Shown: piece by piece, positions 1 through 64,000 of the stretch
Layout: every line of letters begins with the position of its first letter
How positions within the stretch are numbered: position 1 is the first letter of the stretch
NCBI GenBank assembly: GCA_049840395.1
Contig: JASGLD010000001.1
Coordinates: 612,366-676,365, forward strand
Length of the DNA: 64,000 nucleotides
Direction of reading: 5' to 3'
DNA from: Steroidobacteraceae bacterium
GTDB lineage: Bacteria > Pseudomonadota > Gammaproteobacteria > Steroidobacterales > Steroidobacteraceae
The notes under the pieces: model-generated
Told to the model about the DNA's origin: nothing
Database searches by the model: none
The model's input: the letters and a program-made list of their open reading frames with translations, nothing else
Program-made: the position numbers and the translations under genes

Positions 1-1500
1 CAAGGTCTTGAAGATAAGCATGCGGCGCTGGAAGCCGAAACCGTGGAAGTGCGCGCGCGACTCAGCGATCTGGAATCGCAACGCGACACGGACATGCAGG
101 AACGCAATCGTCTGCATCGCAGCCATAGCGAATTGAAGGCGCAGTTGAGCGGCCTGCAGATGCGCGTCGAGCAATCGCGCGAGCGTTCGTTGAAGCTCAA
201 CGCCGACATCGAAGAGTTTGCCCAGGAACTGACCAGCGCTGGCGAAGAGATCGATCTCGCCCGTGGCCGCCTGCAGGAAGGCCTGGACGAAATGGAGCAG
301 CGCGAGCAGGAACGCGCCGAGCTGGAACAGCGTCGCGAAAACCTGCGCACCGAATTGTCGATGGCGCGTGGTCGCGCCCAGGATGATCGTGCCGATGCGC
401 AACAGCATGCCATTTCGCTGGAATCCAAGCGTTCCGCGTTGAATTCGATTATCTCCGGCCTGGATCGCACCCAGTCGCAACTGCAACAATTGGAAGAGCG
501 TCGCGAAGGACTGCAATTGCAATTGCTGGATGGCGAATCGCCACTGGCCATGTTCGACGAACAATTGGCGGAGCGCCTGGAGCGTCGCGCCTCGTTGGAT
601 GAAGAACTGTCTTCGGCGCGTGCCTCTGCGGATGAAGTGGAGCATCGCATTCGCGAACTCGACGAAGCGCGTCTGAGCACCGAGCGTCGTGTTGAAGTTG
701 CACGCAATGAGTTGGACGAAGTGCGCATGAACTTGCAGGAAAGCCGCGTGCGTCGCGAAACCCTGCAGGAACAATTCGTCGCTACCCAGTTCGATCTGGA
801 ACAGGTGGTCGCGCAGCTGGCGCCCGAAGCCAATATTGCCGACTGGGAACGCGAACTGGCCGAGATCAGCGGCAAGATCGAACGCCTGGGTCAAGTGAAT
901 CTGGCCGCCATCGACGAGTTCAAGGAACAGTCGGAGCGCAAAGAGTACCTCGACAGTCAGTACGCCGATCTCACCGAAGCGCTGGAGACCCTGGAAAACG
1001 CCATGCGCAAGATCGACAAGGAAACGCGCACGCGCTTCCAGGACACCTTCGATCGCGTCAATGCCGGTTTGAAAGAACGTTTCCCGCGCCTGTTCGGCGG
1101 CGGTCATGCCTATCTGGAACTGGCCGGCGAAGACGTACTCAACGCCGGTGTGGCCATCATGGCGCGCCCACCGGGCAAGCGGAACAGCACCATCAATCAG
1201 CTATCCGGTGGTGAAAAGGCGCTGACCGCCGTGGCGTTGGTGTTCTCGATTTTCGAACTCAATCCCGCGCCGTTCTGTCTGCTGGACGAAGTCGATGCGC
1301 CGCTGGACGACAACAACAACATCCGCTTCTGCGATACCGTGCGCGAGATGTCCAAGACCGTGCAGTTCATCTTCATCACCCATAACAAGGTGACCATGGA
1401 ACTGGCCGACCAGCTGATGGGCGTGACCATGCACGAAGCCGGTGTGTCGCGTCTGGTGGCGGTGGACACCGACGAAGCGGTGCGCCTTGCTGCAATGTAA
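1..1500 (+). CDS. smc: Chromosome segregation protein SMC, C-terminal part; the gene starts upstream of the window
   Basis: Long coiled-coil, then the ABC signature [13 protein letters not shown], Walker [14 protein letters not shown] and a C-terminal head domain. Conserved smc-zipA-ligA order. Confidence 0.9.
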
Positions 1501-1653
1501 CAAGGCTGCGATGTAAATAAAGGCTGCGCTGTAGCAAGACGCGGCTGTAGGCGATGCGCTGTATTGCACCCGGGCGGTCCTGGTGCAAACCTGCAGCGCA
1601 AACGCATACACTCATGATCTGTTCATAACGCATCCATTGGTACGCAAGAGGCG

Positions 1654-5083
<3,430 letters not shown>

Positions 5084-5173
5084 TAGATTGGACCAGGGCA
5101 GGGCAGCCGTTCCGATTCAAGTCAGCTTCATCTGGCTACTCTGCTACAAGTCAGGGAAAACAGCGATAAATCT

Positions 5174-6898
5174 ATGCAGGTAATCTTGCGATTGGCTTGG
5201 TCATGCGTGTGCATGCTGATAGTGCTGTTTGCACTGTGGCTGGCGACGCCGCATATGACGGCGCAGCAGCAGTACGTCGATGGTCGTCGTGAAGCCGTAC
5301 AGTTGCCCTGGCATTTGGCCGTACCAGCCATCGGCAATCGACTCATCGTCGATCTGCAGGTGAATCGATTGACGCCTGGTCTCTGGCAGATCATCCCCGA
5401 CGACGAACTCAAAGCATTGCGCATCAACGGTCAAGAGGTGCCGCTATCCGCAGTGGGTGGTGGCCTGACCGATTGGAACAAGGGCTTTCAATTTGATTTG
5501 TCGCCCTGGCTAAAGCCCGGCAGCAATCAACTTGAATTTTCGCTGGACAATCATGGCGGCACCGGCGGGCTGATGCTGCGGCCGCATTTAAGTTTCTGGC
5601 ATTGGCTCATTATCGGCGGCAGTTTTATTCCGTGGCTATGGCTGTTGTCGCGCTGGTTAGGCTTGGGCCGTGCGCAGTTTCTGCTGTTGGCGTTGGCTTT
5701 GATTCCGCTGTGCATTTATTGGTCGGCCACACCCTGGGATGTGCGCACTCATGATGTGGTTGCCGATGGCGGGCATCTCGACTACATCCGCTATATCGCC
5801 GTCGAGCATGCACTGCCGCAGCCGAATGCCGGTTGGACCTTCTATCACCCACCTTTGTATTACTTGAGCGGTGCGGCGGTATATGCGGCAGCGATGCAGC
5901 TCAGCCTGTCCGTGTCACAGGTGTTGCAGGCTTATTCGCTGTTTCTCTGGCTGACATTTTTATGTGCCGGCGCAGCTTGTCTGCAATTGTTATTGCGCGG
6001 TAAGTCTCTGGCTTTGTTGGCCGCGACCTTGGCGCTGGCGACCTGGCCCAGCGGCATCATTCACGGCATCCGCATCGGTAACGACTTGGCGTTGTATGCG
6101 ATGGCTGGATTGGCAACCTGGCATCTGCTGCGTTGGTGGCGAACCAATCATCGCGCCAATTTGCTGTGGATGGCCGGTTTCACCGCTTTAGCCTTCCTCT
6201 GTAAGAGCAACGCCATCGTATTGTTGGCGGCGGTCGTGCTGCTGTTTGCTGCACGTACTGAACATCGCTGCCTGCGCTTGCGTCCGGTGCGAGCCAGCGA
6301 TGGCGTGTGGATGCTGGTCATCATGTTGATGGGCGTGGCACTTGGCTTGTCCACCAAGCTGTACTATCACTGGCAGGGCGATCTACCTAACTGGCTGGTG
6401 GGCAATGCCAATCAGTTAAACGACCGCTTGCGCGTGCCCGTGACGCTACAGAACTTGTTATTGCCGGATGTGAAAACTTTTTTGACGCATCCCTGGCTGG
6501 ATGCATGGGATGACGGCACAGGGCGTGGGCGTTATTGGAATTATCTGTTGCGTTCGTCGCTGTCGGGTGAATTCAAGTTCGCCGGTATTGGCGCGGAACG
6601 TATTGCTTATCTCTGGGGCGGGTTGCTGCTGGCATTGCTGGTGTTGCCCTTGCGCTCGCTGCGAGGTCTCACGATAGGCCATTGCTGGCGCAATCTTCCG
6701 TTATTGATCCTGGCTGGAGTATGGCTGGCCAGCTTGATGGCTTTGCGCATCAAGGTGCCTTATTCGTGCAGTAACGATTTCCGTTATGTTTTGCCGGTGC
6801 TAATACCGTTTCTGGTGTGGTGCGCGCGGTCCAGGTCATCGCAGGCGTTGTTGCTGGTGATGAGTTGCAGTTCGATATGGTTTTTTATGTCGATGTAG
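5174..6898 (+). CDS. Polytopic inner-membrane protein (possible GT-C/ArnT-like glycosyltransferase); function uncertain
   Basis: 574 aa with an N-terminal signal/TM, a ~130-aa periplasmic-like segment and more than 10 hydrophobic helices rich in W/L. No diagnostic motif recognised. Confidence 0.6.
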   Translation: MQVILRLAWSCVCMLIVLFALWLATPHMTAQQQYVDGRREAVQLPWHLAVPAIGNRLIVDLQVNRLTPGLWQIIPDDELKALRINGQEVPLSAVGGGLTDWNKGFQFDLSPWLKPGSNQLEFSLDNHGGTGGLMLRPHLSFWHWLIIGGSFIPWLWLLSRWLGLGRAQFLLLALALIPLCIYWSATPWDVRTHDVVADGGHLDYIRYIAVEHALPQPNAGWTFYHPPLYYLSGAAVYAAAMQLSLSVSQVLQAYSLFLWLTFLCAGAACLQLLLRGKSLALLAATLALATWPSGIIHGIRIGNDLALYAMAGLATWHLLRWWRTNHRANLLWMAGFTALAFLCKSNAIVLLAAVVLLFAARTEHRCLRLRPVRASDGVWMLVIMLMGVALGLSTKLYYHWQGDLPNWLVGNANQLNDRLRVPVTLQNLLLPDVKTFLTHPWLDAWDDGTGRGRYWNYLLRSSLSGEFKFAGIGAERIAYLWGGLLLALLVLPLRSLRGLTIGHCWRNLPLLILAGVWLASLMALRIKVPYSCSNDFRYVLPVLIPFLVWCARSRSSQALLLVMSCSSIWFFMSM

Positions 6899-6912
6899 TG
6901 TGTTGTAAGGTC

Positions 6913-7095
6913 GCCTAACAAATTGAGCGACACACTGGTAAAGCTTGCCGTCATTGGATGGCCAGATGTGTCTCCGGGACCGCCATGAATCCATCCATGG
7001 AGGCTGCGGCTCGGCTCCTGCCTCGCACGCTCCCTGCGACACATCTGGCCATCCAATGACAGCTGACACGGTATGCCGCGCTCAATTTGTTAGGC
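6913..7095. repeat. 183-bp imperfect palindrome bounded by integron-type core sites GCCTAAC ... GTTAGGC (solo attC-like element or MITE)
   Basis: Left arm GCCTAACAAATTGAGCG at 6913- pairs perfectly with CGCTCAATTTGTTAGGC ending at 7095. An inner 23-nt block GTCATTGGATGGCCAGATGTGTC is also inverted. Confidence 0.55.
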
Positions 7096-7266
7096 GATCC
7101 ATATGACTTGTGCGTCACTACCACTGCTTCTGGATGGTATGTAGTCTCCGGATAGGTAGTTGCCTTGGTTGCCGGTTGGATTTGCTGGATGTTAATTAAG
7201 TCTTGCCGCGAGCCGCCGATATACGCCGCGACCGTAGGTATTTCGTACTGAAGCCAGGTAATAAAA

Positions 7267-7812
7267 ATGAAAGGTTTGGTATTCACAGAGCTGGTCGAGT
7301 TTGTCGAACAAAGCTGCGGCATGGAAGTCGCCGACCGCATGATTTCCGAAAGCAATCTGCCTTCCGGGGGCGTGTACACCGCGGTGGGCACTTACGATCA
7401 CAAGGAAATCATCGAGCTGTTGACTACGCTGGTGAAAATCACCGGTCAGCCGCCCAATGTATTGCTCAAGGCTTTCGGCGGTCATTTGCACGGCCGGTTT
7501 GTGGCGGCCTATCCGGATTTCTTCACCCAGGCGGGCAACCTGTTCAACTTCCTGGAAAGCATCGAAGGACATATCCACGTCGAAGTACGCAAGTTATATC
7601 CGGATGCCGAGTTGCCTACTTTTAACTACGAACGTCCTGCGACGGACAAATTGGTGATGATCTATCGCTCCACCCGCGGCATGGCAGATCTGGCCGAGGG
7701 GTTGATTGAAGCGGCAGTCATGCATTTCAAAGAGCCGGTGCAGCTGTCGCGCGAAGATAAAGTTCCCGATGCGCTTTCGACCCGGTTCACCTTGCAACAG
7801 CTTAGAGCTTGA
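7267..7812 (+). CDS. hnoX: H-NOX (heme nitric oxide/oxygen-binding) sensor protein
   Basis: 181 aa. Proximal-His region [13 protein letters not shown] and the Y-x-S-x-R heme-propionate motif (IYRSTRG). Similar in pattern to Shewanella/Vibrio H-NOX. Its stop overlaps the kinase start. Confidence 0.8.
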
Positions 7813-9938
7813 CCATGTCCGAAGCGCTTGAGCAGCGCTGGCAGCGCGAACGCCAGGCACGCAAGGAAGCAGAGCGGCTATTGGAATTGAAGAGCCGCGA
7901 ACTGTACGACTCCAACCAGAAATTACAGAAGCTGGCCGAAACGCTGTCGACGGCGCGTGAAGCGGCGGTTGCGGCCAGCGAAGCCAAGAGCAACTTCCTG
8001 GCCAACATGAGTCATGAAATCCGCACGCCCATGAACGGCGTGGTAGGCCTGGTGGAGTTGTTGCTGGACACCAAGCTCAACGACACGCAGCGCGAATATG
8101 CCGAAGGCATTCACGCCAGCGCCGATGCCTTGCTCACCATCATCAACGACATTCTCGACTTCTCCAAGATCGAAGCCGGTCGGCTCGACATCGAAACCGT
8201 GGATCTGGATCTACGCGATGTGGTGGAGCAGGTCGGTCAATTGCTGGCCTTGCAAGCGGATCGCAAGGGATTGGAATTCATCATTCGCATGATGGGTGGC
8301 GTGCCGGAGTTTCTGCGTGGCGATCCGACGCGCCTGCGCCAGGTGTTGATCAATCTCACCGGCAACGCACTCAAGTTCACCCAACAAGGTGAAGTGGTGA
8401 TCACCGTCACCACCGTTGAAGATCATGCTGAGCAGGCCACGCTCAAATTCGAGATCTCGGATACCGGCATCGGTATTTCGCCGGCGCAAATCGAAAAACT
8501 ATTTCAGCCCTTCACGCAGGCCGATAGTTCCACTACACGCCGTTATGGCGGCACGGGATTGGGACTGTCCATTGTGCGTCGTTTGATCGAAATGATGGGA
8601 GGCACCATTGGTGTCGACAGCGAACCGGGCAAGGGTTCGTGCTTTTGGTTCACGCTCAGTTTCGACAAGCGCGAAGCGCCGCCGCGTTTCGATCTGACGG
8701 TCGACAATGCCTACAAGCACTTGGTGCTGGTGGTGGACGATAACGCCACCAACCTGATGGTGATTACGGGGCAGCTGGCGGGCTTCGGCTATCGCACGGT
8801 AGCGGCTTCTACACCGCAGGAAGGTCTGGAGTATTTGCGCCGTGCGGCGCGCAGCGGCAAGCCGGTGGCGCTGGCCGTGCTGGATTTTCAGATGCCGGAT
8901 ATGGACGGCGATGGACTGGCTGCTTGCATCAAGGCCGATCCGGAGATTGCCGATACGCCGCTGGTGTTGCTGACCTCAATCACACGCCGTACCAATCGCG
9001 CCATGCTGCTGCAGAAGGGCTATGCCGGTTACCTGGTCAAGCCGGTTAAACAAAACGATTTACGCGATTGCGTCGCGATGGCGTTGAACCCGCAGGCCGC
9101 CAACTGGCACGCCAATACCAATCGACTGGTGACGCGCGAAACCGCTGCTTCAGTACGTCGTCGCGAGCAGGGCCATATCCTGGTGGCTGAGGACAACGCG
9201 GTGAATCAGCGCGTGGTGCAAGTGGTACTGGAAAAACTGGGTTATCGCGTCGACATCGTGCCCGATGGTCGTGCCTGTGTGCAGGCCTGCCAGGCCAAGC
9301 GTTATGACGCGGTGCTGATGGATTGTCAGATGCCCGAGATGGATGGCTTCGAAGCCACACGCATCATTCGTACGGCCGAAACTGCCGAGTTTCACTTGCC
9401 CATCATCGCGGTCACGGCCAATGCCTTGATCGGCGATCGCGAGCGCTGTGTTGCCGCGGGCATGGATGATTACTTGACCAAGCCCATAGATCGCGACGCG
9501 CTGCGTGTCTGTCTTGAACGCTTTGTGCATCACGGCGGCACCGTGACGCTCAAGAATCTGGTGTTGCCGCAAGTCGATCCGGGCACGCCGGTGTTCGATG
9601 TCGCAAGAATGCAGGCCGTCTGTCAGGGCGATCGCGAATTCGAAGAGGAGCTGATTCTGACGTTCAAGGCGGCGGCCACTCAGCAGCTGGAAGCCTTGCA
9701 GGACTGCGCCATCAATCAGGATTGGAGTGGTATTGCGCGTCATGCACATATGATCAAGGGCGCCGCAGCGAATATCGGTGGTGTGGCGCTGGCCGAATGT
9801 GTGCAGCAGTTGGAGGCGGTACTCAAAGAACATGCCCATGAGCGAGTGGGCATGATGACGCTGCATCTCGAAGAACAGGCGCAGCGACTATTGTCGGCGC
9901 TCGATGAGCATCTGCTTGGTGTGAAGAAAGTTGGATAA
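7809..9938 (+). CDS. Hybrid sensor histidine kinase (HisKA-HATPase-REC-REC-HPt), H-NOX-associated (HnoK-like)
   Basis: H-box [11 protein letters not shown]; N, G1 (DTGIGI) and G2 (GGTGLGLS) boxes; two receiver domains (DD...D, K motifs); C-terminal HPt ([14 protein letters not shown]). Overlaps the H-NOX gene by 4 bp. Confidence 0.88.
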
Positions 9939-9950
9939 AAGCAGTAGTTA

Positions 9951-10117
9951 AGGCTGCCCCCACCCTAACCCTCGGCAACCGCTCCCTGCGTTGCTCTACC
10001 TCCTGCATCCATGCAGTCGTCCCCCGCAAGCGAGGGAGGGGATTAGATTCCTCTCCTTATTGGCGGGGACTCGATTCCCTCCCCTGCGCAGCGGGGGAGG
10101 GTTAGGGTGGGGGCAGC
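9951..10117. repeat. MITE-like composite REP element (GGGTGGGGGC family), copy 1
   Basis: Terminal inverted repeats GGCTGCCCCCACCCTAACCCTC ... GAGGGTTAGGGTGGGGGCAGCC, with nested inner palindromes CCCCGC...GCGGGG. Confidence 0.7.
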
Positions 10118-10292
10118 CTTGTAAGTGGGTTATTTCCGTTAGCGCCGAGTTCATTGAAGAACTCTGCTTTCTCAGGTAGGAATTACCTTGAGAACACCCT
10201 ACTGAAAACCAGCGCCACAAATAACAAAACGCCGGTCATGAGACCGGCGTTTCGCAGTTGCCTAAGGTGGCGCTCAGCCGATTGGCTGGAGA

Positions 10293-11180
10293 TTACTTGG
10301 CAGCTTCGACGGAAGAAGAGGCGGCGCTGGCTGCGGCAGGCTCTTTCACTTCCACCTTGGCGCCCTTGCGCAGTTCTTCCAGGTACTTCTCGACCTTCTT
10401 GTTCTTGACGATCGATTCCACCTGGGTCTTCACATCGGCCAGAGCAGGCGGCGAGGGTGCGCGGCTTTCTTCCAGCTTGATGATGTGGAAGCCATACTGC
10501 GTCTGCACCGGCGTTTCGGTCATCTTGCCGTTTTCCAGCTGGGTCACGGCATCGCCGAATTCCTTCACCATGCTGGCGGGCGAGAACCAACCCAGGTCGC
10601 CACCGTTGGCGGCCGAGCCGGTGTCCTTGGAGTTCTTCTTGGCCAGCGCGGCGAAATCGGCGCCGCCCTTCAACTGGGCCAGCAGCGCATCGGCTTCTTC
10701 CTTGGTCTTTACCAGGATGTGACGAGCGTGATATTCGCGCGGCATGGCGGCGATCTGCGTGTCGTACTCGGCCTGGATGTCGGCATCGCTAACCGGGTTC
10801 TTATCGGTCTGCTGCTTGACGATGGCGTCGCTGAGGATGTTGTTGCGCCACAGGCTCAACTGCACGGCGGTATCGCCCTGCTTGTCCAGACCGGCCTTGG
10901 CGGCTTCGGCGGCGGCCAGGTGGATGCCGATCAGACGATCGGTGAGCTGCTTGCGCTGCTCGGCGGTCAGCTTGTCGGTGGTGACGCTGCCATTGCTGAT
11001 GGCGGTAACGAAGGCGTCGAATTCCTTGGTGGAAATCTGCTCGCCGTTAACGGTGGCGAACAATTCTTCGGGCTTCACTTCCACGCCGTTGCTCTTGGAG
11101 CAGGCGGTGGTGGTGGCAATGGCGATGGCAAGCGCGAGCGCGTAGCGGTATTTCATGTTGAGCCTTTCTTTATTGATCAA
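10293..11180 (-). CDS. PpiC/parvulin-type peptidyl-prolyl cis-trans isomerase, SurA-like lipoprotein
   Basis: Lipobox (ATTTACS), an N-terminal chaperone-like region, then a parvulin domain (HILVKT...GGDLGWF). Confidence 0.8.
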   Translation of the reverse strand: MINKERLNMKYRYALALAIAIATTTACSKSNGVEVKPEELFATVNGEQISTKEFDAFVTAISNGSVTTDKLTAEQRKQLTDRLIGIHLAAAEAAKAGLDKQGDTAVQLSLWRNNILSDAIVKQQTDKNPVSDADIQAEYDTQIAAMPREYHARHILVKTKEEADALLAQLKGGADFAALAKKNSKDTGSAANGGDLGWFSPASMVKEFGDAVTQLENGKMTETPVQTQYGFHIIKLEESRAPSPPALADVKTQVESIVKNKKVEKYLEELRKGAKVEVKEPAAASAASSSVEAAK

Positions 11181-11270
11181 GAGATTGAAACGGCAGGTGT
11201 TAAAAAATAAGTAACTGTGGCTGTAATTCGTCTGAACCGGAATCCAATTAATTCAACAATTATCGGTGGG

Positions 11271-11549
11271 CTATCCCTGCGCTTCTTCCGGCGTCAGCGC
11301 CGTGATGCTCAGAGCGTGAATATCGGTCTGCATCAATTCCCCCAGGCTGCGATATACCAGCTGGTGCCGGGCGATTGAGCGCAGCCCGGCAAATTGGGTG
11401 GAAACGATATGCACGCGATAGTGGCCGCGACCGCCCTCGGCGCCGGCGTGACCGGCATGCAGATGGCTCTCATCCTCCAGATCCAAAGCGACAGGCGTGA
11501 GTACGGTACTCAAACGCGCGCGGATCATGTCATATCGTTGTTGCAGCAT
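11271..11549 (-). CDS. BolA family transcriptional regulator
   Basis: 92 aa with BolA-like signature HLHAGHAG...HYRVHIVS.FAGL. Confidence 0.8.
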   Translation of the reverse strand: MLQQRYDMIRARLSTVLTPVALDLEDESHLHAGHAGAEGGRGHYRVHIVSTQFAGLRSIARHQLVYRSLGELMQTDIHALSITALTPEEAQG

Positions 11550-11562
11550 GGGTTAAGAGACG

Positions 11563-12132
11563 TTAATTCGGTTTGTCGCCGGAGGAGGTTGCGCCGCTTG
11601 CATCATCCTTGGGTAGTTTGCCGGACAGCCATATGCCTTGCAGGATCACGAACACCACAGTGAGCCCCAGCGTGCCGAACATCTTGAAGTTCACCCAGGT
11701 GGCTTCGTCGTAGTGATAGATCACGTACACGTTCAACGCGCCCATGAAGATGAAGAAGACGATCCACATGCGATTCAAGACGCGCCAGTGCTGCTCAGCC
11801 AACTGCAACTGCGAGCCCATCAAGCGCTGCACCAGCGTCTGACCGCCGAAGTAGGGCGCAATCAAGAAGGCCAGTGCAAACAGCCAGTCCAATACCGTCA
11901 GCTTCCATTGAATGAATGCCTTGTCATGCACCAGTAGCGTGACGCTGCCGAATACCAGCACCAGCGCCGCCGACAACAACACCATGGGGCTGACCTTGCC
12001 TTGGCGGAACCATTGCACGATCACCAGCAGCACCATGGCCACCATCAGCGTGCCCGTGGCCACATAGATGCCGCCCACCTTGTAGGCGACAAAGAAGGCC
12101 AGAACAGGCAGAAAATCTAGGAACAGCTGCAT
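11563..12132 (-). CDS. yciB: Intracellular septation protein A (YciB/IspZ); start taken at internal Met MQLFLDFLPV
   Basis: Five hydrophobic helices typical of YciB. The long ORF (to 12261) has an implausible R/P-rich leader. Confidence 0.75.
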   Translation of the reverse strand: MQLFLDFLPVLAFFVAYKVGGIYVATGTLMVAMVLLVIVQWFRQGKVSPMVLLSAALVLVFGSVTLLVHDKAFIQWKLTVLDWLFALAFLIAPYFGGQTLVQRLMGSQLQLAEQHWRVLNRMWIVFFIFMGALNVYVIYHYDEATWVNFKMFGTLGLTVVFVILQGIWLSGKLPKDDASGATSSGDKPN

Positions 12133-12250
12133 GAATGACTGCACGGTCGAAGTTGAAGGCCGCGTATCATACGTCAAGCGCCACGCGGCTGCGCCCCCCG
12201 ACCTGGGTGATGCCGGATAGCGACGACCATACGGAAAAAACCGCCGCAAA

Positions 12251-12874
12251 ATGCCCAGCATCTACTTAGACATTCACCCCAAGAACCCGCAGCCGCGCCT
12301 GATTCGTCAGGCGGTGGATATCATTCGCGAAGGCGGTGTGGTGGTGTATCCCACCGACTCCTGCTATGCCCTGGGTTGCCACATCGGCGACAAGGACGCC
12401 ATGGAGCGCATCGGCCGCATTCGCGACATCGATAAACACCATCATTTCACCCTGGTGTGCCGCGATCTGTCCGAAATCGCCACCTACGCCAAGGTCAGCA
12501 ACCAGAACTACCGCCTGTTGAAAGCGCATACCCCGGGCGCCTACACCTTCATCCTGCTGGCCAGCCGCGAGACACCCAAACGCCTGCAGCACGAGCGGCG
12601 GCGCACCATCGGTATCCGTATTCCCGACCACCCCGTGCCGCAGGCCCTGTTGGCTGAGCTCAACGAGCCCCTGCTGAGTTCCACGCTGCTGCTGCCCGGC
12701 GACGACCTGCCCATGACCGACGCCCGGGAGATCCAGGAACGCCTGAAGCACCAGGTGGACGCCGTCCTGGATGGCGGTAATTGTGGTTTTGAGCCCACCA
12801 CGGTGGTGGATCTGGAAGGTCCGGCTCCGGTAATCATGCGGCAGGGACGGGGCGATCCCGACCCATTTACCTGA
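12251..12874 (+). CDS. yciO: YrdC/Sua5-family L-threonylcarbamoyladenylate synthase-like protein (YciO-type)
   Basis: 207 aa with a YrdC fold only. The synteny with trpS and rluB resembles E. coli yciO. Confidence 0.7.
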   Translation: MPSIYLDIHPKNPQPRLIRQAVDIIREGGVVVYPTDSCYALGCHIGDKDAMERIGRIRDIDKHHHFTLVCRDLSEIATYAKVSNQNYRLLKAHTPGAYTFILLASRETPKRLQHERRRTIGIRIPDHPVPQALLAELNEPLLSSTLLLPGDDLPMTDAREIQERLKHQVDAVLDGGNCGFEPTTVVDLEGPAPVIMRQGRGDPDPFT

Positions 12875-12939
12875 CAGTGGATTTGCCGTGCCCCGGGCGA
12901 ATCGAACCCCTATAATCGCCCGCTCCAAAATTTCCGAAC

Positions 12940-14205
12940 ATGAAAGGATGCGGCCGGGTGGCTTCCAACCCCGCCAGCCGCAAGGGTCAAGCTTTGAGTT
13001 CACCTAACGCGAACAATCGAATCCTGTCGGGTATGCGGCCTTCAGGCGAGCTGCACTTGGGCAATTACCATGGCGCGCTCAAGAACTGGGTCGATCTGCA
13101 GTACCAGTACGAATGCTACTTCTTCGTCGCCGATATTCACGCGCTGACCACCGGCTATGAAGACACCACCCAGTTGGAGTCGCGGGTGTGGCAGATGGTG
13201 GTCGACTGGCTGGCGGCCGGCTTGAATCCAGCGGCCTGTACCATCTTCATTCAATCGCGCGTGCCCGAGCACTCCGAGTTGCACCTGTTGCTGTCCATGG
13301 TGACGCCGCTCAGCTGGTTGGAACGCGTGCCCACTTATAAAGATCAGCAGGAGCAGCTGAAGGATAAGGACCTGGCCACCTATGGCTTCCTGGGTTATCC
13401 ATTGCTGCAGAGCGCGGACATCCTGCTGTACAAGCCCGAGTTCGTACCGGTGGGCGAAGACCAGGTGGCGCATGTGGAAATCACCCGCGAAGTGGCGCGG
13501 CGTTTCAATTTCCTGTTCGGTCGCGAAACCGATTTCGAAACCAAGGTCGACAAGGCCTTGAAGACGCTGGGCTCGCGCGCCAAGCAATACCGCGAACTGC
13601 GTAAAGCCTTTCAGGAGCAGGGCAATGCCGAAGCACTGGCCAAGGCGCAGGCGCTGCTGGAAGACAACAATCGCATTACGCTGGCCGATCGCGAGCGCCT
13701 GCTGGGTTATCTGGAAGGCACGGGTCGCAGCATTTTGATCGAGCCGCAGGCCTTGTTGACCGCCACGCCCAAGGTGCCGGGTCTGGACGGTCGTAAGATG
13801 TCCAAGTCCTACGGCAACACCATCGGTCTGCGCGAAGATCCGGACAGCGTCGCCAAGAAAATGCGCGCGATGCAAACCGACCCGGCACGCGTGCGTCGTA
13901 CCGATCCCGGTAATCCGGACAAATGCCCGGTGTGGGATCTGCACAAGATTTATTCGGACGATGCCACCAAGGAATGGGTGCAGAACGGTTGTCGTTCTGC
14001 CGGCATCGGCTGCCTTGATTGCAAGAAACCGCTGATCGACAAGGTGGTGACTGAAATCAGCGCCATACGGACACGCGCCCAGGAATACGAAGAGAATGCC
14101 GATCTGGTGCGGGGGATCATTGCTGAAGGTTGTGAAAAGGCCCGCGATGTCGCCCGCCAGACGCTCGACGATGTGCGCCAGGCCATCGGCATGAATTACC
14201 GGTAG
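12940..14205 (+). CDS. trpS: Tryptophan--tRNA ligase (long form); probable true start near 13033
   Basis: Class I HIGH motif (GELHLGNYHG) and KMSKS motif (KMSKSYGN). Confidence 0.88.
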   Translation: MKGCGRVASNPASRKGQALSSPNANNRILSGMRPSGELHLGNYHGALKNWVDLQYQYECYFFVADIHALTTGYEDTTQLESRVWQMVVDWLAAGLNPAACTIFIQSRVPEHSELHLLLSMVTPLSWLERVPTYKDQQEQLKDKDLATYGFLGYPLLQSADILLYKPEFVPVGEDQVAHVEITREVARRFNFLFGRETDFETKVDKALKTLGSRAKQYRELRKAFQEQGNAEALAKAQALLEDNNRITLADRERLLGYLEGTGRSILIEPQALLTATPKVPGLDGRKMSKSYGNTIGLREDPDSVAKKMRAMQTDPARVRRTDPGNPDKCPVWDLHKIYSDDATKEWVQNGCRSAGIGCLDCKKPLIDKVVTEISAIRTRAQEYEENADLVRGIIAEGCEKARDVARQTLDDVRQAIGMNYR

Positions 14206-14210
14206 GTGAC

Positions 14211-14285
14211 GTAGGTTGGGCTGAGTCCGCGAAGCCCAACGTTGGGGACGTTTCAATATTTGTTGGGCAGGACAGCCCAACCTAC
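14211..14285. repeat. REP-like palindrome (GTAGGTTGGGCTG...CAGCCCAACCTAC)
   Basis: A 13-nt inverted repeat flanks a ~45-bp spacer directly after the trpS stop. It is a likely terminator/REP. Confidence 0.6.
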
Positions 14286-14303
14286 GAGATCTGACGAAAA
14301 CGA

Positions 14304-16145
14304 ATGAACTCCGAGTTGAAAACAGTGGCAGAGGAATTGAATAACAGCGAAGCCGAGCAGGCCGCCGAGCAACAGGCGCTGGCCGAAGCCGTGGCTGCGC
14401 CCGTGCAAACCGAAATGCCCTTCGCCATGGTGGATGGTGAGCCGTACACCGAAGTGCCGAAGGATCTGTACATCCCACCGGATGCGCTGCAGGTATTTCT
14501 GGAAGCCTTCGAAGGTCCGCTGGATCTGTTGCTGTACCTCATCCGCAAACAGAACCTGGATATCCTCGATATCCCCATTGCCGAAATCACTCGGCAGTAC
14601 ATGGGCTATATCAATGTGATGGAAGACCTGCAGCTGGAGCTGGCGGGCGAGTATCTATTGATGGCGGCCATGTTGGCCGAAATCAAATCGCGCATGCTGC
14701 TGCCGCGCGCCAAGACCGAAGATGGCAAGGAAGAAGAAGATCCGCGCGCCGAACTGGTTCGTCGCCTGCAGGAATACGAACGTTTCAAGAAAGCCGCCGA
14801 CGATCTCGATCAGCTCAAGCGCATGGAACGCGATGTCATGCCGGCCGCCATCGAAATGGTGGAGCGGCGTGTGGTGCAGCTGCATCCGGAAGTCACGCTT
14901 ACCGAAATGCTCAAGGCCTTCGGCGAAGTGGTGCAGCGCTCTTCGCACTTCTCGCATCACCAAATTCAGCGTGAGCGGTTGTCTCAGCGTCAGCGCATGT
15001 CGGAAATTCTGTCGATTCTGGAAGGCACGGAATTCGTCGAGTTCATCCGTCTGTTCAAGCCGGAAGAAGGTCGCATGGGCGTGACCGTTACCTTCATCTC
15101 CATTCTGGAATTGATGAAGGAAGGTTTGCTGGACATCGTGCAGGCCGAACCCTATGCGCCGCTGCATGTACGTCGCGGCAGTGGCCGTCGCAATACCCAG
15201 ATGATGGATAACACCGCCGGCGATGCCGAAAACGAAGCGGCCCTGGCGCAGCCGGAATTGCCGGATGAGAACGTCATCGATGATGAAGACGATGGCGATG
15301 ACGAAGAAGAAACAGAAGCGTCTGCAGAGACTGAAGGCGCCGACATTGCAGCAGCCTCTGGCGATACCGTTGCTGAGAGTACTACTGAGGCGTCGAGTGA
15401 GTTGGCTGATGCACAGCTTGCTGAGATTGCGAATGACACGCCGGTCGTCGGCGAAATCCAGAATGTTGCTGAAGATGCATCGACTGAAGCAGTCAGTCAG
15501 GCATCAGCAAGCACTGAAGTGGTTGCGGACGATGCATTGACGACAGTTGCCAGCGACGTGGTTGCAACTGAAGCCGTTGTGACTGAACCAGCACCCGAAA
15601 CGGTGATTGAAGCAGTGACTGAGACTGCTGCGCCAATGACCGACGAAGAAGCGGAGCTGGCCGAACTGGCGCGGCAAATCGCGGAGCTTGAAGCCGAAGA
15701 AGAAGCTGAGCGTGCGGCGGCTGCCGCAGCTGCTGACGCTACCCTTGCTGAGAGCACCGCTGAGACGTCGAACGAATTGGCTGATGCGCAATTGGGTGAG
15801 GTTGTAAATGACGCGCCTGCCCTTGGCGAAACTCAGGATGTTGAGGAAGATGCATCGACAATCGTTGCAGCTGATGTCGCTGCAACTGAAACCGTTGTGA
15901 CTGAGTCGGTACCCGAAGCTGCGATTGAAACGATTGCAGAGGTAGTCCCGGAAACAGTTCCAGAGGCAACTGCAGTCACTGCTTCTGAAACAGCCTCTGA
16001 AGCAGTAACTGAGACCGCTGCGCCACAGATGACAGACGAAGAAGCGGAGCTGGCCGAGCTGGCGCGACAAATCGCGGAGCTGGAAGCCGAAGAAGAAGCT
16101 GAGCGTGCCGCCGCTGCGGCTGCTGCAGAAAACAAGACCAATTGA
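14304..16145 (+). CDS. scpA: Segregation and condensation protein A (ScpA) with a ~330-aa acidic tandem-repeat C-terminal extension
   Basis: N-terminal ~280 aa look like ScpA (LDLLLYLIRKQNLDI...). The C-terminal half is D/E/A/T-rich with two ~125-aa near-identical repeats, each ending TDEEAELAELARQIAELEAEEEAERAAAAAA. Confidence 0.8.
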   Translation: MNSELKTVAEELNNSEAEQAAEQQALAEAVAAPVQTEMPFAMVDGEPYTEVPKDLYIPPDALQVFLEAFEGPLDLLLYLIRKQNLDILDIPIAEITRQYMGYINVMEDLQLELAGEYLLMAAMLAEIKSRMLLPRAKTEDGKEEEDPRAELVRRLQEYERFKKAADDLDQLKRMERDVMPAAIEMVERRVVQLHPEVTLTEMLKAFGEVVQRSSHFSHHQIQRERLSQRQRMSEILSILEGTEFVEFIRLFKPEEGRMGVTVTFISILELMKEGLLDIVQAEPYAPLHVRRGSGRRNTQMMDNTAGDAENEAALAQPELPDENVIDDEDDGDDEEETEASAETEGADIAAASGDTVAESTTEASSELADAQLAEIANDTPVVGEIQNVAEDASTEAVSQASASTEVVADDALTTVASDVVATEAVVTEPAPETVIEAVTETAAPMTDEEAELAELARQIAELEAEEEAERAAAAAAADATLAESTAETSNELADAQLGEVVNDAPALGETQDVEEDASTIVAADVAATETVVTESVPEAAIETIAEVVPETVPEATAVTASETASEAVTETAAPQMTDEEAELAELARQIAELEAEEEAERAAAAAAAENKTN

Positions 16146-16189
16146 TCCGACCCGCGTCGGATCAATGATCGAAATTCAAGATGGAATGA

Positions 16190-17068
16190 TTGCTGATGAA
16201 TGAATTAGACATGAAATACCAGTTCGAAGCGGCCATCCTGGCGGCGGGACGACCGGTGACCACGCAGCAACTGTCCGAGTTGTTCGACGAGCGCGAACGG
16301 CCCAGTCTGGAGCAGGTGCTGAATGCCTTGCAGGCCTTGCGTGAGGATTACGAAAGCCGTGGGTTGTACTTGATTGAAGTGTCCAGCGGCTGGCGTATTC
16401 AAGTGCGCAGCAACTGCGTCGACTTCGTATCGCGTCTATGGCAGGAACGTCCATCGCGTTACTCGCGTGCACTGCTGGAAACGCTGGCATTGATTGCTTA
16501 TCGCCAACCGATTACGCGCGGTGAAATCGAAGAGATTCGCGGCGTGGCAGTGAGCAGCACCATCATGCGCACCCTGCATGATCGCAATTGGATTCGCATC
16601 GTGGGTCATCGTGAAGTGCCGGGTCGTCCTGAGTTGTTGGCGACCACCAAGGAATTCCTCGACTACTTCGGTTTGAAGAGCCTTGATCAATTGCCGACGC
16701 TGGCCGAATTGAAGGACGTGGAAACCATCGGCGTGCAGTTGGAATTCAATACCACTGACGCGGTGCCCGCTGCTAACGACGAAGTAGCAGATGCAATTGC
16801 CGGCGAAGAGGGCGTCAATACAGAAGGTCAGGAAGCCAGTGCTGATGCAGCCGGTGCCGAGGTGGCCAGCGCGGACGCAACTGATGCGGAAAGCGTAGAG
16901 GTTGAAGCGCCGGGTGCTGAAGCCGAGGTTGAGTCTGAAGCTGCTGCAGCAAAAGAAGTAACAGAGGAAGAGGCTGTTGCCGAAGAGGTTGAAGTGGCCG
17001 AAGCCTCTGCTGATACAGAAGGTGAAGCTTCTTCTGAAACCGAACCCGACTCCGAGTCGGTGCGCTAA
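16190..17068 (+). CDS. scpB: Segregation and condensation protein B (ScpB) with an acidic C-terminal tail
   Basis: Two winged-helix repeats (ALIAYRQPITRGEIEEIRGV...) and a ~100-aa E/A/D-rich tail. Confidence 0.85.
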   Translation: MLMNELDMKYQFEAAILAAGRPVTTQQLSELFDERERPSLEQVLNALQALREDYESRGLYLIEVSSGWRIQVRSNCVDFVSRLWQERPSRYSRALLETLALIAYRQPITRGEIEEIRGVAVSSTIMRTLHDRNWIRIVGHREVPGRPELLATTKEFLDYFGLKSLDQLPTLAELKDVETIGVQLEFNTTDAVPAANDEVADAIAGEEGVNTEGQEASADAAGAEVASADATDAESVEVEAPGAEAEVESEAAAAKEVTEEEAVAEEVEVAEASADTEGEASSETEPDSESVR

Positions 17069-17071
17069 CGC

Positions 17072-18187
17072 ATGTCCGAACGTCTACACAAAGTACTGGC
17101 GCAGCATGGCATCGGTTCGCGCCGTGAAGTGGAGCGTTGGATCGCCGAAGGTCGTTTGCAGATCAATGGCGTGATCGCCAAGACCGGCGACCGTTATGTG
17201 GCCGGGGATAGCGTGCAGCTGGATGGCAGAGAAGTCGGCAAGCGTCTCGGTCACAGCGTCAGCGCGCAGGTGCTCGCCTATCACAAGCCGCAAGGCCAAC
17301 CCATTGAGCGTCCAGCTGCCAATCAAACAGATCAACCTGCCGAAGACATTGCCGAATCGGTGATGGAGCGTTTGCCCGTGCAGCGCGGTTCGCGCTGGGT
17401 GGCGATCAACCCCATGCATCCGGGCGATAGCGGCTTGCTGCTATTCACCAACGATGGCGCGCTGTCCTATGCGTTGACGCGCCAGAAGAAACAGATTCCT
17501 ACTACTTATATGGTGCGCGTGCACGTGCGTGGCGGTATAGCGTCTGCGCCGACCTTGCCGACTACTTTGCAATTGGACGATGGCAAGGTTGAGTTCGATG
17601 AAGTGTCGGTGAGCAGCAGTGCGCCCGAAGGTGGCGAGAGTGAGACCGGCAACATCTGGTACAAGGTGGTCATGCCGCGCGCCGATAAACGCGCTGCGGT
17701 GCGCGCGTTGTTCGTCAGTCATGGGTTGACGGTGAGTCGCATGATGCAGGTGGCGTTTGCCGACATCGAGCTGACCAAGGAGATGCCGCGTGCACGGCAT
17801 CTGTCGCTCAAGCCAACACAACTGGCCAGCTTGTATGCCTTGGCGAAGTTGCCGGTGCCGGTGCAAGAGGGCGCGCGTCCAGCGCGAACGAAGCGAGTCG
17901 CCGATGGTGAATATGACGAGCGCGATGAGGCAGCACCGAATACTAAGACCGGGGCTAGGGGGAAGCGGCCAACATACACAGCGGAACAGGCGCGTGCAGC
18001 TACGCGTGCAAGACCCGCTGCTGCTGGCGTCGAAGCAGCCAGTAACCCTCGCGCACCACAACAGCGCGCCGAGTTGCGCCGACGTGCCGGTGGCGGTTCT
18101 AATCGTCCTTCACGTCCAGGTGCGTCGCGTCCCAGCTCACCACGTTCTGGTCCATCACGCTCGGGGCCACGCAAGCCATCCCGGTAA
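17072..18187 (+). CDS. rluB: 23S rRNA pseudouridine synthase RluB with a basic R/P/S-rich C-terminal tail
   Basis: S4 domain (RLHKVLAQHGIGSRREVERWIAEGRL) and an RsuA-family catalytic region (HPGDSGLLLFTNDG). Its start is 4 bp after scpB. Confidence 0.85.
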   Translation: MSERLHKVLAQHGIGSRREVERWIAEGRLQINGVIAKTGDRYVAGDSVQLDGREVGKRLGHSVSAQVLAYHKPQGQPIERPAANQTDQPAEDIAESVMERLPVQRGSRWVAINPMHPGDSGLLLFTNDGALSYALTRQKKQIPTTYMVRVHVRGGIASAPTLPTTLQLDDGKVEFDEVSVSSSAPEGGESETGNIWYKVVMPRADKRAAVRALFVSHGLTVSRMMQVAFADIELTKEMPRARHLSLKPTQLASLYALAKLPVPVQEGARPARTKRVADGEYDERDEAAPNTKTGARGKRPTYTAEQARAATRARPAAAGVEAASNPRAPQQRAELRRRAGGGSNRPSRPGASRPSSPRSGPSRSGPRKPSR

Positions 18188-18353
18188 AGTCGAAGAGCCA
18201 GTCTTAATGGGGTGGTTAGAGAGCCGGCCCAAGAGATTGGCTGAATAGTTAACTAGCGCCCATTTCGAAACAATGGCGCTGGTTATATTGCAATCTGGTA
18301 TGCGCATGGCACGCGCAAGCGTCGAGCGTCCTGCGTCAACGTAGCAAAGCTAA

Positions 18354-19214
18354 TTGGTAGTTCATATGCAGCGTTTCGTTCTGACCCTGTCCTGTCCCGA
18401 TCGCACCGGTATTGTGGCTGCGGTGGCCAACTTTCTACTCGAACGGCAATTCAACATTGTCGACAGCGCTCAGTTCTGCGATGCCGCGAACAAGCTGTTC
18501 TTCATGCGTGTGTGCTTTGAGCCTGAAGGCAGTACTCAGGTTGGCGATGTCCGTACTTTATTTACACCCATTGCGCAGCGCTTCGCCATGCAATGGTCGA
18601 TGAACGATATGGCGGTCAAGCACCGCGTCATGTTGCTGGTGTCCAAGTTCGGTCACTGCTTGAACGACCTGCTGTATCGCTATCGTATCGGCGCGCTGCC
18701 CATCGAGATTCCGGCCATCGTGTCCAACCATCGCGATTTTTATCAGCAGGCGGCTGCGCACAATATTCCCTTTCACTACCTGCCGGTAGACAAGGGCAAC
18801 AAGGAAAAACAGGAAGGCAAGTTGCTGGAATTGTTCCAGGAAGAGCGCTGTGATCTGGTGGTGCTGGCGCGTTACATGCAAATTCTTTCGCCCAATCTAT
18901 GCACGCAGTTGAAAGAACGCGCCATCAACATTCATCACTCCTTTCTGCCCAGCTTCCAGGGTGCCAAGCCTTATCAGCAGGCGCATGACCGTGGCGTGAA
19001 ATTGATCGGAGCTACCGCCCACTACGTGACGGCCGATCTGGATGAAGGTCCGATCATCGAACAGGACGTATCACGCGTCGATCACGCCATGAGCGTGGAA
19101 GACTGCGCCGCTGCCGGTCGTGATGTGGAGTGCGCTGTGCTGGCGCGTGCCGTGAAGTGGCATGTCGAACACCGCATTCTTTTGAACGGTAATCGTACCG
19201 TGGTGTTCAAGTAG
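18354..19214 (+). CDS. purU: Formyltetrahydrofolate deformylase PurU
   Basis: N-terminal ACT domain and a formyltransferase domain (HHSFLPSFQGAKPYQQA). Confidence 0.88.
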   Translation: MVVHMQRFVLTLSCPDRTGIVAAVANFLLERQFNIVDSAQFCDAANKLFFMRVCFEPEGSTQVGDVRTLFTPIAQRFAMQWSMNDMAVKHRVMLLVSKFGHCLNDLLYRYRIGALPIEIPAIVSNHRDFYQQAAAHNIPFHYLPVDKGNKEKQEGKLLELFQEERCDLVVLARYMQILSPNLCTQLKERAINIHHSFLPSFQGAKPYQQAHDRGVKLIGATAHYVTADLDEGPIIEQDVSRVDHAMSVEDCAAAGRDVECAVLARAVKWHVEHRILLNGNRTVVFK

Positions 19215-19227
19215 CAGTTGCACGATG

Positions 19228-19258
19228 GCTACGCTGCCCTTCTCGGCAGCGTAGCTTT
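19228..19258. terminator. Bidirectional hairpin terminator between purU and a convergent gene
   Basis: GCTACGCTGCC-CTTCTC-GGCAGCGTAGC followed by TTT. Confidence 0.55.
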
Positions 19259-19266
19259 AGCCGCGA

Positions 19267-19854
19267 CTAAGGAGTAGTCGTTGGCGTGGCAGCAGGGGCC
19301 GCTGCATCATTTACAATCGCGCCGGTATACCACCACTCGACGATCTTGCCGTTCTCAACGCGAATGATGTTGCCGCCGAAGGTGCGCGCGGGATCGACAT
19401 TGGGATCGGTGTTGGCCTTGCCACCCGATATAAACACCAGATCGCCATCGGCAATCAGAAACAGTTTGGTCTGCATCGGCTTGGGTGCAGGCTTGCCCTT
19501 GCCGTTTGCTTTCAAGCGCGCTTCCAGCCAATCCACCAATGCCTGTGCGCCGACTTTCGGCTCTGCCGGATCGTGATTACGAAAATCAGCGGCCATATAT
19601 TTTGGCCAATTCTGAAAGTTGCCCTTGTTCCAAAAATCATCGTGCCACGCCAGCACCAGACGTTTGTTGGCTTCTTCCTTCGCCGTATCGGGTTTGCCGG
19701 AGGGAATCATGATCAAAGAGTTATCGACAATCTCTGGCTTTGCCTTGGTTTGATTCTGCAGTTTGCTCAGATCAACGGTCTGTGCGGTGACTGACGTGGC
19801 AAACGCAAATAAGACAGTTCCGAACAGCGAAATGCTACTGCTGGATGGATTCAT
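19267..19854 (-). CDS. Secreted NTF2/SnoaL-like (ester cyclase-like) protein
   Basis: Signal peptide (LFGTVLFAFATSVTAQT) and an NTF2-like core (LVLAWHDDFWNKGNF...). Confidence 0.6.
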   Translation of the reverse strand: MNPSSSSISLFGTVLFAFATSVTAQTVDLSKLQNQTKAKPEIVDNSLIMIPSGKPDTAKEEANKRLVLAWHDDFWNKGNFQNWPKYMAADFRNHDPAEPKVGAQALVDWLEARLKANGKGKPAPKPMQTKLFLIADGDLVFISGGKANTDPNVDPARTFGGNIIRVENGKIVEWWYTGAIVNDAAAPAATPTTTP

Positions 19855-20131
19855 GATGTCTCCGATGAAACGAATGGGTGACGATGGCAACGCTGGTGAA
19901 GGCAACGTGAGGACTCATCATTGCCATACATCAGCGTAATGAGTATTCGAATCCATTGCACTGGTTGAATGCGCGATGTATCGCGCTCTGGTGCGAAAAG
20001 GCAGCAACACCCATTCAGTGAAAAAATAGTGACGCATGGCAATCGTCAGTTCGACTGACTCACGATATGAGCTCGAAGAACAAGCAACGGCGTCATCTAT
20101 TTTTAGCCGTTTAAGTTTTGGCCGCTCAAGC

Positions 20132-21610
20132 TCAACGTGGATGCAACCATTTCGGCAGAAAGCCATACGGATCGGAAATTTTTTCCTGCAAAGCAATATT
20201 CACTGCCAGCAGCCGTTGGTTCAATTGCCCGCTGATGGCTTCATCGAAAATGTCGGTGCAGCCGCCGACAAATTCGCTGCCGATAAATATCTGCGGCAGT
20301 GTGTTCCAGCCGGTGTGGGCACGCAATGCTGCACGCAGGACGCTGCCGTGATTGTTTCGTTGATACTCCACCGAATCGAGATCGACGCTGCGATAGGGGA
20401 TTTCGTAGCGCGCGAATAGTTTGCGCACCGACCAACAAAACTCACACCACTCCAAGGCGAATAACACCACGGGTTGCTGCTTATCCGTGATCAACGTTTG
20501 CAGTTCCTCGCGGACACTTGCATCTATTGTTTCGTTTGGCGCTGCGGCTGCAGGGGTTCCCTTGCTATCGAAACGATAACCGGGCGTTGAACGTGAGATG
20601 GCCACTTCCTCGTCGGTCATGGTTTCGGGCACGTCGGCAAACAAGGGTGTGCTCATGTAGCGCTCACCCGTATCCGGCAACATGCACAGAATGGTGCTGC
20701 CGGCCGGTGCTTCTCTCGCTACCTGCAAGGCGCCGGCAAAAGTGGCGCCGGAAGAAGTGCCGACAAACAGGCCTTCCTGTTGCGCCAAGTCACGCGCACA
20801 ACGCATGGCATCGTTGCCATTGATGGGAATGAAGCGATCGATGCGCGCTTCCTTGATGGCTTCTTCGGCAATGCCGGGAATGAAATCCGGCGACCAGCCT
20901 TGCATGAGATGCGGCCGAAAATTGGGATGGCTGCCCTGCGGCGAGCCATCGCTATTGCGCGCCTGTGCAATACCGCTGGCGAGCATGACGGAGTTGTCGG
21001 GTTCGCACACCACGATCTGGGTGTTCGGGCTTTTCTGTCTAAGCACACGCGACACGCCGCTTAATGTGCCGGCAGTGCCGAAGCCGGAGACCCAGTAATC
21101 CAGCGGTAGATCTTCGAAGGCTTGCAGGATTTCCACCGCAGTGGTTCTGGCATGGGTGTCCGGATTGGCCGGGTTCTCGAATTGCTTGGGTTGCCACCAG
21201 CCATGTTGTTGCGCCAGCTCGGTAGCCTTGGCGACCATGCCCGAGCCTTTTTCCGCGGCAGGCGTCAACACGACCTTGGCGCCCAGGAAGCGCATCATCT
21301 TGCGACGTTCAATGCTAAAGCTCTCCGCCATCACCACCACCAGCGGATAACCCTTCTGCGCACACACCATCGCCAGGCCGATGCCGGTGTTGCCGCTGGT
21401 GGCTTCAACAACAGTCTGTCCGGGTTTCAGTACGCCGCGACGCTCGGCATCTTCGATCACGCCCAGGGCCAGGCGATCCTTCACCGACCCCATGGGATTG
21501 AAGGATTCCACTTTGACGAATAGTTGCACGTGGCTGGGCGCCAGCTTGTTGATGCGGATCACCGGCGTATTGCCGATGGTTTGCAGAATGTTGTCGTAGC
21601 GCTGTTTCAT
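20132..21610 (-). CDS. PLP-dependent cysteine synthase/CBS-like enzyme fused to a C-terminal glutaredoxin-like domain
   Basis: N-terminal CysK fold with PLP Lys (FNPMGSVKDR) and a Gly-rich loop (TSGNTGIGLA). The C-terminus resembles Grx (WCEFC ... TLPQIFIGSEFVGGCTD). Confidence 0.8.
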   Translation of the reverse strand: MKQRYDNILQTIGNTPVIRINKLAPSHVQLFVKVESFNPMGSVKDRLALGVIEDAERRGVLKPGQTVVEATSGNTGIGLAMVCAQKGYPLVVVMAESFSIERRKMMRFLGAKVVLTPAAEKGSGMVAKATELAQQHGWWQPKQFENPANPDTHARTTAVEILQAFEDLPLDYWVSGFGTAGTLSGVSRVLRQKSPNTQIVVCEPDNSVMLASGIAQARNSDGSPQGSHPNFRPHLMQGWSPDFIPGIAEEAIKEARIDRFIPINGNDAMRCARDLAQQEGLFVGTSSGATFAGALQVAREAPAGSTILCMLPDTGERYMSTPLFADVPETMTDEEVAISRSTPGYRFDSKGTPAAAAPNETIDASVREELQTLITDKQQPVVLFALEWCEFCWSVRKLFARYEIPYRSVDLDSVEYQRNNHGSVLRAALRAHTGWNTLPQIFIGSEFVGGCTDIFDEAISGQLNQRLLAVNIALQEKISDPYGFLPKWLHPR

Positions 21611-21643
21611 AGGTCATTCCTGATCTTTTCATTTCGCGTTCTT

Positions 21644-21670
21644 GTAGGTCGGGTTTCAACCCGACCTACA
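21644..21670. repeat. REP hairpin (TGTAGGTCGGG...CCCGACCTACA family)
   Basis: Perfect inverted repeat TGTAGGTCGGGTTT-CAA-CCCGACCTACA. Confidence 0.65.
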
Positions 21671-21831
21671 AGAAGATTTCCTAACCACCATGCAATGGCT
21701 CAATCCAATCGCCGTACAAAGCAATGGCGATAATTATGGACCGGCCTTTGCCGGAAAAGGAGGCGATGAAAATGAGCTTCATCGCCTCCGGATCCTCACA
21801 GAATCAAGCCCAGCTCAAAAGCCAGTGCCGT

Positions 21832-22128
21832 TCAAGCCACCTGCGCCAGCTTGTCGCGGCGTTCGGTAGTCGGATCGATCATGGTCAGTACTTCGTATAC
21901 GCGCGTGGCCGGGAAGCCGCTGATACGGGCATGCTCATGCACCTGGCTCTCGTCCTCGGCCAGGTAGATGCAAAAAGTACGGTCCGCCGCGACATAGGAA
22001 TGCACCCACTGCACCTTGGGCGCCAATTGCGCCAGGGCCTTGTTGGAAGTGGCGGCCGCGCCCGACAGCTCGCGGTCGTTCAAGCGGCCGACGCCGTCGA
22101 TCTTTCTCTCGATAACAAACTTCTTCAT
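21832..22128 (-). CDS. DUF4242-like small protein; start at internal Met MKKFVIERK
   Basis: ~98 aa with the pattern KVQWVHSYV...DRTFCIY.A.DE..V.EHAR..GFPA, typical of the DUF4242 family. Confidence 0.6.
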   Translation of the reverse strand: MKKFVIERKIDGVGRLNDRELSGAAATSNKALAQLAPKVQWVHSYVAADRTFCIYLAEDESQVHEHARISGFPATRVYEVLTMIDPTTERRDKLAQVA

Positions 22129-22316
22129 GACAGACTCCTGCGTTTCGTTGACGGCGGTAAATGCCGTGGTGGAAACGATAGCCGTGCCGGCCGTGCCTAA
22201 CTTGTACTGAAGCTGGATTAACTTGGAGAAGAGGCTGCGAAAGCGGTCGATAGTTGGAGCGATACGCTGATTCGTACACAATAGTCCGGTCACTGTAAGC
22301 CGAAATAATTCTCTGA

Positions 22317-23906
22317 TTGGCAATGGAGCGGGCGCGAGCGATGTCCGAAATTTACCGATTTGCAGGGCTGGAGCTGGATACCTCCCGATTTCAAGTGCGT
22401 CGCGCCGGCAAGGCCCTGTCGGTGCAGCCGCAGGTATTCGATGTGTTGCACTACTTGATTGCCCATCACGACCGCATCGTTTCCAAGGATGAATTACTCG
22501 ATAAAGTCTGGCAGCGTCGCTTCGTTTCCGAAGCCACCCTCAGCAGCCGCATCAAAGCCGTGCGGCAATTGATCGGCGACACCGGCAAGCAGCAGGGTTT
22601 GCTGCTGACCCTGCGCAATCGCGGTTTTCGCTATGTGGGACCGGTGGAGGCGGAATTGCAGGATGCACGTCGAATCGCCTCTGCGGCCGCAGCATCCAAC
22701 CAGCCCATCCATCCGCCCACCAGCATTGCAGTACTGCCGTTTGAAATAATGGGCGACAACACCGACCGCGCCTATCTGGGGCAGGGTATGGCCGCCGACA
22801 TCATTGCACTGCTGGCGCGCCATCAATGGCTCACGGTGATTGCGCGGGGTTCGAGTTTTGCCGTCGATGTGCATGCAACGCCGCAACAGGTGGGCGCCAT
22901 CCTGGGCGTGGGTTACCTGCTCTCCGGTCGAATTCGCGGGCGGGATACTACTGGTCGCATCGACGCCGAGTTGGTGGATTGCGATAGCGGGCGATTGTTA
23001 TGGAATCAGAGCTACGCCATCGAGAATGAAAACATCCAGGGAGTACTGGAAGAAATCTCGCAACAGATCGCGGCCACCATCGAACCCAAGCTGGCGCAGA
23101 TTGAGCGTCAGAAAACCGAACGTAAGAAGCCCGAGGATTTTCAGGCCTGGGATTGTTGTCATCAGGCCTTCTGGCATTTGTATCGCTTCACCGCCGATGA
23201 TCTGTACATCGCCAAAGATTGGTTTGCCAAGGCGTTGGCTGCAGATCGTAATCTGGCTCGCGCGCATGCAGGTCTGTCTTATGCGGCATTGCAACTGGCG
23301 TTCTATGGTAACGCCTCCCAGCGTAGTGCAGAGTTGCAGCGGGCGTTAAGCGAAGCGCAGATTGCGGTGGCGCTGGAACCGCAGGATGCTTTCAATCGTT
23401 TTGCATTAGGCCGTGCCTTGAGCCTGCTATGTCGCTATCCGGAAGCGCAGGCGGAGTTAGAGCAAGCCATCGAAGCCAATCGCAGTTTTGCTCAGGCTTA
23501 TTTCGCGCTGGCCTTTTGCTTTACCGTTTGGGACAAGCCCGCCCTGGCCCTGCCGTTGTATGAAAAGGCAGTGCATCTCAGTCCGCAAGACCCGCATCTA
23601 TGGACCTTTCATCACATGCGCAGCATGGCGTTGTTCCGTCTGGATCGGCTCGAAGCAGCGGAAGATTTTGTACGCGCGGCGGTCAGGCAGCAGGCCGCTA
23701 CCTACTGGCCGCTGGCTACCTTGTGCGCAGTGCTGGCAGAGAAAGGTTTTATTGAAGAAGCCAAGGCAGTGGGCGATCGCCTGTGCAAGCTCAAACCCGG
23801 TTACAGCCTGGCCTATGCCCGGCAGGATTTTTTCTTCATGTGTGCGCCGGAGTTTGTAGATCGATACCTGGGCAATCTGGCGCTGGCAGGTATCCCTGCG
23901 AATTGA
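22317..23906 (+). CDS. Winged-helix (OmpR/CadC-type DNA-binding domain) transcriptional regulator with a C-terminal TPR region
   Basis: N-terminal trans_reg_C-like domain (LSVQPQVFDVLHYLIAHHDRIVSKDELLDKVW) and C-terminal TPR-like repeats. Confidence 0.75.
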   Translation: MAMERARAMSEIYRFAGLELDTSRFQVRRAGKALSVQPQVFDVLHYLIAHHDRIVSKDELLDKVWQRRFVSEATLSSRIKAVRQLIGDTGKQQGLLLTLRNRGFRYVGPVEAELQDARRIASAAAASNQPIHPPTSIAVLPFEIMGDNTDRAYLGQGMAADIIALLARHQWLTVIARGSSFAVDVHATPQQVGAILGVGYLLSGRIRGRDTTGRIDAELVDCDSGRLLWNQSYAIENENIQGVLEEISQQIAATIEPKLAQIERQKTERKKPEDFQAWDCCHQAFWHLYRFTADDLYIAKDWFAKALAADRNLARAHAGLSYAALQLAFYGNASQRSAELQRALSEAQIAVALEPQDAFNRFALGRALSLLCRYPEAQAELEQAIEANRSFAQAYFALAFCFTVWDKPALALPLYEKAVHLSPQDPHLWTFHHMRSMALFRLDRLEAAEDFVRAAVRQQAATYWPLATLCAVLAEKGFIEEAKAVGDRLCKLKPGYSLAYARQDFFFMCAPEFVDRYLGNLALAGIPAN

Positions 23907-23919
23907 AGCAGCAGTTGCA

Positions 23920-24576
23920 TCAGGCAATCATCGATATTAAACGTCGATATGCGTCTATATCCGTCAGTGCTACAAATAACAATCCCGTGATGGCGCCATC
24001 GACGTGCGCGGTGTGATTGATGCCATCGCCGCCGCGCCGCGCCAACTGCCACGAATAGATCAGATAACACACGGCAAATAGCGGCGCAGGAATAGGGAAG
24101 GGAATGGGCAGAATGAAAATAGATTGATCTGGAAAGTACACAATGGCGGCAAATAGTACCGCCGACACGGCTCCCGATGCGCCCAGCGACGCATAGCGAG
24201 GATTGTCGCGCTCCTTGAGATAGGTACGCACTTCGCTCAAAGCCAGTGCCAGCAAGTACAGCAAGACAAATGCCGCCGTGCCGATGACTCGTTCCAACGC
24301 CGGCCCGAAGAAGTACAGGCTGAGCATATTGAACAGCAGATGCGCGCCATTGGCATGGATGAACCCGCTGCTGAACAGCGTGTGATATTGCTGGTCGCGT
24401 ACCAGGTAGTAGGGACGGAACAGGCAGAAGTTAATGAGCTTCGGTTGGGCGTACAGGCCAATCAGGCTGATGGCGACGGTGAGCAGCAAGATGCCGATGG
24501 CGCCCGGCGAATTGATATTCAATGTTGGAATCTCATGGGATTGAAGTGGGTGCTGGCTCGTTAAACCCGAGTGCAC
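23920..24576 (-). CDS. Rhomboid family intramembrane serine protease
   Basis: Six TM helices, catalytic GASGAV (GxSG) and a downstream His in a TM helix (AHVDGAITGLLF). Confidence 0.8.
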   Translation of the reverse strand: MHSGLTSQHPLQSHEIPTLNINSPGAIGILLLTVAISLIGLYAQPKLINFCLFRPYYLVRDQQYHTLFSSGFIHANGAHLLFNMLSLYFFGPALERVIGTAAFVLLYLLALALSEVRTYLKERDNPRYASLGASGAVSAVLFAAIVYFPDQSIFILPIPFPIPAPLFAVCYLIYSWQLARRGGDGINHTAHVDGAITGLLFVALTDIDAYRRLISMIA

Positions 24577-24813
24577 TGCTGCGCTTCAGAATACCTGCGC
24601 ACTGGCTTGCGTCAACAGCATCCCAATATTTTTACCGGCTGTACGTTATTGGTGTATGCCCCGTTTAAAAATTGGGCGAGATTGAAGTGGCTAGCCGTTA
24701 TTCCAGCACAGGCGGGAATCCAGTAAAACCTCCATTGCAATTGAAATTGTCCGGACGAGTGTGACTGGAACAACGGCTACAAGTGAATATGCAATGATCG
24801 GTGAATTCATCCT

Positions 24814-25932
24814 ATGAAATCCCTGGGCACGCGCGCCGCCGGCGCAAGACTCGAACGCATGCAGGCATCGCCGTTGTGGGCGGGCGATCGCTTTCAGAAT
24901 ATTCACCCGATGCTGCCTAATCTGCGTGATCCGGCCGTACCCATGCCGTCGATGAAGGACTTCATCTGTGGTGGCGAGCGACGTGTGCCTAGTGCGCCAT
25001 TGCCATCCATGAATCCGCTGGATCTCTGGACCCAGAAGCCGCAAAGCGGTTTGCGTGTGACTTGGTTGGGTCACTCGACGATGCTGATCGAGATCGATGG
25101 CGTGCGCATTCTCACCGATCCGGTATGGGGTCCACGCGCGTCGCCTTCGGCGCTGATCGGGCCTAAACGTTTCCAACCGGTGCCCGTGTCACTGCGCGAA
25201 ATGCCGCCGGTCGATATGGTGATCATTTCGCACGATCACTACGATCATCTCGACTATCCCACCATTCGTACACTCGCCAAAACCGATGTGCCATTCGTTA
25301 CATCTCTAGGCGTCGGCGCGCATCTGGAATATTGGGGTGTACAACCCGAGCGCATCACCGAACTCGATTGGTGGGAATCGCATACTGTGCCGAACAGTGG
25401 CGTGATGATTACCGCTGCACCATCGCAGCATTTTTCCGGACGCGGCTTGAAAGATCGTAATGCCACACTGTGGTCATCGTTTGCGATTCGTTCGCCCAGG
25501 CATTCGGTGTTTTTCAGCGGCGATACGGGGTTGACTACGGAGTATCAAACGATTCGCGAGCGGCTTGGTCCGTTCGATGTGGTGATGTTGGAAGTCGGCG
25601 CCTTCTATCCTGCCTGGGGCGATATTCATCTCGGTCCCGACAATGCGCTTAAGGCCCACGCCATGCTGGGCGGCGTGTTTCTGCCTGTGCATTGGGGCAC
25701 GTTCTCCCTGGCCATGCACGCCTGGGATCAGCCGGCAGAAAGACTGCTGGAGCTGGCGCCGCAAACCGATGCGCAATTGCTCATGCCCTTGTTGGGTCAG
25801 CCGGTGGAGCCGAAACATGCAGAGACGGTCAGACCTTGGTGGCGTGAAGTCGATATGATGACGATCAAGCCCGTGGTGGCAGCGGAGGAGGAGGTTGAGT
25901 TGCCTAAGTCGGTGCCATGGCCCTTGGATTAG
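24814..25932 (+). CDS. MBL-fold metallo-hydrolase (NAPE-PLD-like Zn-dependent hydrolase)
   Basis: HxHxDH motif (ISHDHYDHLD) and beta-lactamase-fold spacing. Confidence 0.8.
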   Translation: MKSLGTRAAGARLERMQASPLWAGDRFQNIHPMLPNLRDPAVPMPSMKDFICGGERRVPSAPLPSMNPLDLWTQKPQSGLRVTWLGHSTMLIEIDGVRILTDPVWGPRASPSALIGPKRFQPVPVSLREMPPVDMVIISHDHYDHLDYPTIRTLAKTDVPFVTSLGVGAHLEYWGVQPERITELDWWESHTVPNSGVMITAAPSQHFSGRGLKDRNATLWSSFAIRSPRHSVFFSGDTGLTTEYQTIRERLGPFDVVMLEVGAFYPAWGDIHLGPDNALKAHAMLGGVFLPVHWGTFSLAMHAWDQPAERLLELAPQTDAQLLMPLLGQPVEPKHAETVRPWWREVDMMTIKPVVAAEEEVELPKSVPWPLD

Positions 25933-25992
25933 TGAGGGGCATTTCTCGCTACATGCTATTGGAGATCTGTTGAGCCAAAAAACCATTTCCTT

Positions 25993-26031
25993 GTAGGTCG
26001 GGTAGCGCTGAAGACAGCTAACCCGACCTAC
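25993..26031. repeat. REP hairpin (TGTAGGTCGGG family)
   Basis: TGTAGGTCGGGTAGCGCTGAAGACAGCTAACCCGACCTACA. Confidence 0.6.
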
Positions 26032-26141
26032 AAGAGAAGCATCTCACACTTCCTTTGCGGCACTCTGTTTTGATGTCGGGACGAGAGTATGGGTAGTGAC
26101 CGTCGAGCATCACCTCGATCCACTCTCTATAATGCTCGCCC

Positions 26142-28013
26142 ATGGCTCCCACGCTTCCCAATCGTCTCGTTCCCTTTGCCTTTTACTTCATCCGTCAGTT
26201 TCGCTGGGGTGCATTAGGTTTATTGCTAGCACCCATTTGCGGACGTGCCGTGATGGCGTCCATTCCTTACTCGATCAAATTACTGACAGATACCGTGCTG
26301 GCATTGAACGGCGCAATCGAGCAGGCGGCCAGTGCCTTATTCTGGCCGTTGGTGTTGTTCTGCACTTTGGTGATCGGCCGTTTTGCCTGCGATGGCGCGA
26401 TGTGGTTTAGCTCCTATCAGGCACGTACGCCCATGCTGGTGCGTATTAAGGAAGAAGTGTTCGCCTATGCACAGCGTCTGTCGCCGGCGTATTTCGAAAG
26501 CACGCTATCCGGCAAGATTGCACACCGCGCGGTGATGTTGCCGGATCAGCTGCTGGCGCTGTTCGACATGATGGTGTTTGATTTTATTCCCAGCGCCATG
26601 TTCTTCCTGTTTGTCGCGGCGTTCTTCTACGTGGCCAGCGCCAAGTTCTGCGCCATTGCCATGGGCAGTTTGCTGGTTTACTTCCTGGTCAGCTTGTACT
26701 TCGGTCAGGAGTGCGCGCGGCGCGCCAAGGCGAACAACGAGTCCCGCGCCGCAGTGACCGGGCGCATCGTCGATGTGATCACCAATATCCGCAATGTGTT
26801 CTTGTTCGCCAATCAGTCGCTGGAAGATCAGCAGCTCAAAACCTACACGGGTGAGGAGTTCAAGCGACGTCGTGCGTCTTATCGGGCTGTAGTGCGGCTG
26901 CGTTGTCTGCAATACGTCATGGATATAGGCATGTGGCTGGCGTTTGTCGGCGGCGCCTTGTATTCGTGGGTACACGGCAGTATTGGCGCCGGTGACTTCG
27001 TGATGATCACCACGCTGACCGGTTCGTTGCTGCAATCCGCGTACAACCTGGGCCAGCGCATTCCGGAATTTTACGATCAGCTGGGTGCGGCGCAGGAGAG
27101 CATCGAGACGTTGATTGTACCGACTACTCTGCCGGATCAACCCAATGCGCCGGTGCTCAAAGTATCGCGCGGCGAAATTCGTTACGACCGCATCGCGTTC
27201 TCATACGACGCAACCGGCACGGGCTCGCGCAGCATCGTTAAAGACTTTGAGCTGGTGATTCCACCGGGACAGCGTGTGGGCCTGGTCGGTCCAAGCGGTG
27301 CCGGTAAAACCACGCTGATGGGCTTGTTACTGCGCATGCATGATGTGTCGCAGGGTGCGATACGCATCGACGGTCAGGATATCCGCCGGGTGGTGCAGCA
27401 AAGTTTGCGTGATCAAATCGGCCTCATTCCGCAGGATACCAATCTGTTTCATCGCTCGTTGTTGGAGAACATTCGCTACGGCCGACCCGACGCCACCGAT
27501 GCGGAAGTGGAAGCCGCTGCACGCCGCGCGCATGCGCATGAGTTCATCATGGAGCTGGACCATGGCTATAAAACCATGGTGGGCGAACGCGGCATCAAGC
27601 TTTCGGGCGGACAACGTCAGCGCATTGCCATTGCCCGCGCCATTCTGCGCGACGCGCCTATTTTGCTATTGGACGAGGCCACCAGTGCACTCGACAGTCA
27701 GAGCGAACACGTTATCCAACAAGCCATGCGCGAAGCCATGGCGGGCAAGACCGTCATCGCCATCGCACATCGCCTGAGTACGGTGATGGATATGGATCGT
27801 CTGATTGTGTTGCAGCAAGGCGTAATCGTTGCCGATGGTTCGCACGCAGAGCTATTGCAGCAGGGCGGTTTGTACGCCGAGCTGTGGCGCAAGCAGTCTG
27901 GCGACTTCAATCCGGTGCGGCGTCATATCGACGAGCCGGAACCGCAGGAGGTCGAGGAAGCTGATGCACGTGCGCCCGGAAGTGCGGTTGAGCGTGGCGC
28001 GGCGGCGGAGTAG
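26142..28013 (+). CDS. ABC transporter, fused permease/ATP-binding protein (MsbA-like exporter)
   Basis: Six-TM domain, then Walker A (GPSGAGKTT), signature LSGGQRQR and Walker B (ILLLDEATSALD). Confidence 0.88.
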   Translation: MAPTLPNRLVPFAFYFIRQFRWGALGLLLAPICGRAVMASIPYSIKLLTDTVLALNGAIEQAASALFWPLVLFCTLVIGRFACDGAMWFSSYQARTPMLVRIKEEVFAYAQRLSPAYFESTLSGKIAHRAVMLPDQLLALFDMMVFDFIPSAMFFLFVAAFFYVASAKFCAIAMGSLLVYFLVSLYFGQECARRAKANNESRAAVTGRIVDVITNIRNVFLFANQSLEDQQLKTYTGEEFKRRRASYRAVVRLRCLQYVMDIGMWLAFVGGALYSWVHGSIGAGDFVMITTLTGSLLQSAYNLGQRIPEFYDQLGAAQESIETLIVPTTLPDQPNAPVLKVSRGEIRYDRIAFSYDATGTGSRSIVKDFELVIPPGQRVGLVGPSGAGKTTLMGLLLRMHDVSQGAIRIDGQDIRRVVQQSLRDQIGLIPQDTNLFHRSLLENIRYGRPDATDAEVEAAARRAHAHEFIMELDHGYKTMVGERGIKLSGGQRQRIAIARAILRDAPILLLDEATSALDSQSEHVIQQAMREAMAGKTVIAIAHRLSTVMDMDRLIVLQQGVIVADGSHAELLQQGGLYAELWRKQSGDFNPVRRHIDEPEPQEVEEADARAPGSAVERGAAAE

Positions 28014-28089
28014 AGCACGCAACAGTCAGAGTCATTGCGCTTAAATAGATATTAAAAAAACTAATGTTGAAGCGGATGTATTCGTCAAC

Positions 28090-28178
28090 CGTCATCCTCG
28101 CGAAGGCGGGGATCCAGCAATTAAAGCGTCGCAACGCGACACATCTATAACTGGATGCTCGCCTTCGCGAGCATGACG
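28090..28178. repeat. ~90-bp TIR palindromic element (MITE/REP-like), copy 1
   Basis: CGTCATCCTCGCGAAGGCGGGGATCCAG...CTGGATGCTCGCCTTCGCGAGCATGACG. A second copy lies at 39620-39707. Confidence 0.7.
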
Positions 28179-28216
28179 AATTCTCATGCTTACGATTGAG
28201 TGGGTTCTATTGAATC

Positions 28217-29551
28217 TCACGCGGTCGCAACTGCAGGCGTATAAGCCCGACGATTGATGCGTAGTACCAATACCGCGCCAATGATGCACAGTGTGCCTGA
28301 GATTAAAGTCGGCGCTGTATAACTGCCCAGCGAACTGCGCAACATACCCGCGCCCAAAGCAGCGAACGCAGCGCCCAATTGATGGCCCGCAACAATCCAA
28401 CCGAAAATAACCGGCGCATCCTTACTACCGAAGATGTCGGTGGTCAGTCGCACGGTTGGCGGCACCGTGGCAATCCAATCCAGGCCATAGAACAAGCCGA
28501 ACAACGGCAAGCCAAAGTATTGGAAGCCAAATGCATAAGGCAGAAACAGCAGCGCTAATCCACGCAGTCCGTAATACCAAAACAGCAGCACACGATTGTT
28601 GAAGCGATCGGATAACCAACCGGAGAGCGTGGTGCCGAATAAATCGCATATGCCCATCATGGCCAACATGCTCGCGCCTTTGACTTCGGAGAGTCCATAG
28701 TCGCCGCACATGGCGATGAAGTGGGTGCCGATGTAGCCATTGGTGCTGGCGCCGCAAATGAAGAACGTAAACACCAGCAACCAGAAGTCGCCACGCTGAC
28801 TGGCTTTGCGTAGTGCGGCAAAGGCAATGACGATGGGATTGGCCTGGCTTTGGGTTGATTCAATGGGCGCATCGGGCGCTTCACCGAGGCGACGCACGCC
28901 CACATTGGTCGGTTGTTCCGGCAGTAGTAACAGCACCAGTGGCAATACAATCGCTGCCGCAGTAGCGACCAATAACACAATGGGGCGCCAACCCTGCTGT
29001 TCAACGATCCATGCCATCAAAGGCAGGAACACCAGCTGGCCCGTGGCCGAGCTAGCCGTCAGAATGCCCATGGCCAGACCGCGATGCTGACTAAACCAGC
29101 GATTTACCACCGTAGCGCCCAAGGTCATCGAAGTCGCACCCGTTGCACCGCCGACCAGCACGCCCCAGATCAACACCATCTGCCACTGCGCAGTCATCTT
29201 GCTGGAAAGGGCAACGCCAGCTGCTAACACAGCCAGGGCGGCAATGACGGTGCGCCGCAAACCAAAGCGTTGCATGGCTGCGGCAGCAAATGGCCCCATT
29301 AAGCCGAATAGCGCCAGATTGATAGCTAGAGCTAAAGAGATAGTGGTGCGCGACCAGCCAAAGCTGCGTTCCAGCGGCACCATCATTACGCTGGGCGTGG
29401 CGCGAATGCCCGCCGTCACCAGCATGATCAGAAAAGTCACGCCCAGCGCAATCCATGCGTAATGGAATCGGGTTTTGCTCCAGTGGGCCGGCTGCTGCAT
29501 GGCGGTATCCGTTCGATGACGATCTACTAAATTGTTACCGAGCGGTAACAA
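28217..29551 (-). CDS. MFS transporter
   Basis: 444 aa with 12 predicted TM helices and an MFS-type GxLaDrxGrR-like loop (LSDRFNNRV). Confidence 0.85.
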   Translation of the reverse strand: MLPLGNNLVDRHRTDTAMQQPAHWSKTRFHYAWIALGVTFLIMLVTAGIRATPSVMMVPLERSFGWSRTTISLALAINLALFGLMGPFAAAAMQRFGLRRTVIAALAVLAAGVALSSKMTAQWQMVLIWGVLVGGATGATSMTLGATVVNRWFSQHRGLAMGILTASSATGQLVFLPLMAWIVEQQGWRPIVLLVATAAAIVLPLVLLLLPEQPTNVGVRRLGEAPDAPIESTQSQANPIVIAFAALRKASQRGDFWLLVFTFFICGASTNGYIGTHFIAMCGDYGLSEVKGASMLAMMGICDLFGTTLSGWLSDRFNNRVLLFWYYGLRGLALLFLPYAFGFQYFGLPLFGLFYGLDWIATVPPTVRLTTDIFGSKDAPVIFGWIVAGHQLGAAFAALGAGMLRSSLGSYTAPTLISGTLCIIGAVLVLRINRRAYTPAVATA

Positions 29552-29582
29552 GTGCTGGCAATACTAGTGACCGCTCGGTAAC
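29534..29582. promoter_or_regulatory. Probable TetR operator pair in the divergent MFS/TetR intergenic region
   Basis: Two copies of the palindrome TTACCGAGCGGTAA (GTTACCGAGCGGTAAC and GACCGCTCGGTAAC), 18 bp apart, between divergent genes. Confidence 0.6.
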
Positions 29583-29628
29583 ATTGTCAACAGCCCAGTC
29601 TGTATAACCTTCAACCCGGAATAGAGTC

Positions 29629-30243
29629 ATGGCTGCCCGTCATAAGCGCCCCGTGCGCACCATCACCGCCGGCAGTACTGCCCAGGCGCAGATACTGGAT
29701 GCCGCCGAAGCGCTGTTTTACTCCGAGGGCGCCCGCAACATCGGCATCAATGCGGTAGTGAAACGCGCCGGCGTCAACAAGATGAGCCTGTACCGGCAAT
29801 TCGAATCCAAGGAAGATCTGTTGCAGCAATACCTGCAACGCCGTGATGAAAAGTTCTGGGCCTATATCGATGCCAGTCTAAACCAGCATCCAGATGATCC
29901 CCGTGCCCAACTACGTCAGTTGTTTATCGATCTGGCCAAGCGCACTGCGGCGCCGGATTATCGTGGCTGCCCCTTCGTCAATATCGCCGTAGAGTTCCCG
30001 GATCGCACGCATGTGGCGCGCAAGATGGTGGCCGATAACAAGCGACGCTTGCTGGCTCGTCTAACTGAATTATCGAAAGCGGCTGGTGCCCGTAACGCCA
30101 CTTCGTTGGCTAAAACCTTGGCTATCTTGATCGAGGGCGCCTATGCCGCGAGTCAAACTTATGATGTTGATTGCTCGTTGATGAAAGCCTTGCCGAAAGC
30201 AGCTGCGGTGTTGATCGATGCGGCGGTGAAGGCAGATGATTAA
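29629..30243 (+). CDS. TetR/AcrR family transcriptional regulator
   Basis: N-terminal HTH (NIGINAVVKRAGVNKMSLYRQFESKEDLL). Confidence 0.88.
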   Translation: MAARHKRPVRTITAGSTAQAQILDAAEALFYSEGARNIGINAVVKRAGVNKMSLYRQFESKEDLLQQYLQRRDEKFWAYIDASLNQHPDDPRAQLRQLFIDLAKRTAAPDYRGCPFVNIAVEFPDRTHVARKMVADNKRRLLARLTELSKAAGARNATSLAKTLAILIEGAYAASQTYDVDCSLMKALPKAAAVLIDAAVKADD

Positions 30244-30314
30244 TCGATCCCGATGTAGGGCGTACTCATGAGTGCGCCATCCGAAAACACGTGATTGAAA
30301 CCGCCGCGCCTTTT

Positions 30315-30372
30315 TGTAGGTCGGGTTTTACACCCGACTCTTAAAAGAAGTCGGGTATAAAACCCGACCTAC
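30315..30372. repeat. REP hairpin (TGTAGGTCGGG family)
   Basis: TGTAGGTCGGGTTTTACACCCGACTCTTAAAAGAAGTCGGGTATAAAACCCGACCTACA. Confidence 0.65.
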
Positions 30373-30680
30373 AACGATCACAAACCACGGCACCAATTCC
30401 TTGATGGCGAATCATCCACGACTTGGATGATTTCGTATTCGTCATCCTCCTCGCCATCCAACAAATATTTTCACAAGAGTATTGACTCCAATAAAAACAG
30501 GCATAACATGCGCGCCCCTATGTTTACTCAAATACACAAACCAACTCTGTCGCAGCAGCTTTATAGCTGCGTGCACATCGCGAATGAAGCCATTCGCGGT
30601 GACGGGTTGGTGTTGTCTTATGAATTGCCAGCGCAATTCAACATGGATGCAAACAAGCTAAGTTAGCTTTCTACGCAAGT

Positions 30681-30749
30681 GGAAGGCTGCATGGCCTTCC
30701 AGAACGGTCCTTAAAGGCCCTGGTCGGCAATGCTGATCAGGGCCTTTTT
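30681..30749 (+). terminator. Tandem hairpins ending in a T-run (rho-independent terminator) after an AT-rich segment
   Basis: GGAAGGC-TGCAT-GGCCTTCC, then GGCCCTG...CAGGGCC followed by TTTTT. Confidence 0.55.
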
Positions 30750-30950
30750 CGTTCGCGGCGAAAAAATCCCTGAATGTCGATTTTTAGAATTCTTGTCGAT
30801 GCCTGCTTAACGATGAGCCGGCAGCGACAGGTACCGAGGTCTGGATGATTGTGTTGTGTCAGCGGCGTCGACTCTTGAGTTCGACCTGGCCTGTTGCGAT
30901 CTCTCGTTATCGCTACATGTACCGCACAAGACGATGTCCTAACCACCACC

Positions 30951-31022
30951 CGCAAGGTAGCTAAGTTGGGAAAGCAAATGGTTAGTAACCATTAGTCGAG
31001 GGTTCGAATCCCTCTCTTGCAG
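30951..31022 (+). tRNA. tRNA-like gene with canonical cloverleaf invariants but anticodon AGT and a C1/A72 mismatch (possible pseudo- or atypical tRNA)
   Basis: Hand-folded cloverleaf. Acceptor CGCAAGG/TCTTGCA, U8, A14, G18G19, A21. Anticodon stem AATGG/CCATT with loop TTAGTAA. T-arm GAGGG-TTCGAAT-CCCTC. Confidence 0.35.
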
Positions 31023-31029
31023 CGACTTA

Positions 31030-31086
31030 AGATGTCGTTATCGGTAAGGTCGAAAGACCCGGGGTTCGACTCCCCCTGTGATGCCA
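31030..31086 (+). other. tRNA 3'-half-like fragment (T-arm GGGG-TTCGACT-CCCC, then CTGTGATG-CCA)
   Basis: Resembles the 3' end of selC-type tRNAs. No matching 5' acceptor strand was found. Confidence 0.2.
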
Positions 31087-31427
31087 GTTGCATCCCACGC
31101 GAAGCGCAAGCTTCGCAACCGAGGCGCCTCGGCGTAGCTCGCGTAGTTACTGCAACTACTTGAGAACGCAACGCGGTCAGCGCTCTGTGCAAGGTGGTTT
31201 GGCGAGATTGGGTTTATCGATAGGTGCAGGAATGCGTGCGGAGTCAGGGATGACGGGCGCGCGGCACGGCAACCGAAGCGATAACGATGATCCATTCAAA
31301 CACTTATGCCCGTGCCGACGACGTGAGGTGGCTTCGGATCTTTTTTGAATTCTCGATCAAGTGGCAGCGATGCCGCGTAGTCGTGAACGGTGAGTGGAAG
31401 AGAAAGTAAGTAGGAAAGGAGAACAAG

Positions 31428-32573
31428 ATGTTGAACATCATGCGTATGGTCATTGCGCAGCACGAGCGGGCGTTGCTCTGGAAGAACAAGACCTTCGTTG
31501 GCGTGCTGGAACCCGGTGTGCGCTGGCTGCTGCAGCCGTTTGCTCGCACGGACGTACAGGTCTGCGACTTGACCAAGCCTGAGTTCGATCACGAGCGTGT
31601 CGACTTCATGATGAGTGAAGCGCGTGAGTTGATCGAGCGTTACTTCCAGGTAGTGGAGTTGAGCGACCGTGAAGTGGGCGTGGTCTACAAGAACGGCAAG
31701 CTGGCCGGTGTGTTGTCGCCGGGCAAGCGTCAGTTGTACTGGCGTGGCCCGATTGAGGTGAAGGTCGACAAGATCGATATCTCAAGCGATATCGAAGTGC
31801 CGACCTCGGTGGCCAAGTTGCTGGCGCGCGCCAAGGCGCCGCTGGCAGCGCAGGTGGCCGATGCGGTGGTGTCGGTGGAAGTGCCGGACACCTCGGTGGG
31901 CTTGCTGATTGTGGACGGCGCCTTCGTCAAGTCGCTGGCCTCGGGTCTGCATGTGTTCTGGAAGTGGCAGCGTACGATCAAGGTCGAACAAGTCGATAAG
32001 CGTGTGCAGGCCATGGAAGTCTCGGGTCAGGAAATCCTGACCAAGGACAAGGTGAGCCTGCGGATCAACTTGACGGCCTTGTGGCAGGTGGTCGATGCGG
32101 TCAAGGCGCGCAGTGAATTGCAGAACTTCGTGGAGTTCATCTACAAGGAAATGCAGTTCGCCCTGCGTGAGGCCATCGGTGCACGGACACTGGACGAGAT
32201 GTTGAGCGCCAAGGGCGATGTCGATCGCGAGATCGAAACCCTGGCGCGTACCAAGATCGAGTCTCATGGCATGTCACTGAAGAGCGTCGGCATCAAGGAC
32301 GTGATCCTGCCCGGTGAGATGAAGGACATCTTGAACCGAGTGGTGGAGGCTGAGAAGGCGGCGCAAGCCAACCTGATCAAGCGTCGTGAAGAGACGGCCG
32401 CGACCCGGTCGTTGCTGAACACCGCACGGTTGATGGATGACAACCCGACGCTGCTGCGCTTGAAGGAGTTGGAGACCTTGGAGAAGGTGACCGAAAAGGT
32501 CGACAAGCTGACGGTCTTCGGCGGTCTGGAAGGCGTATTGAAGGACGTGGTGCGAATTCAGGTGCCCTCGTGA
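31428..32573 (+). CDS. SPFH/band-7 domain protein (stomatin/HflC-like)
   Basis: 381 aa with an SPFH core (LKSVGIKDVILPGEMKDILNRVVEAEKAAQANLIKRREETAA). Confidence 0.8.
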   Translation: MLNIMRMVIAQHERALLWKNKTFVGVLEPGVRWLLQPFARTDVQVCDLTKPEFDHERVDFMMSEARELIERYFQVVELSDREVGVVYKNGKLAGVLSPGKRQLYWRGPIEVKVDKIDISSDIEVPTSVAKLLARAKAPLAAQVADAVVSVEVPDTSVGLLIVDGAFVKSLASGLHVFWKWQRTIKVEQVDKRVQAMEVSGQEILTKDKVSLRINLTALWQVVDAVKARSELQNFVEFIYKEMQFALREAIGARTLDEMLSAKGDVDREIETLARTKIESHGMSLKSVGIKDVILPGEMKDILNRVVEAEKAAQANLIKRREETAATRSLLNTARLMDDNPTLLRLKELETLEKVTEKVDKLTVFGGLEGVLKDVVRIQVPS

Positions 32574-32741
32574 GAGGCCCGCGTACGCACCATGAGTAGT
32601 CAAGCAAAAAACAAACCGGCTCCACGAGGAAACTTGTGGGGCCGGTTCTTTTCATTCTGAGCCGGCAGTGTATGTGCTTGTCGCGTTCTCGAAGAGTGGC
32701 TGAATCAAATCAGCGATACTGCCGGTGAAAGGTGGCCGCTA

Positions 32742-33245
32742 TCAGTTCTTTTTCTTTTCGGGATATTGGTAGCTGGTTGATTCTGCATATTGATTGATAT
32801 TTCCATCCGGCTTGTACGAGACTTTGGTCTCGATGACTTGCACATGGTCGCCAAAGTACTGATAGGCGGTCAGTCCAACAACCTGGTTTCCGGAATAGAG
32901 GTATTCACGCAATGGTTTTTTGAAACCAAGGCTGGTTGGATTTTTATCTATTTCCTTTATTACCTTGCCACCAGGTTCGGTCACAAATTCGATATAGCCG
33001 TTGTCCTGAGACACCGCCAGAGCGACCAGTCGTGGATCATTGAGCGCAGGTTTTGCGTCTGGCACACCTGAAGTCGAATTGAGTTGCACGTCGGCAGTCG
33101 GTACAACCGATTTACCCTCTGTTCTGCTGCTGGCTTTAGACTCGGGTGACGTGGGGGATTCATCAAGCGAGTCGCTGCCAAGATAAGTAATACCCACGGC
33201 CGCAGCCACCAGAATCACCGCGCCGGCGATAAGCGTTTTTCTCAC
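32742..33245 (-). CDS. Hypothetical membrane-anchored/secreted protein
   Basis: 167 aa with an N-terminal TM (LIAGAVILVAAAVGITYL). It has lower GC than its surroundings. Confidence 0.5.
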   Translation of the reverse strand: MRKTLIAGAVILVAAAVGITYLGSDSLDESPTSPESKASSRTEGKSVVPTADVQLNSTSGVPDAKPALNDPRLVALAVSQDNGYIEFVTEPGGKVIKEIDKNPTSLGFKKPLREYLYSGNQVVGLTAYQYFGDHVQVIETKVSYKPDGNINQYAESTSYQYPEKKKN

Positions 33246-33261
33246 TGTATTTCCACTCTGT

Positions 33262-35370
33262 TCACTGTTTAACGAACGTTATGCTGTCGACCCATGCAGC
33301 ATCGGCGCCCGAACTTCCGCTGCTGTCTTTCTGATATCGCCATTCAACATCATGCATGCCGAACGTGAGCGTTACCGTCTGTCGAGTCCATTGACCATTG
33401 GTTGCAATCAGGGATGTCCATTCCGAACCATCGATAAACAGCATCAGCCGATCGCAGCAACTCTCGGCATCAACTTTGGCGTAGTAACTGAGCTGGCCGG
33501 CCGAGAAGGGGGCTCGAAATCGAATGCTGCTGTATTGCGAGTTGCCGACCGCTCCGGATCGGATGCTCTTGGAGCCGGCATAAGCCGTTGTGGAATCGAG
33601 AATCCAACCGGCGCTGCTGTCTCTAGGTACGCTCCAGCCCGCCGCGCTGGAATTGGTTTCAAAAGATTCGCTGTAATTGACGAGAGGTTGCGGCAGCACT
33701 GACGAGTTATTGGGATCGCCGCCGAATAGCACTTCATCCTGGTCGTTATAGCCATCGCCGTCCGTATCTTTGTTCCAGGGATTGGTGTGATAGGTGATCA
33801 CTTCTTCCTTATCGTTCAAGTCATCGCCGTCGCTATCTGCTGCGGCCGGGTTGGTGGAGTAAGTGACAATCTCCTGATAGTCGGTGAGTCCATCAGCATC
33901 CGAGTCGACCAGCGTGGGATTGGAGTTGTGCAGATACTCCGCTGCATTGCTGACACCATCGCCATCCAAATCGGTGAGTGCATCTGCCGCATTCGAATCG
34001 CTGAAGCCATACAGCTGCTCCCACCACTTCGGCATCGAATCCTGATCTTGATCGCTGAAAGCCAGCTTGGTGAATGTGGTTGTATTGTTCACCACCTGTA
34101 CCAGATAGGCCTCTGATTGGCCGAATACCAGTCGAATGGGCTGCCCTGAGTACTGGTAGCTCGCCAGCACTGCGCGGCTGTCTTTATCTCGTATCTCAAC
34201 CAGATCGTAGATATCGAGGCTAACCAGTACGTTATCTTTCCATGCAACGTCCTTGATGGTCCGGCCCAGGTTTGCCGACCACGTCAGTCCGTTCTGGTTG
34301 TAGATGTCGCCGCTGCCGAGGAATACCTGCTGACCAGTGGGCGATACTCGGATCGGCGGTACGATGCTGTACGTCCCATGATAGGGCGTCTCACCGGCGG
34401 AGGTGATTTTGCCGGTGACCTGGTCGATCACTTCATAGTGAAGATCGGCGGGACTTTGGTCATCGCGGAAGAAGTAAACGCGCGAGTTCACCGCATCCCA
34501 CGCATACTCTCTCGAGTAGTAGTTCCACTCTTTCAGATCCATCAATATGCCGTTGCTGTTGAACACGTAGTGGCTCGACCATGCGCCGCTGGCGTCCTGT
34601 GCCAGCACGAACTTGCCCACTGCGGCTAAACCGTTTACAGCCAATGCGGTAGACGTGAAAGGAGTTTCGGCAGGGTTGCTCGATAGCACATCGATGTACT
34701 GAATGGCGCCGGTGCTATACCCCAGGTACAGCCGCTTATGGTCGCTCGAATAGGCCATCTTGGCAGGGGCGATCGTAGCGAAGCCTTGATTGATCCCGAC
34801 GATATAGGGATTGAGATAGGCGCCTGTCGCAATCGACCAGCGATATACGCGCTTGTTGGCAATGCTTAACAGATAGACCATATCGCCGTTGTTAATGACT
34901 TGGTCGGGTATGTAGTTCGGCACCGTGGCGCTGTAGTTACAGACCGTGCCATTGCCGTGCGACAGTAAGTAACAGGCCGAATCTTGTGGATAGGCATCCA
35001 GGCTCAACCCGGTGGTGCTGTCGCTCTGGCTCTTGCCGGCATTCCACGCATCTGGATAGCCGTCGTGATCGGTGTCCACCGATGCCGCTGCATCCAGGGG
35101 GAACGCATCCTGCGTGTTAGGTACACCATCGCCGTCGCTGTCGTCATTGGGGATGTAAGTATAAAACTGCACGGTGCCGTTATTGATGGTCAGTACCGCC
35201 ATCCTGGTATCCGAACCCACTACACGCAGTGCCTGGCCGGTATAGGTCAACTGTTCCAGATTGGTCAGGTTGGCTGCCAAACGTCGCAAGGTGGTTTGAC
35301 CGCTGGCCGTGGTCAGCGTTACCAGCGAGCCGTTGGCGGACCAGCGTGCATCGGTCACTTGCGATCCCAA
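33262..35370 (-). CDS. Distal part of a giant modular surface lipoprotein/adhesin gene; it reads through in frame from 38910 except for one TAA at 35473-35475
   Basis: Same frame as the upstream ORF. Module sequence (beta-propeller-like plus thrombospondin type-3 Ca-binding DxDxDGxxD repeats) continues uninterrupted. Ends in a unique ~170-aa C-terminal domain. Confidence 0.7.
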   Translation of the reverse strand: MGSQVTDARWSANGSLVTLTTASGQTTLRRLAANLTNLEQLTYTGQALRVVGSDTRMAVLTINNGTVQFYTYIPNDDSDGDGVPNTQDAFPLDAAASVDTDHDGYPDAWNAGKSQSDSTTGLSLDAYPQDSACYLLSHGNGTVCNYSATVPNYIPDQVINNGDMVYLLSIANKRVYRWSIATGAYLNPYIVGINQGFATIAPAKMAYSSDHKRLYLGYSTGAIQYIDVLSSNPAETPFTSTALAVNGLAAVGKFVLAQDASGAWSSHYVFNSNGILMDLKEWNYYSREYAWDAVNSRVYFFRDDQSPADLHYEVIDQVTGKITSAGETPYHGTYSIVPPIRVSPTGQQVFLGSGDIYNQNGLTWSANLGRTIKDVAWKDNVLVSLDIYDLVEIRDKDSRAVLASYQYSGQPIRLVFGQSEAYLVQVVNNTTTFTKLAFSDQDQDSMPKWWEQLYGFSDSNAADALTDLDGDGVSNAAEYLHNSNPTLVDSDADGLTDYQEIVTYSTNPAAADSDGDDLNDKEEVITYHTNPWNKDTDGDGYNDQDEVLFGGDPNNSSVLPQPLVNYSESFETNSSAAGWSVPRDSSAGWILDSTTAYAGSKSIRSGAVGNSQYSSIRFRAPFSAGQLSYYAKVDAESCCDRLMLFIDGSEWTSLIATNGQWTRQTVTLTFGMHDVEWRYQKDSSGSSGADAAWVDSITFVKQ

Positions 35371-35472
35371 CGATCCGGACCAGGTCAGTCCGTTCTGGTT
35401 ATAGATGTCGCCGCTACCGAGCAGAACGTACTGGCCGTTTACCGATACGCGAATGGGTGCCTGGATATTGTA

Positions 35473-38400
35473 TTAGCCGTGATAGGGTGTTTCGCCGGCA
35501 GAAGTAATTTTGCCGGTGACTTGATCGATCACTTCGTAGAGCAGATCGTTGGGGCTGATGCCATCGCGGAAGAAGTACACGCGCGAGTTCACCGCATCCC
35601 ATGCATGCTCGCTTGAGTAATAGCTCCCGGTTTGATCCGTCAGGACTTTACTGCTGTTGTATACGTAGTGATTTGCTGCATAGCTGCTGCCATCTTGAGC
35701 CAGCAAGAACTTGCCCGCAGCGACCAGGCCGGTTACGGCCATTGCCGTATTGGTAAACGGAATTTCGACTGGGCTGTTCGATAAGACGTCGATGTACTGA
35801 ATGGCACCCGTGCTATATCCCAAGTACAAGCGCTTGTGGTCACTTGAGTAAGCCATCTTGGTCGGTGCCAGCGTACTAAAGCCCTGATTGATGCCGACGA
35901 CATAGGGATTGAGATAGGCGCCTGTCGCAATCGACCAGCGATATACGCGCTTGTTGGCCGCGCTCAGCAGATAAATGGTGTCGCCATTATTGACGACCTG
36001 GTCCGGTACGTAATTAGGCAGAGTGGCGGCGTAGTTGCAGGTCGTGCCATTACCATGCTGAGGCAGGTAGCAAGCTGAGTCTTGCGGGTATGCATCCAAA
36101 CTCAATCCGGTGGTGCTATCGCTCTGGCTCTTGCCGGTGTTCCAGGCGTCTGGATAGCCGTCGTGATCGGTGTCCACCGATGCGGCAGGATCCAGTGGAA
36201 ACGCATCCTGCGTATTGGGTACACCATCGCCATCGCTATCGTCATTCGGGACATAGATATAGAACTGCACGGTGCCGTTATTAATGGTCAGCACCGCCAT
36301 CTTGGTATCCGAGCCCACGACACGCAGCGCCTGGCCGTTGTAAGTCAACTGTTCCAGGTTGGTTAAAGTGGATCCCAAGCGACGCAGTGTGGTCTGGTTG
36401 CTAGCTGTGGTCAGTGCCACCAGCGAGCCATTGGCGAACCAGCGTGCGTCGGTCACCTGCGATCCCAGCGAGCCCGACCAGGTCAATCCAGTTTGATTGT
36501 AAATATCGCCGCTGCCGAGCAGCACGTACTGACTGTTCGCTGATACTCGTATCGGCGGTTGGATGGAGTAAGCGCCATGATAGGGAGTCTCACCCACCGA
36601 GGTGATCTTGCCGGTGGTTTGATCGATCACTTCATAGTGCAGATCGTTGGGAACAGTGTCATCACGGAAGAAGTACACGCGGGAGGTGGTGGCATCCCAG
36701 GCATACTCTCTTGAGTAATAGTTCCAGTCTTTTTGATCGGTGACGACGGCATTGCGATCGAATATGTAGTGAGTCGCCCATGCGCCGCTGCTGTCCTGCG
36801 CCAGCACGTACTTGCCTACGGCCGTCAGACCACGGATGCTCATCGCCGTGCTGGCAAAGGGAATCTCCGCGACACTTGTCGAGGTCACATCAATGTATTG
36901 AATGGCGCCGGTGCTATACCCCAGGTACAGACGTTTGTGATCGCTGGAGTAAGCCATCTTGATGGGGGCCAGCGTGCTGAGGCCCTGATTGATGCCGACC
37001 ACATAGGGATTGAGATAGCTCGCAGTGGCAAGGGACCAGCGATACACGCGCTTGTTGGCGGTGCTTAGCAGATAAACCGTATCGCCATCGTTGATCACCT
37101 GATCCGGTATGTAATTGGGCATGGTGGCGCCGTAATTACAGTTCACGCCATCGCCATGCTGCGGTAGATAGCAGGCGGAATCTTTCGGATACGCATCCAG
37201 CGTCAAGCCGGTGGTGCTATCGCTCTGCGTTTTGCCGGGGTTCCAGCTATCCGGATAGCCATCCCCATCTGTGTCCAGCGATGCCGCAGGGTCCAGTGGG
37301 AATGCATCCTGCGTGTTGGGCACGCCATCGCCATCGCTGTCGTTATTGGGAATGTAAATATAAAACTGCACGGTGCTGTTATTGATCGTCAGCACCGCCA
37401 TCTTGGTGTCCGAACCCATTACGCGCAGCGCCTGGCCGTTGTAAGTCAACAGTTCCAGGTTGGTCAGAGTGGGCCCCAGGCGACGCAGCGTGGTCTTGTT
37501 GCTGGCTGTGGTCAGTGTCACCAGCGAGCCATTGGCGAACCAGCGTGCATCGGTTACTTGCGACCCCAGAGAGTCCGACCACGTCAATCCGGATTGGTTG
37601 TAAATATCGCCGCTGCCGAGCAGGACGTACTGACCATTCACCGACACGCGGATGGGCGGCAGGATGTTGTACGAGCCGTGATAGGGAGTTTCACCGGCGG
37701 AAGTAATCTTGCCGGTGACCTGGTCAATCACTTCATAGTGCAGATCGTTGGGACTTTGGGCATCGCGGAAGAAGTACACCCGTGAGTTGGCGGCATCCCA
37801 GGCGTACTCTCGTGAATAGTAGTTCCAGTCTTTTGAATCCGTCACCGTGCCAGTGCTATTGAACACATAGTGGGTTGCCCATGCACCGCTGCCGTCCTGC
37901 GCCAGCATGAACTTGCCCACGGCTGTCAGGCCACGAACGCTCAGTGCCGTACTGGCAAACGCGACTTCGGCGGTATTCGTGGACGTAACATCAATATATC
38001 GAATCGCCCCGTTGTCATAGCCAAGATACAAGCGCTTATGGTTGCTCGAGTAACTCATCGTGATTGGGGGCAAGCCATTGAAGCCGGTGGTATAGGCATC
38101 CAGATAGCGTTCTTGAGCAAGCGACCACCGAAAAATCAGGTTGTTGGCATTGTTCAATAGATAAACGATGTCTTGATCGTCATAAACCACTTTGTCAGGC
38201 ACATAGTTTGGCAGCTCGGACATGACCTCGAAGGTGCCGGCGACCGAACCGACGGTGACGCGCACCTGGGTTGTTTTCGCATAAGTTGCGGCCGCCTTTA
38301 CTCTGACGATCAATGTTTGCGCAGTACCGATCGTTCCGGCTGCGCTGGTAAACGATCCGCCATTGATTGAATACTCGCCGTTTTCAATGCTGATCGGCGC

Positions 38401-38910
38401 CGGAGCATTGGTGCCCGCAATGATTACGCTGTTCGATGTGATCCATGCGCCACGTATTGCGTTAAAGCTTTTTTGAAAAGAGAACGCATCGGGCGTGGTA
38501 TCTGCCTCCAGGGTGGTGGCAGTAAAGGTTGCGGATATGCCGCCCACAGTCAGCACGGCACTGCGCGCCGTAGAAAACTGATTCGAAGAAGTCAGGCGAA
38601 CTGTGATCTTCTGATTGTTGGTAACAGAGCCTGCGGCAGCGGTAAAAGCGCCGGCATCAATCGAATACTCTCCGCCTGTTATCGAAACCGGTGTGCTCGC
38701 ATCAATGCCGGAGATGACAGTCTCATTGGAGGTGACGGTGCTCGATAAGGCCGTTCCAGACTGGGCACTGAAGGAAAAAGCATTGGGTGTTGTATCTGGT
38801 GGGGCTGGGGTTTGACTCTGGCTGCTGCTCTCTCCACCAGCGCCGCCACCACAGCCAAACAGAAGAGCGAATAGTCCGAGCGCAATCAAACGAAAAATCA
38901 GCTTCGCCAT
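35473..38910 (-). CDS. Giant modular surface lipoprotein/adhesin, N-terminal 1145 aa
   Basis: Lipobox (LLFGCGGG). Two ~95-aa Ig-like domains, then ~330-aa modules with TSP3-type motifs (DSDGDGVPNTQDAFPLDPAASxDTDxDGYPD). The modules are nearly identical at nucleotide level. Confidence 0.8.
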   Translation of the reverse strand: MAKLIFRLIALGLFALLFGCGGGAGGESSSQSQTPAPPDTTPNAFSFSAQSGTALSSTVTSNETVISGIDASTPVSITGGEYSIDAGAFTAAAGSVTNNQKITVRLTSSNQFSTARSAVLTVGGISATFTATTLEADTTPDAFSFQKSFNAIRGAWITSNSVIIAGTNAPAPISIENGEYSINGGSFTSAAGTIGTAQTLIVRVKAAATYAKTTQVRVTVGSVAGTFEVMSELPNYVPDKVVYDDQDIVYLLNNANNLIFRWSLAQERYLDAYTTGFNGLPPITMSYSSNHKRLYLGYDNGAIRYIDVTSTNTAEVAFASTALSVRGLTAVGKFMLAQDGSGAWATHYVFNSTGTVTDSKDWNYYSREYAWDAANSRVYFFRDAQSPNDLHYEVIDQVTGKITSAGETPYHGSYNILPPIRVSVNGQYVLLGSGDIYNQSGLTWSDSLGSQVTDARWFANGSLVTLTTASNKTTLRRLGPTLTNLELLTYNGQALRVMGSDTKMAVLTINNSTVQFYIYIPNNDSDGDGVPNTQDAFPLDPAASLDTDGDGYPDSWNPGKTQSDSTTGLTLDAYPKDSACYLPQHGDGVNCNYGATMPNYIPDQVINDGDTVYLLSTANKRVYRWSLATASYLNPYVVGINQGLSTLAPIKMAYSSDHKRLYLGYSTGAIQYIDVTSTSVAEIPFASTAMSIRGLTAVGKYVLAQDSSGAWATHYIFDRNAVVTDQKDWNYYSREYAWDATTSRVYFFRDDTVPNDLHYEVIDQTTGKITSVGETPYHGAYSIQPPIRVSANSQYVLLGSGDIYNQTGLTWSGSLGSQVTDARWFANGSLVALTTASNQTTLRRLGSTLTNLEQLTYNGQALRVVGSDTKMAVLTINNGTVQFYIYVPNDDSDGDGVPNTQDAFPLDPAASVDTDHDGYPDAWNTGKSQSDSTTGLSLDAYPQDSACYLPQHGNGTTCNYAATLPNYVPDQVVNNGDTIYLLSAANKRVYRWSIATGAYLNPYVVGINQGFSTLAPTKMAYSSDHKRLYLGYSTGAIQYIDVLSNSPVEIPFTNTAMAVTGLVAAGKFLLAQDGSSYAANHYVYNSSKVLTDQTGSYYSSEHAWDAVNSRVYFFRDGISPNDLLYEVIDQVTGKITSAGETPYHG

Positions 38911-39061
38911 ACCTGCGGTTCCCAGCTTTTGCTTGCTTAATTATGTCCAAAAAATCCCAGCAAATTCCCGCGAAGCTTAGCACACAGATAATAAAGGTAA
39001 GCACTGCGACCGCCGGGTGTGGTGGCCGCAGAGCCGTGTGCGAAGTGTCATGCCAAGGTCA

Positions 39062-39418
39062 TCAACTCTGCGGCGGCGGACCCTCCATCACCTGGATGAT
39101 TTCGCACTTGCCGTCACCGGCAACGTCAAGAAAAGTCTTCACGTGCTTGACCAGTTCCTCGCGTGTACCGGCGCGCAGCAACGCATAACCGGCGGCGGGC
39201 ATCAGGCTCGATCCGGCCACCGGGCCATCTTCGACGGTAAACACGCCATTGCTGCGCACGACCTTCATGCCCGTGTTGCGCGATAGCAGGCCGCCGGTGG
39301 CGACCAGCACACCCGCTTTGCTCATGTCTTCAATCAGCTTGCCCATCTTGGCCATGTGTTCGGCACTGGGCGGGCCGCTGGGCGCAGCGGCGGGAGTGAA
39401 CAGGGAGAAGAATTGCAT
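39062..39418 (-). CDS. Small YciI-like/Dabb-fold protein (hypothetical)
   Basis: 118 aa. Weak resemblance to YCII-related domain proteins. Confidence 0.45.
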   Translation of the reverse strand: MQFFSLFTPAAAPSGPPSAEHMAKMGKLIEDMSKAGVLVATGGLLSRNTGMKVVRSNGVFTVEDGPVAGSSLMPAAGYALLRAGTREELVKHVKTFLDVAGDGKCEIIQVMEGPPPQS

Positions 39419-39619
39419 GGCGGCTCCTTGAATGATGTTGACTGATAGCTGACCTTCTTAAGGACGATTGAGGCAGCGTTGATCCGACATCGAATTAGAG
39501 ACCATGTTGATTCAGGTGATGACTTCCACATCTGCCTGCCGGCTCAACGTGCCCGTCATCAGATGGCCTTTGTGGGTGCCTATCTTAAAAATGACCTAGA
39601 GATGGGCAAGTAGACACAG

Positions 39620-39707
39620 CGTCATCCCCGCGCAGGCGGGGATCCAGCAATAAAGCGTCGCAACGCGACACATCTACTACTGGATGCCCGCCTGCGCGGG
39701 CATGACG
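39620..39707. repeat. ~90-bp TIR palindromic element, copy 2 (compensatory base changes relative to copy 1)
   Basis: CGTCATCCCCGCGCAGGCGGGGATCCAG...CTGGATGCCCGCCTGCGCGGGCATGACG. Confidence 0.7.
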
Positions 39708-39770
39708 GGTTCTGGTGCTTCAGCTATTAGAGATGGGTTTTAAACGTTCCGATAAAATGTCTACTGGCGT

Positions 39771-41444
39771 TCACGTCGCCTTGGCCGACAGCGCCGCCAG
39801 TTCCTCAAGGTCCAGATCGCGCTCCAACTCGTGTATCACGCGATCTTCGATCAGCCCCGAGCGATGCAGGCGCAGCAGTTCTGCACGGGCGGCTGCAACG
39901 GCTTCCAGCACCAGATCGAAATGCGCTTGTAACCTCGGCTGATATTCTTGCTCATTGCCTGCATAGTTCACCGATACCGATGCGCGCCGCTGATATCGCT
40001 CCAGCAATTGCGGATGCAGCAGCGTGCCATCTTCTGCATACGCGCGTGATTCCACCAATTTGAACTGCACCTGCGCCATCGCCGCTTCGGCCTGCGACAT
40101 GCTTAGCGGCGCAATTTTCGCTCCCGCTTCCGGTGGACGCAGCCAGCGAATCACCATTCCCAGTGTGGTGCCTTGCACCATCACCGTGACCAGAATCACC
40201 GCGAATGCCGTCATCAATATAAAGTCGCGACCGGGTATGTTGGCGGGCAAGCTCAGCGCCACGGCCAGCGTGACCACGCCACGCATGCCGGCCCAGCTGA
40301 GCACAATGGATGCGCGTGGGCCCATGGTTTCAAAGCGACGCCAACCCAGTTTGCGGCGCAGTGCGATCAGGCCATCGCAGGCGAAGATCCAGGCGAAGCG
40401 CGCCAGGGTGAGTGCCAGCAATATCCATAGAATAGGCACCGCCATCTGACGCGCCACCGTGCCGATGCCGCCGGCGCGATCCACTACCTCGCGCAGCGAC
40501 GAGCCGATCAGCATGAACACACTGGCTTCCAGTAGAAAAATCATCACCCGCCAGAATGACGTGCCGCGCATGCGAATGAGCGCCGAGAATACTTCGTGTT
40601 GATACCAGCCGCAGATCAGGCCGGCCACCACGGTGGCGATGACGCCAGAGACGTGTACTTGCTCAGCCAGAATGTACGCGGCCCAGCACAGCAGCACCGA
40701 GATGGCGATGACCAGGTCTTCATCCTCCAGCCGCTTCGCTACCCACACCCACACTGCCGCAATGACAGCGCCGACGGCCGCGCCGCCCAACGCCAGCAAG
40801 GCAAAACTGCCCAATGCATCCATCGTGCTGAACACGCCGGTGACCGCGGCGGCAACGGCGAAACGGAACAGCACCAGGCCGGTGGCATCATTCAACAAAC
40901 TCTCGCCTTCCAGCAGGATGGATAGCCGCTGCGGCAAACGCACTCGCTGCAATACCGCGCGCGCTGCAATCGCATCCGGTGGCGAAACAATCGCGCCCAA
41001 GGCGGCACAGGCGCCCCACGGCAGTGAGGGCAGTAGTGCATGCGTGACCACGGCGACGACCACGGTAGTGAACACCACCGCACCGATGGCCAGCGACAGA
41101 ATGCCAATGAGGTGACGCTTCAGATGTCGCAGCGGAATACCCCAGGCGCCATCCATCAACAAGGGCGGCAGGAAGATCACCAGCACCAATTCGGGGTCCA
41201 GCGAGATATTGGGCAGACCGGGAATGAAAGCCAGGCTGGCGCCGCCCACGATCAACGCCACCGCGGGCGGCAGGTTCAACCGATTCGCCAGATAGTGCAG
41301 CGCGATGATCGCAAACAGCATGGCGATCAGCAGCTCGAATAGTTCTGCCGCTTCCATTTCAACTCTCCCGGGGGCTTTGCTGCTAAGACTACCGCAAGCG
41401 CCTGCAAAAAGAGGGGAGGAGTGGATGTCATCCTCAAGAACCAT
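39771..41444 (-). CDS. Na+/H+ antiporter (CPA1/NhaP-type) with a C-terminal cytoplasmic domain
   Basis: 557 aa with ~12 TM helices and a cation/H+ exchanger-like pattern. Confidence 0.8.
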   Translation of the reverse strand: MVLEDDIHSSPLFAGACGSLSSKAPGRVEMEAAELFELLIAMLFAIIALHYLANRLNLPPAVALIVGGASLAFIPGLPNISLDPELVLVIFLPPLLMDGAWGIPLRHLKRHLIGILSLAIGAVVFTTVVVAVVTHALLPSLPWGACAALGAIVSPPDAIAARAVLQRVRLPQRLSILLEGESLLNDATGLVLFRFAVAAAVTGVFSTMDALGSFALLALGGAAVGAVIAAVWVWVAKRLEDEDLVIAISVLLCWAAYILAEQVHVSGVIATVVAGLICGWYQHEVFSALIRMRGTSFWRVMIFLLEASVFMLIGSSLREVVDRAGGIGTVARQMAVPILWILLALTLARFAWIFACDGLIALRRKLGWRRFETMGPRASIVLSWAGMRGVVTLAVALSLPANIPGRDFILMTAFAVILVTVMVQGTTLGMVIRWLRPPEAGAKIAPLSMSQAEAAMAQVQFKLVESRAYAEDGTLLHPQLLERYQRRASVSVNYAGNEQEYQPRLQAHFDLVLEAVAAARAELLRLHRSGLIEDRVIHELERDLDLEELAALSAKAT

Positions 41445-41525
41445 TGAAGGTGCGGTAATCCGACAGCCTGCATCGTGTCGACTTGATAAGTTTTCGGTGC
41501 CGGGTGGCTTGGCCTATTTATTGAT

Positions 41526-42323
41526 ATGCCTGGGTCCAATGCCGGCGCTGTTTTCTTGGTAGTCATCCAGCTTGAGACGCATCCAATGACCCAATCCCTA
41601 TCCACCCGCTTCCCCCTCACCGCCAAGTACGATCCCAACTGGATTCGCGACAACGCCATGGGCGAGAACGCGCTATGCCAGGTTGAATCGCTGGCGCGAC
41701 GCCTGCCGCTGCGTCCCGGCATGCGCATTCTGGATCTCGGCTGCGGCAAGGCAACCAGTTCGATTTTCATGGCGCGTGAATTCGGTGTGCAGGTGTGGGC
41801 GGTGGATGAGGGCACCTCGCCCACCGAGAACCGCAAACGCGCCCTCGACATGGACTGCGAGACCAATGTGTTGCCGCTGCGGCTGGATGCGCACCATCTG
41901 CCCTTCGCCAAAGAAAGCTTCGATGCCGTGATCGCCATCGACTCGTACCTCTACTACGGCACGGATGATCGCTACCTGGCCTATATCGCGCAGTTCATCA
42001 AGCCCGGCGGCTTCATCGGCATCGTGGACATTGCCTTCACCCGCGAGCTGTACGGCATCGACGATGCGCCGCCGTTCCTGCGTGCGCAGTACGCCAAACA
42101 TTGGTCCTATGTACACAGCATCGACTGGTGGCGGAACCACTGGGAGAAAACCGGACTGGTGGAAGTGCAATGCGCCGAGCTGCTACCCGAGAGCGATGAG
42201 CTGCTGCGCGACTACGTGCTGGATCGTCCGCCCGAGCAGGATGAGGATTCGATCATGCGCGCGGTGCCGCGCGATCATGAGGGGTTGCTGGCGTTGTTTT
42301 GTTTGGTGGGGCGGAAGGGTTAG
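41526..42323 (+). CDS. Class I SAM-dependent methyltransferase
   Basis: Motif I (ILDLGCGKA) and post-I acidic residues. Genome-typical GC. Confidence 0.8.
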   Translation: MPGSNAGAVFLVVIQLETHPMTQSLSTRFPLTAKYDPNWIRDNAMGENALCQVESLARRLPLRPGMRILDLGCGKATSSIFMAREFGVQVWAVDEGTSPTENRKRALDMDCETNVLPLRLDAHHLPFAKESFDAVIAIDSYLYYGTDDRYLAYIAQFIKPGGFIGIVDIAFTRELYGIDDAPPFLRAQYAKHWSYVHSIDWWRNHWEKTGLVEVQCAELLPESDELLRDYVLDRPPEQDEDSIMRAVPRDHEGLLALFCLVGRKG

Positions 42324-42334
42324 TGATTGCAAAT

Positions 42335-42362
42335 ACCCCCGGCCCGGCGATGTTGCTTATCG
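42335..42362. repeat. Truncated right end of the ~150-bp cassette-array repeat (AAATACCCCCGGCCCGGCGATGTT), marking the left edge of the accessory island
   Basis: Same terminal motif as repeat copies A, B and D. It sits 12 bp after the methyltransferase stop. Confidence 0.55.
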
Positions 42363-42376
42363 AAGATATTGCTCCG

Positions 42377-44659
42377 TTAAAAAGGAATGTCGTCATCAAA
42401 CTCGTCGGTTCTGTCTTCGATGACAGGATTCTGGTCAATGATGGGTCTAAATTCCTGCAGGGCCAACGGGGGATGCGCTGCGCGAAACGTGGTTCGAAAC
42501 TCGCTTTGATCATTCAGTCGAATGAGAACGGGATTTTCGCAACTTGAAGCTTTTCCAAAGAAGACTGCATGTCGTTCTGGCAGTGAAGATAATGTGCTTG
42601 CGTAATCGCGCCCAATGTAATTAGCCAAGAATTCCTTTCCTGTTTCATCGAATGTCCGCATGGCAAACACTGTGTTGCATTGATTAAGGATTGTCTTTGT
42701 AACGTTAGCGGTACGCTGAGTTATTAATAAACACCCAAGCCCATACTTTCTCCCTTGTAGAATGGCACGAGCTGTTCCGCTGGTTGCATTCTTGTCACCT
42801 TCATTTACTACGGAGTTCCACTCCGGGATCAACGAGTGAGCCTCTTCATATACAAGGCAAACGCGGGCTGTCGGCGACATTTTGGTGGAAAGAACCGAAA
42901 GAGTTGATTCTGAAATTATTTGCGTAATTTCAACGGGCGTCACTGAGAATAGTCCGGCACGACTTCGCCACTCGTTACCTACTTTGTACTGGCTTGGTTC
43001 GCGTTGCTGTTTTGTTGCGACGAAGCTTGACGGGTTATATATCTTGAGCGGACGATTATTGTTATCGCTTAAAAAGTCAGAAATATCTGCGTAAATGGCA
43101 TCGCGCAGATTGGGTAATGATCCGCCATGCTCCGGATTGTTATCTAGCTCTTCACGATCTTTCTCAGAGGCTGCTTGTAGCTTCGCTAAGCAATGCTCTT
43201 CATAAGTGGAATCGTAAAAGTCATTCAATTCTTGTTCGTATTGATTCGTAAGGTCAAGACAAATGACCTTTATGCCTTCCGCCATGATTCGTTCAATCAA
43301 TTCGATGGCTAGCATTGATTTTCCAATGCCAAGAATTCCTAGAATAGCGGTGTTGTGTGTAACTAGATCGCTGATGCTCTTAATCTTTGCATGGAAGTTA
43401 GTCTCAGGAAAATGGCCAACCGAATTTATATTAACTTGGTATTCGGATCGCTTTTCAAGATATACGGGAGTGTTCAGTGTAGGTAACCAATTGCATTGCG
43501 AGAACTTAGAAAAGGCGTCATTCCAAACGCCGATTTGCTGCGCTTGTCCTCGCAAATATCCATAAGTATTCTTTTGTTGAACAATTTCTTCTTTTGTTAG
43601 GCCACCTACTATCTGATAGAGCACCTTATTTTGCCCAACCTTAGTAGAGACTAGACGTCCCTCCTCAAGCTCTGAGTTTTGGACTATCTCAAAGTATAGT
43701 CGCTCTATTGTCGTGTCTGGGGCGACCAAGCCAACTATGCTGGTTTGAGAATCTCTGGATAAGTTCTCAATACGGCAGATTTTATCGAGTATGTCGTCCT
43801 TAAGTTTATATACAGTCTCGTCTATAGGTGAGGCATCGATAGCTGAGTTACTTACTGCTGATAGATTTTTTAGTTCCACCGCACGAATAAGGATGCCTTC
43901 TGCCCGACCTACAAAATCCAAGGCGGCGACAAGCTTTTTTGGGCCGTGCTTATCACTGATATAAAGTAGGTCATATTTATTAATATCTCCTTCATGCTGT
44001 TGGCGAAGCAGCACAATTCCTGGATCTTGGAAAGCAACTACTTCGCCAATAGCGCCGTCGAAAACGTTGTTCGTGAATGTGCGCTTTATTTTATTAAATC
44101 CGCCAACTGTAAAATTTCCAAGCGACCACCAAACAGTTGTTCCGGTAACCATGCCTATAACGACTGCCTCTATCCAAGACTCTGCGTGAAAGCAAAAAAT
44201 TGAAAAAAGAACCAAGGGGGTATAGATGTACTCAGGCTGGCCGATTAGATCGAGTCCTATTCGGATTTTATTCGAAAGTTCTTTAGCCCACTCTGCATGC
44301 GAAGAATTTAGAGAAATGGTGAGGATGCCAAAGAACCCGACGACGAGGCTCGGTGCCATTGCTAGAACAAATCCCCATTGTTGATTAGCCGACCAGATGG
44401 GCCATTTGTTGACAAGTAATAGTGATATTGCTGCCGGTATCGCGTACGAAATTGCATCTACTGGTTTTACGTAGAATGGGGTTGCTAGTTTTGAACCTAT
44501 TAGCACTGAGAGTAGAGCTGAATATGCCCAAAAGCCCTTGTCACCCAAAGGCGGATATGGTGTGCCAAACAGGTAGTTGCATGCTATGAACACAACAATC
44601 AAGTCGATGCATAGTGATAAAAGGCGCTGTGGCTGGGTCAGTGCGAAATCTTTTTTCAT
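42377..44659 (-). CDS. HerA/FtsK-superfamily (DUF87-like) P-loop ATPase with an N-terminal polytopic membrane domain; low GC, likely horizontally acquired
   Basis: 760 aa. ~6 TM helices, a central beta-rich region, Walker A GILGIGKS, Walker B LVYEEAH and a HerA-type C-terminal motif LLITQRTANVTKTILNQCNTVF. GC is far below neighbours. Confidence 0.85.
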   Translation of the reverse strand: MKKDFALTQPQRLLSLCIDLIVVFIACNYLFGTPYPPLGDKGFWAYSALLSVLIGSKLATPFYVKPVDAISYAIPAAISLLLVNKWPIWSANQQWGFVLAMAPSLVVGFFGILTISLNSSHAEWAKELSNKIRIGLDLIGQPEYIYTPLVLFSIFCFHAESWIEAVVIGMVTGTTVWWSLGNFTVGGFNKIKRTFTNNVFDGAIGEVVAFQDPGIVLLRQQHEGDINKYDLLYISDKHGPKKLVAALDFVGRAEGILIRAVELKNLSAVSNSAIDASPIDETVYKLKDDILDKICRIENLSRDSQTSIVGLVAPDTTIERLYFEIVQNSELEEGRLVSTKVGQNKVLYQIVGGLTKEEIVQQKNTYGYLRGQAQQIGVWNDAFSKFSQCNWLPTLNTPVYLEKRSEYQVNINSVGHFPETNFHAKIKSISDLVTHNTAILGILGIGKSMLAIELIERIMAEGIKVICLDLTNQYEQELNDFYDSTYEEHCLAKLQAASEKDREELDNNPEHGGSLPNLRDAIYADISDFLSDNNNRPLKIYNPSSFVATKQQREPSQYKVGNEWRSRAGLFSVTPVEITQIISESTLSVLSTKMSPTARVCLVYEEAHSLIPEWNSVVNEGDKNATSGTARAILQGRKYGLGCLLITQRTANVTKTILNQCNTVFAMRTFDETGKEFLANYIGRDYASTLSSLPERHAVFFGKASSCENPVLIRLNDQSEFRTTFRAAHPPLALQEFRPIIDQNPVIEDRTDEFDDDIPF

Positions 44660-44699
44660 ATGGTTTATCCGTAACCTCTCAGATACTTAATAGCCCGCT

Positions 44700-44880
44700 C
44701 CGCGGATGTCGCCGGGTCGGGGGATTGGGAGTATTTATCGAGCACACTGCGAGAGAGTGTAAAGCTACACTTTAACTATTTTTAAATCACCCGATCCACA
44801 GACTCGTCATTACGTTCTCGCGCTCCGCGCACCGCGGGCTCCGAGGAGCCCGCTGCACGACTCAGGGGATCGGGTCAATC
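44700..44880. repeat. attC-like/cassette-boundary palindromic region
   Basis: CCGCGGATGTCGCCGGGTCGGGGG and GGGCTCCGAGGAGCCC palindromes, related to the repeat ends elsewhere in the array. Confidence 0.4.
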
Positions 44881-44881
44881 A

Positions 44882-45166
44882 TCAACCCGCCTCAACCAGC
44901 GGCCGGATATAAACCGAATCCAAACGATTCACCGACTCTCGAACGAGGGTCATGGCGATCTCTACGACATCCGGAAAATAGCCCTGTTGTTTTGGGTCGC
45001 TGTCATCGGCGTATTCAAGCGCCACATACAGACATTGAAGTAAAGATTGCGCTTTTGAAAGCTGGGTGCGCTCGGCTTCAATCGCTTCGTGTAACGCTTG
45101 GTGACGGGAATTGTGAATAGAGTTTTTGGAAAGACGCTGTTTCGAAGTAGAATTTCGCTTAGCCAT
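44882..45166 (-). CDS. Cassette-like small hypothetical protein (94 aa)
   Basis: ORF bounded by repeats. No recognisable domain. Confidence 0.45.
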   Translation of the reverse strand: MAKRNSTSKQRLSKNSIHNSRHQALHEAIEAERTQLSKAQSLLQCLYVALEYADDSDPKQQGYFPDVVEIAMTLVRESVNRLDSVYIRPLVEAG

Positions 45167-45530
45167 GGTGACCTCGTTGATAGGTGACTTTGGTTAGGCG
45201 TTCGTCTCGGTGACAGCCGGGGCGGACGCCGCTTTTTGTGGGCTGTTCGTGCCGCGTGAATTCCCAAAATGCCTGGAGCAATCCGTGTCGGCGGCATGAG
45301 CTAATCCCCACACAATCATGCCAGATAACTGTATGGATAACCAGCTAAAAAGCTTAAGTGAATTCAATTCATCGGCGCGCAACTTCAGTTAAAACTTTTC
45401 TACTTCTTTATCTGCAAACTGAAAATCAACATCACGCTCATCGGGTTGTGATGTTTGGGAGCGAATGACTACATAAATACCTACGGATCGACGGCCCGGT
45501 GATGCTGACCGCCGGGGTACACTCCATTCA

Positions 45531-46067
45531 CTACGTGCAACGACTAAACGCTAGTCTTAATGCCGTTCCAATTTCTCCATGTGTACTAATTGCAGGAATC
45601 TTCAAATGCTGCTCGTCTGCGATTCCTCTATTTGAATATTCTTCAAGCCCCTCATAATGACTTGGCACAATCATGATTATTCCATCAGCCTGGGAGATAC
45701 TGCAGCTTTTCATGTCCTTAAAAAGTGCACGACGTGAGCGATAACCATACTTCTTAACTTGTTGCTCAATGCATCTATTGTAGTGGTTACTTGATTCATC
45801 ACGTATCTCCTCCGCCTGCTTGAGACTAAAGAAACGAGTTTTGTCTAGGGCGGAAACAATTGCTTGGCCCAGTGCATCATCAAGGCTACTCACCGATATA
45901 TCGACCGGCGCATACAATGGATCAGGCTGCCCCATGCGATAGGCAGAGTATGTCCACACTGATATGAATTTACTACTTGACGTCGCTATCGCTTGTTTTT
46001 CTCTAATTGGATCGAGAACAGTCGGACTAAATAGCGACGTCACTTTTTTCCTAATTTTCTCTAGCAT
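45531..46067 (-). CDS. Cassette-like hypothetical protein (178 aa), low GC
   Basis: A palindromic GC-rich repeat (ACGGCCCGG...CCGCCGGGGT) lies immediately downstream of the stop. Confidence 0.6.
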   Translation of the reverse strand: MLEKIRKKVTSLFSPTVLDPIREKQAIATSSSKFISVWTYSAYRMGQPDPLYAPVDISVSSLDDALGQAIVSALDKTRFFSLKQAEEIRDESSNHYNRCIEQQVKKYGYRSRRALFKDMKSCSISQADGIIMIVPSHYEGLEEYSNRGIADEQHLKIPAISTHGEIGTALRLAFSRCT

Positions 46068-46218
46068 TGAACGATCCTATTAGTCAGGCCTCCAAGAGTT
46101 ATTATTAATATACACCGGCACACCCCGTACTGGGTTGCTCTTCAAACCACCGTCATAATTAACTGCCCGCTGAATTTGCTGAATCTGCACAGCAGGAGTT
46201 TCCGCACACGACAACGGT

Positions 46219-46362
46219 GCTGGGCCGTCGGATCGGGGATTCAAGAAGAATAATCGAGAACTGACTTCGTCTACTTCACAAGATGCTTTCATCTCGCGGC
46301 ACTTAAGCAACTGCAGTTGATATATATCAAATACCCCCGATCCCCCGGCCAGGCGATGTTCT
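46219..46362. repeat. ~150-bp cassette-array repeat, copy A (attC-like)
   Basis: Shares ~80% identity with copies at 46951-47098, 51041-51198 and 52803-52957. Ends CCGGCCAGGCGATGTT. Spurious ORF 46080..46487 is its translation. Confidence 0.65.
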
Positions 46363-46532
46363 GTTCTCCCCGAAGGGAGCGAGACGATTGGGTAAGGCGA
46401 GAGGCATAGAACCGGAAGTACAAAGCAGTGCGGCGGCAGCGCTTGATCATCGAGCGCACATTGACCGACAATGTTCTGAGCGACCATTAAAATCGCAGCT
46501 TAGTCGCAAGCAGCACTCAGGGAGATAAAGAG

Positions 46533-46946
46533 ATGCCTACGCTCGAGCCCGTCGAATTAAAAGCATTCATCCCGGCAAAGGACTACCAACTTTCAATCCA
46601 ATTTTACCAAGACCTCGGTTTTACCTTGTGCTGGGGAGGCGAAGGCGAGCTTGCCTACTTCCATTACGGCGACCATGGCAATCACGGCAAAGTCGGTTTC
46701 CTGCTGCAACGTTTCTACGTCAAAGAATTCGCAGAAAACCTCATGATGCATCTCATCGTCAAAGACCTCGATGCATGGTGGGCGAACGTGCAAGATAAAA
46801 ATTTGGCGGAGAAATACGGCGTGAGAACGGAGCCGCCTGAGCTTCGGCCATGGGATATGACGGACTGTGTTATTTGCGATCCGTCGGGGGTTTTATGGCG
46901 GATCGCACAGGAAGATCAAGGAGAGGATTGGCGCGAACCGGCTTAG
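46533..46946 (+). CDS. VOC family (glyoxalase/bleomycin-resistance-like) protein; the only plus-strand cassette gene
   Basis: 137 aa with a beta-alpha-beta-beta-beta VOC-like pattern. A common integron cassette function. Confidence 0.65.
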   Translation: MPTLEPVELKAFIPAKDYQLSIQFYQDLGFTLCWGGEGELAYFHYGDHGNHGKVGFLLQRFYVKEFAENLMMHLIVKDLDAWWANVQDKNLAEKYGVRTEPPELRPWDMTDCVICDPSGVLWRIAQEDQGEDWREPA

Positions 46947-46950
46947 CAGT

Positions 46951-47098
46951 CGACATCGCCGGGCCGGGGGAGGGGACTCAAGAAGAGTAATCGAGAACTG
47001 ACTTCGCTTACTTCACAAGATGCTTTCGTCTCGCGGCACTTAAGCAACTGCAGTTGATATATATAAAATACCCCGATCCTCCGGCCCGGCGATGTTCA
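46951..47098. repeat. ~150-bp cassette-array repeat, copy B (attC-like)
   Basis: Terminal inverted repeats CATCGCCGGGCCGG ... CCGGCCCGGCGATG. It lies directly below the stop of 47109..47573. Confidence 0.65.
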
Positions 47099-47108
47099 CG
47101 TAGCATGT

Positions 47109-47573
47109 TCATAGGAGCGTAAGCACTCCATCCTCTATCGAGAACGGAGCGTCATTGACCGCAGTGATCTTTCCGTCGAAAGACAAACAAAGTTTGTGTT
47201 CGGGGTCCCAGCGGGGATCGACATGAATGCTGGCAAAGAGGTCTGAGTGAACGTTAAGAATGGCTGCTCCGACTTCGGTCAGCACCTGGGACCTAGCTAG
47301 GCCAGAGGGAACCTTCCAAAATCGAAGCCAATCGTTGGTCTCGGCATGCTTGTAGTGCCCATATATCAAATCCCAAATTTGCGAACCGTGAGTCTCGGCG
47401 AATGCCGCAAGCCTAGCCGCTAGATTGACCATCGCTTCAGTCGGCAAGGTCTCAATGTCGCAGTAAAGCTCAACGGGTAAAATACCAATCTCCGTCTCGA
47501 CGGAGTGTTCCCAAAGCCAGGTATCAAAGAGAGCTGGCCCGCGAGGTTGCTTGTGAAATTCAGAGAGCCGCAT
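47109..47573 (-). CDS. Cassette-like hypothetical protein (154 aa)
   Basis: ORF immediately upstream (in gene orientation) of repeat copy B. Confidence 0.6.
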   Translation of the reverse strand: MRLSEFHKQPRGPALFDTWLWEHSVETEIGILPVELYCDIETLPTEAMVNLAARLAAFAETHGSQIWDLIYGHYKHAETNDWLRFWKVPSGLARSQVLTEVGAAILNVHSDLFASIHVDPRWDPEHKLCLSFDGKITAVNDAPFSIEDGVLTLL

Positions 47574-47693
47574 AGTTTGAGTGAGCCACAGAATGAGACG
47601 CCCAACGCTGCTGATAAGCCGACGCGAAAGAGCGTAGCGATTGAGCGGTCGAACGACCGGAGGGAGTGAACTTGATTGGCTGGTTAGGTGCCT

Positions 47694-47927
47694 TCATGAC
47701 TTGGAGAGCGCAATAAACCATTTTTCAGGGTGCTTCGGGCATAACAGTTGTCCAGCCTCATCTTTCTTTCCTTCGCGGACAAGTTGAACAACTTTGTGAG
47801 CTTCCAGATGCCTTGGAATCTCAGGAAGTGATTCATTACAACAAGCAGCCAGCACGACATCGCGCAGGCGATACCAATCAGTTGACGATAAATCCGTATC
47901 GTTGAAACCACTGCTCATAGCGGGCAC
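47694..47927 (-). CDS. Possible small cassette ORF (77 aa)
   Basis: Only ORF in the 47.6-48.1 kb gap. Weak support. Confidence 0.3.
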   Translation of the reverse strand: MPAMSSGFNDTDLSSTDWYRLRDVVLAACCNESLPEIPRHLEAHKVVQLVREGKKDEAGQLLCPKHPEKWFIALSKS

Positions 47928-48095
47928 CTAACGAATTAACTAACGGGCGCGCCGTCTTTCGGCGCGTCTGCGTTAAGTGATTTGTTAGTGCTCTTAGCTT
48001 TCATCAGTTTGAACCTCAATTTCAAGCTCGTCGTTTCTTCCGAGCTTCAATACGTAAGCGAACTTGCCAGAACCCAACAGAGGACAACGGTGCCG

Positions 48096-48160
48096 GGCCG
48101 TCGGATCGTAGGTGTCCTTGCGCGGACCGACGGCCCGGCACCGCTCACCCTGTGTCGGAG
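48096..48160. repeat. GC-rich palindrome (GTGCCGGGCCGTCGG...CCGACGGCCCGGCAC), attC-like
   Basis: A 15-nt inverted repeat directly downstream of the 48184..48615 stop. Related to the left end of repeat copy A. Confidence 0.5.
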
Positions 48161-48183
48161 CGATTTGCGGGCTGCAGCCATCA

Positions 48184-48615
48184 CTACTCAATGTAGAGAT
48201 GAGCAAGTAAATGACGCTTTTCCTTATCTGCAAGTACGTCGATGGATCCCCCGTTAGGTGCATCCTTGGGCTTACCTAGATAGTGCCACGCCACTTCGAA
48301 ATTTGGCCCCTTGTTTTCAGACATGGGGTGGTCATGGGCATGCTTGTAGTAGGGAGTTTCCTCCAATGTATATGGCTCACTCACCAGCAATTTTGGGAAA
48401 TCAGAAGGATCTATCTCGAACGCACAAGTTACCAATGTGTCTGTAAAGCCCAGTGACGCACAGTCAGCAGATGAGACCGACCATGGCACAGTATTCAGGT
48501 CAAAAAGATATCCGACTCCCATTCGCTCTTGCCACCAAGAAAATGTGAGGCCCAGTGCGAACAGTGTAAGTGTGGCGCCTAGCCAAAGCTTCCATCTCTT
48601 AAGCTGCTGTAGCAT
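48184..48615 (-). CDS. Cassette-like membrane-anchored hypothetical protein (143 aa)
   Basis: N-terminal TM (LWLGATLTLFALGLTFSWW). Confidence 0.6.
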   Translation of the reverse strand: MLQQLKRWKLWLGATLTLFALGLTFSWWQERMGVGYLFDLNTVPWSVSSADCASLGFTDTLVTCAFEIDPSDFPKLLVSEPYTLEETPYYKHAHDHPMSENKGPNFEVAWHYLGKPKDAPNGGSIDVLADKEKRHLLAHLYIE

Positions 48616-48627
48616 TTGTCTCTAGTT

Positions 48628-48695
48628 GCCTAACGCCGTGTATTAGACGACAAGTCGCGAGTCTGCGCCGGGCCGTCTCGAAGCGCTGGTTAGGT
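48628..48695. repeat. Canonical integron attC-like site (68 bp): GCCTAAC ... GTTAGGT
   Basis: Inverse core RYYYAAC (GCCTAAC) and core GTTRRRY (GTTAGGT) as inverted repeats. The core overlaps the TAA stop of 48690..49019 (ACCTAAC on the coding strand). Confidence 0.6.
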
Positions 48696-49019
48696 TGCTT
48701 TTGGTTGCGCATTAAAGAAGTGTACGAGATCAGCAGCGGTCTTGACCTTGCCATATAGCGGGTTCGCTTCCATCTTATCCATCGAGCGAGCTGTCCGTTG
48801 CGCAATCTCGGAGGCAATATCCATATCGAGATCTTCGCTGTCTATTGGCAAATCCTGGCCAAAGACATCCGATGCTCGGATTGGGATCTGATACTTCGAT
48901 CCTAAGTGCTCTTGTAGTTGCTCATAAACCGCGCGCACGACCCAGGTATCAACCGAGCGCTCATCGAATGAGCGAGCGAACTCACAAATGGACTCACCTT
49001 TTCTAGAAGCTGCAAGCAC
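48690..49019 (-). CDS. Cassette-like hypothetical protein (109 aa), possibly an ACP-like fold
   Basis: The acidic IDSEDLDMDI segment vaguely resembles a phosphopantetheine attachment region. Low confidence on function. Confidence 0.55.
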   Translation of the reverse strand: MLAASRKGESICEFARSFDERSVDTWVVRAVYEQLQEHLGSKYQIPIRASDVFGQDLPIDSEDLDMDIASEIAQRTARSMDKMEANPLYGKVKTAADLVHFFNAQPKAT

Positions 49020-49059
49020 GAACCCGCGACCCGGCGATGCTCATCCAAAACGCATTGCT

Positions 49060-49560
49060 CTACTCGCCGTACTCAAATGAGTGCAGAGCATGAAGCGCGC
49101 TAACCACGTGCGGCCCCCAATGAAGTCGAAACATTTCACGCCAACTGTACACAGCGGCCTCGACATGCCCAGCATCAAACAACCAGAGGCCTGACGAGAT
49201 GTCCGCGTAGATGTCTTGGAAGTCGTCGAACAGATCGCCACAACCTGGCTCCGTATCTGTATCGGGCAAGGCGGGTTCGCACAGAACCCAATAATACTGA
49301 AAAGGCAAAGCTGATAAATTCTGTGCTACCACTTGGCGCTGAACGTCAGTTGTACGAGGAGCCTCAGGAGACCGTTTGAATTCGACTTCCGGTAGGTAGA
49401 GCGCTGAGTTGTAAACAGAAGATAGATGACGAAGCGCTTCGACCTTGAATTGCTTCGGAGCTGCGCCATCGTGGTCCGTTTTGCACCACTTTACGAATTG
49501 TCGCGCATGCTTCTCAAACTGAGCTATTGCATCTGATTGAGTCATGATGCGTTCGAACAA
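49060..49560 (-). CDS. Cassette-like hypothetical protein (166 aa)
   Basis: Separated from the previous ORF by only 40 bp, which contains a repeat-end remnant (ACCCGGCGATG). Possibly a two-gene cassette. Confidence 0.6.
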   Translation of the reverse strand: MFERIMTQSDAIAQFEKHARQFVKWCKTDHDGAAPKQFKVEALRHLSSVYNSALYLPEVEFKRSPEAPRTTDVQRQVVAQNLSALPFQYYWVLCEPALPDTDTEPGCGDLFDDFQDIYADISSGLWLFDAGHVEAAVYSWREMFRLHWGPHVVSALHALHSFEYGE

Positions 49561-49617
49561 GTAACGAACGGACGTGGGTGTCCGGGCATGTTTATTACTG
49601 AGGACACTCGACGACTC

Positions 49618-50202
49618 CTAGAACAGGAATTCCTGTACGGCTAATGATGCGACAATTCGTCCGTTTACAGTCGCTGGCTCAAATCGCCATTGCTTCATGC
49701 TTTCGAGCGCCGCCGCAGTAAGCGCGGGCGAGGAAGTCTCGAGCACGACCTGATCACTTGCAACGCCGCTAGTCGTAATGATGTAGCCGATTACAACCTT
49801 ACCTGACTTAGGCATACCGTCAGCATCCAATTGCCGACCCGGCAAACTGCCCGCAAGAACTTTAGCTCTATTCATAATCGAATCGTTAAGAACGTCGGCA
49901 AAGATGTACTTGCACCCATAGGCTTTCTTAAGCGCTTGGTCCATTTGACTCGTTTCCGCCGTGGCACGATTGAATATCGTGCGCGCCAGCATCGACTCGG
50001 TGGATTCCTTTTTCGCACCGGACTTGCTGGGCGACTCACAGGCAGCATTAGCCGAAATACAGCAGGATAGTGCGGCAATTCCAGCAAAGACTCGTATCAT
50101 GATTTTCATGCAAATAGGCCTAACGTTCCCAGTAAGCTGAACAGTGTCAGGTCGTCGATCCGTATGTATGTATTTTAATGGCGAGGGTGAAGTACACCAC
50201 AT
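49618..50202 (-). CDS. Secreted TonB C-terminal-domain-like protein; probable true start at MKIMIRVFAGIAALSCC (~50109)
   Basis: Signal peptide. The C-terminal region resembles TonB_C (VVLETSSPALTAAALESMKQWRFEPATVNGRIV). Confidence 0.6.
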   Translation of the reverse strand: MWCTSPSPLKYIHTDRRPDTVQLTGNVRPICMKIMIRVFAGIAALSCCISANAACESPSKSGAKKESTESMLARTIFNRATAETSQMDQALKKAYGCKYIFADVLNDSIMNRAKVLAGSLPGRQLDADGMPKSGKVVIGYIITTSGVASDQVVLETSSPALTAAALESMKQWRFEPATVNGRIVASLAVQEFLF

Positions 50203-50279
50203 AAATACCTACGGATCGACGGCCCGGCATCGTTTCCCGCGGCATCATTTCCCGAATCGCCTCCAATTGCTTGTTAAGC
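50118..50279. repeat. attC-like site (162 bp): GCCTAAC ... GTTAAGC
   Basis: RYYYAAC and GTTRRRY cores at the two ends. GTTAAGC overlaps the TAA stop of 50274..51005. Internal ACGGATCGACGGCCCGG matches the 45470 repeat. Confidence 0.55.
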
Positions 50280-51005
50280 ATCCGCACTTTTTGGTCTCTT
50301 CCAAATGAGAAAATTGGCGTTGCTCGTGCTCCCCATCGCTTTGATTACGGCTTCGTCGTTCAATACATTGAAACGAGATTGAAGCTGCTCAAGGAGTTTG
50401 AATTTCACTGCCGCATCGTGCGGGATCAAGCAGCCTTTCTGGTTGCCATCCATGATTGCAAAGAACACATCCTCTGCATATGGGCCGTCATCTGTAGTAA
50501 TGATTCTGATCTCATCTACGTCATCCCAACGAATTCGCTCGTTTATCGAGCCTACCGTCCTCACAACACCCACATCATCGATTTCGATCGTTTCTGTTTC
50601 AGTCCCGGGTTCCGCCCCGAATCCGAACCTGGCGCGTCGCAGATAGGCAGCAGCTGGAAAGCCGAATGCGACAAGCGCAAGGATGGCATTGATCACAGAT
50701 GGGTTTGATCGGGATTCGGAAACCGCTACGCTATCAACGATTTCGGTGAACAGATACCACGCGGTGACAACAAGTACCGCGGACGCAAGGAAGCTGCCTA
50801 TTACCCTCTGAATACGACCGTGGACGAAACAGACGGCCGCGATACCAAGGCAAAAGGTGCCAAACAAGTAGTGACCGATCGGCCTATCCGCGCTCGGCGC
50901 GATGAGAATCATCACCATGCCGAACAAACCCGCGAAGAACGAGAGAATTAATCGAAGTGCAAGACCATTGCCGCCTCGTGTCGGCTGTGTTTCTTCGGGG
51001 ATCAT
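50274..51005 (-). CDS. Cassette-like membrane protein (243 aa; 4 TM plus a cytoplasmic domain)
   Basis: Hydrophobic N-terminal half and a soluble acidic C-terminal half. Confidence 0.6.
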   Translation of the reverse strand: MIPEETQPTRGGNGLALRLILSFFAGLFGMVMILIAPSADRPIGHYLFGTFCLGIAAVCFVHGRIQRVIGSFLASAVLVVTAWYLFTEIVDSVAVSESRSNPSVINAILALVAFGFPAAAYLRRARFGFGAEPGTETETIEIDDVGVVRTVGSINERIRWDDVDEIRIITTDDGPYAEDVFFAIMDGNQKGCLIPHDAAVKFKLLEQLQSRFNVLNDEAVIKAMGSTSNANFLIWKRPKSADA

Positions 51006-51040
51006 TGTGATATTGCTGGTAGATTGATTAGTGCGGAATC

Positions 51041-51198
51041 AGCATCGCCGGGCCGGAGGATCGGAGGATTCAAAAAGAACAATTGAGAACTGGCTTCGCC
51101 TGCTTCACAAGATGCTTTCGTCTCGCGGTACTTAAGAAACTGCAGTTGATATGTATCAATAGCCACGATTCACGGCCCGCTGCAACTGCTTGTTAGCC
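51041..51198. repeat. ~150-bp cassette-array repeat, copy C (attC-like), ending with GTTAGCC
   Basis: Aligned with copies A, B and D. GTTAGCC lies 19 bp before the GNAT stop. Confidence 0.6.
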
Positions 51199-51216
51199 GC
51201 TGGCATGTCGGTGATG

Positions 51217-51699
51217 CTAGCTCTCTGATGCAAAATGATCGAGCTCCGGCCCTGCGAGTCTGAAATACAGCTTGCCCGGATTCGTTTGGGCTCCGAGTTG
51301 ACGATAGAAGCTCAATGCTTCCAGGTTAGTTTCGTCGACGGTCCAGTCGAAGCGGCTACACGATTTGGAAACAGCATAGCGAGCTACGAAGTGCATCAAG
51401 GCCTTGCCAATACCTCCGCCGCGACAATCAGAGGCCACAAACAGCTCCTTCATGAAGAGCTGTCCGCGCTCCTTGGGTGCGGGATAAAGAATAGAGATTG
51501 AGGCCAAGCCGACTGCGCGTACACCGTCGAGCGCGATGACTAGGTGCACACCTGAGTGCTCACCCAGTATGTTCTTGATAAGGTTCTGTCTCACCTCGTG
51601 ACGTTCAGACGCATTCGGGCCGTTGTAATGAGCGCTCATGTCGAGCATGAGGTCTGTTACGGTTTCCAAGTATTCATGCGTGTAGAACTGAATGTGCAT
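51217..51699 (-). CDS. GNAT family N-acetyltransferase
   Basis: Acetyl-CoA binding motif (RGGGIGKALMHFV). Confidence 0.8.
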   Translation of the reverse strand: MHIQFYTHEYLETVTDLMLDMSAHYNGPNASERHEVRQNLIKNILGEHSGVHLVIALDGVRAVGLASISILYPAPKERGQLFMKELFVASDCRGGGIGKALMHFVARYAVSKSCSRFDWTVDETNLEALSFYRQLGAQTNPGKLYFRLAGPELDHFASES

Positions 51700-51934
51700 G
51701 ATTGGCGGCTAACTAGAAGTAGAGGCCGGTGATACGGGCCCTAAATGTCCCTTTACAAAGGTACTTATATCAGTGTTGTGCACCTTGGTTCTCCAGAATT
51801 CCTTGTCGAACAATCGGCTGCTGCTTTGTAGCTGAGCGTATCGAAAAAAGCAAAAGGGACTTGTGAGTGGTCGCTCCTGGCCGGTATCTGCACTGCAATG
51901 GAGTCGGGCCATCGGATCATGGGTGTTTGGCGAT

Positions 51935-52010
51935 TGATGTATCAAGCCCAGTCAACATCTTGCCGCAGCGCATAGCTGCTATATTCCAAATGCACCACCC
52001 GGCGACGTTC
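51935..52010. other. Remnant of the 3' end of a phyH-like gene, duplicated from 54812-54885
   Basis: ~75 bp are ~90% identical to the 3' end plus ~20 bp downstream of the PhyH gene. The reverse complement encodes ...RVVHLEYSSYALRQDVDWA*. Confidence 0.6.
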
Positions 52011-52027
52011 ATGCGAGGAGATTGACC

Positions 52028-52774
52028 TCACCGCGCCAGTAAGCCCCGCAGGACCATGTAGCAGCCGAGCAAGAGCATGGCGAAGAGAAACCACCTTTTA
52101 AACGCCACGGGATCGATTCGTCCACGAGCGCGCTGCCCGGCAAACATGCCGATCAGTGCTGGGATCACTGCCAGTAGCGAGGCGAGCAAAGAAGTGGAGG
52201 AGTAGCTGCTGCGCACGCTCAGGCCAATGGCGAGCGCGATGGTGGCTACGGTGGCGAACAACCCAAAGGCTTGAACGAGTTCGTCCTTGCCCAAATCAAG
52301 AGCGCTCAGGTAAGGCACGGCCGGTACGAGGAATACACCTGTTGCCCCGCTAATGACGCCGGTGACGGCGCCGACGACGGGCGAAAGCACTGACTCTGAC
52401 TGCGGTGGCACAGTGAACTTGGGCAGGAATAGCGCCAGCAGCGCGTAGAGAGCGAGTACCGCTCCCAGTGCGACCGATGGCCAGCGGGAGGAGCCCGATG
52501 TCAGGAACTGAATGCCGAAAGCCGTTCCCACGCACACCAGCACCACCATGCTCGCGAATCGTTTTGTCACACTGACCGTCGCAGCCCCCACGGCGAACTG
52601 CCAGATGTTGGTAACCAGCGATGGCACCACGAGTAATGCAGCGGCTTGAACAGGCGCCATGACAACGCCGAGCGCGCCCATCGCAACCGTTGGCAGCCCC
52701 ATGCCAACTACACCCTTCACCCAGCCGGCAACGAAAAAGACAAGCGCCACAAAGGCAGCGGATTCGAGTGGCAC
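52028..52774 (-). CDS. TauE/SafE family sulfite exporter-like membrane protein
   Basis: 248 aa with 7-8 TM helices and Gly-rich repeats typical of TauE/SafE (DUF81). Confidence 0.75.
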   Translation of the reverse strand: MPLESAAFVALVFFVAGWVKGVVGMGLPTVAMGALGVVMAPVQAAALLVVPSLVTNIWQFAVGAATVSVTKRFASMVVLVCVGTAFGIQFLTSGSSRWPSVALGAVLALYALLALFLPKFTVPPQSESVLSPVVGAVTGVISGATGVFLVPAVPYLSALDLGKDELVQAFGLFATVATIALAIGLSVRSSYSSTSLLASLLAVIPALIGMFAGQRARGRIDPVAFKRWFLFAMLLLGCYMVLRGLLAR

Positions 52775-52802
52775 GTGTTGTAACTCCTAACGGGTGATGC
52801 AG

Positions 52803-52957
52803 TCGACATCGCCGGGCTGAGGGATCGGGGGACTCAAGAAGAATAATCGAGAATGGGGTTCGCCTGCTTTACTAGAAACTCTCGTCTCGCGGCACTTAAG
52901 CAACTGCAGTTGATATGTATCAATAGCCACGACCCCGCGCCCCCGGCGATGTTGGAC
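52803..52957. repeat. ~150-bp cassette-array repeat, copy D (attC-like), ending with the core GTTGGAC
   Basis: GTCGACATCGCCGGGCTG ... CCCCCGGCGATGTTGGAC. Spurious ORF 52787..53074 is its translation. Confidence 0.6.
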
Positions 52958-53120
52958 AAAATAAGTGTTCCCTTTAAGCACATTTGCAGGCCTTGAGCGT
53001 ATCCAATGCAAGATGGTTATGGGGGTCATATGGTCACTTGCTGTGGTCTCTCTGTTGTACCTAATTGTACCCATCGGGCGGCTTATCGGTTTTCTTTTCC
53101 GACAAGACGCCTGCTCGTGA

Positions 53121-53552
53121 TTGATGATTCAAAGACAATCAAATAACCCGTGCTCGGAGACAAATATCATGAATCGAGAAGTCATACAGACTTCAGCTGC
53201 CCCAAAAGCAATAGGGCCATATTCTCAGGCAATCCGAGTAGGCGACCTTGTGTTCATCTCTGGGCAAATAGCTTTCGATCCGCTTACGATGGAATTGGTC
53301 AACAATGATATTGAGTCAGAGATTCGCCAAATATTTGAAAACCTGGAAGCAATTGCGCGCGCAGCAGATGGCTCACTAGCAAAAGCCTGCAAGCTAAATG
53401 TGTATCTCACGGATCTTGGGCATCTCGCCAAAGTTAACGAAGTCATCATGAAGTATTGCTCTGAGCCGTATGCGGCTCGGACATCTATTGGTGTCTCCGC
53501 TTTACCTCGCGGAGCTCGAGTGGAAATTGAGGTCATCTTACATTTTGGCTAA
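53121..53552 (+). CDS. ridA: RidA/YjgF family reactive-intermediate deaminase; probable start at MNREV (53169)
   Basis: Rid signature (PARSAVGVSALPRGARVEIE). Confidence 0.8.
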   Translation: MMIQRQSNNPCSETNIMNREVIQTSAAPKAIGPYSQAIRVGDLVFISGQIAFDPLTMELVNNDIESEIRQIFENLEAIARAADGSLAKACKLNVYLTDLGHLAKVNEVIMKYCSEPYAARTSIGVSALPRGARVEIEVILHFG

Positions 53553-53646
53553 AACGGTGGCGAGGTAACTTACATGTAAACGCTAGAGGTGAAGTGATAC
53601 CTCTGTAGTACTAGGTACTCCTTTAGCTTGAAAGGGAGAAGCTGTT

Positions 53647-54729
53647 ATGGATGAGAGCGAACTGAAGCGCCTGGAGGATCTTCAAGGCCACGCCGGGCCA
53701 TCAGTAAAAAATTATCCGCTCGACAGCTGGTGGGCCATCGCCACGGTGAGTGAAGTTGGGGAGAAGCCATTAGCCAGAAACCTGCTGCAGAAGCGCGTGG
53801 TGTTGTTTCGCGCGAGCGATGGGAAGCCGCACGCTCTTATGGATCGTTGTCCGCATCGATGGGCTCCACTCTCCATGGGAAAAGTGATTCAAGATGAAAT
53901 TGTCTGCGCTTATCACGGATTTAGATATAACGTGAAAGGCGAGTGTACGCTTGCTCCGAGTATGCAACAGCCCCCGCGAGCGCTCCGTGCTTGTGCTTAT
54001 CCCGCAATCGATTATGGTCCGTTTGTGTGGGTCTGGATGGGATGCCCTGAAAATGCAGATCCGACCCTCCTTCCAACGATTGTACGGAAACGCAATGCCG
54101 ATCAAGTGATAGCGGGCTACCAACTCACTAGTTGTGATTTCTCATTGATCCACGAAAATATAGCGGACACAGAGCACACTCTTTATCTTCATGGTAAGAC
54201 TGTTGGAAATGACGTCCGCATTGACTTTAGAAGGAAAGGGAAAGTTCATGGCGTAATGGACGCTGATTCCAGAGCAATTACATTTCTCTCTAGTGCGAGA
54301 GACATACCACCTTCAAAGTTTGATATCGCTCTTTTAGGATTGGAGAAAACAGAAAGCTGCAACATATCAACGAATGCAGTTTTTACTGCTCCAGGCTGTT
54401 TTTCTGCAGAAATAGAATGGGCGCCATCTGAGCGAAGGCCGGGCTCGGCAGGGCAAAGTGTCAAGGGTCTATACATGTGGTGTTCCACTCCCATTTCCGA
54501 TAACTCTTGCCATTTTTGGTGGGATCTCGCTTTTGATGGAGCGGTATTCAATCCAGAAGTCGTTAAAGATTTATGGTCAAAGCTTATTAAAGAGGATATC
54601 GACATAGTTGAGGGAGTTCAGAGATCCATTGATTCGAGTCGTGATGCAAAAGTTACGGACTTACTCGTAGTCGCCGATCGGCCGGTGGCGGCTATACGGC
54701 GTTTACTAAGAGCTATGGGGGAAGCATAG
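53647..54729 (+). CDS. Rieske [2Fe-2S] non-heme iron oxygenase, alpha-subunit-like
   Basis: Rieske motif CPHRW(x15)CAYHGF. The C-terminal catalytic domain has mononuclear-iron His/Asp residues. Mid GC. Confidence 0.8.
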   Translation: MDESELKRLEDLQGHAGPSVKNYPLDSWWAIATVSEVGEKPLARNLLQKRVVLFRASDGKPHALMDRCPHRWAPLSMGKVIQDEIVCAYHGFRYNVKGECTLAPSMQQPPRALRACAYPAIDYGPFVWVWMGCPENADPTLLPTIVRKRNADQVIAGYQLTSCDFSLIHENIADTEHTLYLHGKTVGNDVRIDFRRKGKVHGVMDADSRAITFLSSARDIPPSKFDIALLGLEKTESCNISTNAVFTAPGCFSAEIEWAPSERRPGSAGQSVKGLYMWCSTPISDNSCHFWWDLAFDGAVFNPEVVKDLWSKLIKEDIDIVEGVQRSIDSSRDAKVTDLLVVADRPVAAIRRLLRAMGEA

Positions 54730-54820
54730 TGACAGGGTGAGTGGTGTTAATCAGTCTTAACTAGGTTGCTGTCTTTAGGATCAAGCAGAGTGCGAGTGAT
54801 GGTGATCAATGATTAATGCA

Positions 54821-55495
54821 TCAAGCCCAGTCAACATTTGGCGGCAGCGCATAGCTGCTGTATTCCAAATGCACCACCCGACGATGCGCCTTGCTTTGTG
54901 ACTTGCTCGATGAGTGCAGCACGTGCGGGCGCATGATCATGGCGTCTCCGGCAGCGACTACGCAGGCAACGGGCTTGGAATTTTTTGCTAGTTGTTCGAT
55001 TTCCCTTTGAGCCAGTATTCCCTGGCGATGCGATCCTGGAATGATGTTGAGGCAGCCGCTTTTTTCGTCTGCATCGTCGATATGCAGTCTGATGGTCACC
55101 ATTTTATCGAGTACGGCGCGTGGCGGTTGTACATGATGCACGCCATCCTTGAATGACCAGGGTCCCCAACCCGACATTTCGCATCTTTGATTCAGTGTGA
55201 CGGTTCTATCTTGATGCCAGGCCACAAACCAGTTTGCTTCCGGTGTCTTGTCGAAAAATAAAGCGCGTACCAGACGAGGCGGTGACTGAAGTAGTTCGTT
55301 GGCAATATTCAGCATGTCTGGAGAACTGGCCAGTTGGGCAACGCTGCTGAACCTCTTTTCAAGATTGCGGATGCCATGCCGGCGAAGTTGCTCGCAGCCT
55401 AGACTGATCTCTGACTTGACGGCTTCAATGCTGTCGCGCGAGAGAATGCCTTTGCGAATCTCCGCGCCATCGGTATGAAAGTTGAGCGAGGTCAA
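54821..55495 (-). CDS. Phytanoyl-CoA dioxygenase (PhyH) family protein
   Basis: 224 aa; I did not pick out the PhyH-type 2-His-1-carboxylate iron motif, so the call rests on overall similarity. The C-terminus ...HLEYSSYALPPNVDWA is duplicated as a remnant at 51935-52010. Confidence 0.65.
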   Translation of the reverse strand: MTSLNFHTDGAEIRKGILSRDSIEAVKSEISLGCEQLRRHGIRNLEKRFSSVAQLASSPDMLNIANELLQSPPRLVRALFFDKTPEANWFVAWHQDRTVTLNQRCEMSGWGPWSFKDGVHHVQPPRAVLDKMVTIRLHIDDADEKSGCLNIIPGSHRQGILAQREIEQLAKNSKPVACVVAAGDAMIMRPHVLHSSSKSQSKAHRRVVHLEYSSYALPPNVDWA

Positions 55496-55513
55496 ATTAG
55501 TTTCCTAAGAAGA

Positions 55514-55732
55514 TTATTTGTCTTCACCCTTCCGCACCTTCTGATACTCCTCATAACTCAACGTATTAGTCCGCTCACGGCAGCGTTCCACTTCGGTGAC
55601 GGGCTGCTTTCTGCAATTGAGATCGGCGGTGGCTTGCACGCCTTGATACCAGGCCTTGGTGGTGCAGCCGGTTGATAGGGTGGCGGTTAGCAACAGCGTT
55701 GATAGAAGCAGGTTGCGCATCGACTTATTCAT
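55514..55732 (-). CDS. Small lipoprotein (start at MNKSMRN)
   Basis: Lipobox LSTGC. ~72 aa. Confidence 0.5.
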   Translation of the reverse strand: MNKSMRNLLLSTLLLTATLSTGCTTKAWYQGVQATADLNCRKQPVTEVERCRERTNTLSYEEYQKVRKGEDK

Positions 55733-56070
55733 CCTGGTGATCCTTTCACATGGTTCGAATCGAATACTGCCATCCGGGGCTGTTGGATGTCGATGGAAGT
55801 TGGATGTCGATGAAGGCTGATCCACTACGACCCACCCAATCGCTTTCTTACCTGGTGCTTATGCAGCGTGGGCAAGTCTTTCTTGGGCACTGCACGCGAT
55901 GAATCCGCCGCGCTCTGTACTGCCCCTCGGTATCGTCCGTTGCTCACTTCCACTCTATGAAACCAATTTCCTAATCAGCGGGTAAAGTGGCTCGCATGAT
56001 CACTATTATCTGCAAGGTATTTACCAATAGATCACTAGACAAGATCTTTAATACTCAGCAGGGGGCGACC

Positions 56071-56841
56071 ATGAAGTGGCAACAAACATTCGCGCTGATC
56101 GGTGCGATGCTCGGCGGTGGCGCAGCGCAGGCGGCGGCTGCCATTGACGCGACCGATTTCATCATCCTCAGCGGCTACGTTAAGAGCATGGATAGTTCGG
56201 GTAGCAATGCGAAGGTGGTGTTTCATTCCAACGATGGTTACGACGGGGCGGATTGGACGCTGCAGGGGCCATCGCCTAAAGGCTTGAAGGATGCGGTGAA
56301 AGTAGGTGATCGTCTTTCGGTTGCCGTGCTGGCCGATAAGAGCGGCAAGGCGAGTGGACAGTTGTTGCGTTTCTTCCTGCCGGACTATCGCACGCTGGAA
56401 ACGGGGGCTTATGGTTCTGCCTGGATGTATCCGGCCGGGTCGATTCGCAAGACTATTGCCGATGTGACGCAAGATCCATTTGCCAATTTGTATGGCAACA
56501 CGCTGTTCTATGTGGCGAGCGATAACAAGCCGGCGGAGGCCAATCTCGCTGGGCGCATGTGGATCAATTCGGATCACACCTTCTGGTTGTTGGGCAAGAA
56601 GACGCCGGTGGGTTTGAATGCGGATGGCAGCTTCGATCTCACTACTGACGTCGGCAATTGGTGGATCGAGAACCAATTGGGCAAGCCAGTGTTGTGTCTG
56701 TTGGGTAATAACTGGGCGATGCCGCGTTGTGACACGGCGGTGAAGCCGCGCAAGGTGGGCGAGAAATGGACGGTGACGGTTCATGGCGCCAGTGCGCAGT
56801 GGACCGAGACTTGGGAACTGCAACAAGGCCGTCGTCGCTAA
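56071..56841 (+). CDS. Secreted hypothetical protein, paralog 1 of a tandem pair
   Basis: Signal peptide. Shares blocks with the next ORF (DGxDxxDWTxxGP, DRLS, C..MPRC, KWT). Confidence 0.65.
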   Translation: MKWQQTFALIGAMLGGGAAQAAAAIDATDFIILSGYVKSMDSSGSNAKVVFHSNDGYDGADWTLQGPSPKGLKDAVKVGDRLSVAVLADKSGKASGQLLRFFLPDYRTLETGAYGSAWMYPAGSIRKTIADVTQDPFANLYGNTLFYVASDNKPAEANLAGRMWINSDHTFWLLGKKTPVGLNADGSFDLTTDVGNWWIENQLGKPVLCLLGNNWAMPRCDTAVKPRKVGEKWTVTVHGASAQWTETWELQQGRRR

Positions 56842-56856
56842 CACAAGGGGAACACT

Positions 56857-57666
56857 ATGAAACTGATACAAACAGCACTTGTAATAGTCGGGCTGGTAAC
56901 CGGCTTAGTTACTAACTCGTATGCAGCGCAAGCGGCTAAGCCGGCGCAGCAACTCGATGACGTCGTCATCCTTGAAGGCACAGTGAAGAACGTGGACTGG
57001 TCCGGCGAACAGTTGGTCGTCGTACTGTACGTCAATGACGGCTGGGATCGGCCCGACTGGACCATCACCGGCCCCAAGCCTTCGATGTTGCTTGCCATGG
57101 GCTGGAGCAAGGATCTGCTGAAGGTGAATGATCGACTCAGTGCTTACGCCTATCCGGATAAGAGTGGTGCACTCAAAGCGACCTTGAAGCGCTTCGCGCT
57201 TGAAGATGGCACCACGCTGGAAGCCAGTCTTAAGAGCGATATGGAGATGGCGCCACGCGCGGCGTTCAATCGCGTGTTCGAGAATCCCATCGACGATCCG
57301 ATGTCCGGTTTTTACACCAACACTCGCACCTGTCTGGCACAGGGAACTGCGCCCTCAGCGAAATACAACTGCACGTCGTGGTGGAATCCGGATCACTCGG
57401 TTGCGGTGTTTGAAAACAACATTGGTAATGAGGGCGGTGTGGGGCGCGGTGTAGGCAGCGGCATGGTCATGCAGACCGGTATCTGGTGGCTACAGATGGC
57501 ACGTGCGGGGCAGTGGACCAATTGTCAGTTGATGACCGGCATGGTCAAGCCACGTTGTCATAGCCCGACTACGCCGGGCAAGGCGGGCGATAAGTGGTCG
57601 ATTGAATTCACCGGCAGAGACGCCAATTGGACGGAGCATCGCTCGGTGATGGAAGGACGGCGGTAA
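56857..57666 (+). CDS. Secreted hypothetical protein, paralog 2 of a tandem pair
   Basis: Signal peptide. Collinear similarity to 56071..56841. Confidence 0.65.
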   Translation: MKLIQTALVIVGLVTGLVTNSYAAQAAKPAQQLDDVVILEGTVKNVDWSGEQLVVVLYVNDGWDRPDWTITGPKPSMLLAMGWSKDLLKVNDRLSAYAYPDKSGALKATLKRFALEDGTTLEASLKSDMEMAPRAAFNRVFENPIDDPMSGFYTNTRTCLAQGTAPSAKYNCTSWWNPDHSVAVFENNIGNEGGVGRGVGSGMVMQTGIWWLQMARAGQWTNCQLMTGMVKPRCHSPTTPGKAGDKWSIEFTGRDANWTEHRSVMEGRR

Positions 57667-57703
57667 CGCTCTACTCTTGAAGTTAACTGACGCGATCTTC
57701 TAT

Positions 57704-57904
57704 TCCCTCCCCCGTTCCACGGGGGAGGGCAGGGTGGGGGCGTCTGACGACTGCGCCCAGCATCAAATCAAGTAATTAAATCTTTGCCGCCTCTTGATAG
57801 ATGGTTACGGGGTCATGATGAGATAAATGCTGTTTGCTCAGGTTGAGATTTGAGCTTTTTGTTTTGCCCCCACCCTAACCCTCCCCCGTCGAACGGGGGA
57901 GGGG
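57704..57904. repeat. MITE-like composite REP element (GGGTGGGGGC family), copy 2
   Basis: TIRs CCCTCCCCCGTTCCACGGGGGAGGGCAGGGTGGGGGC ... GCCCCCACCCTAACCCTCCCCCGTCGAACGGGGGAGGG. The interior is shared with copy 3. Confidence 0.7.
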
Positions 57905-57928
57905 ATGTTGGAGTTGGATTTGCTTGTT

Positions 57929-57990
57929 TTGTAGGTCGGGTTTTAACCCGACTCTTACGTTTTAAGAGTCGGGTTAAAACCCGACCTACA
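57929..57990. repeat. REP hairpin (TGTAGGTCGGG family), ~28-bp perfect stem
   Basis: TGTAGGTCGGGTTTTAACCCGACTCTTACGTTTTAAGAGTCGGGTTAAAACCCGACCTACA. Confidence 0.65.
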
Positions 57991-58011
57991 AAGAGCAGCT
58001 GAACGCAGCTC

Positions 58012-58645
58012 TTATTTAGGCCGCCGCACCGCTCTAACCTTGCCGCTGCCGCCACCGCCGCATAGCAACCGATCCCCACCATCGGATTCCAACCCAGAGA
58101 CCATCGTGCCGGCCGGCATGTCGAGGCACTCCAATACTTCTCCAGTCTTTGGATCGATATGTCGCAGTTCGCTTTCATCGCCTTCCCAGGTGCCATGCCA
58201 TAGATCGCCCTCCACCCAGGTGACGCCGGTGACGAAGCGATTGGATTCGATGGTGCGTAGCACCTTGCCGGTGTTGGGATCGACTTGATGGATCTTACGT
58301 TCGCGATACTGACCCACCCATAACGAGCCTTCGGCCCAAGCCATGCCCGAGTCGCCGCCGTTGCTGGGCGCTGGAATGGTGGCGAGTATCTTTCCTGTCT
58401 TCGGATCGATCTTATGTATCTGGCTTTCGGCAATCTGAAACAGATGCTGGCCATCGAAGGCGGTGCCAGCATGCGCGGCGACATTCGATCGAGCGGGTGA
58501 TCTTGCCGCTGTCGAGATCCAGTGCATTTAATTTATCGCCCGAGGCGAACCAGGCTTGTTTGCCGTCATAGCTCACGCCATGCACTTTATCGGCGCCGGG
58601 GAAGGGGCCGTATTCGCGGATGATTTCGGCTTTTGCTTGTTTCAT
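58012..58645 (-). pseudogene. Vgb-family/beta-propeller protein gene disrupted by a frameshift
   Basis: Two overlapping ORFs (58412..58645 and 58012..58527) in different frames, both with IDPxTGKxxxxI blade repeats. The frame change is near 58470-58500. Confidence 0.55.
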
Positions 58646-58865
58646 GTTGGCATCCTATTGACGTGTCTCACACATAACTTACACATGATGTGAGTCAATG
58701 TTTAAACATCCTTCGGTCATAGCATGACGTCTTGAAAATTCATGCTGAGGCGAAGGGGGATTGCTAAAGCGGTTTCCAGACGGGCGCAATGAATTGCGCC
58801 CCTACGTAAAACCTTTCCGGTGTAGGGGCGTGATTCATCACGCCCGTCCACTGCTTGGCGCCACA

Positions 58866-60086
58866 TTAGTCAATCGGCAGCGTTGCCGGGAGTAACAATG
58901 TCGTCGTGAATCCGGGCAGGGGTGGCGTCAGCCAGCGGCGTGCGCGGCCACGACCGAACGCTTGCACTTTATTCGCCATGGCCAGCGTATCGAGTGCGCG
59001 TTGCACCGAGCGCTGGCTCATGCCCAGCGCCAGTGCCAACGCCGAACTCGACCAAGATTCACCATCGGCCAGCAAGGCCAGCACGGCGGCATGCTCATCT
59101 TCATTCACGGGGGCGAGTACGACAATTTCATCTGCACGATGCGGCGCCAGCATGAAACCGCGTTGCGTGGCCTGTATGTCGGCCAACGGTTTTAGCAATT
59201 GGCGCAGTCGTCCTATTTCCACACGCAGGCGTACCCGTTGCGATTCATCGGCGGACTTCAAGCGGAAGGCGCGTGCGATGAGCGCGTCTCTGGAGACATC
59301 GGCCGGCCATGCTTCGGCCAGCATGCGAATCAGCACAAACAAGATCGGTCGTGTGGCGAGCGACACTGCGGTATTGGCAAGCCGCACGCCGTAGCGACAG
59401 ACATCGACAACGAATACTTGGGATGCCAGCAGAGCTTCGACCTCATCGAGTTTTAAAAGTCGTTGCTCGCCAGCCGTAAGCGAACGTGCGGCAGGCGTGT
59501 TCAAGACTAATGCGGCGCTGGTCACTTCCGCTAACAAGGCCGGGATGTGTGCCTGCAGCGCGGCCTGTTCGGCGCGTGCCAATGCGGCACGCGCGTTCTG
59601 AGTATGCAGCCGTCGCATGCTGATGCCGACCATCACCAGCTCATGAACCGTGCGTAGTGCAGCCGGCAGCACTGAGGCATCCAATTGGGCCAGGGCCTGT
59701 TCGGCTGCATCTATGTGCCCGATCAACAGTAGACGTCGCGCTTGCAGCTGTTGCGCATGGGCGGCGTTGGTGTGATCGCCGTGTGCTGCAAGCGTGATGC
59801 GTGCGGCATCGAGGGCCCTGGTTTGCCAGCTTAGATCACGTGCCGCGAGCGCCACTTCGGTTTCGGCAACAATACATTTGGCGCGCGCCACCGGTTCTTT
59901 GGTGCCGAAGGTGCGTGCGGCGCTGCGCAGTAAGGTTTTAGCGCGGACCAGATCGCCGAGCTGCGCCATGGCAATGCCACGCAGCGCCAATGCAGGTGCA
60001 TCGTTACGCAGTGCGACCCGCTTCAATGCGCCCAGTGGATCGCCAACTGCCAGCGCCCGCGCTGCGGCGTTGATCAATGAATCCAT
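58866..60086 (-). CDS. HTH transcriptional regulator (C-terminal winged-helix/MarR-like HTH, N-terminal TPR-like region)
   Basis: C-terminal HTH (WSSSALALALGMSQRSVQRALDTLAMANKV). Confidence 0.6.
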   Translation of the reverse strand: MDSLINAAARALAVGDPLGALKRVALRNDAPALALRGIAMAQLGDLVRAKTLLRSAARTFGTKEPVARAKCIVAETEVALAARDLSWQTRALDAARITLAAHGDHTNAAHAQQLQARRLLLIGHIDAAEQALAQLDASVLPAALRTVHELVMVGISMRRLHTQNARAALARAEQAALQAHIPALLAEVTSAALVLNTPAARSLTAGEQRLLKLDEVEALLASQVFVVDVCRYGVRLANTAVSLATRPILFVLIRMLAEAWPADVSRDALIARAFRLKSADESQRVRLRVEIGRLRQLLKPLADIQATQRGFMLAPHRADEIVVLAPVNEDEHAAVLALLADGESWSSSALALALGMSQRSVQRALDTLAMANKVQAFGRGRARRWLTPPLPGFTTTLLLPATLPID

Positions 60087-60163
60087 TTAAGTCCCAGCAA
60101 ATCGTTTTACTCCTGAGGTTCATGCACGCTTGCAAGATTGATCACTGCTTAGTGGAATGATTC

Positions 60164-60352
60164 CCTCCCCCGTTCGACGGGGGAGGGCCAGGGTGGGGGC
60201 ATCTGACTATTATGCCCGGCATTGAATACCCAACCCTACGCTGCGTTTGGGTCGGTGGCTATGAAATTGGGATGAGATGAATAGAGTTTGCTCAGGTTGA
60301 GTTTGAGCTTTTTTGCCCCCACCCTAACCCTCCCCCGTCGAACGGGGGAGGG
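60164..60352. repeat. MITE-like composite REP element (GGGTGGGGGC family), copy 3
   Basis: Same TIRs and shared ~50-bp interior (TTTGCTCAGGTTGAG.TTTGAGCTTTTT) as copy 2, in direct orientation 2.3 kb away. Confidence 0.7.
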
Positions 60353-60389
60353 AATAGAAGAGAGGGGTGAGGGGCCGTGGTGCTAAGGC

Positions 60390-60848
60390 TTAGCGAAAAT
60401 CGACGTGAATGCCCAAGCGAACGCCGACTTCGCGATTCTCATCTGTTATTTGCAGGCGTTTGAATTCGCATTGGAACAGCGTGTTGGGGCCGATCTCGAA
60501 ATCCATTTGTTGCTTCATTAGCTGTTTGATTCTTTCGGCCTGGGTGAATTTCTTCAATGGTTTGAACAGATCTTCATTCTCAAGTTGACTGCTGGTGTTG
60601 AGCTTGGCCCGGTATCCATTGCTGAGCGGGCTGCCCACGGGCGCCAGGCTGTAAGCGGTGAGATCACGCAGATAGGCCAGACGTTGCTTTAAGGTAATCG
60701 CTGACGACTTGGCTGGGGGGCTGCTTATCAGTGAGGTGTTGGCAGCATGGGCAACATTCAGTGCAAGCGTGCACAACAGGACGGCTATGCCGCGCGATAA
60801 CAGGCGGGCACAGGTGGCGGGAAGTGCGGTGGCAGAATGAATATTCAC
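60390..60848 (-). CDS. Secreted hypothetical protein (152 aa)
   Basis: Signal peptide (LLCTLALNVAHA). Confidence 0.55.
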   Translation of the reverse strand: MNIHSATALPATCARLLSRGIAVLLCTLALNVAHAANTSLISSPPAKSSAITLKQRLAYLRDLTAYSLAPVGSPLSNGYRAKLNTSSQLENEDLFKPLKKFTQAERIKQLMKQQMDFEIGPNTLFQCEFKRLQITDENREVGVRLGIHVDFR

Positions 60849-61126
60849 AGCTGGATAAGTTAGCTGCGTTCGTGCTCATTAACGATTGGCGATGCACGGA
60901 GAACGATCTGAGCGACGCGCGCAAACGTCGCTATAGTGCTTGCATGAATGCGAGCGAAGTGTGACCTCTGGCGCAAAAAATTCGGTAAAGAAAACGATTG
61001 CTATCGACAAACAGCCATTATGTCCGCATCGCCGCGACAGTTGGGCAGCAGTGCAATGCTGCTGCCGGCCTTAGCGCTGACCAGCAGATTCACCGGGGCG
61101 GGTTATTGGCCTGCTCCGGTGCTGCA

Positions 61127-61534
61127 TTATTTCTTTTTTGCGGCTTTCTTGGCCGGCTTCTTTGCCTTGCGCTTCGCTTTAGAGGAAGTCTTTACTTTGG
61201 CTTTGGTCTTGCTGGCCTTAGGTTTCGCTTTCACCGACGTGCGCAGTTTAAGAACGACCTCGCCGGATACGGGATCGGTGACGCCAAGACCACCACCCAG
61301 GTCTTCCAGCAGATCGCGAAATGAATCCAGCACACCAATCATTTGTGGACGTGCTGCGGCCAGCGCTTTGAAATTGCGCCATTCGCCCACCATGCAAAAT
61401 GTCTGATCGCCGGTCTTAACCAGGTTGCCGGCCAGAAAACCTTTGAACTCTCGCTTGAGATTGCGGTGGGCATCGATGAACTTCTGTTCGTTGCCCGCTT
61501 TGACTTTGAAACGTACTACGTTGAACGCGGTCAT
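61127..61534 (-). CDS. ABM/Dabb-fold-like small protein with a histone-H1-like Lys/Ala-rich C-terminal tail
   Basis: ~100-aa ferredoxin-like N-terminal part, then KAKPKASKTKAKVKTSSKAKRKAKKPAKKAAKKK. Confidence 0.6.
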   Translation of the reverse strand: MTAFNVVRFKVKAGNEQKFIDAHRNLKREFKGFLAGNLVKTGDQTFCMVGEWRNFKALAAARPQMIGVLDSFRDLLEDLGGGLGVTDPVSGEVVLKLRTSVKAKPKASKTKAKVKTSSKAKRKAKKPAKKAAKKK

Positions 61535-61725
61535 GAGCCTCTCCTGATGAGTTATTGGTTAGGGAAGGTCAAGCGATGTTGGTATCGTCAGTGAAAATAA
61601 CTTCTTGCCGCATATTCGCCCTGGCGAGCATGACCATCACCCAACCTTGTTATCGCAGCGTAAGTCGCCAGCCCAGATTTAACTTACGCCCAAATTTGCA
61701 TTGGGTCTACCGGCGTCGATTGCTG

Positions 61726-62442
61726 TTATGGCTTCAGACCAACAATGTAGTCGGTGAGTTTCTGCAACACTTCTGCCCGCCATTCGCCGTGATCCTCCCG
61801 GTCGGGATCGGGCGACAGCCAGGTGACGGCCTTGTCGGCATCCTTGATGGCGTCACGCAGGTTCTTAATGTGTTCAATATTGAATTCACGAGGGTGTGTT
61901 GCCAGCCACACTTTATTGGGCAGGCTGGCCGCCCAACTGCTGACTTCTACCGGGGTTGCAATATTGGTGCTGTCCAATCCCATAAAACCCAGGTAGCGAA
62001 TGCGCATGACCGTTTCGGTCTTCTGGCGATTGTCGATGTTGATATCGGTGTTGAATAAATCCTGAGCGGTGGCCACGGGGTTGATGGCCGTCACACAGGT
62101 CAGTGCATTGTCCATGCTGGCGGCGGCTGCCAGAGCCACGTAACCGGCGCGATCATGGCCATAGGTGCAGATGGGCAACGCTGGATATTGTTTGCGCAGG
62201 GTGCGCGCGACCTCGGCTATGGCTGCGGCGGATGATTTCTGCCAGGCAGCAAAGGCATCTTTGGTGTTGGTAGCCGGAAACGCCAGAGGTACGTTGACCA
62301 CGCGTAATCCCAGTTGCGTGAAGACATGTAGATCCTCGGAAAATAAATTGGGAAATGTGGGGTCGCCGGAACGACTGACGTTAATACTTGGAACAATGAC
62401 CATGCCGCGTGCTGCGCTTTTGTTCGCCGGTTCGTAGATCAA
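61726..62442 (-). CDS. C-terminal alpha/beta-hydrolase domain of an S9-peptidase-like gene; in frame with 62470..63654 across a single TGA
   Basis: Same frame as the upstream ORF, separated by TGA at 62470-62472 plus 9 codons. The nucleophile-elbow position reads GHDRAG (Asp instead of Ser). Confidence 0.55.
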   Translation of the reverse strand: MIYEPANKSAARGMVIVPSINVSRSGDPTFPNLFSEDLHVFTQLGLRVVNVPLAFPATNTKDAFAAWQKSSAAAIAEVARTLRKQYPALPICTYGHDRAGYVALAAAASMDNALTCVTAINPVATAQDLFNTDINIDNRQKTETVMRIRYLGFMGLDSTNIATPVEVSSWAASLPNKVWLATHPREFNIEHIKNLRDAIKDADKAVTWLSPDPDREDHGEWRAEVLQKLTDYIVGLKP

Positions 62443-62469
62443 TACCGGCGCCTCCGGATTGATCAGCGA

Positions 62470-63654
62470 TCAATTGGTCTGCGGTGTGACCAGCGCGATG
62501 CTGGTTAGTGCAGGATGCAGGTCCGCAGTGCGAATCAATTTGCCGCGTTGCATATCGAAGATGACAAAAGACTCTGGATCGGAGAGGCTTTGTACGCTAA
62601 GCAGCAGGCGTTGCAGATTGTCGCTGGCGCCGATGACGGACAGGCGATAGCCCTCAAAACTTTTCTGCACGGCTTCGGTGGCGGCACGAATCTGCTCATT
62701 GAGCGCCATGAAGCGCACGCCGCTGTCGGTAGCCAGTTCGGCGCCGAACAAGCGTTCCGAATTGGTGGTGCGCACCGGTGCGACCGTGCTGCCGTAGCGG
62801 TCATACAGTTTCTGGAATTGTTGGACCTCGACACTGTTGGCTTCACTATCGCCGGCCACTTGTTTACCGATGTATTCGGCTAATGGCGATTCCAGCTTCT
62901 GTGGGTCTTCGCTTTGCCAGCCTAGTGTGCTGCCCGGTTCAAAGTAGCTGGCGACCAATTGTCCACCGGGTGTACGCGCCAGCACATGAATGATGTCGTT
63001 GCGATCGGTGAAGAAACGATCGACATAGCCATCGTAACTGGGAGCGGCAATGCGCGTTTTGTGATTGTTGACATCCCAGGCGCTGAAACAGATTTTAGGT
63101 ATCTGTTGAGTATCCACTACGTACTTCGCAGTGCAATCAAGCGCTCGCATCAGGATTTCATCCTTGTCGCCCCAGTGTGCATCGATCATGACGCCCTGGC
63201 TGGAGCCGCCAATGGTGCGCACTTTCTTGGCGGTCACATCCCATTCGGCCATGCCGCCCGAGGTGCTGGCGATAAGCTGCGTATCCGTGCGCCATACATA
63301 GTTATTGACGCGATAGGTATCGACGCTGCGCAGTGCCGGTACGATGCCGGCATCGGTGACTTCAAAGATAACCAGGCCGCTATAAGCCTCGCCTTTGTTC
63401 TTGGCATAGACATTCGCCGCCAGATACTTGCCGCTTGGGGATAATTTCGGGTCGCTGAGCTGCTGCGTTTGGGTAAAGGCCAACGCGATCGAGTCGGCGG
63501 CAACTCCGGATGTGGTATGCAGACAACTCAATAAAGCCAGTGCCGTGGCCCAGAAGGTTGAATGAGCGATACGACGATAAAGTTTGCCGGTCACGGATCC
63601 GTTTAGAGAACTACCGCAGGTCATCATGAGCGCCCCCTTATCCTTGTTCTGCAC
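62470..63654 (-). CDS. N-terminal signal peptide plus beta-propeller domain of an S9-peptidase-like protein
   Basis: Signal peptide and propeller-like repeats. Continuous with 61726..62442 except for the in-frame TGA. Confidence 0.6.
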   Translation of the reverse strand: MQNKDKGALMMTCGSSLNGSVTGKLYRRIAHSTFWATALALLSCLHTTSGVAADSIALAFTQTQQLSDPKLSPSGKYLAANVYAKNKGEAYSGLVIFEVTDAGIVPALRSVDTYRVNNYVWRTDTQLIASTSGGMAEWDVTAKKVRTIGGSSQGVMIDAHWGDKDEILMRALDCTAKYVVDTQQIPKICFSAWDVNNHKTRIAAPSYDGYVDRFFTDRNDIIHVLARTPGGQLVASYFEPGSTLGWQSEDPQKLESPLAEYIGKQVAGDSEANSVEVQQFQKLYDRYGSTVAPVRTTNSERLFGAELATDSGVRFMALNEQIRAATEAVQKSFEGYRLSVIGASDNLQRLLLSVQSLSDPESFVIFDMQRGKLIRTADLHPALTSIALVTPQTN

Positions 63655-63716
63655 TCAAGATGTCATGCGCCCGGAAATTTGCCAAGCCCTGTTCATTCCC
63701 GGTTAGCGCGGTCGGA

Positions 63717-64000
63717 TCATGATCGGGATTCTTCCTGGCGCAATTGCGTGGATAGTAATTCGCAGCTGTCATGCCACTGCCGCACCCAATCCGGCAGGGG
63801 TGGCGAGGGCGCGTCATGCGCCAGTTCGGCCAGTAGTTGCGCGGGTGGTAAGGGACCTTGCGGACCTTTGAACAGGCCGCGAATCAACACCACGCCGAGC
63901 ACGCGGCCATCGCGAATGAAGCGATGTTCGAGAAAACCCCATTTGTCGTCCCAGCCGAGCAGGCGGGTTTCCATAATGAAGGATTGAAAGGGTTTAAGGT
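63717..64000 (-). CDS. Acyl-CoA thioesterase (hotdog fold), partial; continues beyond the window end
   Basis: C-terminal part of a 4HBT-like fold (GRVLGVVLIRGLFKG). Confidence 0.5.
   Translation of the reverse strand, partial: LKPFQSFIMETRLLGWDDKWGFLEHRFIRDGRVLGVVLIRGLFKGPQGPLPPAQLLAELAHDAPSPPLPDWVRQWHDSCELLSTQLRQEESRS

Follow-up and report, generated by a model that had tools for sequence, protein, structure and literature searches.

A nested palindrome between a membrane-protein gene and an hnoX operon is probably an extragenic repeat-type element and not an integron attC site

The window (the whole 64-kb stretch of DNA analysed here) carries a cassette array and, far from it, a large palindrome whose ends look like those of an attC site. 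Is this palindrome, which lies between a membrane-protein gene and an hnoX operon, a lone integron recombination site, a mobile palindromic repeat or a regulatory element of the operon? All three had been raised in a sequence-only reading of the window, the second as a MITE with attC-like termini. The likeness to attC is easily seen: the element is an imperfect palindrome with RYYYAAC...GTTRRRY ends and a 12-nt resemblance to the R''-spacer part of attC, it follows a stop codon, and a cassette array is found elsewhere in the same window.

Structure and genomic setting of the palindrome

The element is a nested palindrome of 187 nt (6911-7097), with 183 nt between the outer ends of its two terminal heptamers. 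It had been placed at 6913-7095; a palindrome is indeed present there, but these coordinates mark only the heptamers and fall short of the full element. The left outer arm, TCGCCTAACAAATTGAGCG (6911-6929, 19 nt), contains GCCTAAC at 6913-6919 and is 100% complementary to the right outer arm, CGCTCAATTTGTTAGGCGA (7079-7097), its reverse complement, which contains GTTAGGC at 7089-7095. The arms had been described as 18 nt long and perfectly complementary. The complementarity stands, and the length is corrected to 19 nt, the strings quoted at the time being 17 nt.

Next to the outer arms are two non-complementary stretches, 17 nt on the left (6930-6946) and 15 nt on the right (7064-7078), recognised from the sequence, the folds and the alignment of the two halves; the left one forms an internal loop in the folds and aligns with mismatches and indels. 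Further inward are two inner arms of 36 nt each (6947-6982 and 7028-7063), which are 89% complementary. They include the internal 23-nt inverted block that had been pointed out before, as the exact 23-mer GTCATTGGATGGCCAGATGTGTC at 6950-6972 and its partner at 7038-7060. The 45-nt central region (6983-7027) forms small local hairpins, e.g., CCATG...CATGG. When the left half was globally aligned with the reverse complement of the right half, 72 of 102 columns were identical, and the differences clustered in the two unpaired stretches and the centre. An assembly artefact was considered and rejected by inference, since a fold-back chimera would not give halves that carry unpaired stretches of unequal length (17 and 15 nt) and several mismatches.

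As single-stranded DNA, the + strand of the element folds with -69.1 kcal/mol (z = -11.7) and the - strand with -70.6 kcal/mol (z = -11.3), and none of 200 shuffles folded as well in either case. The RNA fold of the + strand reaches -121.4 kcal/mol (z = -10.5). The suggestion that the element could form a large cruciform or hairpin thus agrees with what was found, namely a strong palindrome with a very stable fold (z about -11, for DNA and RNA).

The upstream gene (5174-6898, + strand) encodes an integral membrane protein of 574 aa, GT39/PMT_2-like, with a weak PMT_2 Pfam match and homologues named glycosyltransferase family 39; it is preceded by ligA (2999-5083). Downstream are hnoX (7267-7812, + strand; Pfam HNOB, 2.7e-40) and a gene for a hybrid histidine kinase (7809-9938, + strand; Pfam HisKA, HATPase_c, Response_reg, and Hpt). 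The genes on both sides of the element are co-directional and the element is intergenic. It begins 12 nt past the stop codon of the membrane-protein gene and ends 169 nt before the hnoX ATG (7267), which confirms its placement between these two genes in the earlier reading. A 53-aa ORF within the palindrome had no Pfam match.

The two flanking proteins match MGC3980166.1 and MGC3980167.1 from a Steroidobacteraceae MAG at 100%; these are consecutive accessions with no annotation between them. The next best homologues of the two proteins are only 52% and 65% identical, and there are therefore no close relatives with which the locus could be compared. A synteny look-up of the membrane protein gave nearest homologues of at most 52% identity, and these have other neighbour genes.

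Other palindromes in the window and the search for further copies

At least four further palindromic repeat families are present in the window, all of them intergenic. REP-like hairpins with arms GTAGGTCGGGTT...AACCCGACCTAC occur at five intergenic sites (14210-14286, 21639-21674, 25990-26034, 30314-30374, and 57928-57992). An 88-nt palindrome, CGTCATCCCCGCG (CGTCATCCCCGCGCAGGCGGGGATCCAGCAAT...), is found in two copies (28090-28178 and 39620-39707), each after a gene end. A 141-nt repeat is present in four copies in the cassette array. Elements of roughly 200 nt, CCCTCCCCCG...GGGTGGGGGCA, are present in three copies; the roughly 200-nt elements at 57702-57906 and 60160-60355 are composed of inverted copies of a 42-nt unit, ATTCCCTCCCCCGTTCGACGGGGGAGGGYYAGGGTGGGGGCA. 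This unit consists of a small hairpin plus a tail and is also seen at the right end of 9950-10120.

A variant of the ATTCCCTCCCCCGTTCGACGGGGGAGGGYYAGGGTGGGGGCA family, at 9950-10120, is a palindrome of 171 nt whose 24-nt inverted repeat, AAGGCTGCCCCCACCCTAACCCTC, is perfect. It starts 11 nt past the stop codon of the kinase gene and folds as DNA with -60 kcal/mol (z = -9). The hnoX-kinase operon is thus bracketed by two mutually unrelated palindromes, each directly after a stop codon, a placement that seems to be usual for palindromes in this genome and not peculiar to integrons. The 171-nt palindrome also contains CCCTAAC/GTTAGGG. With the other palindromes of the window, the element upstream of hnoX shares only 11-mers, CGCTCCCTGCG with 9950-10120 and GCGACACATCT with the 88-nt family; homology was not accepted on the basis of these short local matches, which gave z of 2.8-3.7 in shuffle tests.

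Within the window, the arm TCGCCTAACAAATTGAGCG has only its own two occurrences at up to 3 mismatches, the 23-mer GTCATTGGATGGCCAGATGTGTC is found only at 6950-6972 and 7038-7060, and neither blastn-short nor nhmmer detected a second copy of the element in the 64 kb. Outside the window, a scan of 185,579 species-representative genomes with the 17-nt arm yielded 17 single matches, in unrelated taxa, and a scan of JGI metagenomes yielded 31; the partner arm and the inner block were present in none of them. These single-arm matches were treated as chance. The inner 23-mer had 0 matches in JGI metagenomes and 0 in viral contigs. An 18-mer end had 2 single matches in viral contigs, one of them on a contig that was also matched among the genomes (L008) and the metagenomes (L029), and plasmids gave no BLASTN match to the element. 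A plain repeat had been expected to show many identical copies and no attC-model score. As described below, the score is indeed marginal and non-significant, whereas many identical copies were not seen in the window or in the genome, metagenome, viral and plasmid collections searched, which do not include the source genome.

These searches bear most directly on the idea that the palindrome is one member of a multi-copy MITE- or BIME-like repeat, with its other copies beyond the window, spread by a transposase or by a REP-associated tyrosine transposase (RAYT). The palindrome has what such a repeat would show: its terminal inverted repeats are perfect, its size is usual for a MITE and it lies between genes. 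The genome is demonstrably rich in repeated palindromes. Speaking against it, neither a search at 3 mismatches nor nhmmer gave a further copy in the window, although the window samples just 64 kb of a multi-megabase genome, and only one member of a family with tens of copies might well fall within it. The wider collections do not help this explanation either, as there is no two-armed match in the genomes or JGI metagenomes and no real match in viral contigs or plasmids. In addition, there is no target-site duplication, the flanks TGTTGTAAGG and TCCATATGAC sharing no direct repeat, and no Y1 or other transposase and no RAYT was found among the window ORFs tested. On balance, we regard membership in such a dispersed family as unlikely.

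Comparison with integron attC sites

The R box of attC sites has the form RYYYAAC/GTTRRRY, with complementary conserved AAC/GTT triplets (PMC5027507). The heptamers GCCTAAC (6913-6919) and GTTAGGC (7089-7095) pair at 7/7 positions and fit this R''/R' consensus, and the first 12 nt of the element, GCCTAACAAATT, resemble GYCTAACAAnTC, the R''-spacer consensus of real sites. The sequence-only reading was also right that the heptamer is shared with the cassette array: GCCTAAC is found at 48628 and 50118 on the + strand and at 43596 and 45193 on the - strand. The heptamer is mildly enriched in the window (8 found vs 4.1 expected; 4 of 100 shuffles reach 8), and the RYYYAAC class as a whole has 117 occurrences. 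Ends of the type RYYYAAC...GTTRRRY arise without integron involvement, as exemplified by the REP hairpin at 14234-14268, which is bounded by GCCCAAC...GTTGGGC. By our estimate, a 19-nt arm fits the R box by chance in about 1% of cases, which becomes appreciable over the dozen or more palindromes in the window, and the fit of both ends is left as a coincidence.

Apart from the R box, attC sites are characterized by a central spacer of 5-6 nt, unpaired on each arm, between the R and L boxes; by two or three extrahelical bases in the L'' arm, through which the two strands differ; and by a terminal structure that varies and a total length of 57-141 bp (PMC5027507). In the palindrome, the AAATT that follows AAC pairs fully with the AATTT that precedes GTT, and the spacer is thus absent; GAGCG/CGCTC is also fully paired in the terminal stem. 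Extrahelical bases are likewise absent, as the 19-bp terminal stem runs without bulge or interruption. The length of 183-187 nt is beyond the range of 57-141 (PMC5027507).

The array in the same window offers a more direct comparison. Its attC sites fold weakly, with bulges, at -11 to -18 kcal/mol vs -69 for the palindrome, which makes the latter roughly four to six times more stable, and local alignment revealed no similarity between the palindrome and the array sites. The palindrome stands isolated, about 38-40 kb from the array, and the unit downstream of it is a 2.7-kb two-gene operon and not a promoterless cassette. No integrase domain was found in the ORFs tested in the window.

For a quantitative comparison, a covariance model was built from 14 attC sites delimited in class 1 integron cassette arrays from plasmids (estX, psp, aadA2, cmlA1, aadA1, qacL, VIM-66, aac(6')-31, IMP-1, aac(6')-IIa, dfrA5, aadB, dfrA16, and CARB-2). 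A MAFFT alignment of the full-length sites was discarded because it misaligned the right arms by 4 columns. In their common register, the 14 sites have R'' of 7 nt, a spacer of 5, L'' of 3, one extrahelical base and L'' of 5 on the left, and L' of 5, L' of 3, a spacer of 5-6 and R' of 7 on the right. A model of this core only (R1, 46 positions) was dropped since it over-penalised long centres; it missed the known long sites IMP-1, dfrA5, dfrA16, and CARB-2 as well as most array sites. The IntegronFinder attC model combines an R-spacer-L consensus with a variable terminal structure (PMC4889954). Model R2, in which the R-spacer-L consensus is kept and the centre has variable length, mirrors that design.

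With R2, the 14 training sites scored 24-57 bits on one strand, and two attC sites outside the training set scored 23.4 and 18.7 bits, again on one strand. Three sites of the array, at 47600-47689 (23.3 bits), 47926-47990 (16.4 bits), and 48628-48695 (15.1 bits), were recognised on the minus strand; as members of a cassette array in this very window, they gave an independent positive control. For real attC sites, the range is 15-57 bits on the scoring strand, with no more than 15 bits on the opposite one. The next match was a false positive, the REP hairpin at 14234-14268 (12.4 bits, minus strand). The palindrome (6913-7095) scored 10.7 bits, identically on both strands, with E about 3.4 in 64 kb; these were the fifth and sixth R2 matches in the window, one per strand, each a full-length alignment. 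The alignment deletes 3/5 and 4/6 spacer positions as well as the extrahelical position.

R2 is purpose-built and is not IntegronFinder's model, and it missed the two longest R-box-bounded palindromes of the array (~160 nt). It is therefore weak for long sites, and part of the low score of the palindrome is due to length. The failures in the spacer, the extrahelical bases and the strand symmetry do not depend on the R2 score. Of six testable features that define attC, the palindrome possesses only the R box and lacks the other five.

In our judgement, the palindrome is therefore most likely no recombination site of an integron. An attC left by integron activity, solo or degenerate, with a folded strand that recombines, or once did, at the GTT of the R box, could account for the R-box ends, for the likeness of GCCTAACAAATT to GYCTAACAAnTC and for the full-length 10.7-bit alignment, and the three model-positive sites of the array are only about 40 kb away. 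This explanation has to accommodate an E value of about 3.4 in 64 kb, which would be far worse genome-wide, a score under that of a REP hairpin and its strand identity. The size (183-187 nt) is unlike that of known attC sites (57-141), and the stability (-69 kcal/mol) is unlike that of the array sites (-11 to -18), even though terminal structures in chromosomal attC sites may be long and branched (PMC5027507). The deletions of spacer and extrahelical positions on which the alignment depends are a further difficulty, and so is the fully paired spacer: such pairing is reported to make recombination less efficient, and a perfect hairpin has been proposed to favor the reverse reaction (PMC5027507). 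No integrase was found in the tested ORFs. Single attC sites predicted in isolation are about as frequent as false positives (PMC4889954) and are ignored by default in IntegronFinder 2 (PMC9024848). The lone attC of the sequence-only reading is accordingly not upheld, either by covariance-model scoring (10.7 bits on both strands, E about 3.4, under the 12.4 bits of the REP hairpin) or by structure (fully paired spacer, no extrahelical bases, excess length, no array-site similarity), and we give it a low probability. Were the palindrome recombinogenic, it would be an exception to the structural rules of attC.

Comparison with other hnoX operons

The hnoX-kinase pair also occurs in two distant relatives, L059 and L060, which come from one JGI metagenome, have 62-63% H-NOX identity and are the nearest that could be retrieved. 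Neither L059 nor L060 has a large inverted repeat upstream of hnoX; one of the two operons has a simple 16-nt hairpin after its upstream gene. The palindrome may hence be specific to its lineage, as judged from two hnoX operons without it, a comparison that is weak at such distance. L059 (3773-4000) and L060 (3699-4000) have a common upstream region of ~190 nt despite different upstream genes. The window does not have this region, which may serve the hnoX clade of L059 and L060 as a conserved promoter or leader.

The position of the palindrome, 169 nt upstream of hnoX, and its very stable RNA structure invite the explanation that it is a cis-regulatory element of hnoX, either a structured leader or processing site of a read-through transcript or a dyad-symmetric site for protein binding or cruciform formation that controls hnoX transcription. 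A pattern scan found no sigma-70-like promoter at or beside the element nor between it and hnoX, as would fit read-through from the upstream gene. No intrinsic terminator turned up in the scan at or beside the element either, and no T-run follows the hairpin. The element abuts the upstream stop codon and not the hnoX start, however, and Rfam, searched up to E = 10, returned no match to it. After the kinase gene, the corresponding spot is taken by an unrelated palindrome, and the element is not conserved in the hnoX-kinase operons of L059 and L060, which are alike in their upstream regions and differ there from the window. A dedicated regulatory role for hnoX therefore appears rather improbable. 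An influence of the hairpin on read-through into the hnoX operon, if there is one, would amount to a regulatory peculiarity of this locus and lineage.

We consider it very improbable that the palindrome is a symmetric, spacer-less attC-like hairpin, recombined on either strand by an integrase encoded outside the window, which together with 9950-10120 would mark the hnoX-kinase operon as a large orientation-free cassette. If that were true, integron-type single-strand recombination could move whole signalling operons.

Nature and possible role of the element

With its anatomy and stability, its position, its uniqueness in the sequence searched, its absence from two distant hnoX operons, the absence of attC features and the abundance of other extragenic palindromes around it, the element is probably an extragenic palindrome of the general REP/BIME/MITE kind, non-coding, restricted to its lineage and, in the available sequence, an orphan with one copy, and not an attC site. 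Against this reading, the searches gave no second copy, and REP and MITE elements are defined by belonging to a repeat family. The missing target-site duplication, the lack of similarity to the other palindromic families of the window, and the hairpin without a T-run or intrinsic terminator also count against it, and the attC-like ends have to be left to coincidence. The palindrome may have originated by insertion or by local palindrome formation.

REP elements are units of 20-40 nt, present in tens to hundreds of copies and often having a GTAG head. Like REP and BIME elements, the palindrome is intergenic and non-coding and forms a stable hairpin right after a stop codon, and REP-like families are found in the same window. 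A hairpin at the mRNA 3' end is also the role that would be expected of such an element. It differs from them in being a single 187-nt nested palindrome with no second copy detected and with no RAYT gene among the window ORFs tested. For MITEs such as Correia/NEMIS, ERIC/IRU, and YPAL, the defining traits are a high copy number and, in most cases, a target-site duplication. The palindrome resembles them in its size class of 100-200 nt, its terminal inverted repeats, its intergenic position and its ability to form one long RNA hairpin. In contrast to these MITEs, it was not found in many copies, and no target-site duplication was seen.

Any effect of the palindrome would most plausibly be exerted at the RNA level, as a 3' hairpin or as a substrate of RNase III. 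The element occupies the 3' flank of the membrane-protein gene, 12 nt past the stop codon, and transcription reading into it would produce an RNA hairpin, roughly 190 nt long and with a fold of about -121 kcal/mol, that should stop 3'-to-5' exonucleases. Its perfect duplexes of 19 and 23 bp would also be available to RNase III. Either the block of exonucleases or a cut by RNase III would then separate the upstream transcript from the hnoX-histidine kinase operon.

For the annotation of integrons, it follows that RYYYAAC/GTTRRRY heptamers at the ends of a palindrome are insufficient to call an attC site. This caution is strongest in genomes that contain many extragenic palindromes, as a candidate of this type can score below a REP hairpin there. 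Beyond annotation hygiene, the palindrome matters little and adds a single new example to a well-known kind of feature.

The cassette array

The cassette array spans about 45200-53000 on the minus strand. No integrase was present in the ORFs tested, and the array is therefore CALIN-like within the window. Its cassette genes include CdiI immunity, glyoxalase, GNAT, TonB_C, and TauE genes, and its GC content is 47-52% vs about 56-60% in the neighbouring sequence.

Only three sites in the array were recognised by the class-1-trained model R2. A 141-nt repeat, ACATCGCCGGGCCGGGGGA..., is present in four copies (46214-46354, 46951-47091, 51043-51183, and 52807-52947), which are 71-82% identical, lie at cassette boundaries and have their own inverted repeat of 19-25 nt. 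These repeats were not recognised by R2, and several are without an AAC or GTT triplet. They could represent an unusual class of long attC sites or a MITE that targets the array.

A 74-nt direct repeat with 91% identity links 51932-52005 with 54811-54884; the copy within the array duplicates the 3' end of a PhyH-family gene (54821-55495).

What the first reader, a model, noticed from the sequence alone, without database searches (positions are those of the whole stretch)
33262..38910. Giant (~1880-codon) modular surface lipoprotein gene interrupted by one in-frame TAA
- ORFs 35473..38910 and 33262..35370 are in the same frame.
- Their junction reads ...ETPYHG*YNIQAPIRV... where sister modules have HG(S/A/T)Y(N/S)I.PPIRV. 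This points to a single TCA/GCA-to-TAA substitution at 35473-35475.
- The protein carries a lipobox, two Ig-like domains, about 6 near-identical ~330-aa modules and a distinct C-terminal domain.
- Each module ends in a thrombospondin type-3 Ca-binding motif (DSDGDGVPNTQDAFPLD...DTDGDGYPD).

It is either a freshly inactivated adhesin, an assembly collapse in kb-scale repeats, or a stop that is read through.
Basis: seen in the sequence. Interest (0 to 1): 0.6.

Follow-up and report, generated by a model that had tools for sequence, protein, structure and literature searches.

The report
Nonsense-interrupted four-propeller lipoprotein gene
One large gene for a lipid-anchored envelope protein, made of four beta-propeller domains, is cut in two by a single TAA stop codon that no relative has; this is an ordinary fresh nonsense mutation or a base-call error in a metagenome assembly, not a new biological mechanism.

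Summary
The core observation holds. ORFs 35473..38910 and 33262..35370 (minus strand) share one frame and are separated by one TAA at 35473-35475. Read through, they give 1,882 aa that align end to end with single-ORF orthologs of 1,867-1,896 aa, which carry S/A/T/D/N at the stop position.

Several details were wrong. There are four modules, not about six. Each is about 366 aa, not 330. They are 54-81% identical in protein and 68-79% in DNA, so not near-identical.

Each module is a 7-bladed beta-propeller (AF2 pLDDT 88) followed by a DxDxDG Ca-binding-type linker. The C-terminus is a TSP3 repeat run plus a CBM/MAM-like jelly-roll (pLDDT 94). A conserved 167-aa partner gene follows 16 nt downstream.

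- **Assembly collapse is rejected.** The longest exact repeat is 57 nt and the module count matches the orthologs.
- **Programmed read-through is unsupported.** The stop occurs only in this MAG, TAA is the commonest terminator in the window (18 of 47), and the context is TAA-T.
- **The downstream ORF is not a separate gene.** It starts inside a propeller, with no signal peptide and no Shine-Dalgarno match.

A second gene in the window (TGA at 62470-62472) is split the same way, while the Pfam-matched housekeeping genes show complete domain matches. What remains is a recent real nonsense mutation (favoured) or a consensus error. Only the reads can decide. Interest is low.

The parts
33262..38910 (-). 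Whole interrupted gene: 1,882 sense codons, one internal TAA and a terminal TGA. GenBank annotates it as two genes, QM808_02925 (1145 aa) and QM808_02920 (698 aa), in a Steroidobacteraceae MAG.
   Evidence: collinear with 1867-1896-aa orthologs
35473..35475 (-). In-frame TAA (followed by T), codon 1146. It lies between invariant Gly and Tyr of the PYHG-x-Y motif, in the loop after blade 4 of propeller 3.
   Evidence: orthologs have S/A/T/D/N here
38851..38910 (-). Signal peptide with lipobox-like LFGC (Cys20), followed by a Gly-rich tether.
   Evidence: orthologs have LAGC/LTAC/LSGC followed by a poly-Gly run
38212..38796 (-). Two tandem ~97-aa N-terminal repeats (DTTP[ND]AFSF...). The fold was not tested.
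   Evidence: no Pfam family; found in 12 related loci
37342..38211 (-). Module 1: 7-bladed beta-propeller.
   Evidence: AF2 pLDDT 88.4, 27 strands; Foldseek matches YncE, YVTN and WD40 propellers
37120..37341 (-). Linker 1: DSDGDGVPNTQDAFPLD...DTDGDGYPD, then a C...C segment. It has TSP3-type DxDxDG motifs.
   Evidence: invariant D291, D293, D295, G296, D313, D315, D317, C347, C358; the model is low-confidence here
36241..37119 (-). Module 2 propeller.
36019..36240 (-). Linker 2.
35143..36018 (-). Module 3 propeller, which carries the TAA.
34921..35142 (-). Linker 3.
34051..34920 (-). Module 4 propeller, the most divergent (54-60% aa identity to the others).
33706..34050 (-). Run of bacterial TSP3 repeats.
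   Evidence: PF18884 E=1.2e-15, 57.5 bits against a cut-off of 25, 4 stretches
33265..33705 (-). C-terminal beta-jelly-roll domain, CBM/MAM-like, with the conserved ...IEWRY...AAWIDDV.F ending.
   Evidence: AF2 pLDDT 94; Foldseek matches CBM22, CBM61, CBM16, CBM35, MAM and VesC, E down to 6e-7, TM about 0.55; conserved in 30 loci
32742..33245 (-). Conserved 167-aa partner ORF, 16 nt downstream. It has an N-terminal hydrophobic anchor and a ~95-aa conserved C-terminal domain; function unknown.
   Evidence: tblastn hits directly downstream of the giant gene in 13 related loci, 36-60% identity; no Pfam family

Best explanation
This is a single gene for a ~1,882-aa lipoprotein.

**Architecture.** Lipid anchor and Gly-rich tether, then two ~97-aa repeats, then four units of 7-bladed beta-propeller plus Ca-binding-type DxDxDG linker, then a TSP3 repeat run, then a CBM/MAM-like jelly-roll. 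It is co-transcribed with a conserved 167-aa partner.

**The event.** In this MAG the gene carries one recent nonsense substitution. The most parsimonious change is Ser TCA to TAA, which is G to T at plus-strand position 35474.

**Consequence (inferred).** Translation stops after residue 1145. The product keeps the anchor, the N-terminal repeats and two complete propellers. It ends in four of the seven blades of propeller 3, which cannot close, and it lacks propeller 4, the TSP3 run and the conserved C-terminal binding domain. That amounts to loss or severe reduction of function, possibly with polar effects on the partner gene. The 698-aa 'second gene' in GenBank is an annotation artefact.

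**Shown.** One ancestral gene; the stop is unique to this MAG; no decay downstream of the stop; the domain folds.

**Inferred.** That the base call is real. That the protein is a cell-envelope or surface ligand- or carbohydrate-binding protein. The effects of truncation.
For: - **One gene.** The read-through protein aligns over ~1,870 positions at 53-59% identity with ten single-ORF orthologs of 1,867-1,896 aa, and at 40% with a 1,850-aa one. Module starts match (P0005: 233/598/965/1332 against 234/598/965/1331 here).
- **Stop unique to this MAG.** None of the 120 best homologs ends at PYHG except this MAG's own P0004; P0057 is cut a few residues later by a contig end. In 66 genome loci the family gene is one ORF, apart from 5 loci broken by frameshifts. 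L052 is a true tandem pair with its own lipobox.
- **Recent event.** The 736 codons after the stop are open. At 55 family-conserved columns, modules 3 and 4 deviate at only 1-2, against a family mean of 5.9. GC3 is 0.65 upstream and 0.66 downstream.
- **Downstream ORF not autonomous.** The first candidate starts are TTG and GTG, 35-39 codons after the stop, inside a propeller blade. There is no AGGAGG-like Shine-Dalgarno sequence and no hydrophobic leader; the first ATG is at aa 1237. No promoter-like site was found.
- **Assembly not indel-ridden.** LigA, ZipA, ScpB, RluB, PurU, the ABC transporter, the histidine kinase and others give complete Pfam domain matches. That argues against a noisy assembly.
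- **The second in-frame stop also sits in an uncharacterised, probably exported protein**. This is where real nonsense alleles are tolerated.
- **Folds.**
- **Partner gene.**
Against: - No read-level or independent-assembly evidence exists for the base. A DNA search of metagenome contigs with the stop region found nothing. No protein above 79% identity to the junction region exists in the 5.8-billion-protein database.
- Two lone substitution-type stops in 64 kb, both with fully conserved downstream sequence, would also be expected from consensus substitution errors.
- The source is a MAG with a 998,785-bp contig. That suggests long-read assembly, and the error profile is unknown to me.
Confidence: 0.55

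Rival explanations
1. Consensus or base-call error in the MAG. The real organism has a sense codon (Ser, Ala or Thr type) and an intact 1,882-aa gene, and the TAA is an artefact of assembly or polishing. The same would apply to the TGA at 62470-62472.
For: - Both interrupted genes show no downstream decay. The second gene is 81% identical to its intact homolog before the stop and 84.6% after. The giant gene's downstream modules are as well conserved as the upstream ones.
- There are two such events in about 55 genes.
- The source is a MAG with a ~1-Mb contig.
- Several other long-contig MAGs carry error-like breaks in this same family (L024, L033, L045, L054, L067).
Against: - Those other MAGs are broken by frameshifts, the usual long-read error. 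This window shows no frameshift in the Pfam-matched genes checked.
- TAA cannot arise from mis-polishing with reads from the sister modules, whose codons are TCG, GCT and ACG.
- Both hits fall in uncharacterised envelope proteins and not in the many housekeeping genes. With n=2 this is weak evidence.
Confidence: 0.35
2. Programmed read-through or recoding. The TAA is decoded as a sense codon, or suppressed, at a useful rate, so the full-length protein is made.
For: Only the intact, well-conserved downstream frame and the presence of a second in-frame stop in the window.
Against: - The stop is not conserved in any of the ~120 homologs or 66 genome loci.
- TAA is the most used terminator in the window, at 18 of 47 genes, and all three stop codons terminate genes, so there is no codon reassignment.
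- The second stop is a different codon (TGA), so two separate suppressors would be needed.
- The only tRNA in the window is Thr(AGT).
- The context is TAA-T, the strongest termination tetranucleotide in E. coli (my own knowledge: Poole, Brown & Tate 1995).
- A +1 shift at the stop runs into another TAA after 12 codons (read by hand from the sequence), and the conserved downstream sequence lies in the zero frame.
Confidence: 0.03
3. Assembly collapse or mis-join within kilobase-scale repeats created the junction.
For: The gene holds four tandem ~1.1-kb repeats. Short-read assemblies of relatives do break inside this gene (L003/P0057 ends at a contig end).
Against: - The modules are only 68-79% identical in DNA, and the longest exact repeat is 57 nt.
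- The period is regular at 1098/1101/1101 nt.
- Module number and positions are the same as in orthologs.
- The flanks of the stop align in register with the sister modules and with orthologous module 3, with no indel.
Confidence: 0.02
4. These are two genuine genes: a 1,145-aa lipoprotein and a separately translated 698-702-aa protein, as GenBank annotates them.
For: The GenBank annotation. Family members with 1-3 modules exist.
Against: - The upstream product would end in the middle of a propeller, after blade 4 of 7.
- The downstream ORF begins inside a blade, with a TTG or GTG start, no Shine-Dalgarno match, no signal peptide and no promoter-like site.
- Natural short family members keep the C-terminal TSP3 and jelly-roll domains and their own lipobox.
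- No homolog has this split.
Confidence: 0.02

Closest known systems
Bacterial pseudogenes or nonsense alleles with an 'internal stop', as flagged in genome annotation
   Same: A single in-frame stop lies inside a region homologous to intact orthologs. The frame is otherwise intact and the gene is accessory or envelope-related.
   Different: Here the annotation pipeline called two genes instead of a pseudogene. The reality of the base is unverified because the source is a MAG.
YVTN / YncE / WD40-type 7-bladed beta-propellers (PDB 1l0q archaeal S-layer YVTN propeller, 3vgz E. coli YncE, WDR5)
   Same: The fold is the same. Foldseek gives E about 1e-10 to 1e-11, and TM is 0.58 normalised to the query and 0.65 to the target for YncE. 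There are 27 strands in seven blades.
   Different: Sequence identity is only 10-17%. No Pfam propeller family reaches both its cut-off and a significant stretch. Here the propeller is tandemly repeated 1-8 times per protein, with DxDxDG linkers. The family has 429 clusters (at 50% identity) at E<=1e-30.
Myxococcus TSP3-repeat envelope proteins CglD, MtsD and MtsC (NCBIfam NF033765, NF047639, NF047638)
   Same: They share bacterial thrombospondin type-3 Ca-binding repeats. CglD's NCBIfam name also calls it a lipoprotein.
   Different: Scores are far below the family cut-offs: 28 against 800, 19 against 400 and 16 against 350 bits. The matches are confined to the TSP3 stretch. This protein is not a member.
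Carbohydrate-binding modules CBM22, CBM61, CBM16 and CBM35, and MAM domains (beta-jelly-roll)
   Same: The C-terminal 147 aa are predicted with pLDDT 94 as the same jelly-roll fold, with Foldseek E of 6e-7 to 4e-5.
   Different: TM is only about 0.45-0.56 and identity 12-23%. There is no sequence-family match. Ligand-binding residues were not examined, so carbohydrate binding is only a lead.
Programmed stop-codon read-through or reassignment (phage and viral leaky stops, reassigned-code lineages)
   Same: There is an in-frame stop with conserved coding sequence downstream.
   Different: The stop is not conserved, the codon is used normally as a terminator, and the context favours termination.

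Membership tests
Nonsense-interrupted gene (pseudogene or truncation allele) | An in-frame stop inside sequence homologous, on both sides, to one continuous ORF in relatives | tested here: met
   collinear with 1867-1896-aa orthologs, which carry S/A/T/D/N at the stop column.
Nonsense-interrupted gene (pseudogene or truncation allele) | The stop is truly present in the organism's DNA | not testable with these tools
   No reads are available. There was no independent contig and no protein above 79% identity to the junction region.
Nonsense-interrupted gene (pseudogene or truncation allele) | The downstream part is not independently expressed | tested here: inconclusive
   Sequence only: TTG or GTG starts 35-39 codons downstream, no Shine-Dalgarno match, no signal peptide, no promoter-like site. 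There are no expression data.
Programmed read-through / stop-codon recoding | The stop is conserved at the same site in orthologs | tested here: not met
Programmed read-through / stop-codon recoding | The codon is not used, or rarely used, as a terminator (reassignment), or sits in a leaky context | tested here: not met
   TAA ends 18 of 47 genes in the window. The context is TAA-T.
Programmed read-through / stop-codon recoding | A cognate suppressor tRNA or recoding signal is present | tested here: inconclusive
   There is none within the 64-kb window; the only tRNA is Thr(AGT). The rest of the genome was not available.
Assembly collapse in tandem repeats | Repeat copies are near-identical over more than a read length | tested here: not met
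   DNA identity is 68-79% and the longest exact repeat is 57 nt.
Assembly collapse in tandem repeats | The copy number or junction is out of register with relatives | tested here: not met
   Four modules at the same positions as in P0005, P0012 and P0020. The junction aligns without indels.
Bacterial lipoprotein (SPase II substrate) | An N-terminal n-region, h-region and lipobox ending in Cys | tested here: met
   MAKLIFRLIALGLFALLFGC. F at position -2 is outside the strict [ASTVI] set but is allowed by the PROSITE PS51257 rule (my own knowledge). Orthologs have LAGC, LTAC or LSGC. Lipidation itself cannot be tested here.
Bacterial TSP3 repeat (Pfam PF18884) | An HMM match above the gathering score | tested here: met
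   C-terminal run: 53.6-57.5 bits against a cut-off of 25. The inter-module linkers show DxDxDG motifs by eye but gave no Pfam hit for the N-terminal 1145 aa.
7-bladed beta-propeller | Seven four-stranded antiparallel blades and structural similarity to solved propellers | tested here: met
   AF2 pLDDT 88.4, 27 strands. Foldseek probability 1.00 to YncE, YVTN and WD40 propellers. This is a prediction only.
CglD / MtsD / MtsC (NCBIfam equivalogs) | A whole-protein score above the curated cut-off | tested here: not met
   28.2 against 800, 19.4 against 400 and 16.2 against 350 bits.
Carbohydrate-binding module (CBM22/35/61-like) | A jelly-roll fold | tested here: met
Carbohydrate-binding module (CBM22/35/61-like) | Sequence-family membership or a conserved ligand-binding site | tested here: not met
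   No Pfam family at E<=5 apart from noise. Binding residues were not analysed.

The most novel reading that the evidence does not exclude
Both in-frame stops in this window are real and are nevertheless decoded, so the full-length proteins are still made. These are TAA at 35473-35475 in the four-propeller lipoprotein gene and TGA at 62470-62472 in a 633-aa, probably exported protein gene. Decoding could come from an unusually leaky termination system or from suppressor tRNAs encoded elsewhere in this Steroidobacteraceae genome. That would explain why neither downstream half shows any decay.
Probability: 0.03. Interest if true: 0.6.

Novelty: new member of a known kind. Interest (0 to 1): 0.15.

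Why it matters
As a mechanism it matters little. A lone nonsense codon in an accessory envelope gene of a MAG is routine, and the practical result is an annotation correction: QM808_02925 and QM808_02920 are one gene and should be flagged as carrying an internal stop.

Two by-products have modest value.

1. The gene belongs to a widespread family with no functional annotation in the libraries or papers searched. The family consists of lipoproteins built from 1-8 tandem 7-bladed propellers separated by Ca-binding-type linkers. Many members end in a CBM/MAM-like domain. The closest relatives (13 loci) also carry a small conserved partner gene. It has 429 clusters (at 50% identity) at E<=1e-30 and occurs in Steroidobacteraceae, Cellvibrio, Teredinibacter, Sorangium, Aliikangiella, Thiodiazotropha and others, several of which I know as polysaccharide degraders.
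2. Two substitution-type in-frame stops in one 64-kb window flag this MAG for a read-level quality check.

Tried and rejected
- **Metagenome DNA search.** An exact-pattern search with the stop region, with the codon masked, found 0 hits.
- **Look-up of P0004's contig.** It is not on record, so no more of the MAG could be read.
- **Short junction-spanning protein query.** This was meant to find independent fragments of the same species. The best hit was 79% identical, so there is no independent evidence for or against the base.
- **rRNA operon guess.** I guessed that the ORF-poor, low-GC stretch at 44.6-50.2 kb was an rRNA operon. It is not; Rfam finds only one tRNA in the window.
- **S9-peptidase guess.** I guessed that the second interrupted gene encodes an S9-peptidase-like protein. 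Pfam and PDB sequence searches of its intact homolog found nothing significant.
- **Other same-frame adjacent ORF pairs.** The pairs at 16190/17072, 49060/49618 and 52028/52787 were checked; the first two are distinct genes and the upstream ORF of the third has no family match and overlaps a copy of the 145-nt repeat. For 55987/56857, the upstream ORF has no family match and competes with an opposite-strand ORF, so it is unresolved.
- **Relaxed constraint in module 3.** By eye it seemed to carry odd substitutions. At family-conserved columns it has no excess.
- **Internal promoter or start after the stop.** None was found.
- **Literature.** No paper on this protein family or this MAG was identified.


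Full report
**Observation.** On the minus strand, ORF 35473..38910 (1145 aa, ATG start) and ORF 33262..35370 lie in the same frame, separated by one TAA at 35473-35475. Reading through gives 1,882 sense codons with exactly one internal stop, at codon 1146. The junction is ...GETPYHG*YNIQAPIRV.... The three sister modules read PYHG-S/A/T-Y there, with codons TCG, GCT and ACG.

There are four tandem modules, not about six. They start at aa 234, 598, 965 and 1331, with a period of 1098-1101 nt, which is 366-367 aa. They are 54-81% identical in protein and 68-79% in DNA, and the longest exact repeat in the gene is 57 nt.

**Source.** The two halves are identical to GenBank proteins QM808_02925 (1145 aa) and QM808_02920 (698 aa). 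These come from a metagenome-assembled Steroidobacteraceae genome, on a 998,785-bp contig. I could not retrieve more of that contig.

**One gene or two?** The evidence points clearly to one gene.
- The read-through protein aligns collinearly over about 1,870 positions with ten single-ORF orthologs of 1,867-1,896 aa at 53-59% identity, and with one of 1,850 aa at 40%. Those orthologs carry S, A, T, D or N at the stop column.
- Module starts in P0005 (233/598/965/1332) are nearly the same as here.
- Of the 120 best homologs, only this MAG's own fragment ends at PYHG.
- In 66 loci from GTDB species-representative genomes, the family gene is one ORF with 1-7 modules.
- The exceptions are five MAG loci broken by frameshifts, and one locus (L052) that is a true tandem pair in which the second gene has its own start and lipobox.
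- Downstream of the stop, the first possible starts are TTG and GTG, 35-39 codons in. They lie inside a propeller blade, with no Shine-Dalgarno match and no hydrophobic leader. The first ATG is 91 codons in, and no promoter-like site is detected.

So the two-gene annotation is an artefact of the stop.

**What the protein is.**
- **N-terminus.** MAKLIFRLIALGLFALLFGC-GGGAGG is a lipoprotein-type signal peptide. Orthologs have canonical LAGC, LTAC or LSGC followed by poly-Gly.
- **N-terminal repeats.** Two ~97-aa repeats follow (DTTP[ND]AFSF...). They have no Pfam family. 'Ig-like' is therefore untested.
- **Module.** AlphaFold2 on module 1 with 47 homologs gives pLDDT 88.4. The model has 27 strands forming a 7-bladed beta-propeller (residues 1-290), followed by a low-confidence linker. 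Foldseek against the PDB finds generic propellers: E. coli YncE, the archaeal S-layer YVTN propeller and WD40 proteins, at 10-17% identity.
- **Linkers.** They carry invariant DxDxDG-type acidic motifs and two invariant cysteines.
- **After propeller 4.** There is a run of bacterial TSP3 repeats (PF18884, 57.5 bits against a cut-off of 25). Then comes a 147-aa domain predicted at pLDDT 94 as a beta-jelly-roll. It resembles CBM22, CBM61, CBM16, CBM35, MAM domains and the C-terminal domain of VesC, with E of 6e-7 to 4e-5 and TM of about 0.5.
- **Partner gene.** A 167-aa ORF at 32742-33245, with an N-terminal hydrophobic segment, sits 16 nt downstream. It is found directly downstream of the giant gene in 13 related loci, so the two form a conserved pair. 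Its function is unknown.
- **Family size.** The propeller module defines a family of 429 clusters (at 50% identity) at E<=1e-30, with up to 8 modules per protein.

Hosts include Steroidobacter, Cellvibrio, Teredinibacter, Sorangium, Aliikangiella, Thiodiazotropha, Woeseiaceae and Planctomycetes. My inference is that this is an envelope-anchored, Ca-stiffened string of propellers ending in a carbohydrate- or ligand-binding head. That fits the 'adhesin or binding protein' idea, but no assay or annotated relative supports it.

**The stop.** It falls between the invariant Gly and Tyr of the PYHG-x-Y motif, in the loop after blade 4 of propeller 3. A terminated product would keep two propellers, carry an unclosable four-blade stub, and lose the conserved C-terminal domains.

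There is no sign of decay after the stop.
- 736 codons remain open.
- GC3 is equal on both sides.
- At 55 family-conserved columns, modules 3 and 4 deviate at 1-2 positions, against a family mean of 5.9.

The event is therefore either very recent or not real.

**Explanations rejected.**
- **Assembly collapse.** The repeats are too diverged. The period, number and register match orthologs. No sister module has A at codon position 2, so cross-module mis-polishing cannot give TAA.
- **Recoding or read-through.** The stop is unique to this MAG. TAA is the most frequent terminator in the window (18 TAA, 16 TGA and 13 TAG in 47 genes). The context TAA-T is the strongest terminator known in E. coli (my own knowledge). 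The only tRNA in the window is Thr(AGT). A +1 shift at the stop runs into another TAA after 12 codons, as read by hand from the sequence.

**A second case in the same window.** Minus-strand ORFs 62470..63654 and 61726..62469 are also one gene split by a single in-frame stop, this time TGA at 62470-62472. A 626-aa homolog from another MAG (GCA_965188375.1) is 81% identical over the whole length. It is one ORF, has Gln at that site, and is 81% identical before the stop and 84.6% after it.

So the window holds two fresh, substitution-type nonsense codons in about 55 genes. Both lie in uncharacterised proteins with signal-peptide-like N-termini. Meanwhile LigA, ZipA, ScpB, RluB, PurU, an ABC transporter, a hybrid histidine kinase and others give complete domain matches, with no frameshifts.

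This pattern fits real nonsense alleles in dispensable envelope genes. It also fits a low rate of consensus substitution errors.

No independent sequence of this species exists in the collections I could search, so I cannot decide between the two readings. I put about 0.55 on a real recent nonsense mutation, 0.35 on a consensus error, and at most 0.1 on everything else.

**Comparison with the known.**
- The feature is an ordinary internal-stop allele or pseudogene, or an assembly error.
- The protein is not a member of the Myxococcus TSP3 families CglD, MtsD or MtsC, because its scores are far below the cut-offs.
- Its propeller and C-terminal domains match known folds but no curated sequence family.
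- I found no literature on the family.

**Verdict.** The interpretation narrows to 'fresh nonsense mutation or base error'. Novelty is low, and the main outcome is an annotation and quality-control note. The uncharacterised multi-propeller lipoprotein family and its conserved partner are a mildly interesting by-product.

Noticed in passing
window 61726-63654 (-), stop at 62470-62472: A second gene is split by a lone in-frame stop (TGA). Read through, it is a 633-aa protein with a signal-peptide-like N-terminus and no family match. Its 626-aa homolog P0121 (81% identical, from GCA_965188375.1) is a single ORF with Gln at that site, and conservation is equal before and after the stop. GenBank annotates the upstream part as QM808_03065 (374 aa; the ORF is 394 aa from its first GTG).
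   Followed up: yes
window 32742-33245 (-): A 167-aa ORF lies 16 nt downstream of the giant gene. It has an N-terminal hydrophobic anchor and a conserved ~95-aa C-terminal part. It is present directly downstream of the giant gene in 13 related loci (Steroidobacteraceae, Cellvibrionaceae and others), so it is probably an operon partner of unknown function.
   Followed up: partly
window 30951-31023 (+): A tRNA-Thr gene carries the anticodon AGT (ARAGORN; Rfam 59.8 bits). To my knowledge bacterial tRNA-Thr genes normally carry GGT, TGT or CGT. This tRNA also looks AT-rich for a 56% GC genome.
   Followed up: partly
window 46214-46354, 46951-47091, 51043-51183, 52807-52947: Four copies of a ~145-nt repeat (71-82% identity) have a near-invariant core and complementary GC-rich ends (CATCGCCGGGGCCGG...CCGGCCCGGCGATG). 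They lie between small minus-strand ORFs and have no Rfam match. The element could be a MITE-like or cassette-boundary element, or a structured RNA.
   Followed up: partly
window ~42300-53100: This is a low-GC island (47-52% against 55-60% elsewhere). It holds a 760-aa HerA/DUF87-like ATPase (42377-44659) and a string of small minus-strand genes, including a CdiI immunity protein (45531-46067), DUF5063, a TonB_C-domain protein and a GNAT acetyltransferase. It looks like a mobile or orphan-immunity cassette region.
   Followed up: partly
loci L024, L033, L045, L054, L067: In these five MAG loci (three are 'MFD...' bins) the homologous multi-propeller gene is broken into several ORFs by frameshifts. 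This looks like long-read assembly error and contrasts with the clean substitution seen in this window.
   Followed up: no
window 14304-16145 (+): The ScpA-family ORF is 613 aa, and the ScpA domain covers only residues 79-289. To my knowledge ScpA proteins are usually under 300 aa. This may be a C-terminal extension or fusion; I did not examine it.
   Followed up: no
window 55987-56841 (+) / 56857-57666 (+) / 56035-56871 (-): Another same-frame ORF pair is separated by one TAA (56839-56841). The upstream ORF has no family match and competes with an overlapping opposite-strand ORF. The downstream ORF is DUF6152. Whether this is a third interrupted gene is unresolved.
   Followed up: partly

Follow-up and report, generated by a model that had tools for sequence, protein, structure and literature searches.

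Genes and edges of the array

The window analysed here is a 64-kb stretch from the chromosome of an uncultured Steroidobacteraceae bacterium, in which a low-GC cassette array of ~11 kb (10.6 kb) occupies positions 42336-52957 (Table 1). The array displays 13 plausible small ORFs, 12 of them on the minus strand and a single one, the VOC gene, on the plus strand. An imperfect palindromic element lies between every ORF and the next, one per gene and on its 3' side, and about 15 such inter-gene elements were considered. The GC content is mosaic, with values of 0.42-0.52 over 43-52 kb when compared to 0.55-0.62 in the flanks. An earlier note on this DNA had described a mosaic-GC island of about 12 small ORFs, 11 of them on the minus strand, each followed by a palindrome; the GC contrast and the palindromes are confirmed, while the counts are corrected to 13 and 12. 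Its proposal that the cargo is typical of chromosomal integrons also agrees with our data, as GNAT, VOC and ORFan genes are similarly found in the complete integron of a metagenomic contig, L027. The gene encoding the 760-aa HerA/DUF87-type protein has a GC content of 42-48%; the transmembrane character of its product was judged from the sequence by eye, and the protein scores far under the cut-off of the NCBIfam HerA models. The TonB_C gene likely starts at the methionine of MKIMIRVF at 50109, directly past an R' site.

At the left edge, a truncated family A arm begins 13 nt past the stop codon (42321-42323) of a methyltransferase gene, while the right edge is formed by family A copy A4. The earlier note had likewise seen a truncated repeat at this edge, although its description of the methyltransferase as a core gene is doubtful, since the surroundings of the ~80% relatives are unrelated, and no such gene adjoins the antiporter in the closest relative found. 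Part of the PhyH gene, its 3' end, occurs a second time inside the array; this duplicate is a rearrangement scar and shows that the DNA has been rearranged.

Table 1. Genes, attC sites and hairpin elements of the cassette array (window coordinates)
Position	Strand	Feature	Basis
42336..42358	-	Truncated 5' arm of family A hairpin, AACATCGCCGGGCCGGGGG plus 6 nt of centre	Left edge of array
42377..44659	-	HerA/DUF87-type P-loop ATPase, 760 aa, hydrophobic N-terminal third	Pfam DUF87 1e-6; PADLOC HerA 9e-23
about 44695..44870	-	Degenerate family A-like element (fifth copy)	Repeat comparison
44882..45166	-	ORF, 94 aa, without family match	Pfam scan
45468..45510	-	Family B half copy	32 nt 97% identical to copy at 50196-50227
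45531..46067	-	CdiI-family immunity-like protein, 178 aa	Pfam PF07262 1.8e-30
46211..46362	-	Family A copy A1, hybrid: A-type arm on one side, B-type arm on the other	Repeat comparison, folding
46533..46946	+	VOC/glyoxalase-fold protein, 137 aa	Pfam PF00903; stops 4 nt short of A2
46951..47098	-	Family A copy A2, near-perfect hairpin, 19-bp stem with one mismatch	Folding z = -6.4
47109..47573	-	ORF, 154 aa, without family match	Pfam and PADLOC scans
47600..47689	-	Canonical attC C1: R'' ACCTAAC, 5-nt spacer, L'' AAT(C)AAGT (one bulged base), L' GCTTATC, 6-nt spacer, R' GTTGGGC	R1 13.8 bits, E 0.55; R2 E 0.0078
47694..47927	-	ORF, about 75 aa, without family match	Pfam scan
47926..47991	-	Canonical attC C2: R'' CACTAAC, AAATC, L'' ACT(T)AACG, L' CGTTAGT, TAATTC, R' GTTAGGT	R1 24.5 bits, E 0.0016
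48082..48149	-	Family B copy B1: 17-bp perfect stem, short loop, 'spacer' fully paired	Folding z = -6.2; model R3
48184..48615	-	ORF, 143 aa, N-terminal hydrophobic segment, without family match	Pfam scan
48628..48695	-	Canonical attC C3: R'' ACCTAAC, R' GTTAGGC	R1 19.5 bits, E 0.024; R2 E 0.01
48690..49019	-	ORF, 109 aa, without family match	Pfam scan
49019..49045	-	Half copy (5' arm) of family A/B hairpin	Repeat comparison
49060..49560	-	DUF5063 protein	Pfam PF16702 8.5e-18
49618..50109	-	TonB_C-domain protein	Pfam PF03544 5e-9
50118..50279	-	Long attC-like site B2: R'' GCTTAAC, spacer AAGCA, L''-like ATTGGAGG, R' GTTAGGC	R2 18.4 bits, E 0.016
50274..51005	-	Membrane protein, 243 aa, without family match	Pfam scan
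51035..51198	-	Hybrid site A3 (family A), canonical 5' end GGCTAAC AAGCA GTTGCAGC GGGCCGTGAATCG	attC-model and sequence comparison
51217..51699	-	GNAT acetyltransferase cassette gene	81% protein identity to L027 first cassette
51707..51713	-	Cassette-boundary core site GTTAGCC	Exact reverse complement of A3 R'' GGCTAAC
51726..51925	-	Long imperfect hairpin, then family B-like arm (51889-51925)	Repeat comparison
51932..52005	-	Duplicate of PhyH gene 3' end, 74 nt	91% identical to 54811-54884
52028..52774	-	TauE/SafE-family permease, 248 aa	Pfam PF01925 9e-24
52803..52957	-	Family A copy A4, arms partly decayed	Repeat comparison, folding

Canonical attC sites and a cassette shared with a complete integron

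The attC covariance model R1 was built from 12 attCs of plasmid class 1 integrons, without any window sequence, and searched over the whole 64 kb on both strands (128 kb searched) with no filters. Its top two matches, C2 and C3, are both array sites in gene orientation, C2 also folding at z = -4.5, and C1 ranks fourth. A second model, R2, built from a related chromosomal integron, matched four array sites in all, with C1, C3 and B2 at E 0.008-0.016 over the 64 kb; comparable scores were also obtained at 6913-7095 and 14234-14268, which lie outside the array, and both models are roughly calibrated, with modest E-values. The covariance-model check suggested in the earlier note thus supports attC sites in the array, even though the models match just 3-5 of the about 15 inter-gene elements.

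Judged against bona fide attCs, all three canonical sites follow a 7-5-8...7-6-7 layout. A single base is bulged in L'', and on the minus strand alone, which identifies the gene strand as the attC top strand. The earlier note had counted two textbook core-site pairs; the canonical sites are real, while three of them are full. Consecutive sites are joined by exact 7/7 complementarity of R' and R'' in GTTAGGT/ACCTAAC (47926/47683, the R'' being that of C1) and GTTAGCC/GGCTAAC (51707/51192). Judging from the sequences, this is the signature expected of circularly permuted cassettes, and it is present in the L027 integron too. Besides, the R'' boxes of C3 and B2 contain the stop codons of the upstream ORF and of the 243-aa ORF, respectively.

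The GNAT cassette, the only one traced to another integron, displays 83% DNA identity to the first cassette of L027, whose integron encodes an integron integrase (TIGR02249, 412.6 bits against a cut-off of 265) and gives 16 attC matches (E 1e-9 to 0.02) over ~10 kb of array. The homology begins exactly at the GTTAGCC boundary and stops 27 nt into the attC. A third copy, on contig L036, has the same GTTAGCC core site before its start codon and different neighbours.

Single attC matches with modest E-values, and R2 scores of similar size at two places outside the array, would be compatible with a generic horizontally acquired island that carries REP-like palindromes between its genes and resembles attCs by chance. 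We consider such an origin unrelated to integrons highly improbable: the two best R1 matches of the 128 kb searched fall in the array and in gene orientation, the full R/L-box geometry with its single bulge is seen at three sites, two exact complementarities join consecutive sites, stop codons lie within R'' boxes and the GNAT cassette recurs at the attI of a complete integron with matching boundaries. As far as sequence comparison goes, the R1 matches and the GNAT recurrence already contradict it.

Hairpin families A and B

The remaining elements belong largely to two hairpin families, A (about 150 nt) and B (68-100 nt), with inverted arms of about 26 nt and a variable spacer between them. 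The four ~150-bp paralogs reported in the earlier note do exist (A1 to A4); they share 71-82% identity with the reference copy, and conservation is strong in a centre of ~95 nt. Their equation with attC-type repeats does not hold: neither R1 nor R2 matches families A and B, their stems are fully paired and have no unpaired spacer or extrahelical base, and the smaller canonical sites alone fit. Stem pairing is kept across copies by 8 compensatory pair changes, with 82% of cells paired when compared to 27-48% in slid controls, while A3 and A4 fold with z of about -1 only. No R'/R'' complementarity was found between the hairpins and neighbouring sites.

The terminal motif CCGGCCCGGCGATG, at up to 3 mismatches, has 31 matches when 11.9 are expected, a number reached in 0 of 100 shuffles. 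With 0-2 mismatches, 11 matches fall in the array (within 42339-52820), and two 2-mismatch matches outside it (21368 and 36841) are taken to be due to chance. The family B arm is likewise confined to the array, and no A or B copy was found in the other 53 kb of the window.

Two sites combine both kinds of sequence. In B2, canonical outer boxes enclose a family B hairpin at 50140-50234, whereas A3 opens with a 5' end that has its homologue in the attC of the GNAT cassette on L027, and then continues with the family A centre and 3' arm, followed by a decayed L' (GCTGATT), a spacer and R'. The long hairpin at 51726-51925 is a decayed site.

The A and B hairpins are either decayed or palindromised attCs, or a hairpin element in attC positions; our preferred view is that they derive from the resident attC type by palindromisation or recombination. 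That they represent an independent palindromic element (of REPIN/MITE type, or spread as a hairpin by gene conversion) which occupies or overwrites the attC positions of an ordinary cassette cluster is a possibility to which we give less weight. Several observations point that way, namely the full pairing where attCs are unpaired and its preservation by compensatory changes, the failure of both models, the half copies reminiscent of REP singlets, the structure of A3, which looks as if overwritten, and the missing complementarity to neighbours. In contrast, every copy lies inside the 11-kb array, exactly one per gene at the attC position, while the true GTAG-type REP doublet family of the window is dispersed and occurs outside the array at 30314 and 57928. 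Moreover, the flanks show no target-site duplication, Pfam scans of the tested window ORFs detected no RAYT or transposase family, AAC...GTT is kept at the ends, and the inner stem of L027-type attCs has a sequence similar to the arm motif GG(G/A)CCGT.

Integrase search and comparison with known systems

In agreement with the earlier note, no intI was found in the 64 kb: tblastn over the window with IntI1 (a query confirmed as 100% identical to real IntI1), XerC and the L027 integron integrase gave a best E of 0.08, and Pfam scans of 39 further ORFs detected no recombinase or transposase family. The ORF at 58866-60086 has a sub-threshold HTH_29 match only. Thus, neither a tyrosine recombinase nor a remnant of one was found in the 42 kb left of the array or the 11 kb right of it, and an attC cluster in such a setting corresponds to a CALIN, a cluster of attC sites lacking an integron-integrase (Cury et al. 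2016, PMC4889954). The attC matches of both models and the recurrence of the GNAT cassette with the same boundary, including in a complete integron, agree with this assignment, and we conclude that the region is very probably an integron gene-cassette cluster without an integron integrase nearby. The new class of repeat-bounded cassette island envisaged in the earlier note is unneeded for the island as a whole, and survives as a minority reading for the A and B hairpins only. CALINs are a known, frequent and well-described class; the oddity here is that most recombination sites appear to be replaced by unusually perfect hairpin repeats.

The cassettes would have been assembled by an IntI-type tyrosine recombinase, which recombines attC hairpins as folded bottom strands, at the conserved G|TT in R'. 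With the minus gene strand as attC top strand, the attI/intI platform would once have stood to the right of 52957, and it may since have been deleted or separated by rearrangement. Lacking intI and the Pc promoter, the array would be static, barring an integrase that acts in trans, and its sites are in decay: three attCs are still canonical, two more keep canonical outer boxes, and most positions are now A/B hairpins, which are probably inactive at present.

It is unlikely, in our view, that the array still belongs to a working chromosomal integron whose platform lies beyond the window or elsewhere, with the A and B hairpins as functional non-canonical attCs. Half of the known CALINs share a replicon with IntI and rearrangements split integrons (PMC4889954), and the PhyH-fragment scar shows that DNA was rearranged close to the side on which the platform is expected; both A2 and B1 remain intact as very stable hairpins (z about -6), and hairpin conservation ends exactly after GTT on one side. 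However, no intI was found over the 11 kb on the side where the platform is expected, nor over the 42 kb on the opposite side, and truncation or decay affects several copies (the half copies, and A3 and A4 by their weak folds). Moreover, recombination by wild-type IntI1 drops strongly once the central spacer is paired, and it is the extrahelical bases that guide which strand is used (PMC5027507).

By definition, a CALIN comprises 2 or more attCs of one strand, spaced by less than 4 kb, and no intI (PMC4889954). The array likewise has at least 3 attCs on the same strand with spacings under 4 kb, no intI or recognisable intI pseudogene is nearby, and it is chromosomal, with cassettes mostly of unknown function and none for antibiotic resistance. 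It differs from CALINs in that most inter-cassette positions are fully paired hairpins unseen by the attC models, which alone would call about 3-4 sites (47.6-50.3 kb) and not the full 10.6 kb. With sedentary chromosomal integrons (L027, Vibrio VCR) it shares a long series of co-oriented small genes (GNAT, glyoxalase-fold, ORFans), array-specific families of long sites (80-150 nt) and stop codons within R'', and with L027 itself one common cassette and the same attC 5' end. Unlike these integrons it has no integrase, attI or Pc, and the attCs of L027 and VCR type keep the unpaired central spacer and extrahelical bases that the A/B hairpins do not have.

Attachment sites can also be occupied or interrupted by other elements, as with IS1111-attC insertion sequences and group IIC-attC introns. 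A class 1 example carries an intron inside an attC. Such elements are protein-coding and both attC halves flank the insert, whereas the A/B hairpins are non-coding and mostly without flanking attC halves. Finally, the A/B hairpins resemble REPINs, REP doublets and MITEs in their inverted arms, variable spacer, full and half copies, intergenic location at gene 3' ends and very stable folds; unlike them, they are array-confined, have no GTAG head, target-site duplication or RAYT/transposase in the window scans, and end in AAC...GTT, as do attC R boxes.

Content and setting of the cassette array

The array (42336-52957) has a GC content of 0.42-0.52, against 0.55-0.62 in both flanks, and its chromosomal surroundings comprise housekeeping genes including smc, zipA, ligA, scpA/B and a purU-like gene. 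We identified 13 plausible genes in the array, 12 of which are on the minus strand, and a palindromic element lies 3' of every one of them. These elements are of three kinds, namely family A, family B and short canonical attC sites (see the table). Two proteins encoded in the window match MGC3980191.1 and MGC3980203.1, of a metagenome-assembled genome, at 100% identity. The gene-cassette array described in the earlier note is borne out, with a palindrome after every gene and low GC; the strand bias it reported also stands, while its count of about 12 ORFs, 11 of them on the minus strand, was slightly low. Six of the 13 ORFs gave no family match. The HerA-type ATPase gene is solitary, has no partner gene and occupies the stretch of the island with the lowest GC; borne as a large cassette, it may be a candidate for a defence system of one gene.

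The RidA, Rieske/VanA-type oxygenase and PhyH dioxygenase genes that adjoin the array on its right may be part of the same acquired island. The PhyH gene has a duplicate of its 3' end inside the array, placed between a hairpin-arm start and a family B arm, and the region has therefore been rearranged.

Features of the cassette array and related elements of the window
Feature	Position	Strand	Details
HerA/DUF87-like ATPase gene	42377-44659	minus	760 aa, N-terminal third hydrophobic; PADLOC HerA 9e-23
CdiI-family protein gene		minus	family match
VOC/glyoxalase-fold protein gene		plus	family match; sole plus-strand gene
DUF5063 protein gene		minus	family match
TonB_C protein gene		minus	family match
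GNAT acetyltransferase gene		minus	family match
TauE permease gene		minus	family match
C1	47600-47689	minus	canonical attC
C2	47926-47991	minus	canonical attC
C3	48628-48695	minus	canonical attC
A1	46211-46362		family A
A2	46951-47098		family A
A3	51035-51198		family A, hybrid site
A4	52803-52957		family A
Further family A copy	~44695-44870		degenerate
B1	48082-48149		family B
B2	50118-50279		family B copy at 50140-50234
A/B half copies	42336-42358; 45468-45510; 49019-49045; 51889-51925
PhyH 3'-end duplicate	51932-52005		74 nt; 91% identical to 54811-54884
RidA, Rieske/VanA-type oxygenase, PhyH dioxygenase genes	53121-55495		GC 0.48-0.49; no attC-type sites
Isolated palindrome	6913-7095		183 nt, near-perfect
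REP doublets	30314-30374; 57928-57992		REPIN-like, outside the array; palindromic repeat TGTAGGTCGGGTTTTAACCCGACTCTTA ... TAAGAGTCGGGTTAAAACCCGACCTACA

Canonical attC sites and recurrence of the GNAT cassette

The attC sites were searched with covariance models. The first model (R1) was built here, and is distinct from that of IntegronFinder, by aligning 12 bona fide attCs located 3' of named cassette genes in nine plasmid class 1 integrons, with the textbook structure of a 7-bp R box, unpaired spacers of 5/6 nt and a singly bulged L box; the IntI1 query used to collect these integrons is 100% identical to real IntI1. R1 was searched unfiltered against the full window on both strands. Its top two matches are C2 (24.5 bits, E 0.0016) and C3 (19.5 bits, E 0.024), C1 ranks fourth (E 0.55) and a weak match falls on the 5' half of A3 (51198); all four are on the minus strand and within the array. 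A second model (R2), built from attCs of the type carried by the integron L027, matches C1, C3 and B2 (E 0.008-0.016) as well as C2 (E 0.4). R2 scores similarly at two places of the window beyond the array, and therefore a lone match of such an E value is not proof by itself. A scanner for core sites and L boxes written by hand lacked both sensitivity and specificity, missing 5/8 real attCs, and was replaced by the covariance models. An Rfam search returned nothing relevant. We also observed that, on the Raoultella plasmid pWLK-NDM, one of the comparison loci, a class 1 integron cassette has a group II intron (ltrA) in its attC region (~4198-5647).

C1, C2 and C3 display RYYYAAC...GTTRRRY ends, L''/L' boxes and the 7-5-8...7-6-7 geometry, with non-complementary spacers and a single bulged L'' base on the minus strand only. 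In C2, the minus-strand layout is CACTAAC-AAATC-ACT(T)AACG ... CGTTAGT-TAATTC-GTTAGGT, with exactly one additional L'' base. Since the canonical geometry is restricted to the minus strand, the genes are on the attC top strand, which is the normal arrangement of cassettes. Besides, the R'' boxes at 48690-48695 and 50274-50279 contain the stop codons of two ORFs, a typical feature of cassettes. B2 and A3 fit the R/L-box geometry in part only. The textbook core sites noticed earlier are thus real, although there are three such canonical sites rather than two. Far from the array, the isolated palindrome at the left of the window has integron-type ends GCCTAACAAATTGAGCG ... CGCTCAATTTGTTAGGC and directly follows a 574-aa ORF that has no annotation and belongs to a housekeeping region. 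R2 matches both strands of this palindrome (E 0.017 and 0.11), which may represent a solitary attC-like site or else be unrelated to attCs.

In real arrays, the R' of an attC consists of G and the six bases that open the following cassette, and it is complementary to that cassette's own R''; this complementarity recurs repeatedly in L027. In the window it is exact at two junctions, GTTAGGT (47932-47926) with ACCTAAC (47689-47683) and GTTAGCC (51713-51707) with GGCTAAC (51198-51192), which are those found with two canonical partners, and it fails at the other four canonical-R'' junctions (including E3→E4, GCTTAAC, and E7 R' GTTAGGC→B1).

The GNAT protein of the array has a homologue, 81% identical, on L027, a 245-kb ENA contig. 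There, the GNAT gene heads a series of at least 15 co-oriented small genes, which include further GNAT and glyoxalase genes, and its immediate upstream neighbour is a divergent gene whose product is 51.5% identical to IntI1 over 297 residues and matches TIGR02249 'integron integrase' with 412.6 bits (cut-off 265). Because this arrangement of co-oriented small genes and a divergent integron integrase gene is accompanied by 16 attCs (R1, E 1e-9 to 0.02), L027 is a complete integron. At the DNA level, the window and L027 are homologous (83%, 51714 to 51172) from the GTTAGCC boundary to 27 nt inside the attC. A third locus, L036, encodes a 77% GNAT homologue in a unit that has an L027-type attC and a different upstream neighbour. 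In all three loci the cassette starts with GTTAGCC and ends with an attC; given these common boundaries and the different neighbour in L036, the GNAT unit is a mobile cassette with boundaries as expected of IntI recombination. The array shows cassette exchange between this Steroidobacteraceae lineage and complete integrons. Recurrence was shown for the GNAT cassette alone; none of the remaining cassette proteins of the window matched the related loci that were fetched. On a Nevskiales-type contig with a 66% GNAT homologue (L028), an N-terminal fragment of an integron integrase is followed by two attCs (14762-14932); this is another decayed integron, and the GNAT gene lies outside its attC-bounded part.

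Absence of an integrase from the window and class of the element

A complete integron is recognised by intI, attI and a Pc adjoining the first cassette, and the window contains no intI. In agreement with the earlier note, tblastn searches of the 64 kb with IntI1, XerC and the integrase of L027 gave a best E value no better than 0.08, and Pfam scans of the window ORFs revealed no Phage_integrase, other recombinase or transposase. The attI region of L027 has no significant similarity to the window, and an attI or intI remnant 5' of the GNAT cassette was considered and found no support in this comparison. As the cassettes are on the minus strand, the platform is expected to the right of 52957, where the low-GC RidA, Rieske oxygenase and PhyH dioxygenase genes are found in its place.

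The closest relative found via the antiporter gene (83% identical; locus L025) does not have the array. L025 carries a canonical attC (12276-12340, R2 E 2e-9) after a 173-aa ORF beside the antiporter, on the side opposite to that of the array in the window, and the antiporter neighbourhood may be a recurrent cassette landing place. A search for synteny via the methyltransferase gene, the stop of which adjoins the left edge of the array, gave only ~80% relatives, which lie in unrelated contexts with no integrase.

A cluster of attCs lacking an integron integrase (CALIN) is defined by at least two attCs on one strand, <4 kb apart, with no intI (PMC4889954). With the attC models built here and intI searched in the 64 kb, the array is a CALIN by this definition, since it contains at least two same-strand attCs <4 kb apart without intI in the window. 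The CALIN reading, already put forward from the sequence, is supported by independent tests, namely the R1 and R2 attC matches, the recurrence of the GNAT cassette and the lack of intI. In the published survey, 279 CALINs were found in the genome set, mostly without a nearby intI pseudogene and with unknown, non-resistance cassettes (PMC4889954), which makes this array typical of its class. The element is one more member of a known and common class, with the paired hairpin families as its only unusual feature, and it adds an example from a little-studied soil lineage, the Steroidobacteraceae, to a class already known as abundant.

Structure, distribution and possible origin of the family A and B hairpins

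The four ~150-nt family A copies share inverted arms ACATCGCCGGGCCGGGGGATCGGGG and a well conserved centre of ~95 nt, which confirms the ~150-bp paralogs with terminal inverted repeats of the earlier note. Family B has related arms AACGGTGCCGGGCCGTCGGATCGTAGG and short or medium loops. Hairpins of both families are found at attC positions, with one per gene, and have AAC...GTT (or GAC/GTC) ends. An attC covariance-model search and a check for extrahelical bases had been proposed for all repeats: the three canonical sites responded to both, with one L'' bulge each, but the A/B hairpins to neither. R1 and R2 gave no match to them at E < 10 save where canonical outer boxes are present, and their stems are paired right across the positions of the unpaired central spacer of attCs, with no conserved bulge or extrahelical base.

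Pairing of the stems is also apparent from compensatory changes between the families, the spacer being ATCG:CGAT in A and GGTG:CACC in B and the inner stem GG:CC in A and TC:GA in B. When the arms were aligned, 82% of cells were paired, compared to 27-48% in slid controls, and double changes occurred in 8/26 pairs, a level matched by 5/500 shuffles. Folding compared to shuffles gave z ~ -6.3 for A2 and B1, and z ~ -1 for A3 and A4, which are decayed. No R'/R'' complementarity was seen between the A/B sites and the sites next to them; both orientations were tried, with no support either way. Published work shows that strand choice is directed by extrahelical bases and that wild-type IntI1 is strongly impaired when the central spacer is paired (PMC5027507); judged by these properties, the A/B hairpins, with no bulge and a paired spacer, should be poor IntI substrates.

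Conservation around the stems is asymmetric (46211-47098, plus strand), with 9-11 nt kept 5' of the stem (GCAGTCGAC or CA(C/G)A(C/G)GACAAC) and an end directly after GTT on the other side. Since the VOC gene ends 4 nt before A2, the two resemble a cassette of opposite orientation on the plus strand. In the interior of B2 (50210-50239, minus strand), the family B hairpin has a tandemly duplicated 5' end, GGGAAATGATGCCGC being followed by GGGAAACGATGCCGG.

Two sites combine both kinds of sequence. The 5' end of A3 is a canonical L027-type attC, GGCTAAC-AAGCA-GTTGCAGC-GGGCCGTGAATCG, whose homologue is the attC of the GNAT cassette in L027, and continues with the family A centre and 3' arm, then a decayed L'-spacer-R'; in B2, a family B hairpin lies inside canonical outer boxes. 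A resemblance to the inner stem of L027-type attCs is also seen in the arm motif GG(G/A)CCGT. On the most economical account, the A/B hairpins would be derivatives of resident attCs, with arms that became perfectly complementary, and would have spread from site to site by recombination once selection by the integrase was lost. If they are such decay products, palindromisation would be one route of attC degeneration after integrase loss, and this would explain why tools based on attC models would recover no more than a third of an array like this one. Less probably, the hairpins are an independent element that overwrites attCs; attC sites would then have a new kind of occupant.

The hairpins could also be regarded as generic REP/REPIN or MITE repeats, a reading opposed by their confinement to the array within the 64 kb. 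Arm motifs at 0-2 mismatches have 11 matches in the array (42339-52820) and two outside (21368 and 36841, both with 2 mismatches), which are taken as chance, and no A/B copies were found in the 53 kb of the window beyond the array. Moreover, there is no target-site duplication, the flanks of A1, A2 and A4 having no common direct repeat, and no RAYT, Y1_Tnp or transposase domain was detected among the scanned window ORFs, while a separate, GTAG-headed REP doublet family is dispersed in the window. Exact patterns from the family A core had no match in GTDB representative genomes (29-mer) or JGI metagenomes (23-mer), nor did A2 match plasmids by blastn. A gapped inverted-repeat pattern gave four matches in metagenomes, all by chance and in coding DNA of 70%-GC contigs, and a covariance model of the A/B stem (R3) did not bridge long loops and matched only B1 and unrelated hairpins; both approaches were discarded.

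Whether derived from attCs or independent, the A/B hairpins are testable substrates for the tolerance of IntI to lost unpaired features. The array holds canonical attCs, the hybrid site A3 and fully paired hairpins side by side in equivalent positions, and the occurrence of such hairpin families in attC positions merits a short follow-up. We consider it unlikely that they form a distinct structure-specific class, be it an attC-position hairpin parasite or gene-conversion product, or sites for a recombinase unlike known IntI enzymes. Compared to known attCs, the A/B hairpins retain AAC...GTT ends but are fully paired, with neither the unpaired spacer nor the extrahelical bases.

Follow-up and report, generated by a model that had tools for sequence, protein, structure and literature searches.

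In the SIR2-HerA (Nezha/Gao19) and DUF4297-HerA systems, a HerA-clade ATPase with a HAS barrel and a RecA core is encoded by defence genes that lie in islands, and the effector is located at the HAS-barrel face of the HerA ring. In the HerA-NurA end-resection complex of archaea and some bacteria, HerA is a hexameric double-stranded DNA translocase that feeds a nuclease. To our knowledge, the part of HerA ATPases in defence is confined to that of scaffold or motor in two-gene systems, where the effector is a separate protein. We analysed a 64-kb stretch of Steroidobacteraceae DNA (64,000 nucleotides, here called the window) and identified in it an intact, membrane-anchored HerA ATPase that belongs to a large family as yet without a name.

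The protein consists of a helical membrane domain at the N-terminus, a beta-rich region with the HAS barrel, a complete HerA ATPase and a disordered acidic tail. NCBI lists an identical protein from a Steroidobacteraceae MAG, with 'DUF87 domain-containing protein' as its sole annotation. The gene and the parts of its product are located as follows.

42377..44659, minus strand: complete gene for the 760-aa membrane-anchored HerA-family ATPase (ORF list; ATG start; stop codon at 42377-42379)
44072..44659, minus strand: N-terminal helical membrane domain, aa 1-196, with about six predicted transmembrane (TM) helices and two amphipathic helices
43430..44071, minus strand: beta-rich region with the HerA HAS barrel, aa 197-410 (DSSP strands 200-401; Foldseek alignments)
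42476..43429, minus strand: RecA-type HerA ATPase domain, aa 411-728 (Pfam DUF87, PADLOC HerA, PDB profile matches to HerA chains, Foldseek E ~1e-16)
43316..43339, minus strand: Walker A motif (P-loop) GILGIGKS, aa 441-448 (conservation in 58 sequences)
42836..42856, minus strand: Walker B motif LVYEEAH, aa 602-608 (E605, E606, A607 and H608 invariant in 58 sequences)
42380..42475, minus strand: disordered, poorly conserved C-terminal linker and tail, aa 729-760 (pLDDT 41-43 for aa 742-760; low-conservation columns ~729-752)
42380..42400, minus strand: C-terminal tip FDDDIPF, aa 754-760, identical to the SSB C-terminal docking peptide (alignment)

As modelled, the soluble part is a whole HerA, with HAS barrel and ATPase. 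Beta strands dominate aa 200-426 of the AlphaFold2 model, and Foldseek alignments of 490-630 columns span whole HerA chains (458-585 residues) including their N-terminal barrel (4d2i, 8wod and 9c1m). The best 50 Foldseek matches were all HerA chains (E 1e-16 to 1e-12 over ~440-630 alignment columns), with SIR2-HerA (8wod, 8wiv and 8wld), HerA-DUF4297 (9c1m and 8ziq) and archaeal HerA (4d2i and 9x1m) among them. PADLOC HerA models matched the protein down to E = 9e-23, and Pfam PF01935 (DUF87, the HerA central domain) scored 29.5 bits against a gathering cut-off of 23.2. An earlier note on this DNA had read HerA/DUF87 hallmarks from the motifs GILGIGKS and LVYEEAH, and had left room for Walker motifs that are degenerate on careful alignment. 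Both motifs were found and neither is degenerate: in addition to the four Walker B residues, G441, I442, L443, G444, G446 and K447 are invariant among 58 family members, S448 is at least 90% conserved, and R637, K638, Q648 and R649 are likewise invariant. Every family-invariant residue is present in this copy. By its motifs, its DUF87 match and its HAS barrel, the protein is a HerA-clade member of the FtsK-HerA P-loop ATPases.

Scores against the NCBIfam equivalog models for HerA proteins were low (HerA_antiphage, 49.9 vs 800; HerA_antiphage_2, 47.7 vs 850; helicase_HerA, 32.2 vs 970), and in the phage-defence HMM sets the generic HerA models alone matched. No PADLOC or NCBIfam model depicts a membrane-fused, partner-less HerA. 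A literature search, the scope of which did not include the FtsK-HerA survey of Iyer et al. 2004, returned no account of a membrane-fused HerA or of an SSB C-terminus on a HerA protein. These searches agree with the earlier statement that the arrangement is not a described system. A 'transmembrane' mention for the Streptococcus thermophilus Gao19 system was rejected as a precedent, as it refers to the Sir2 partner and not to HerA.

The family is uncharacterised and comprises 543 clusters at 50% identity from many phyla. Searches returned 2441 representatives at E <= 1e-3 and 543 at E <= 1e-30, most of them 700-760 aa long with the N-terminal domain aligned. More than 100 full-length homologs are 50-72% identical to the Steroidobacteraceae protein, the nearest at 72% across 100% of the length. 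The family is spread patchily over Proteobacteria, Bacteroidota, Planctomycetota, Verrucomicrobiota, Chloroflexota, Firmicutes, Cyanobacteria and others. Copies on plasmids are few (2 full-length ones in 72,556 plasmids), and the phage genomes searched contained no homolog.

AlphaFold2 placed helices across aa 9-196 (pLDDT 83 in the full-length model and 87 for the N-terminal domain alone), in line with the ~6 TM helices that had been proposed, together with a central beta-rich region, before any model was available. Within the first ~200 aa, the segments 9-35 and 94-119 are strongly hydrophobic and aa 149-168 moderately so; the charge distribution suggests six TM helices with an N-in/C-in topology. 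The polar membrane-domain residues D68, H158, S129 and T60 are invariant in the family, and Q9 and E164 are invariant in a 30-member alignment of the N-terminal domain and at least 90% conserved in the 58-member alignment. Because the domain is present throughout the family and carries invariant polar residues, it is probably more than an anchor, which we count in favour of the explanation preferred below. Fold comparison gave no informative relative of the domain and no resemblance to a known pore or toxin. A profile search with the domain yielded no further fusions and nothing beyond 12 short fragments, of which one is a split gene.

The SSB-type tip is the most unusual feature of the protein and was absent from the earlier note. 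The SSB C-terminus is DDDIPF (PMC5872125). F760 is invariant in the 58-sequence alignment, D757 and P759 are at least 90% conserved, and ~95 of 120 close homologs (~80%) end in [DE][DE][IVLM]PF. An SSB-like tip was present on 43 of 90 locus homologs as against 1 of 963 neighbouring ORFs, and it also occurs on scattered distant branches of the family. Only about a quarter to a half of all members bear it, which indicates that it is not essential to the core mechanism. The tips differ between host lineages: LPF or LSF was found in 10 of 12 Bacteroidota members, with LPF at no fewer than two separate tree positions, and I/V/M-PF in 13 of 14 tip-bearing members from Gammaproteobacteria. Published SSB tips are DLPF in Flavobacterium and Psychroflexus and DIPF in gammaproteobacteria (PMC3991886). 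In these sequences the tip covaries with the SSB variant of the host lineage, DLPF in Bacteroidota and DIPF in Gammaproteobacteria.

The tail may dock on the basic ridge and hydrophobic pocket of SSB partners such as ExoI, RecQ, PriA and chi. The SSB C-terminus directly binds and stimulates ExoI and RecJ (PMC3159472, PMC4846377), and a tail identical to it is consistent with a machine that processes DNA ends with borrowed nucleases. The HerA ring would sit on DNA ends, for example those made by restriction, its tails would recruit RecJ, ExoI or RecQ, and the invader would be degraded without suicide of the cell. Such a machine would resemble HerA-NurA without a dedicated nuclease, with the membrane domain as a mere anchor at the site where foreign DNA enters. 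That the tip tracks the host SSB variant, that no dedicated nuclease partner occurs across the loci, that the gene lies inside Type I, IIG and III restriction-modification (R-M) operons, whose products make DNA ends, and that HerA of the resection complex is among the closest structural relatives all agree with this explanation. However, the tip is missing from over half of the family, 12 of the 18 R-M-adjacent members among them, so that recruitment by the tip is not a general mechanism, and the invariant polar residues of the membrane domain exceed what an anchor needs. We regard borrowed-nuclease processing as possible but rather unlikely.

We sampled the neighbourhoods of 85 non-redundant homolog loci, ten of which (L001-L010) were covered by gene and Pfam tables. 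No neighbour family was common to the 85 loci, and only R-M genes, in a subset, recurred as partners. Neither the window nor the neighbour families recurring in the 85 loci included Sir2, DUF4297 or NurA. Upstream genes of 341-343 aa in Cycloclasticus and Alcanivorax were considered as a conserved partner and rejected, since they are mutually non-homologous. An R-M gene lay within 300 bp on the same strand in 18 of the 85 loci (21%) and within 5 kb in 23. The R-M neighbours confirmed by Pfam were HsdR, HsdS, HsdM, Eco57I-type IIG enzymes, N6_N4 methylase and SNF2 with DUF1156. Three loci have the order hsdR-hsdS-(HerA gene)-hsdM. In L090 successive stop and start codons overlap, in L022 the genes are 5-14 bp apart, and the R-M-embedded relative in the third, L092, has an N-terminal domain 60% identical to that of the Steroidobacteraceae protein. 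Many relatives in R-M operons are probably co-transcribed with them. Embedding in these operons could also stem from a shared integration hotspot instead of a shared function.

A plasmid copy is flanked by AbiEi/AbiEii and two reverse-transcriptase genes, and further homolog loci contain PIN/MazE, RelB, serine recombinases, IS66 and T5orf172. The sampled closest homologs (53-68% identity) lie mostly amid ordinary genes or mobile-element debris, without obvious defence islands. The description of the gene as solitary holds for this copy and for most of these closest homologs, but not for the many other relatives inside R-M operons. The suggestion that it is a candidate defence gene gains support from the relatives embedded in R-M operons or placed beside Abi and reverse-transcriptase genes, and it is from this context that we infer the function.

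Several close homologs are found among housekeeping genes, which would also suit a non-immune role, namely a membrane-associated DNA-maintenance or repair factor carried on mobile elements. The tip could then be, for example, a protease degron that sets the protein level; in Streptococcus mutans, ClpXP is reported to recognise the SSB C-terminal motif DDLPF (PMC5143411). Patchy distribution across phyla and variable contexts are, however, typical of accessory genes, about a fifth of the loci directly adjoin R-M genes while others lie beside Abi, reverse-transcriptase or toxin-antitoxin modules, and a generic degron does not predict a tip that follows the host SSB variant. A non-immune role is improbable on this evidence.

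N-terminal TM segments followed by a hexameric motor are the layout of FtsK, SpoIIIE and the type IV secretion system (T4SS) coupling proteins, and a hexamer channel through the inner membrane could pump DNA for transfer, uptake or expulsion. Conjugative coupling proteins, FtsK/SpoIIIE/TraB and archaeal Ced-type import would be the models for such a pump. Weak matches over the P-loop alone, to TrwB_AAD_bind (19.5 bits; cut-off 20.5), the TraG P-loop and CedD, point the same way, but the T4SS ATPase matches were below their cut-offs and limited to the P-loop. VirB4/TraC-type conjugation ATPases in intact T4SS loci had been named beforehand as the identity to be feared; we rejected it, as NCBIfam TraC scored 14.2 against a cut-off of 567 and VirB4_plasma 16.7 against 590, and no T4SS gene was among the recurrent or annotated neighbours that the homologs have. 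No T4SS, relaxase, pilus or competence gene occurred in the Pfam tables of L001-L010 or in the neighbour families common to at least three of the 85 loci. The rarity of plasmid copies and a structure that places the protein in the HAS-barrel HerA clade, not with FtsK or VirD4, speak against a pump as well, and we consider it very unlikely.

The Steroidobacteraceae gene is probably the last cassette of an attC array, and four elements lie at its borders.

44789..44875, no strand assigned: attC-like imperfect palindrome, the upstream cassette boundary, between a 94-aa ORF and the HerA cassette (inverted repeat; single-strand fold)
44733..44771, minus strand: possible weak promoter of the gene's own, TTTACA-N19-ATAAAT, overlapped by the palindrome AGTGTAgcttTACACT (direct sequence reading)
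44705..44732, no strand assigned: degenerate single arm like the attC arm of the array, inside the 5' leader of the gene (alignment with the array repeats)
42336..42360, no strand assigned: half attC site 17 nt 3' of the stop codon, the end of the array, which abuts a methyltransferase gene of 61% GC (arm match)

The upstream palindrome folds with a dG of -27.3 kcal/mol (z = -4.6; none of 200 shuffles reached this stability), and its sequence subtype differs from that of the remaining array sites. The arm in the leader forms no stable hairpin (fold z = -1.06). At the downstream end, GGCCCGGCGATGTT at 42341-42354 matches the array arm in 14 of 14 positions; a partner arm is absent and no hairpin forms (fold z = -0.75). 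The array repeats previously seen on both sides of the gene are thus a hairpin site upstream, whereas the downstream one is a half-site only. The claimed deficit of ~20 GC points is likewise one-sided: the gene has a GC content of 44.0%, which is 17 points below the two left-hand genes (61%) but only 0-9 points below the cassette genes to its right (43-53%). We classify the array on this evidence as a CALIN-type attC cluster because neither an approximate IntI1 sequence used as a probe nor Pfam scans of ORFs on either side of the array detected an integron integrase in the window. No attC-like hairpins were found beside close homologs, which makes the cassette status local to the Steroidobacteraceae genome. 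The gene is a horizontally mobile accessory gene that was probably captured here as the terminal cassette of the array. Defence genes are documented as cargo of integron cassettes (bioRxiv 10.1101/2024.07.02.601686).

A consensus promoter scan upstream of the gene gave nothing convincing; owing to its spacing, TTTACA-N19-ATAAAT was not reported by it. With no clear promoter and a truncated downstream attC, expression of this copy is putative. The half-site, the lack of an integrase in the window and the empty promoter scan are what a non-functional relic at the eroded end of an array would show, but the reading frame is full-length and uninterrupted, all family-invariant residues are retained and the nearest homolog aligns over the entire length at the 72% identity given above. 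Decay of this copy is extremely improbable.

The most likely explanation, which we hold with about even confidence, is that the gene product acts on its own as a one-protein defence module directed at phages or plasmids. Some role in defence or against mobile DNA is rather probable, and the specific proposal that the membrane domain is the effector is tentative and somewhat doubtful. The protein would form a hexameric ring like other HerA proteins, with a cytoplasmic motor and an anchor at the inner membrane. The motor would load on foreign or broken double-stranded DNA and translocate it using ATP. The fused membrane domain would be the output. It would lie on the side of the HAS barrel to which NurA, Sir2 or DUF4297 effectors bind in other HerA rings, and could act by membrane permeabilisation (abortive infection) or by gating. 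Six SSB-like tails would tie the complex to the SSB-partner network of the host and could draw ExoI, RecJ or RecQ-type enzymes onto captured DNA, or bait phage proteins that hijack SSB. In many relatives, the protein may be an accessory or back-up to R-M.

A bolder form of this explanation makes the protein a single-protein immune sensor-effector in which mimicry of the host SSB tail is the bait. Phage or plasmid proteins that hijack the SSB C-terminus, or SSB-partner enzymes gathered on invading DNA, would bind to the six tails, whereupon the ATPase would force the structurally novel membrane domain open, leading to cell death by abortive infection, or to expulsion or blocking of DNA at the membrane. 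In R-M operons, the protein would be a guard that fires once restriction is overcome. We think this form unlikely.

If a one-protein defence module is the right explanation, there is a widespread one-gene version of HerA defence, with hundreds of clusters in many phyla and a new membrane domain in the effector position, and the SSB-type tip would connect immunity, or R-M, to the SSB interaction hub of the host. We know of no earlier natural case in which a protein other than SSB bears the SSB docking peptide and has a tip matched to the host lineage. The gene is also a recurrent fourth gene of Type I R-M operons, and it is small enough to travel as an integron cassette, which is relevant to the spread of defence genes.

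Among known systems, SIR2-HerA and DUF4297-HerA match best, both in structure (Foldseek E 1e-16 to 1e-12) and in HMM searches (PADLOC HerA), although sequence identity to their proteins is only 13-17%. Unlike them, the present protein has no Sir2 or DUF4297 partner gene and has a fused N-terminal membrane domain and an SSB-type C-terminal tip. With the HerA-NurA complex it shares the fold and the type of motor (4d2i and 9x1m), but it is membrane-anchored and has no nearby NurA gene; any nuclease that it uses would be borrowed through the SSB-like tail. FtsK/SpoIIIE and the coupling proteins TrwB/VirD4 belong to the same superfamily and follow the same plan, N-terminal TM segments and then a hexameric DNA-pumping P-loop ATPase. 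The present protein is in a different clade, has a HAS barrel, lacks a T4SS or cell-division context and has no match to Pfam FtsK_SpoIIIE. Tmn is a single-gene defence with a membrane-embedded KAP P-loop NTPase, and PADLOC gave no Tmn match. The profile of Mad8, the ATPase of the methylation-associated defence (MADS) operon (bioRxiv 10.1101/2023.03.30.534895), matches aa 435-705 at E = 2e-10. With its 314 positions it hits the ATPase region alone and neither the membrane domain nor the barrel, and Mad8 acts in an eight-gene operon. The anticodon nuclease PrrC of the EcoprrI hsd locus is an NTPase-containing back-up defence gene inserted between Type I R-M subunit genes. This is the arrangement of L022, L090 and L092, but the PrrC protein family and effector are unrelated to the HerA family; that the HerA protein guards R-M in a similar way is speculation. 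SSB itself likewise has the hexapeptide DDDIPF as its last residues, behind a disordered linker of low conservation, and its lineage-specific I/L variation recurs in the tips of the family, which are borne by a HerA ATPase rather than by an OB-fold single-strand-binding protein. The phage T7 gp4 helicase, with an acidic, Phe-terminated tail that resembles that of gp2.5, the SSB of the phage, is a functional precedent for such a tail.

The gene under study encodes a protein of 760 aa, for which the NCBI database holds an identical entry from a Steroidobacteraceae MAG, annotated solely as 'DUF87 domain-containing protein'.

42377..44659, minus strand: HerA gene, ATG start, 760 aa (ORF listing)

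Pfam gave a match to the HerA central domain above threshold, and PADLOC matched mad8 and otherwise only generic HerA models (best E = 9e-23). The AlphaFold2 model (pLDDT 83) comprises eight helices (aa 9-196), a beta-rich region (aa 200-426), an alpha/beta ATPase extending to aa 728 and a disordered tail (742-760). When we compared this protein with the PDB by Foldseek, the best 50 matches were all HerA chains (E 1e-16 to 1e-12), from SIR2-HerA, DUF4297-HerA and the HerA proteins of Sulfolobus and Thermococcus. Because the alignments span whole HerA chains, residues ~200-728 represent a complete HerA (HAS barrel and motor). The HerA/DUF87 ATPase of the earlier note is thus confirmed by Pfam, PADLOC and Foldseek, and its helical N-terminal domain and central beta-rich region reappear in the model.

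Across 58 aligned full-length homologs (50-72% identity), G441, G444, G446 and K447 of Walker A and E605, E606 and H608 of Walker B were invariant, as were R637, K638, Q648 and R649. The Walker motifs are intact, as first read; that the window copy is a dead remnant is highly improbable. Our findings show an intact membrane-fused HerA (TM-HerA) with an SSB-type tip.

This tip, FDDDIPF (aa 754-760), is the family consensus C-terminus, with F760 invariant and D757 and P759 conserved in at least 90%; the preceding linker is disordered and poorly conserved. In SSB, the C-terminal peptide (SSB-Ct) has the sequence DDDIPF and is the dock for ExoI, RecJ, RecO, DnaG and many others (PMC5872125, PMC3159472, PMC4846377, PMC7913777). 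A [DE][DE][IVLM]PF terminus was present in ~95 of 120 close homologs, and the strict motif in 18 of 113 diverse full-length representatives, with ~8 near-variants counted by eye. Among locus-encoded homologs 43 of 90 carried the motif, versus one of 963 neighbouring ORFs, and the HerA gene was its sole carrier among the 495 ORFs of the window. This single non-HerA ORF among the 963 neighbours with an SSB-tip-like motif (...AEEVPF), in homolog locus L071 (442-1134, plus strand, 230 aa), could encode a paralog of SSB or some other protein with such a tip.

In a rough NJ tree calculated without the tails, tip-bearing members were scattered across most deep branches. The residue before the proline tracked host lineage: 10 of 12 Bacteroidota members had L at this position, and 13 of 14 tip-bearing Gammaproteobacteria had I, V or M. 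The Bacteroidota LPF tips occupied at least two separate positions in the tree. Published SSB tips are DLPF in Flavobacterium and Psychroflexus, DIPF in five gammaproteobacteria and DVPF in Desulfotalea (PMC3991886), which is the lineage split that we found for TM-HerA. These sequence comparisons, based on few independent events and a rough tree, support the idea that the tip mimics the host's own SSB tail.

With a cut-off of E <= 1e-3 the exhaustive search returned 2441 representatives, and with E <= 1e-30 it returned 543; most of them are 700-760 aa long with the N-domain aligned. Genome matches came from many phyla and only two full-length matches from plasmids; none was found in phage genomes. 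These results show a large, horizontally spread family. We clustered neighbour families over 85 non-redundant loci and found no partner gene common to all, which shows that TM-HerA has no dedicated partner gene. Upstream genes of 341-343 aa in two loci were dismissed as partners, being mutually unrelated.

In 18 of the 85 loci a same-strand restriction-modification (R-M) gene lay no more than 300 bp away, and in 23 an R-M gene lay within 5 kb. By Pfam, these neighbours were HsdR, HsdS, HsdM, Eco57I/TaqI_C type IIG enzymes, an N6_N4 methylase, and an SNF2 helicase with a DUF1156 methylase. The typical Type I operon order was hsdR-hsdS-[TM-HerA]-hsdM, the gene lying between hsdS and hsdM in loci L022, L090, L092 and L023, among which the Pfam check covered the R-M genes of L022. 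In L090 and L092 neighbouring genes have overlapping stop and start codons; in L022 they are 5-14 bp apart. L092 keeps this order round a gene copy that is split and whose N-domain shares 60% identity with that of the window protein. The plasmid copy was located between AbiEi/AbiEii and two reverse-transcriptase genes, and other copies adjoin PIN/MazE, RelB, serine recombinases, IS66 and T5orf172. Taken together, the neighbourhoods show a strong association of TM-HerA with R-M and other defence genes.

Some loci carry further genes. Two helicase genes (AAA_11/AAA_12; UvrD) follow the operon genes in L092, and the L023 operon additionally contains Fic-like and RhuM-like genes, as read from the translations. 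In L065 and L071, an SNF2/NOV_C helicase gene precedes TM-HerA, with adjacent starts and stops overlapping. A DUF1156 (+ DUF559) methylase gene directly follows TM-HerA in L065, and a homologous ~1000-aa gene lies ~2.5 kb further downstream in L071. This helicase-ATPase-methylase arrangement recalls DISARM/Hma-type systems and possibly represents a distinct multi-gene system into which the TM-HerA ATPase was recruited.

We hypothesize that TM-HerA assembles into a hexameric ring at the inner membrane which would engage DNA and act against mobile DNA in defence. The proposed output module is the membrane domain; attached to the HAS barrel, it would occupy the ring face at which NurA, Sir2 or DUF4297 dock in solved HerA complexes. 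The tails might tie the ring to SSB-partner proteins or act as bait. A defence or anti-mobile-DNA function is probable, and the candidate-defence reading of the earlier note is supported and extended by the association with R-M and defence genes, the function still being a candidate. The membrane domain as effector is a more tentative proposal. The main alternative is an end-processing machine analogous to HerA-NurA that borrows host RecJ or ExoI via the tail; this is rather unlikely, and weakened because over half of the family lacks the tip. Less likely still are a non-immune function in which the tip serves as a degron (PMC5143411), which we consider improbable, a transmembrane DNA pump, for which we see little probability, and the dead remnant.

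Turning from the proposed defence function to the setting of the gene, its GC content is 44.0% (window mean 55%). The reported gap of ~20 points holds only on the left, core-genome side, because the two left-hand genes (Na+/H+ exchanger, SAM methyltransferase) have 61% GC and the small right-hand genes 43-53%. A perfect 6-bp inverted repeat in the leader (AGTGTA-gctt-TACACT, 44756-44771) overlaps a possible -35 element and may be the operator of a regulator.

To the right of the gene, small ORFs, most of them on the minus strand, are followed 13-40 nt past their stops by imperfect palindromes with the common arms AACATCGCCGGGCC...GGCCCGGCGATGTT. Allowing up to 3 mismatches, we counted 22 copies of the 14-mer arm, versus 9.2 ± 3.2 in shuffles; the fold energy of a typical site is -32.3 kcal/mol (z = -5.05). 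These palindromes are attC-type sites, of at least two sequence subtypes.

Cassette array and its sites
42341-55500, ORFs mostly minus strand: attC-type cassette array, ~13 kb, CALIN-like
42341-42354: single attC arm, 17 nt past the HerA stop, 14/14 match to the array arm, abutting the 61%-GC methyltransferase gene
44789-44875: attC-like hairpin, upstream boundary of the HerA cassette, fold z = -4.6
45531-46067: orphan CdiI immunity protein
46214, 46951, 51043, 52807: attC, ~141-nt type
46533-46946, plus strand: glyoxalase
49060-49560: DUF5063
49618-50202: TonB_C protein
51217-51699: GNAT acetyltransferase
51932, 54811: attC, 74-nt repeat
52028-52774: TauE
53121-54729, opposite orientation: apparent two-gene cassette, RidA/L-PSP and Rieske oxygenase

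No tyrosine recombinase was found by Pfam in the ORFs flanking the array on both sides or in the whole window with an IntI1 sequence used as a probe only. Within the window the array is a CALIN-type cluster (attC sites without integrase), and the HerA gene is its putative last cassette. Of the array repeats described on both sides, the upstream hairpin (z = -4.6) stands; downstream there is the single arm without a partner (z = -0.75). No attC-like hairpins were found flanking close homologs, and therefore cassette capture is specific to this Steroidobacteraceae genome.

The window contains other repeats. On the minus strand at 33262-38910, two ORFs of very large size (702 aa, 1145 aa) are made up of a ~1.1-kb unit repeated four times in tandem with 72-81% identity (repeat families D1-D4); they probably encode a repetitive surface or adhesin-type protein and may be one gene split by a frameshift or assembly break. 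A coding region at 15315-16129 contains direct repeats that are ~320-390 nt long and 73-88% identical, which suggests another repeat-containing protein. A ~100-nt repeat with two short hairpins (28090-28191 and 39620-39720, 87-91% identical; shorter copy at 24696-24730) is a possible MITE or REP-like element. The Na+/H+ exchanger gene, which borders the array side of the chromosome, has one copy immediately to its left. A GC-rich palindromic element, CCCTCCCCCG(N5-6)CGGGGGAGGG then GGGTGGGGGC, is intergenic in both orientations and resembles REP-type elements.

10073-10115, 57688-57743, 57862-57906, 60159-60201, 60311-60355: copies of the GC-rich palindromic element

As for known systems, the membrane-fused HerA architecture with an SSB tip has no PADLOC v2 or NCBIfam model, and we found no description of it in the literature; an integron-defence preprint contains no mention of HerA or DUF87 (bioRxiv 10.1101/2024.07.02.601686). 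The array of the HerA gene does not qualify as a complete integron. Scores for the NCBIfam HerA, TraC, VirB4 and CedD models were all far under their cut-offs. TM-HerA falls outside VirB4, TraC and the T4SS coupling proteins. Unlike the two-gene HerA defence systems and HerA-NurA, TM-HerA has no partner gene, its equivalog scores are sub-threshold, and it does not classify with them. Judged by its modelled structure, the 760-aa protein is a member of the HerA clade and is predicted to work like it.
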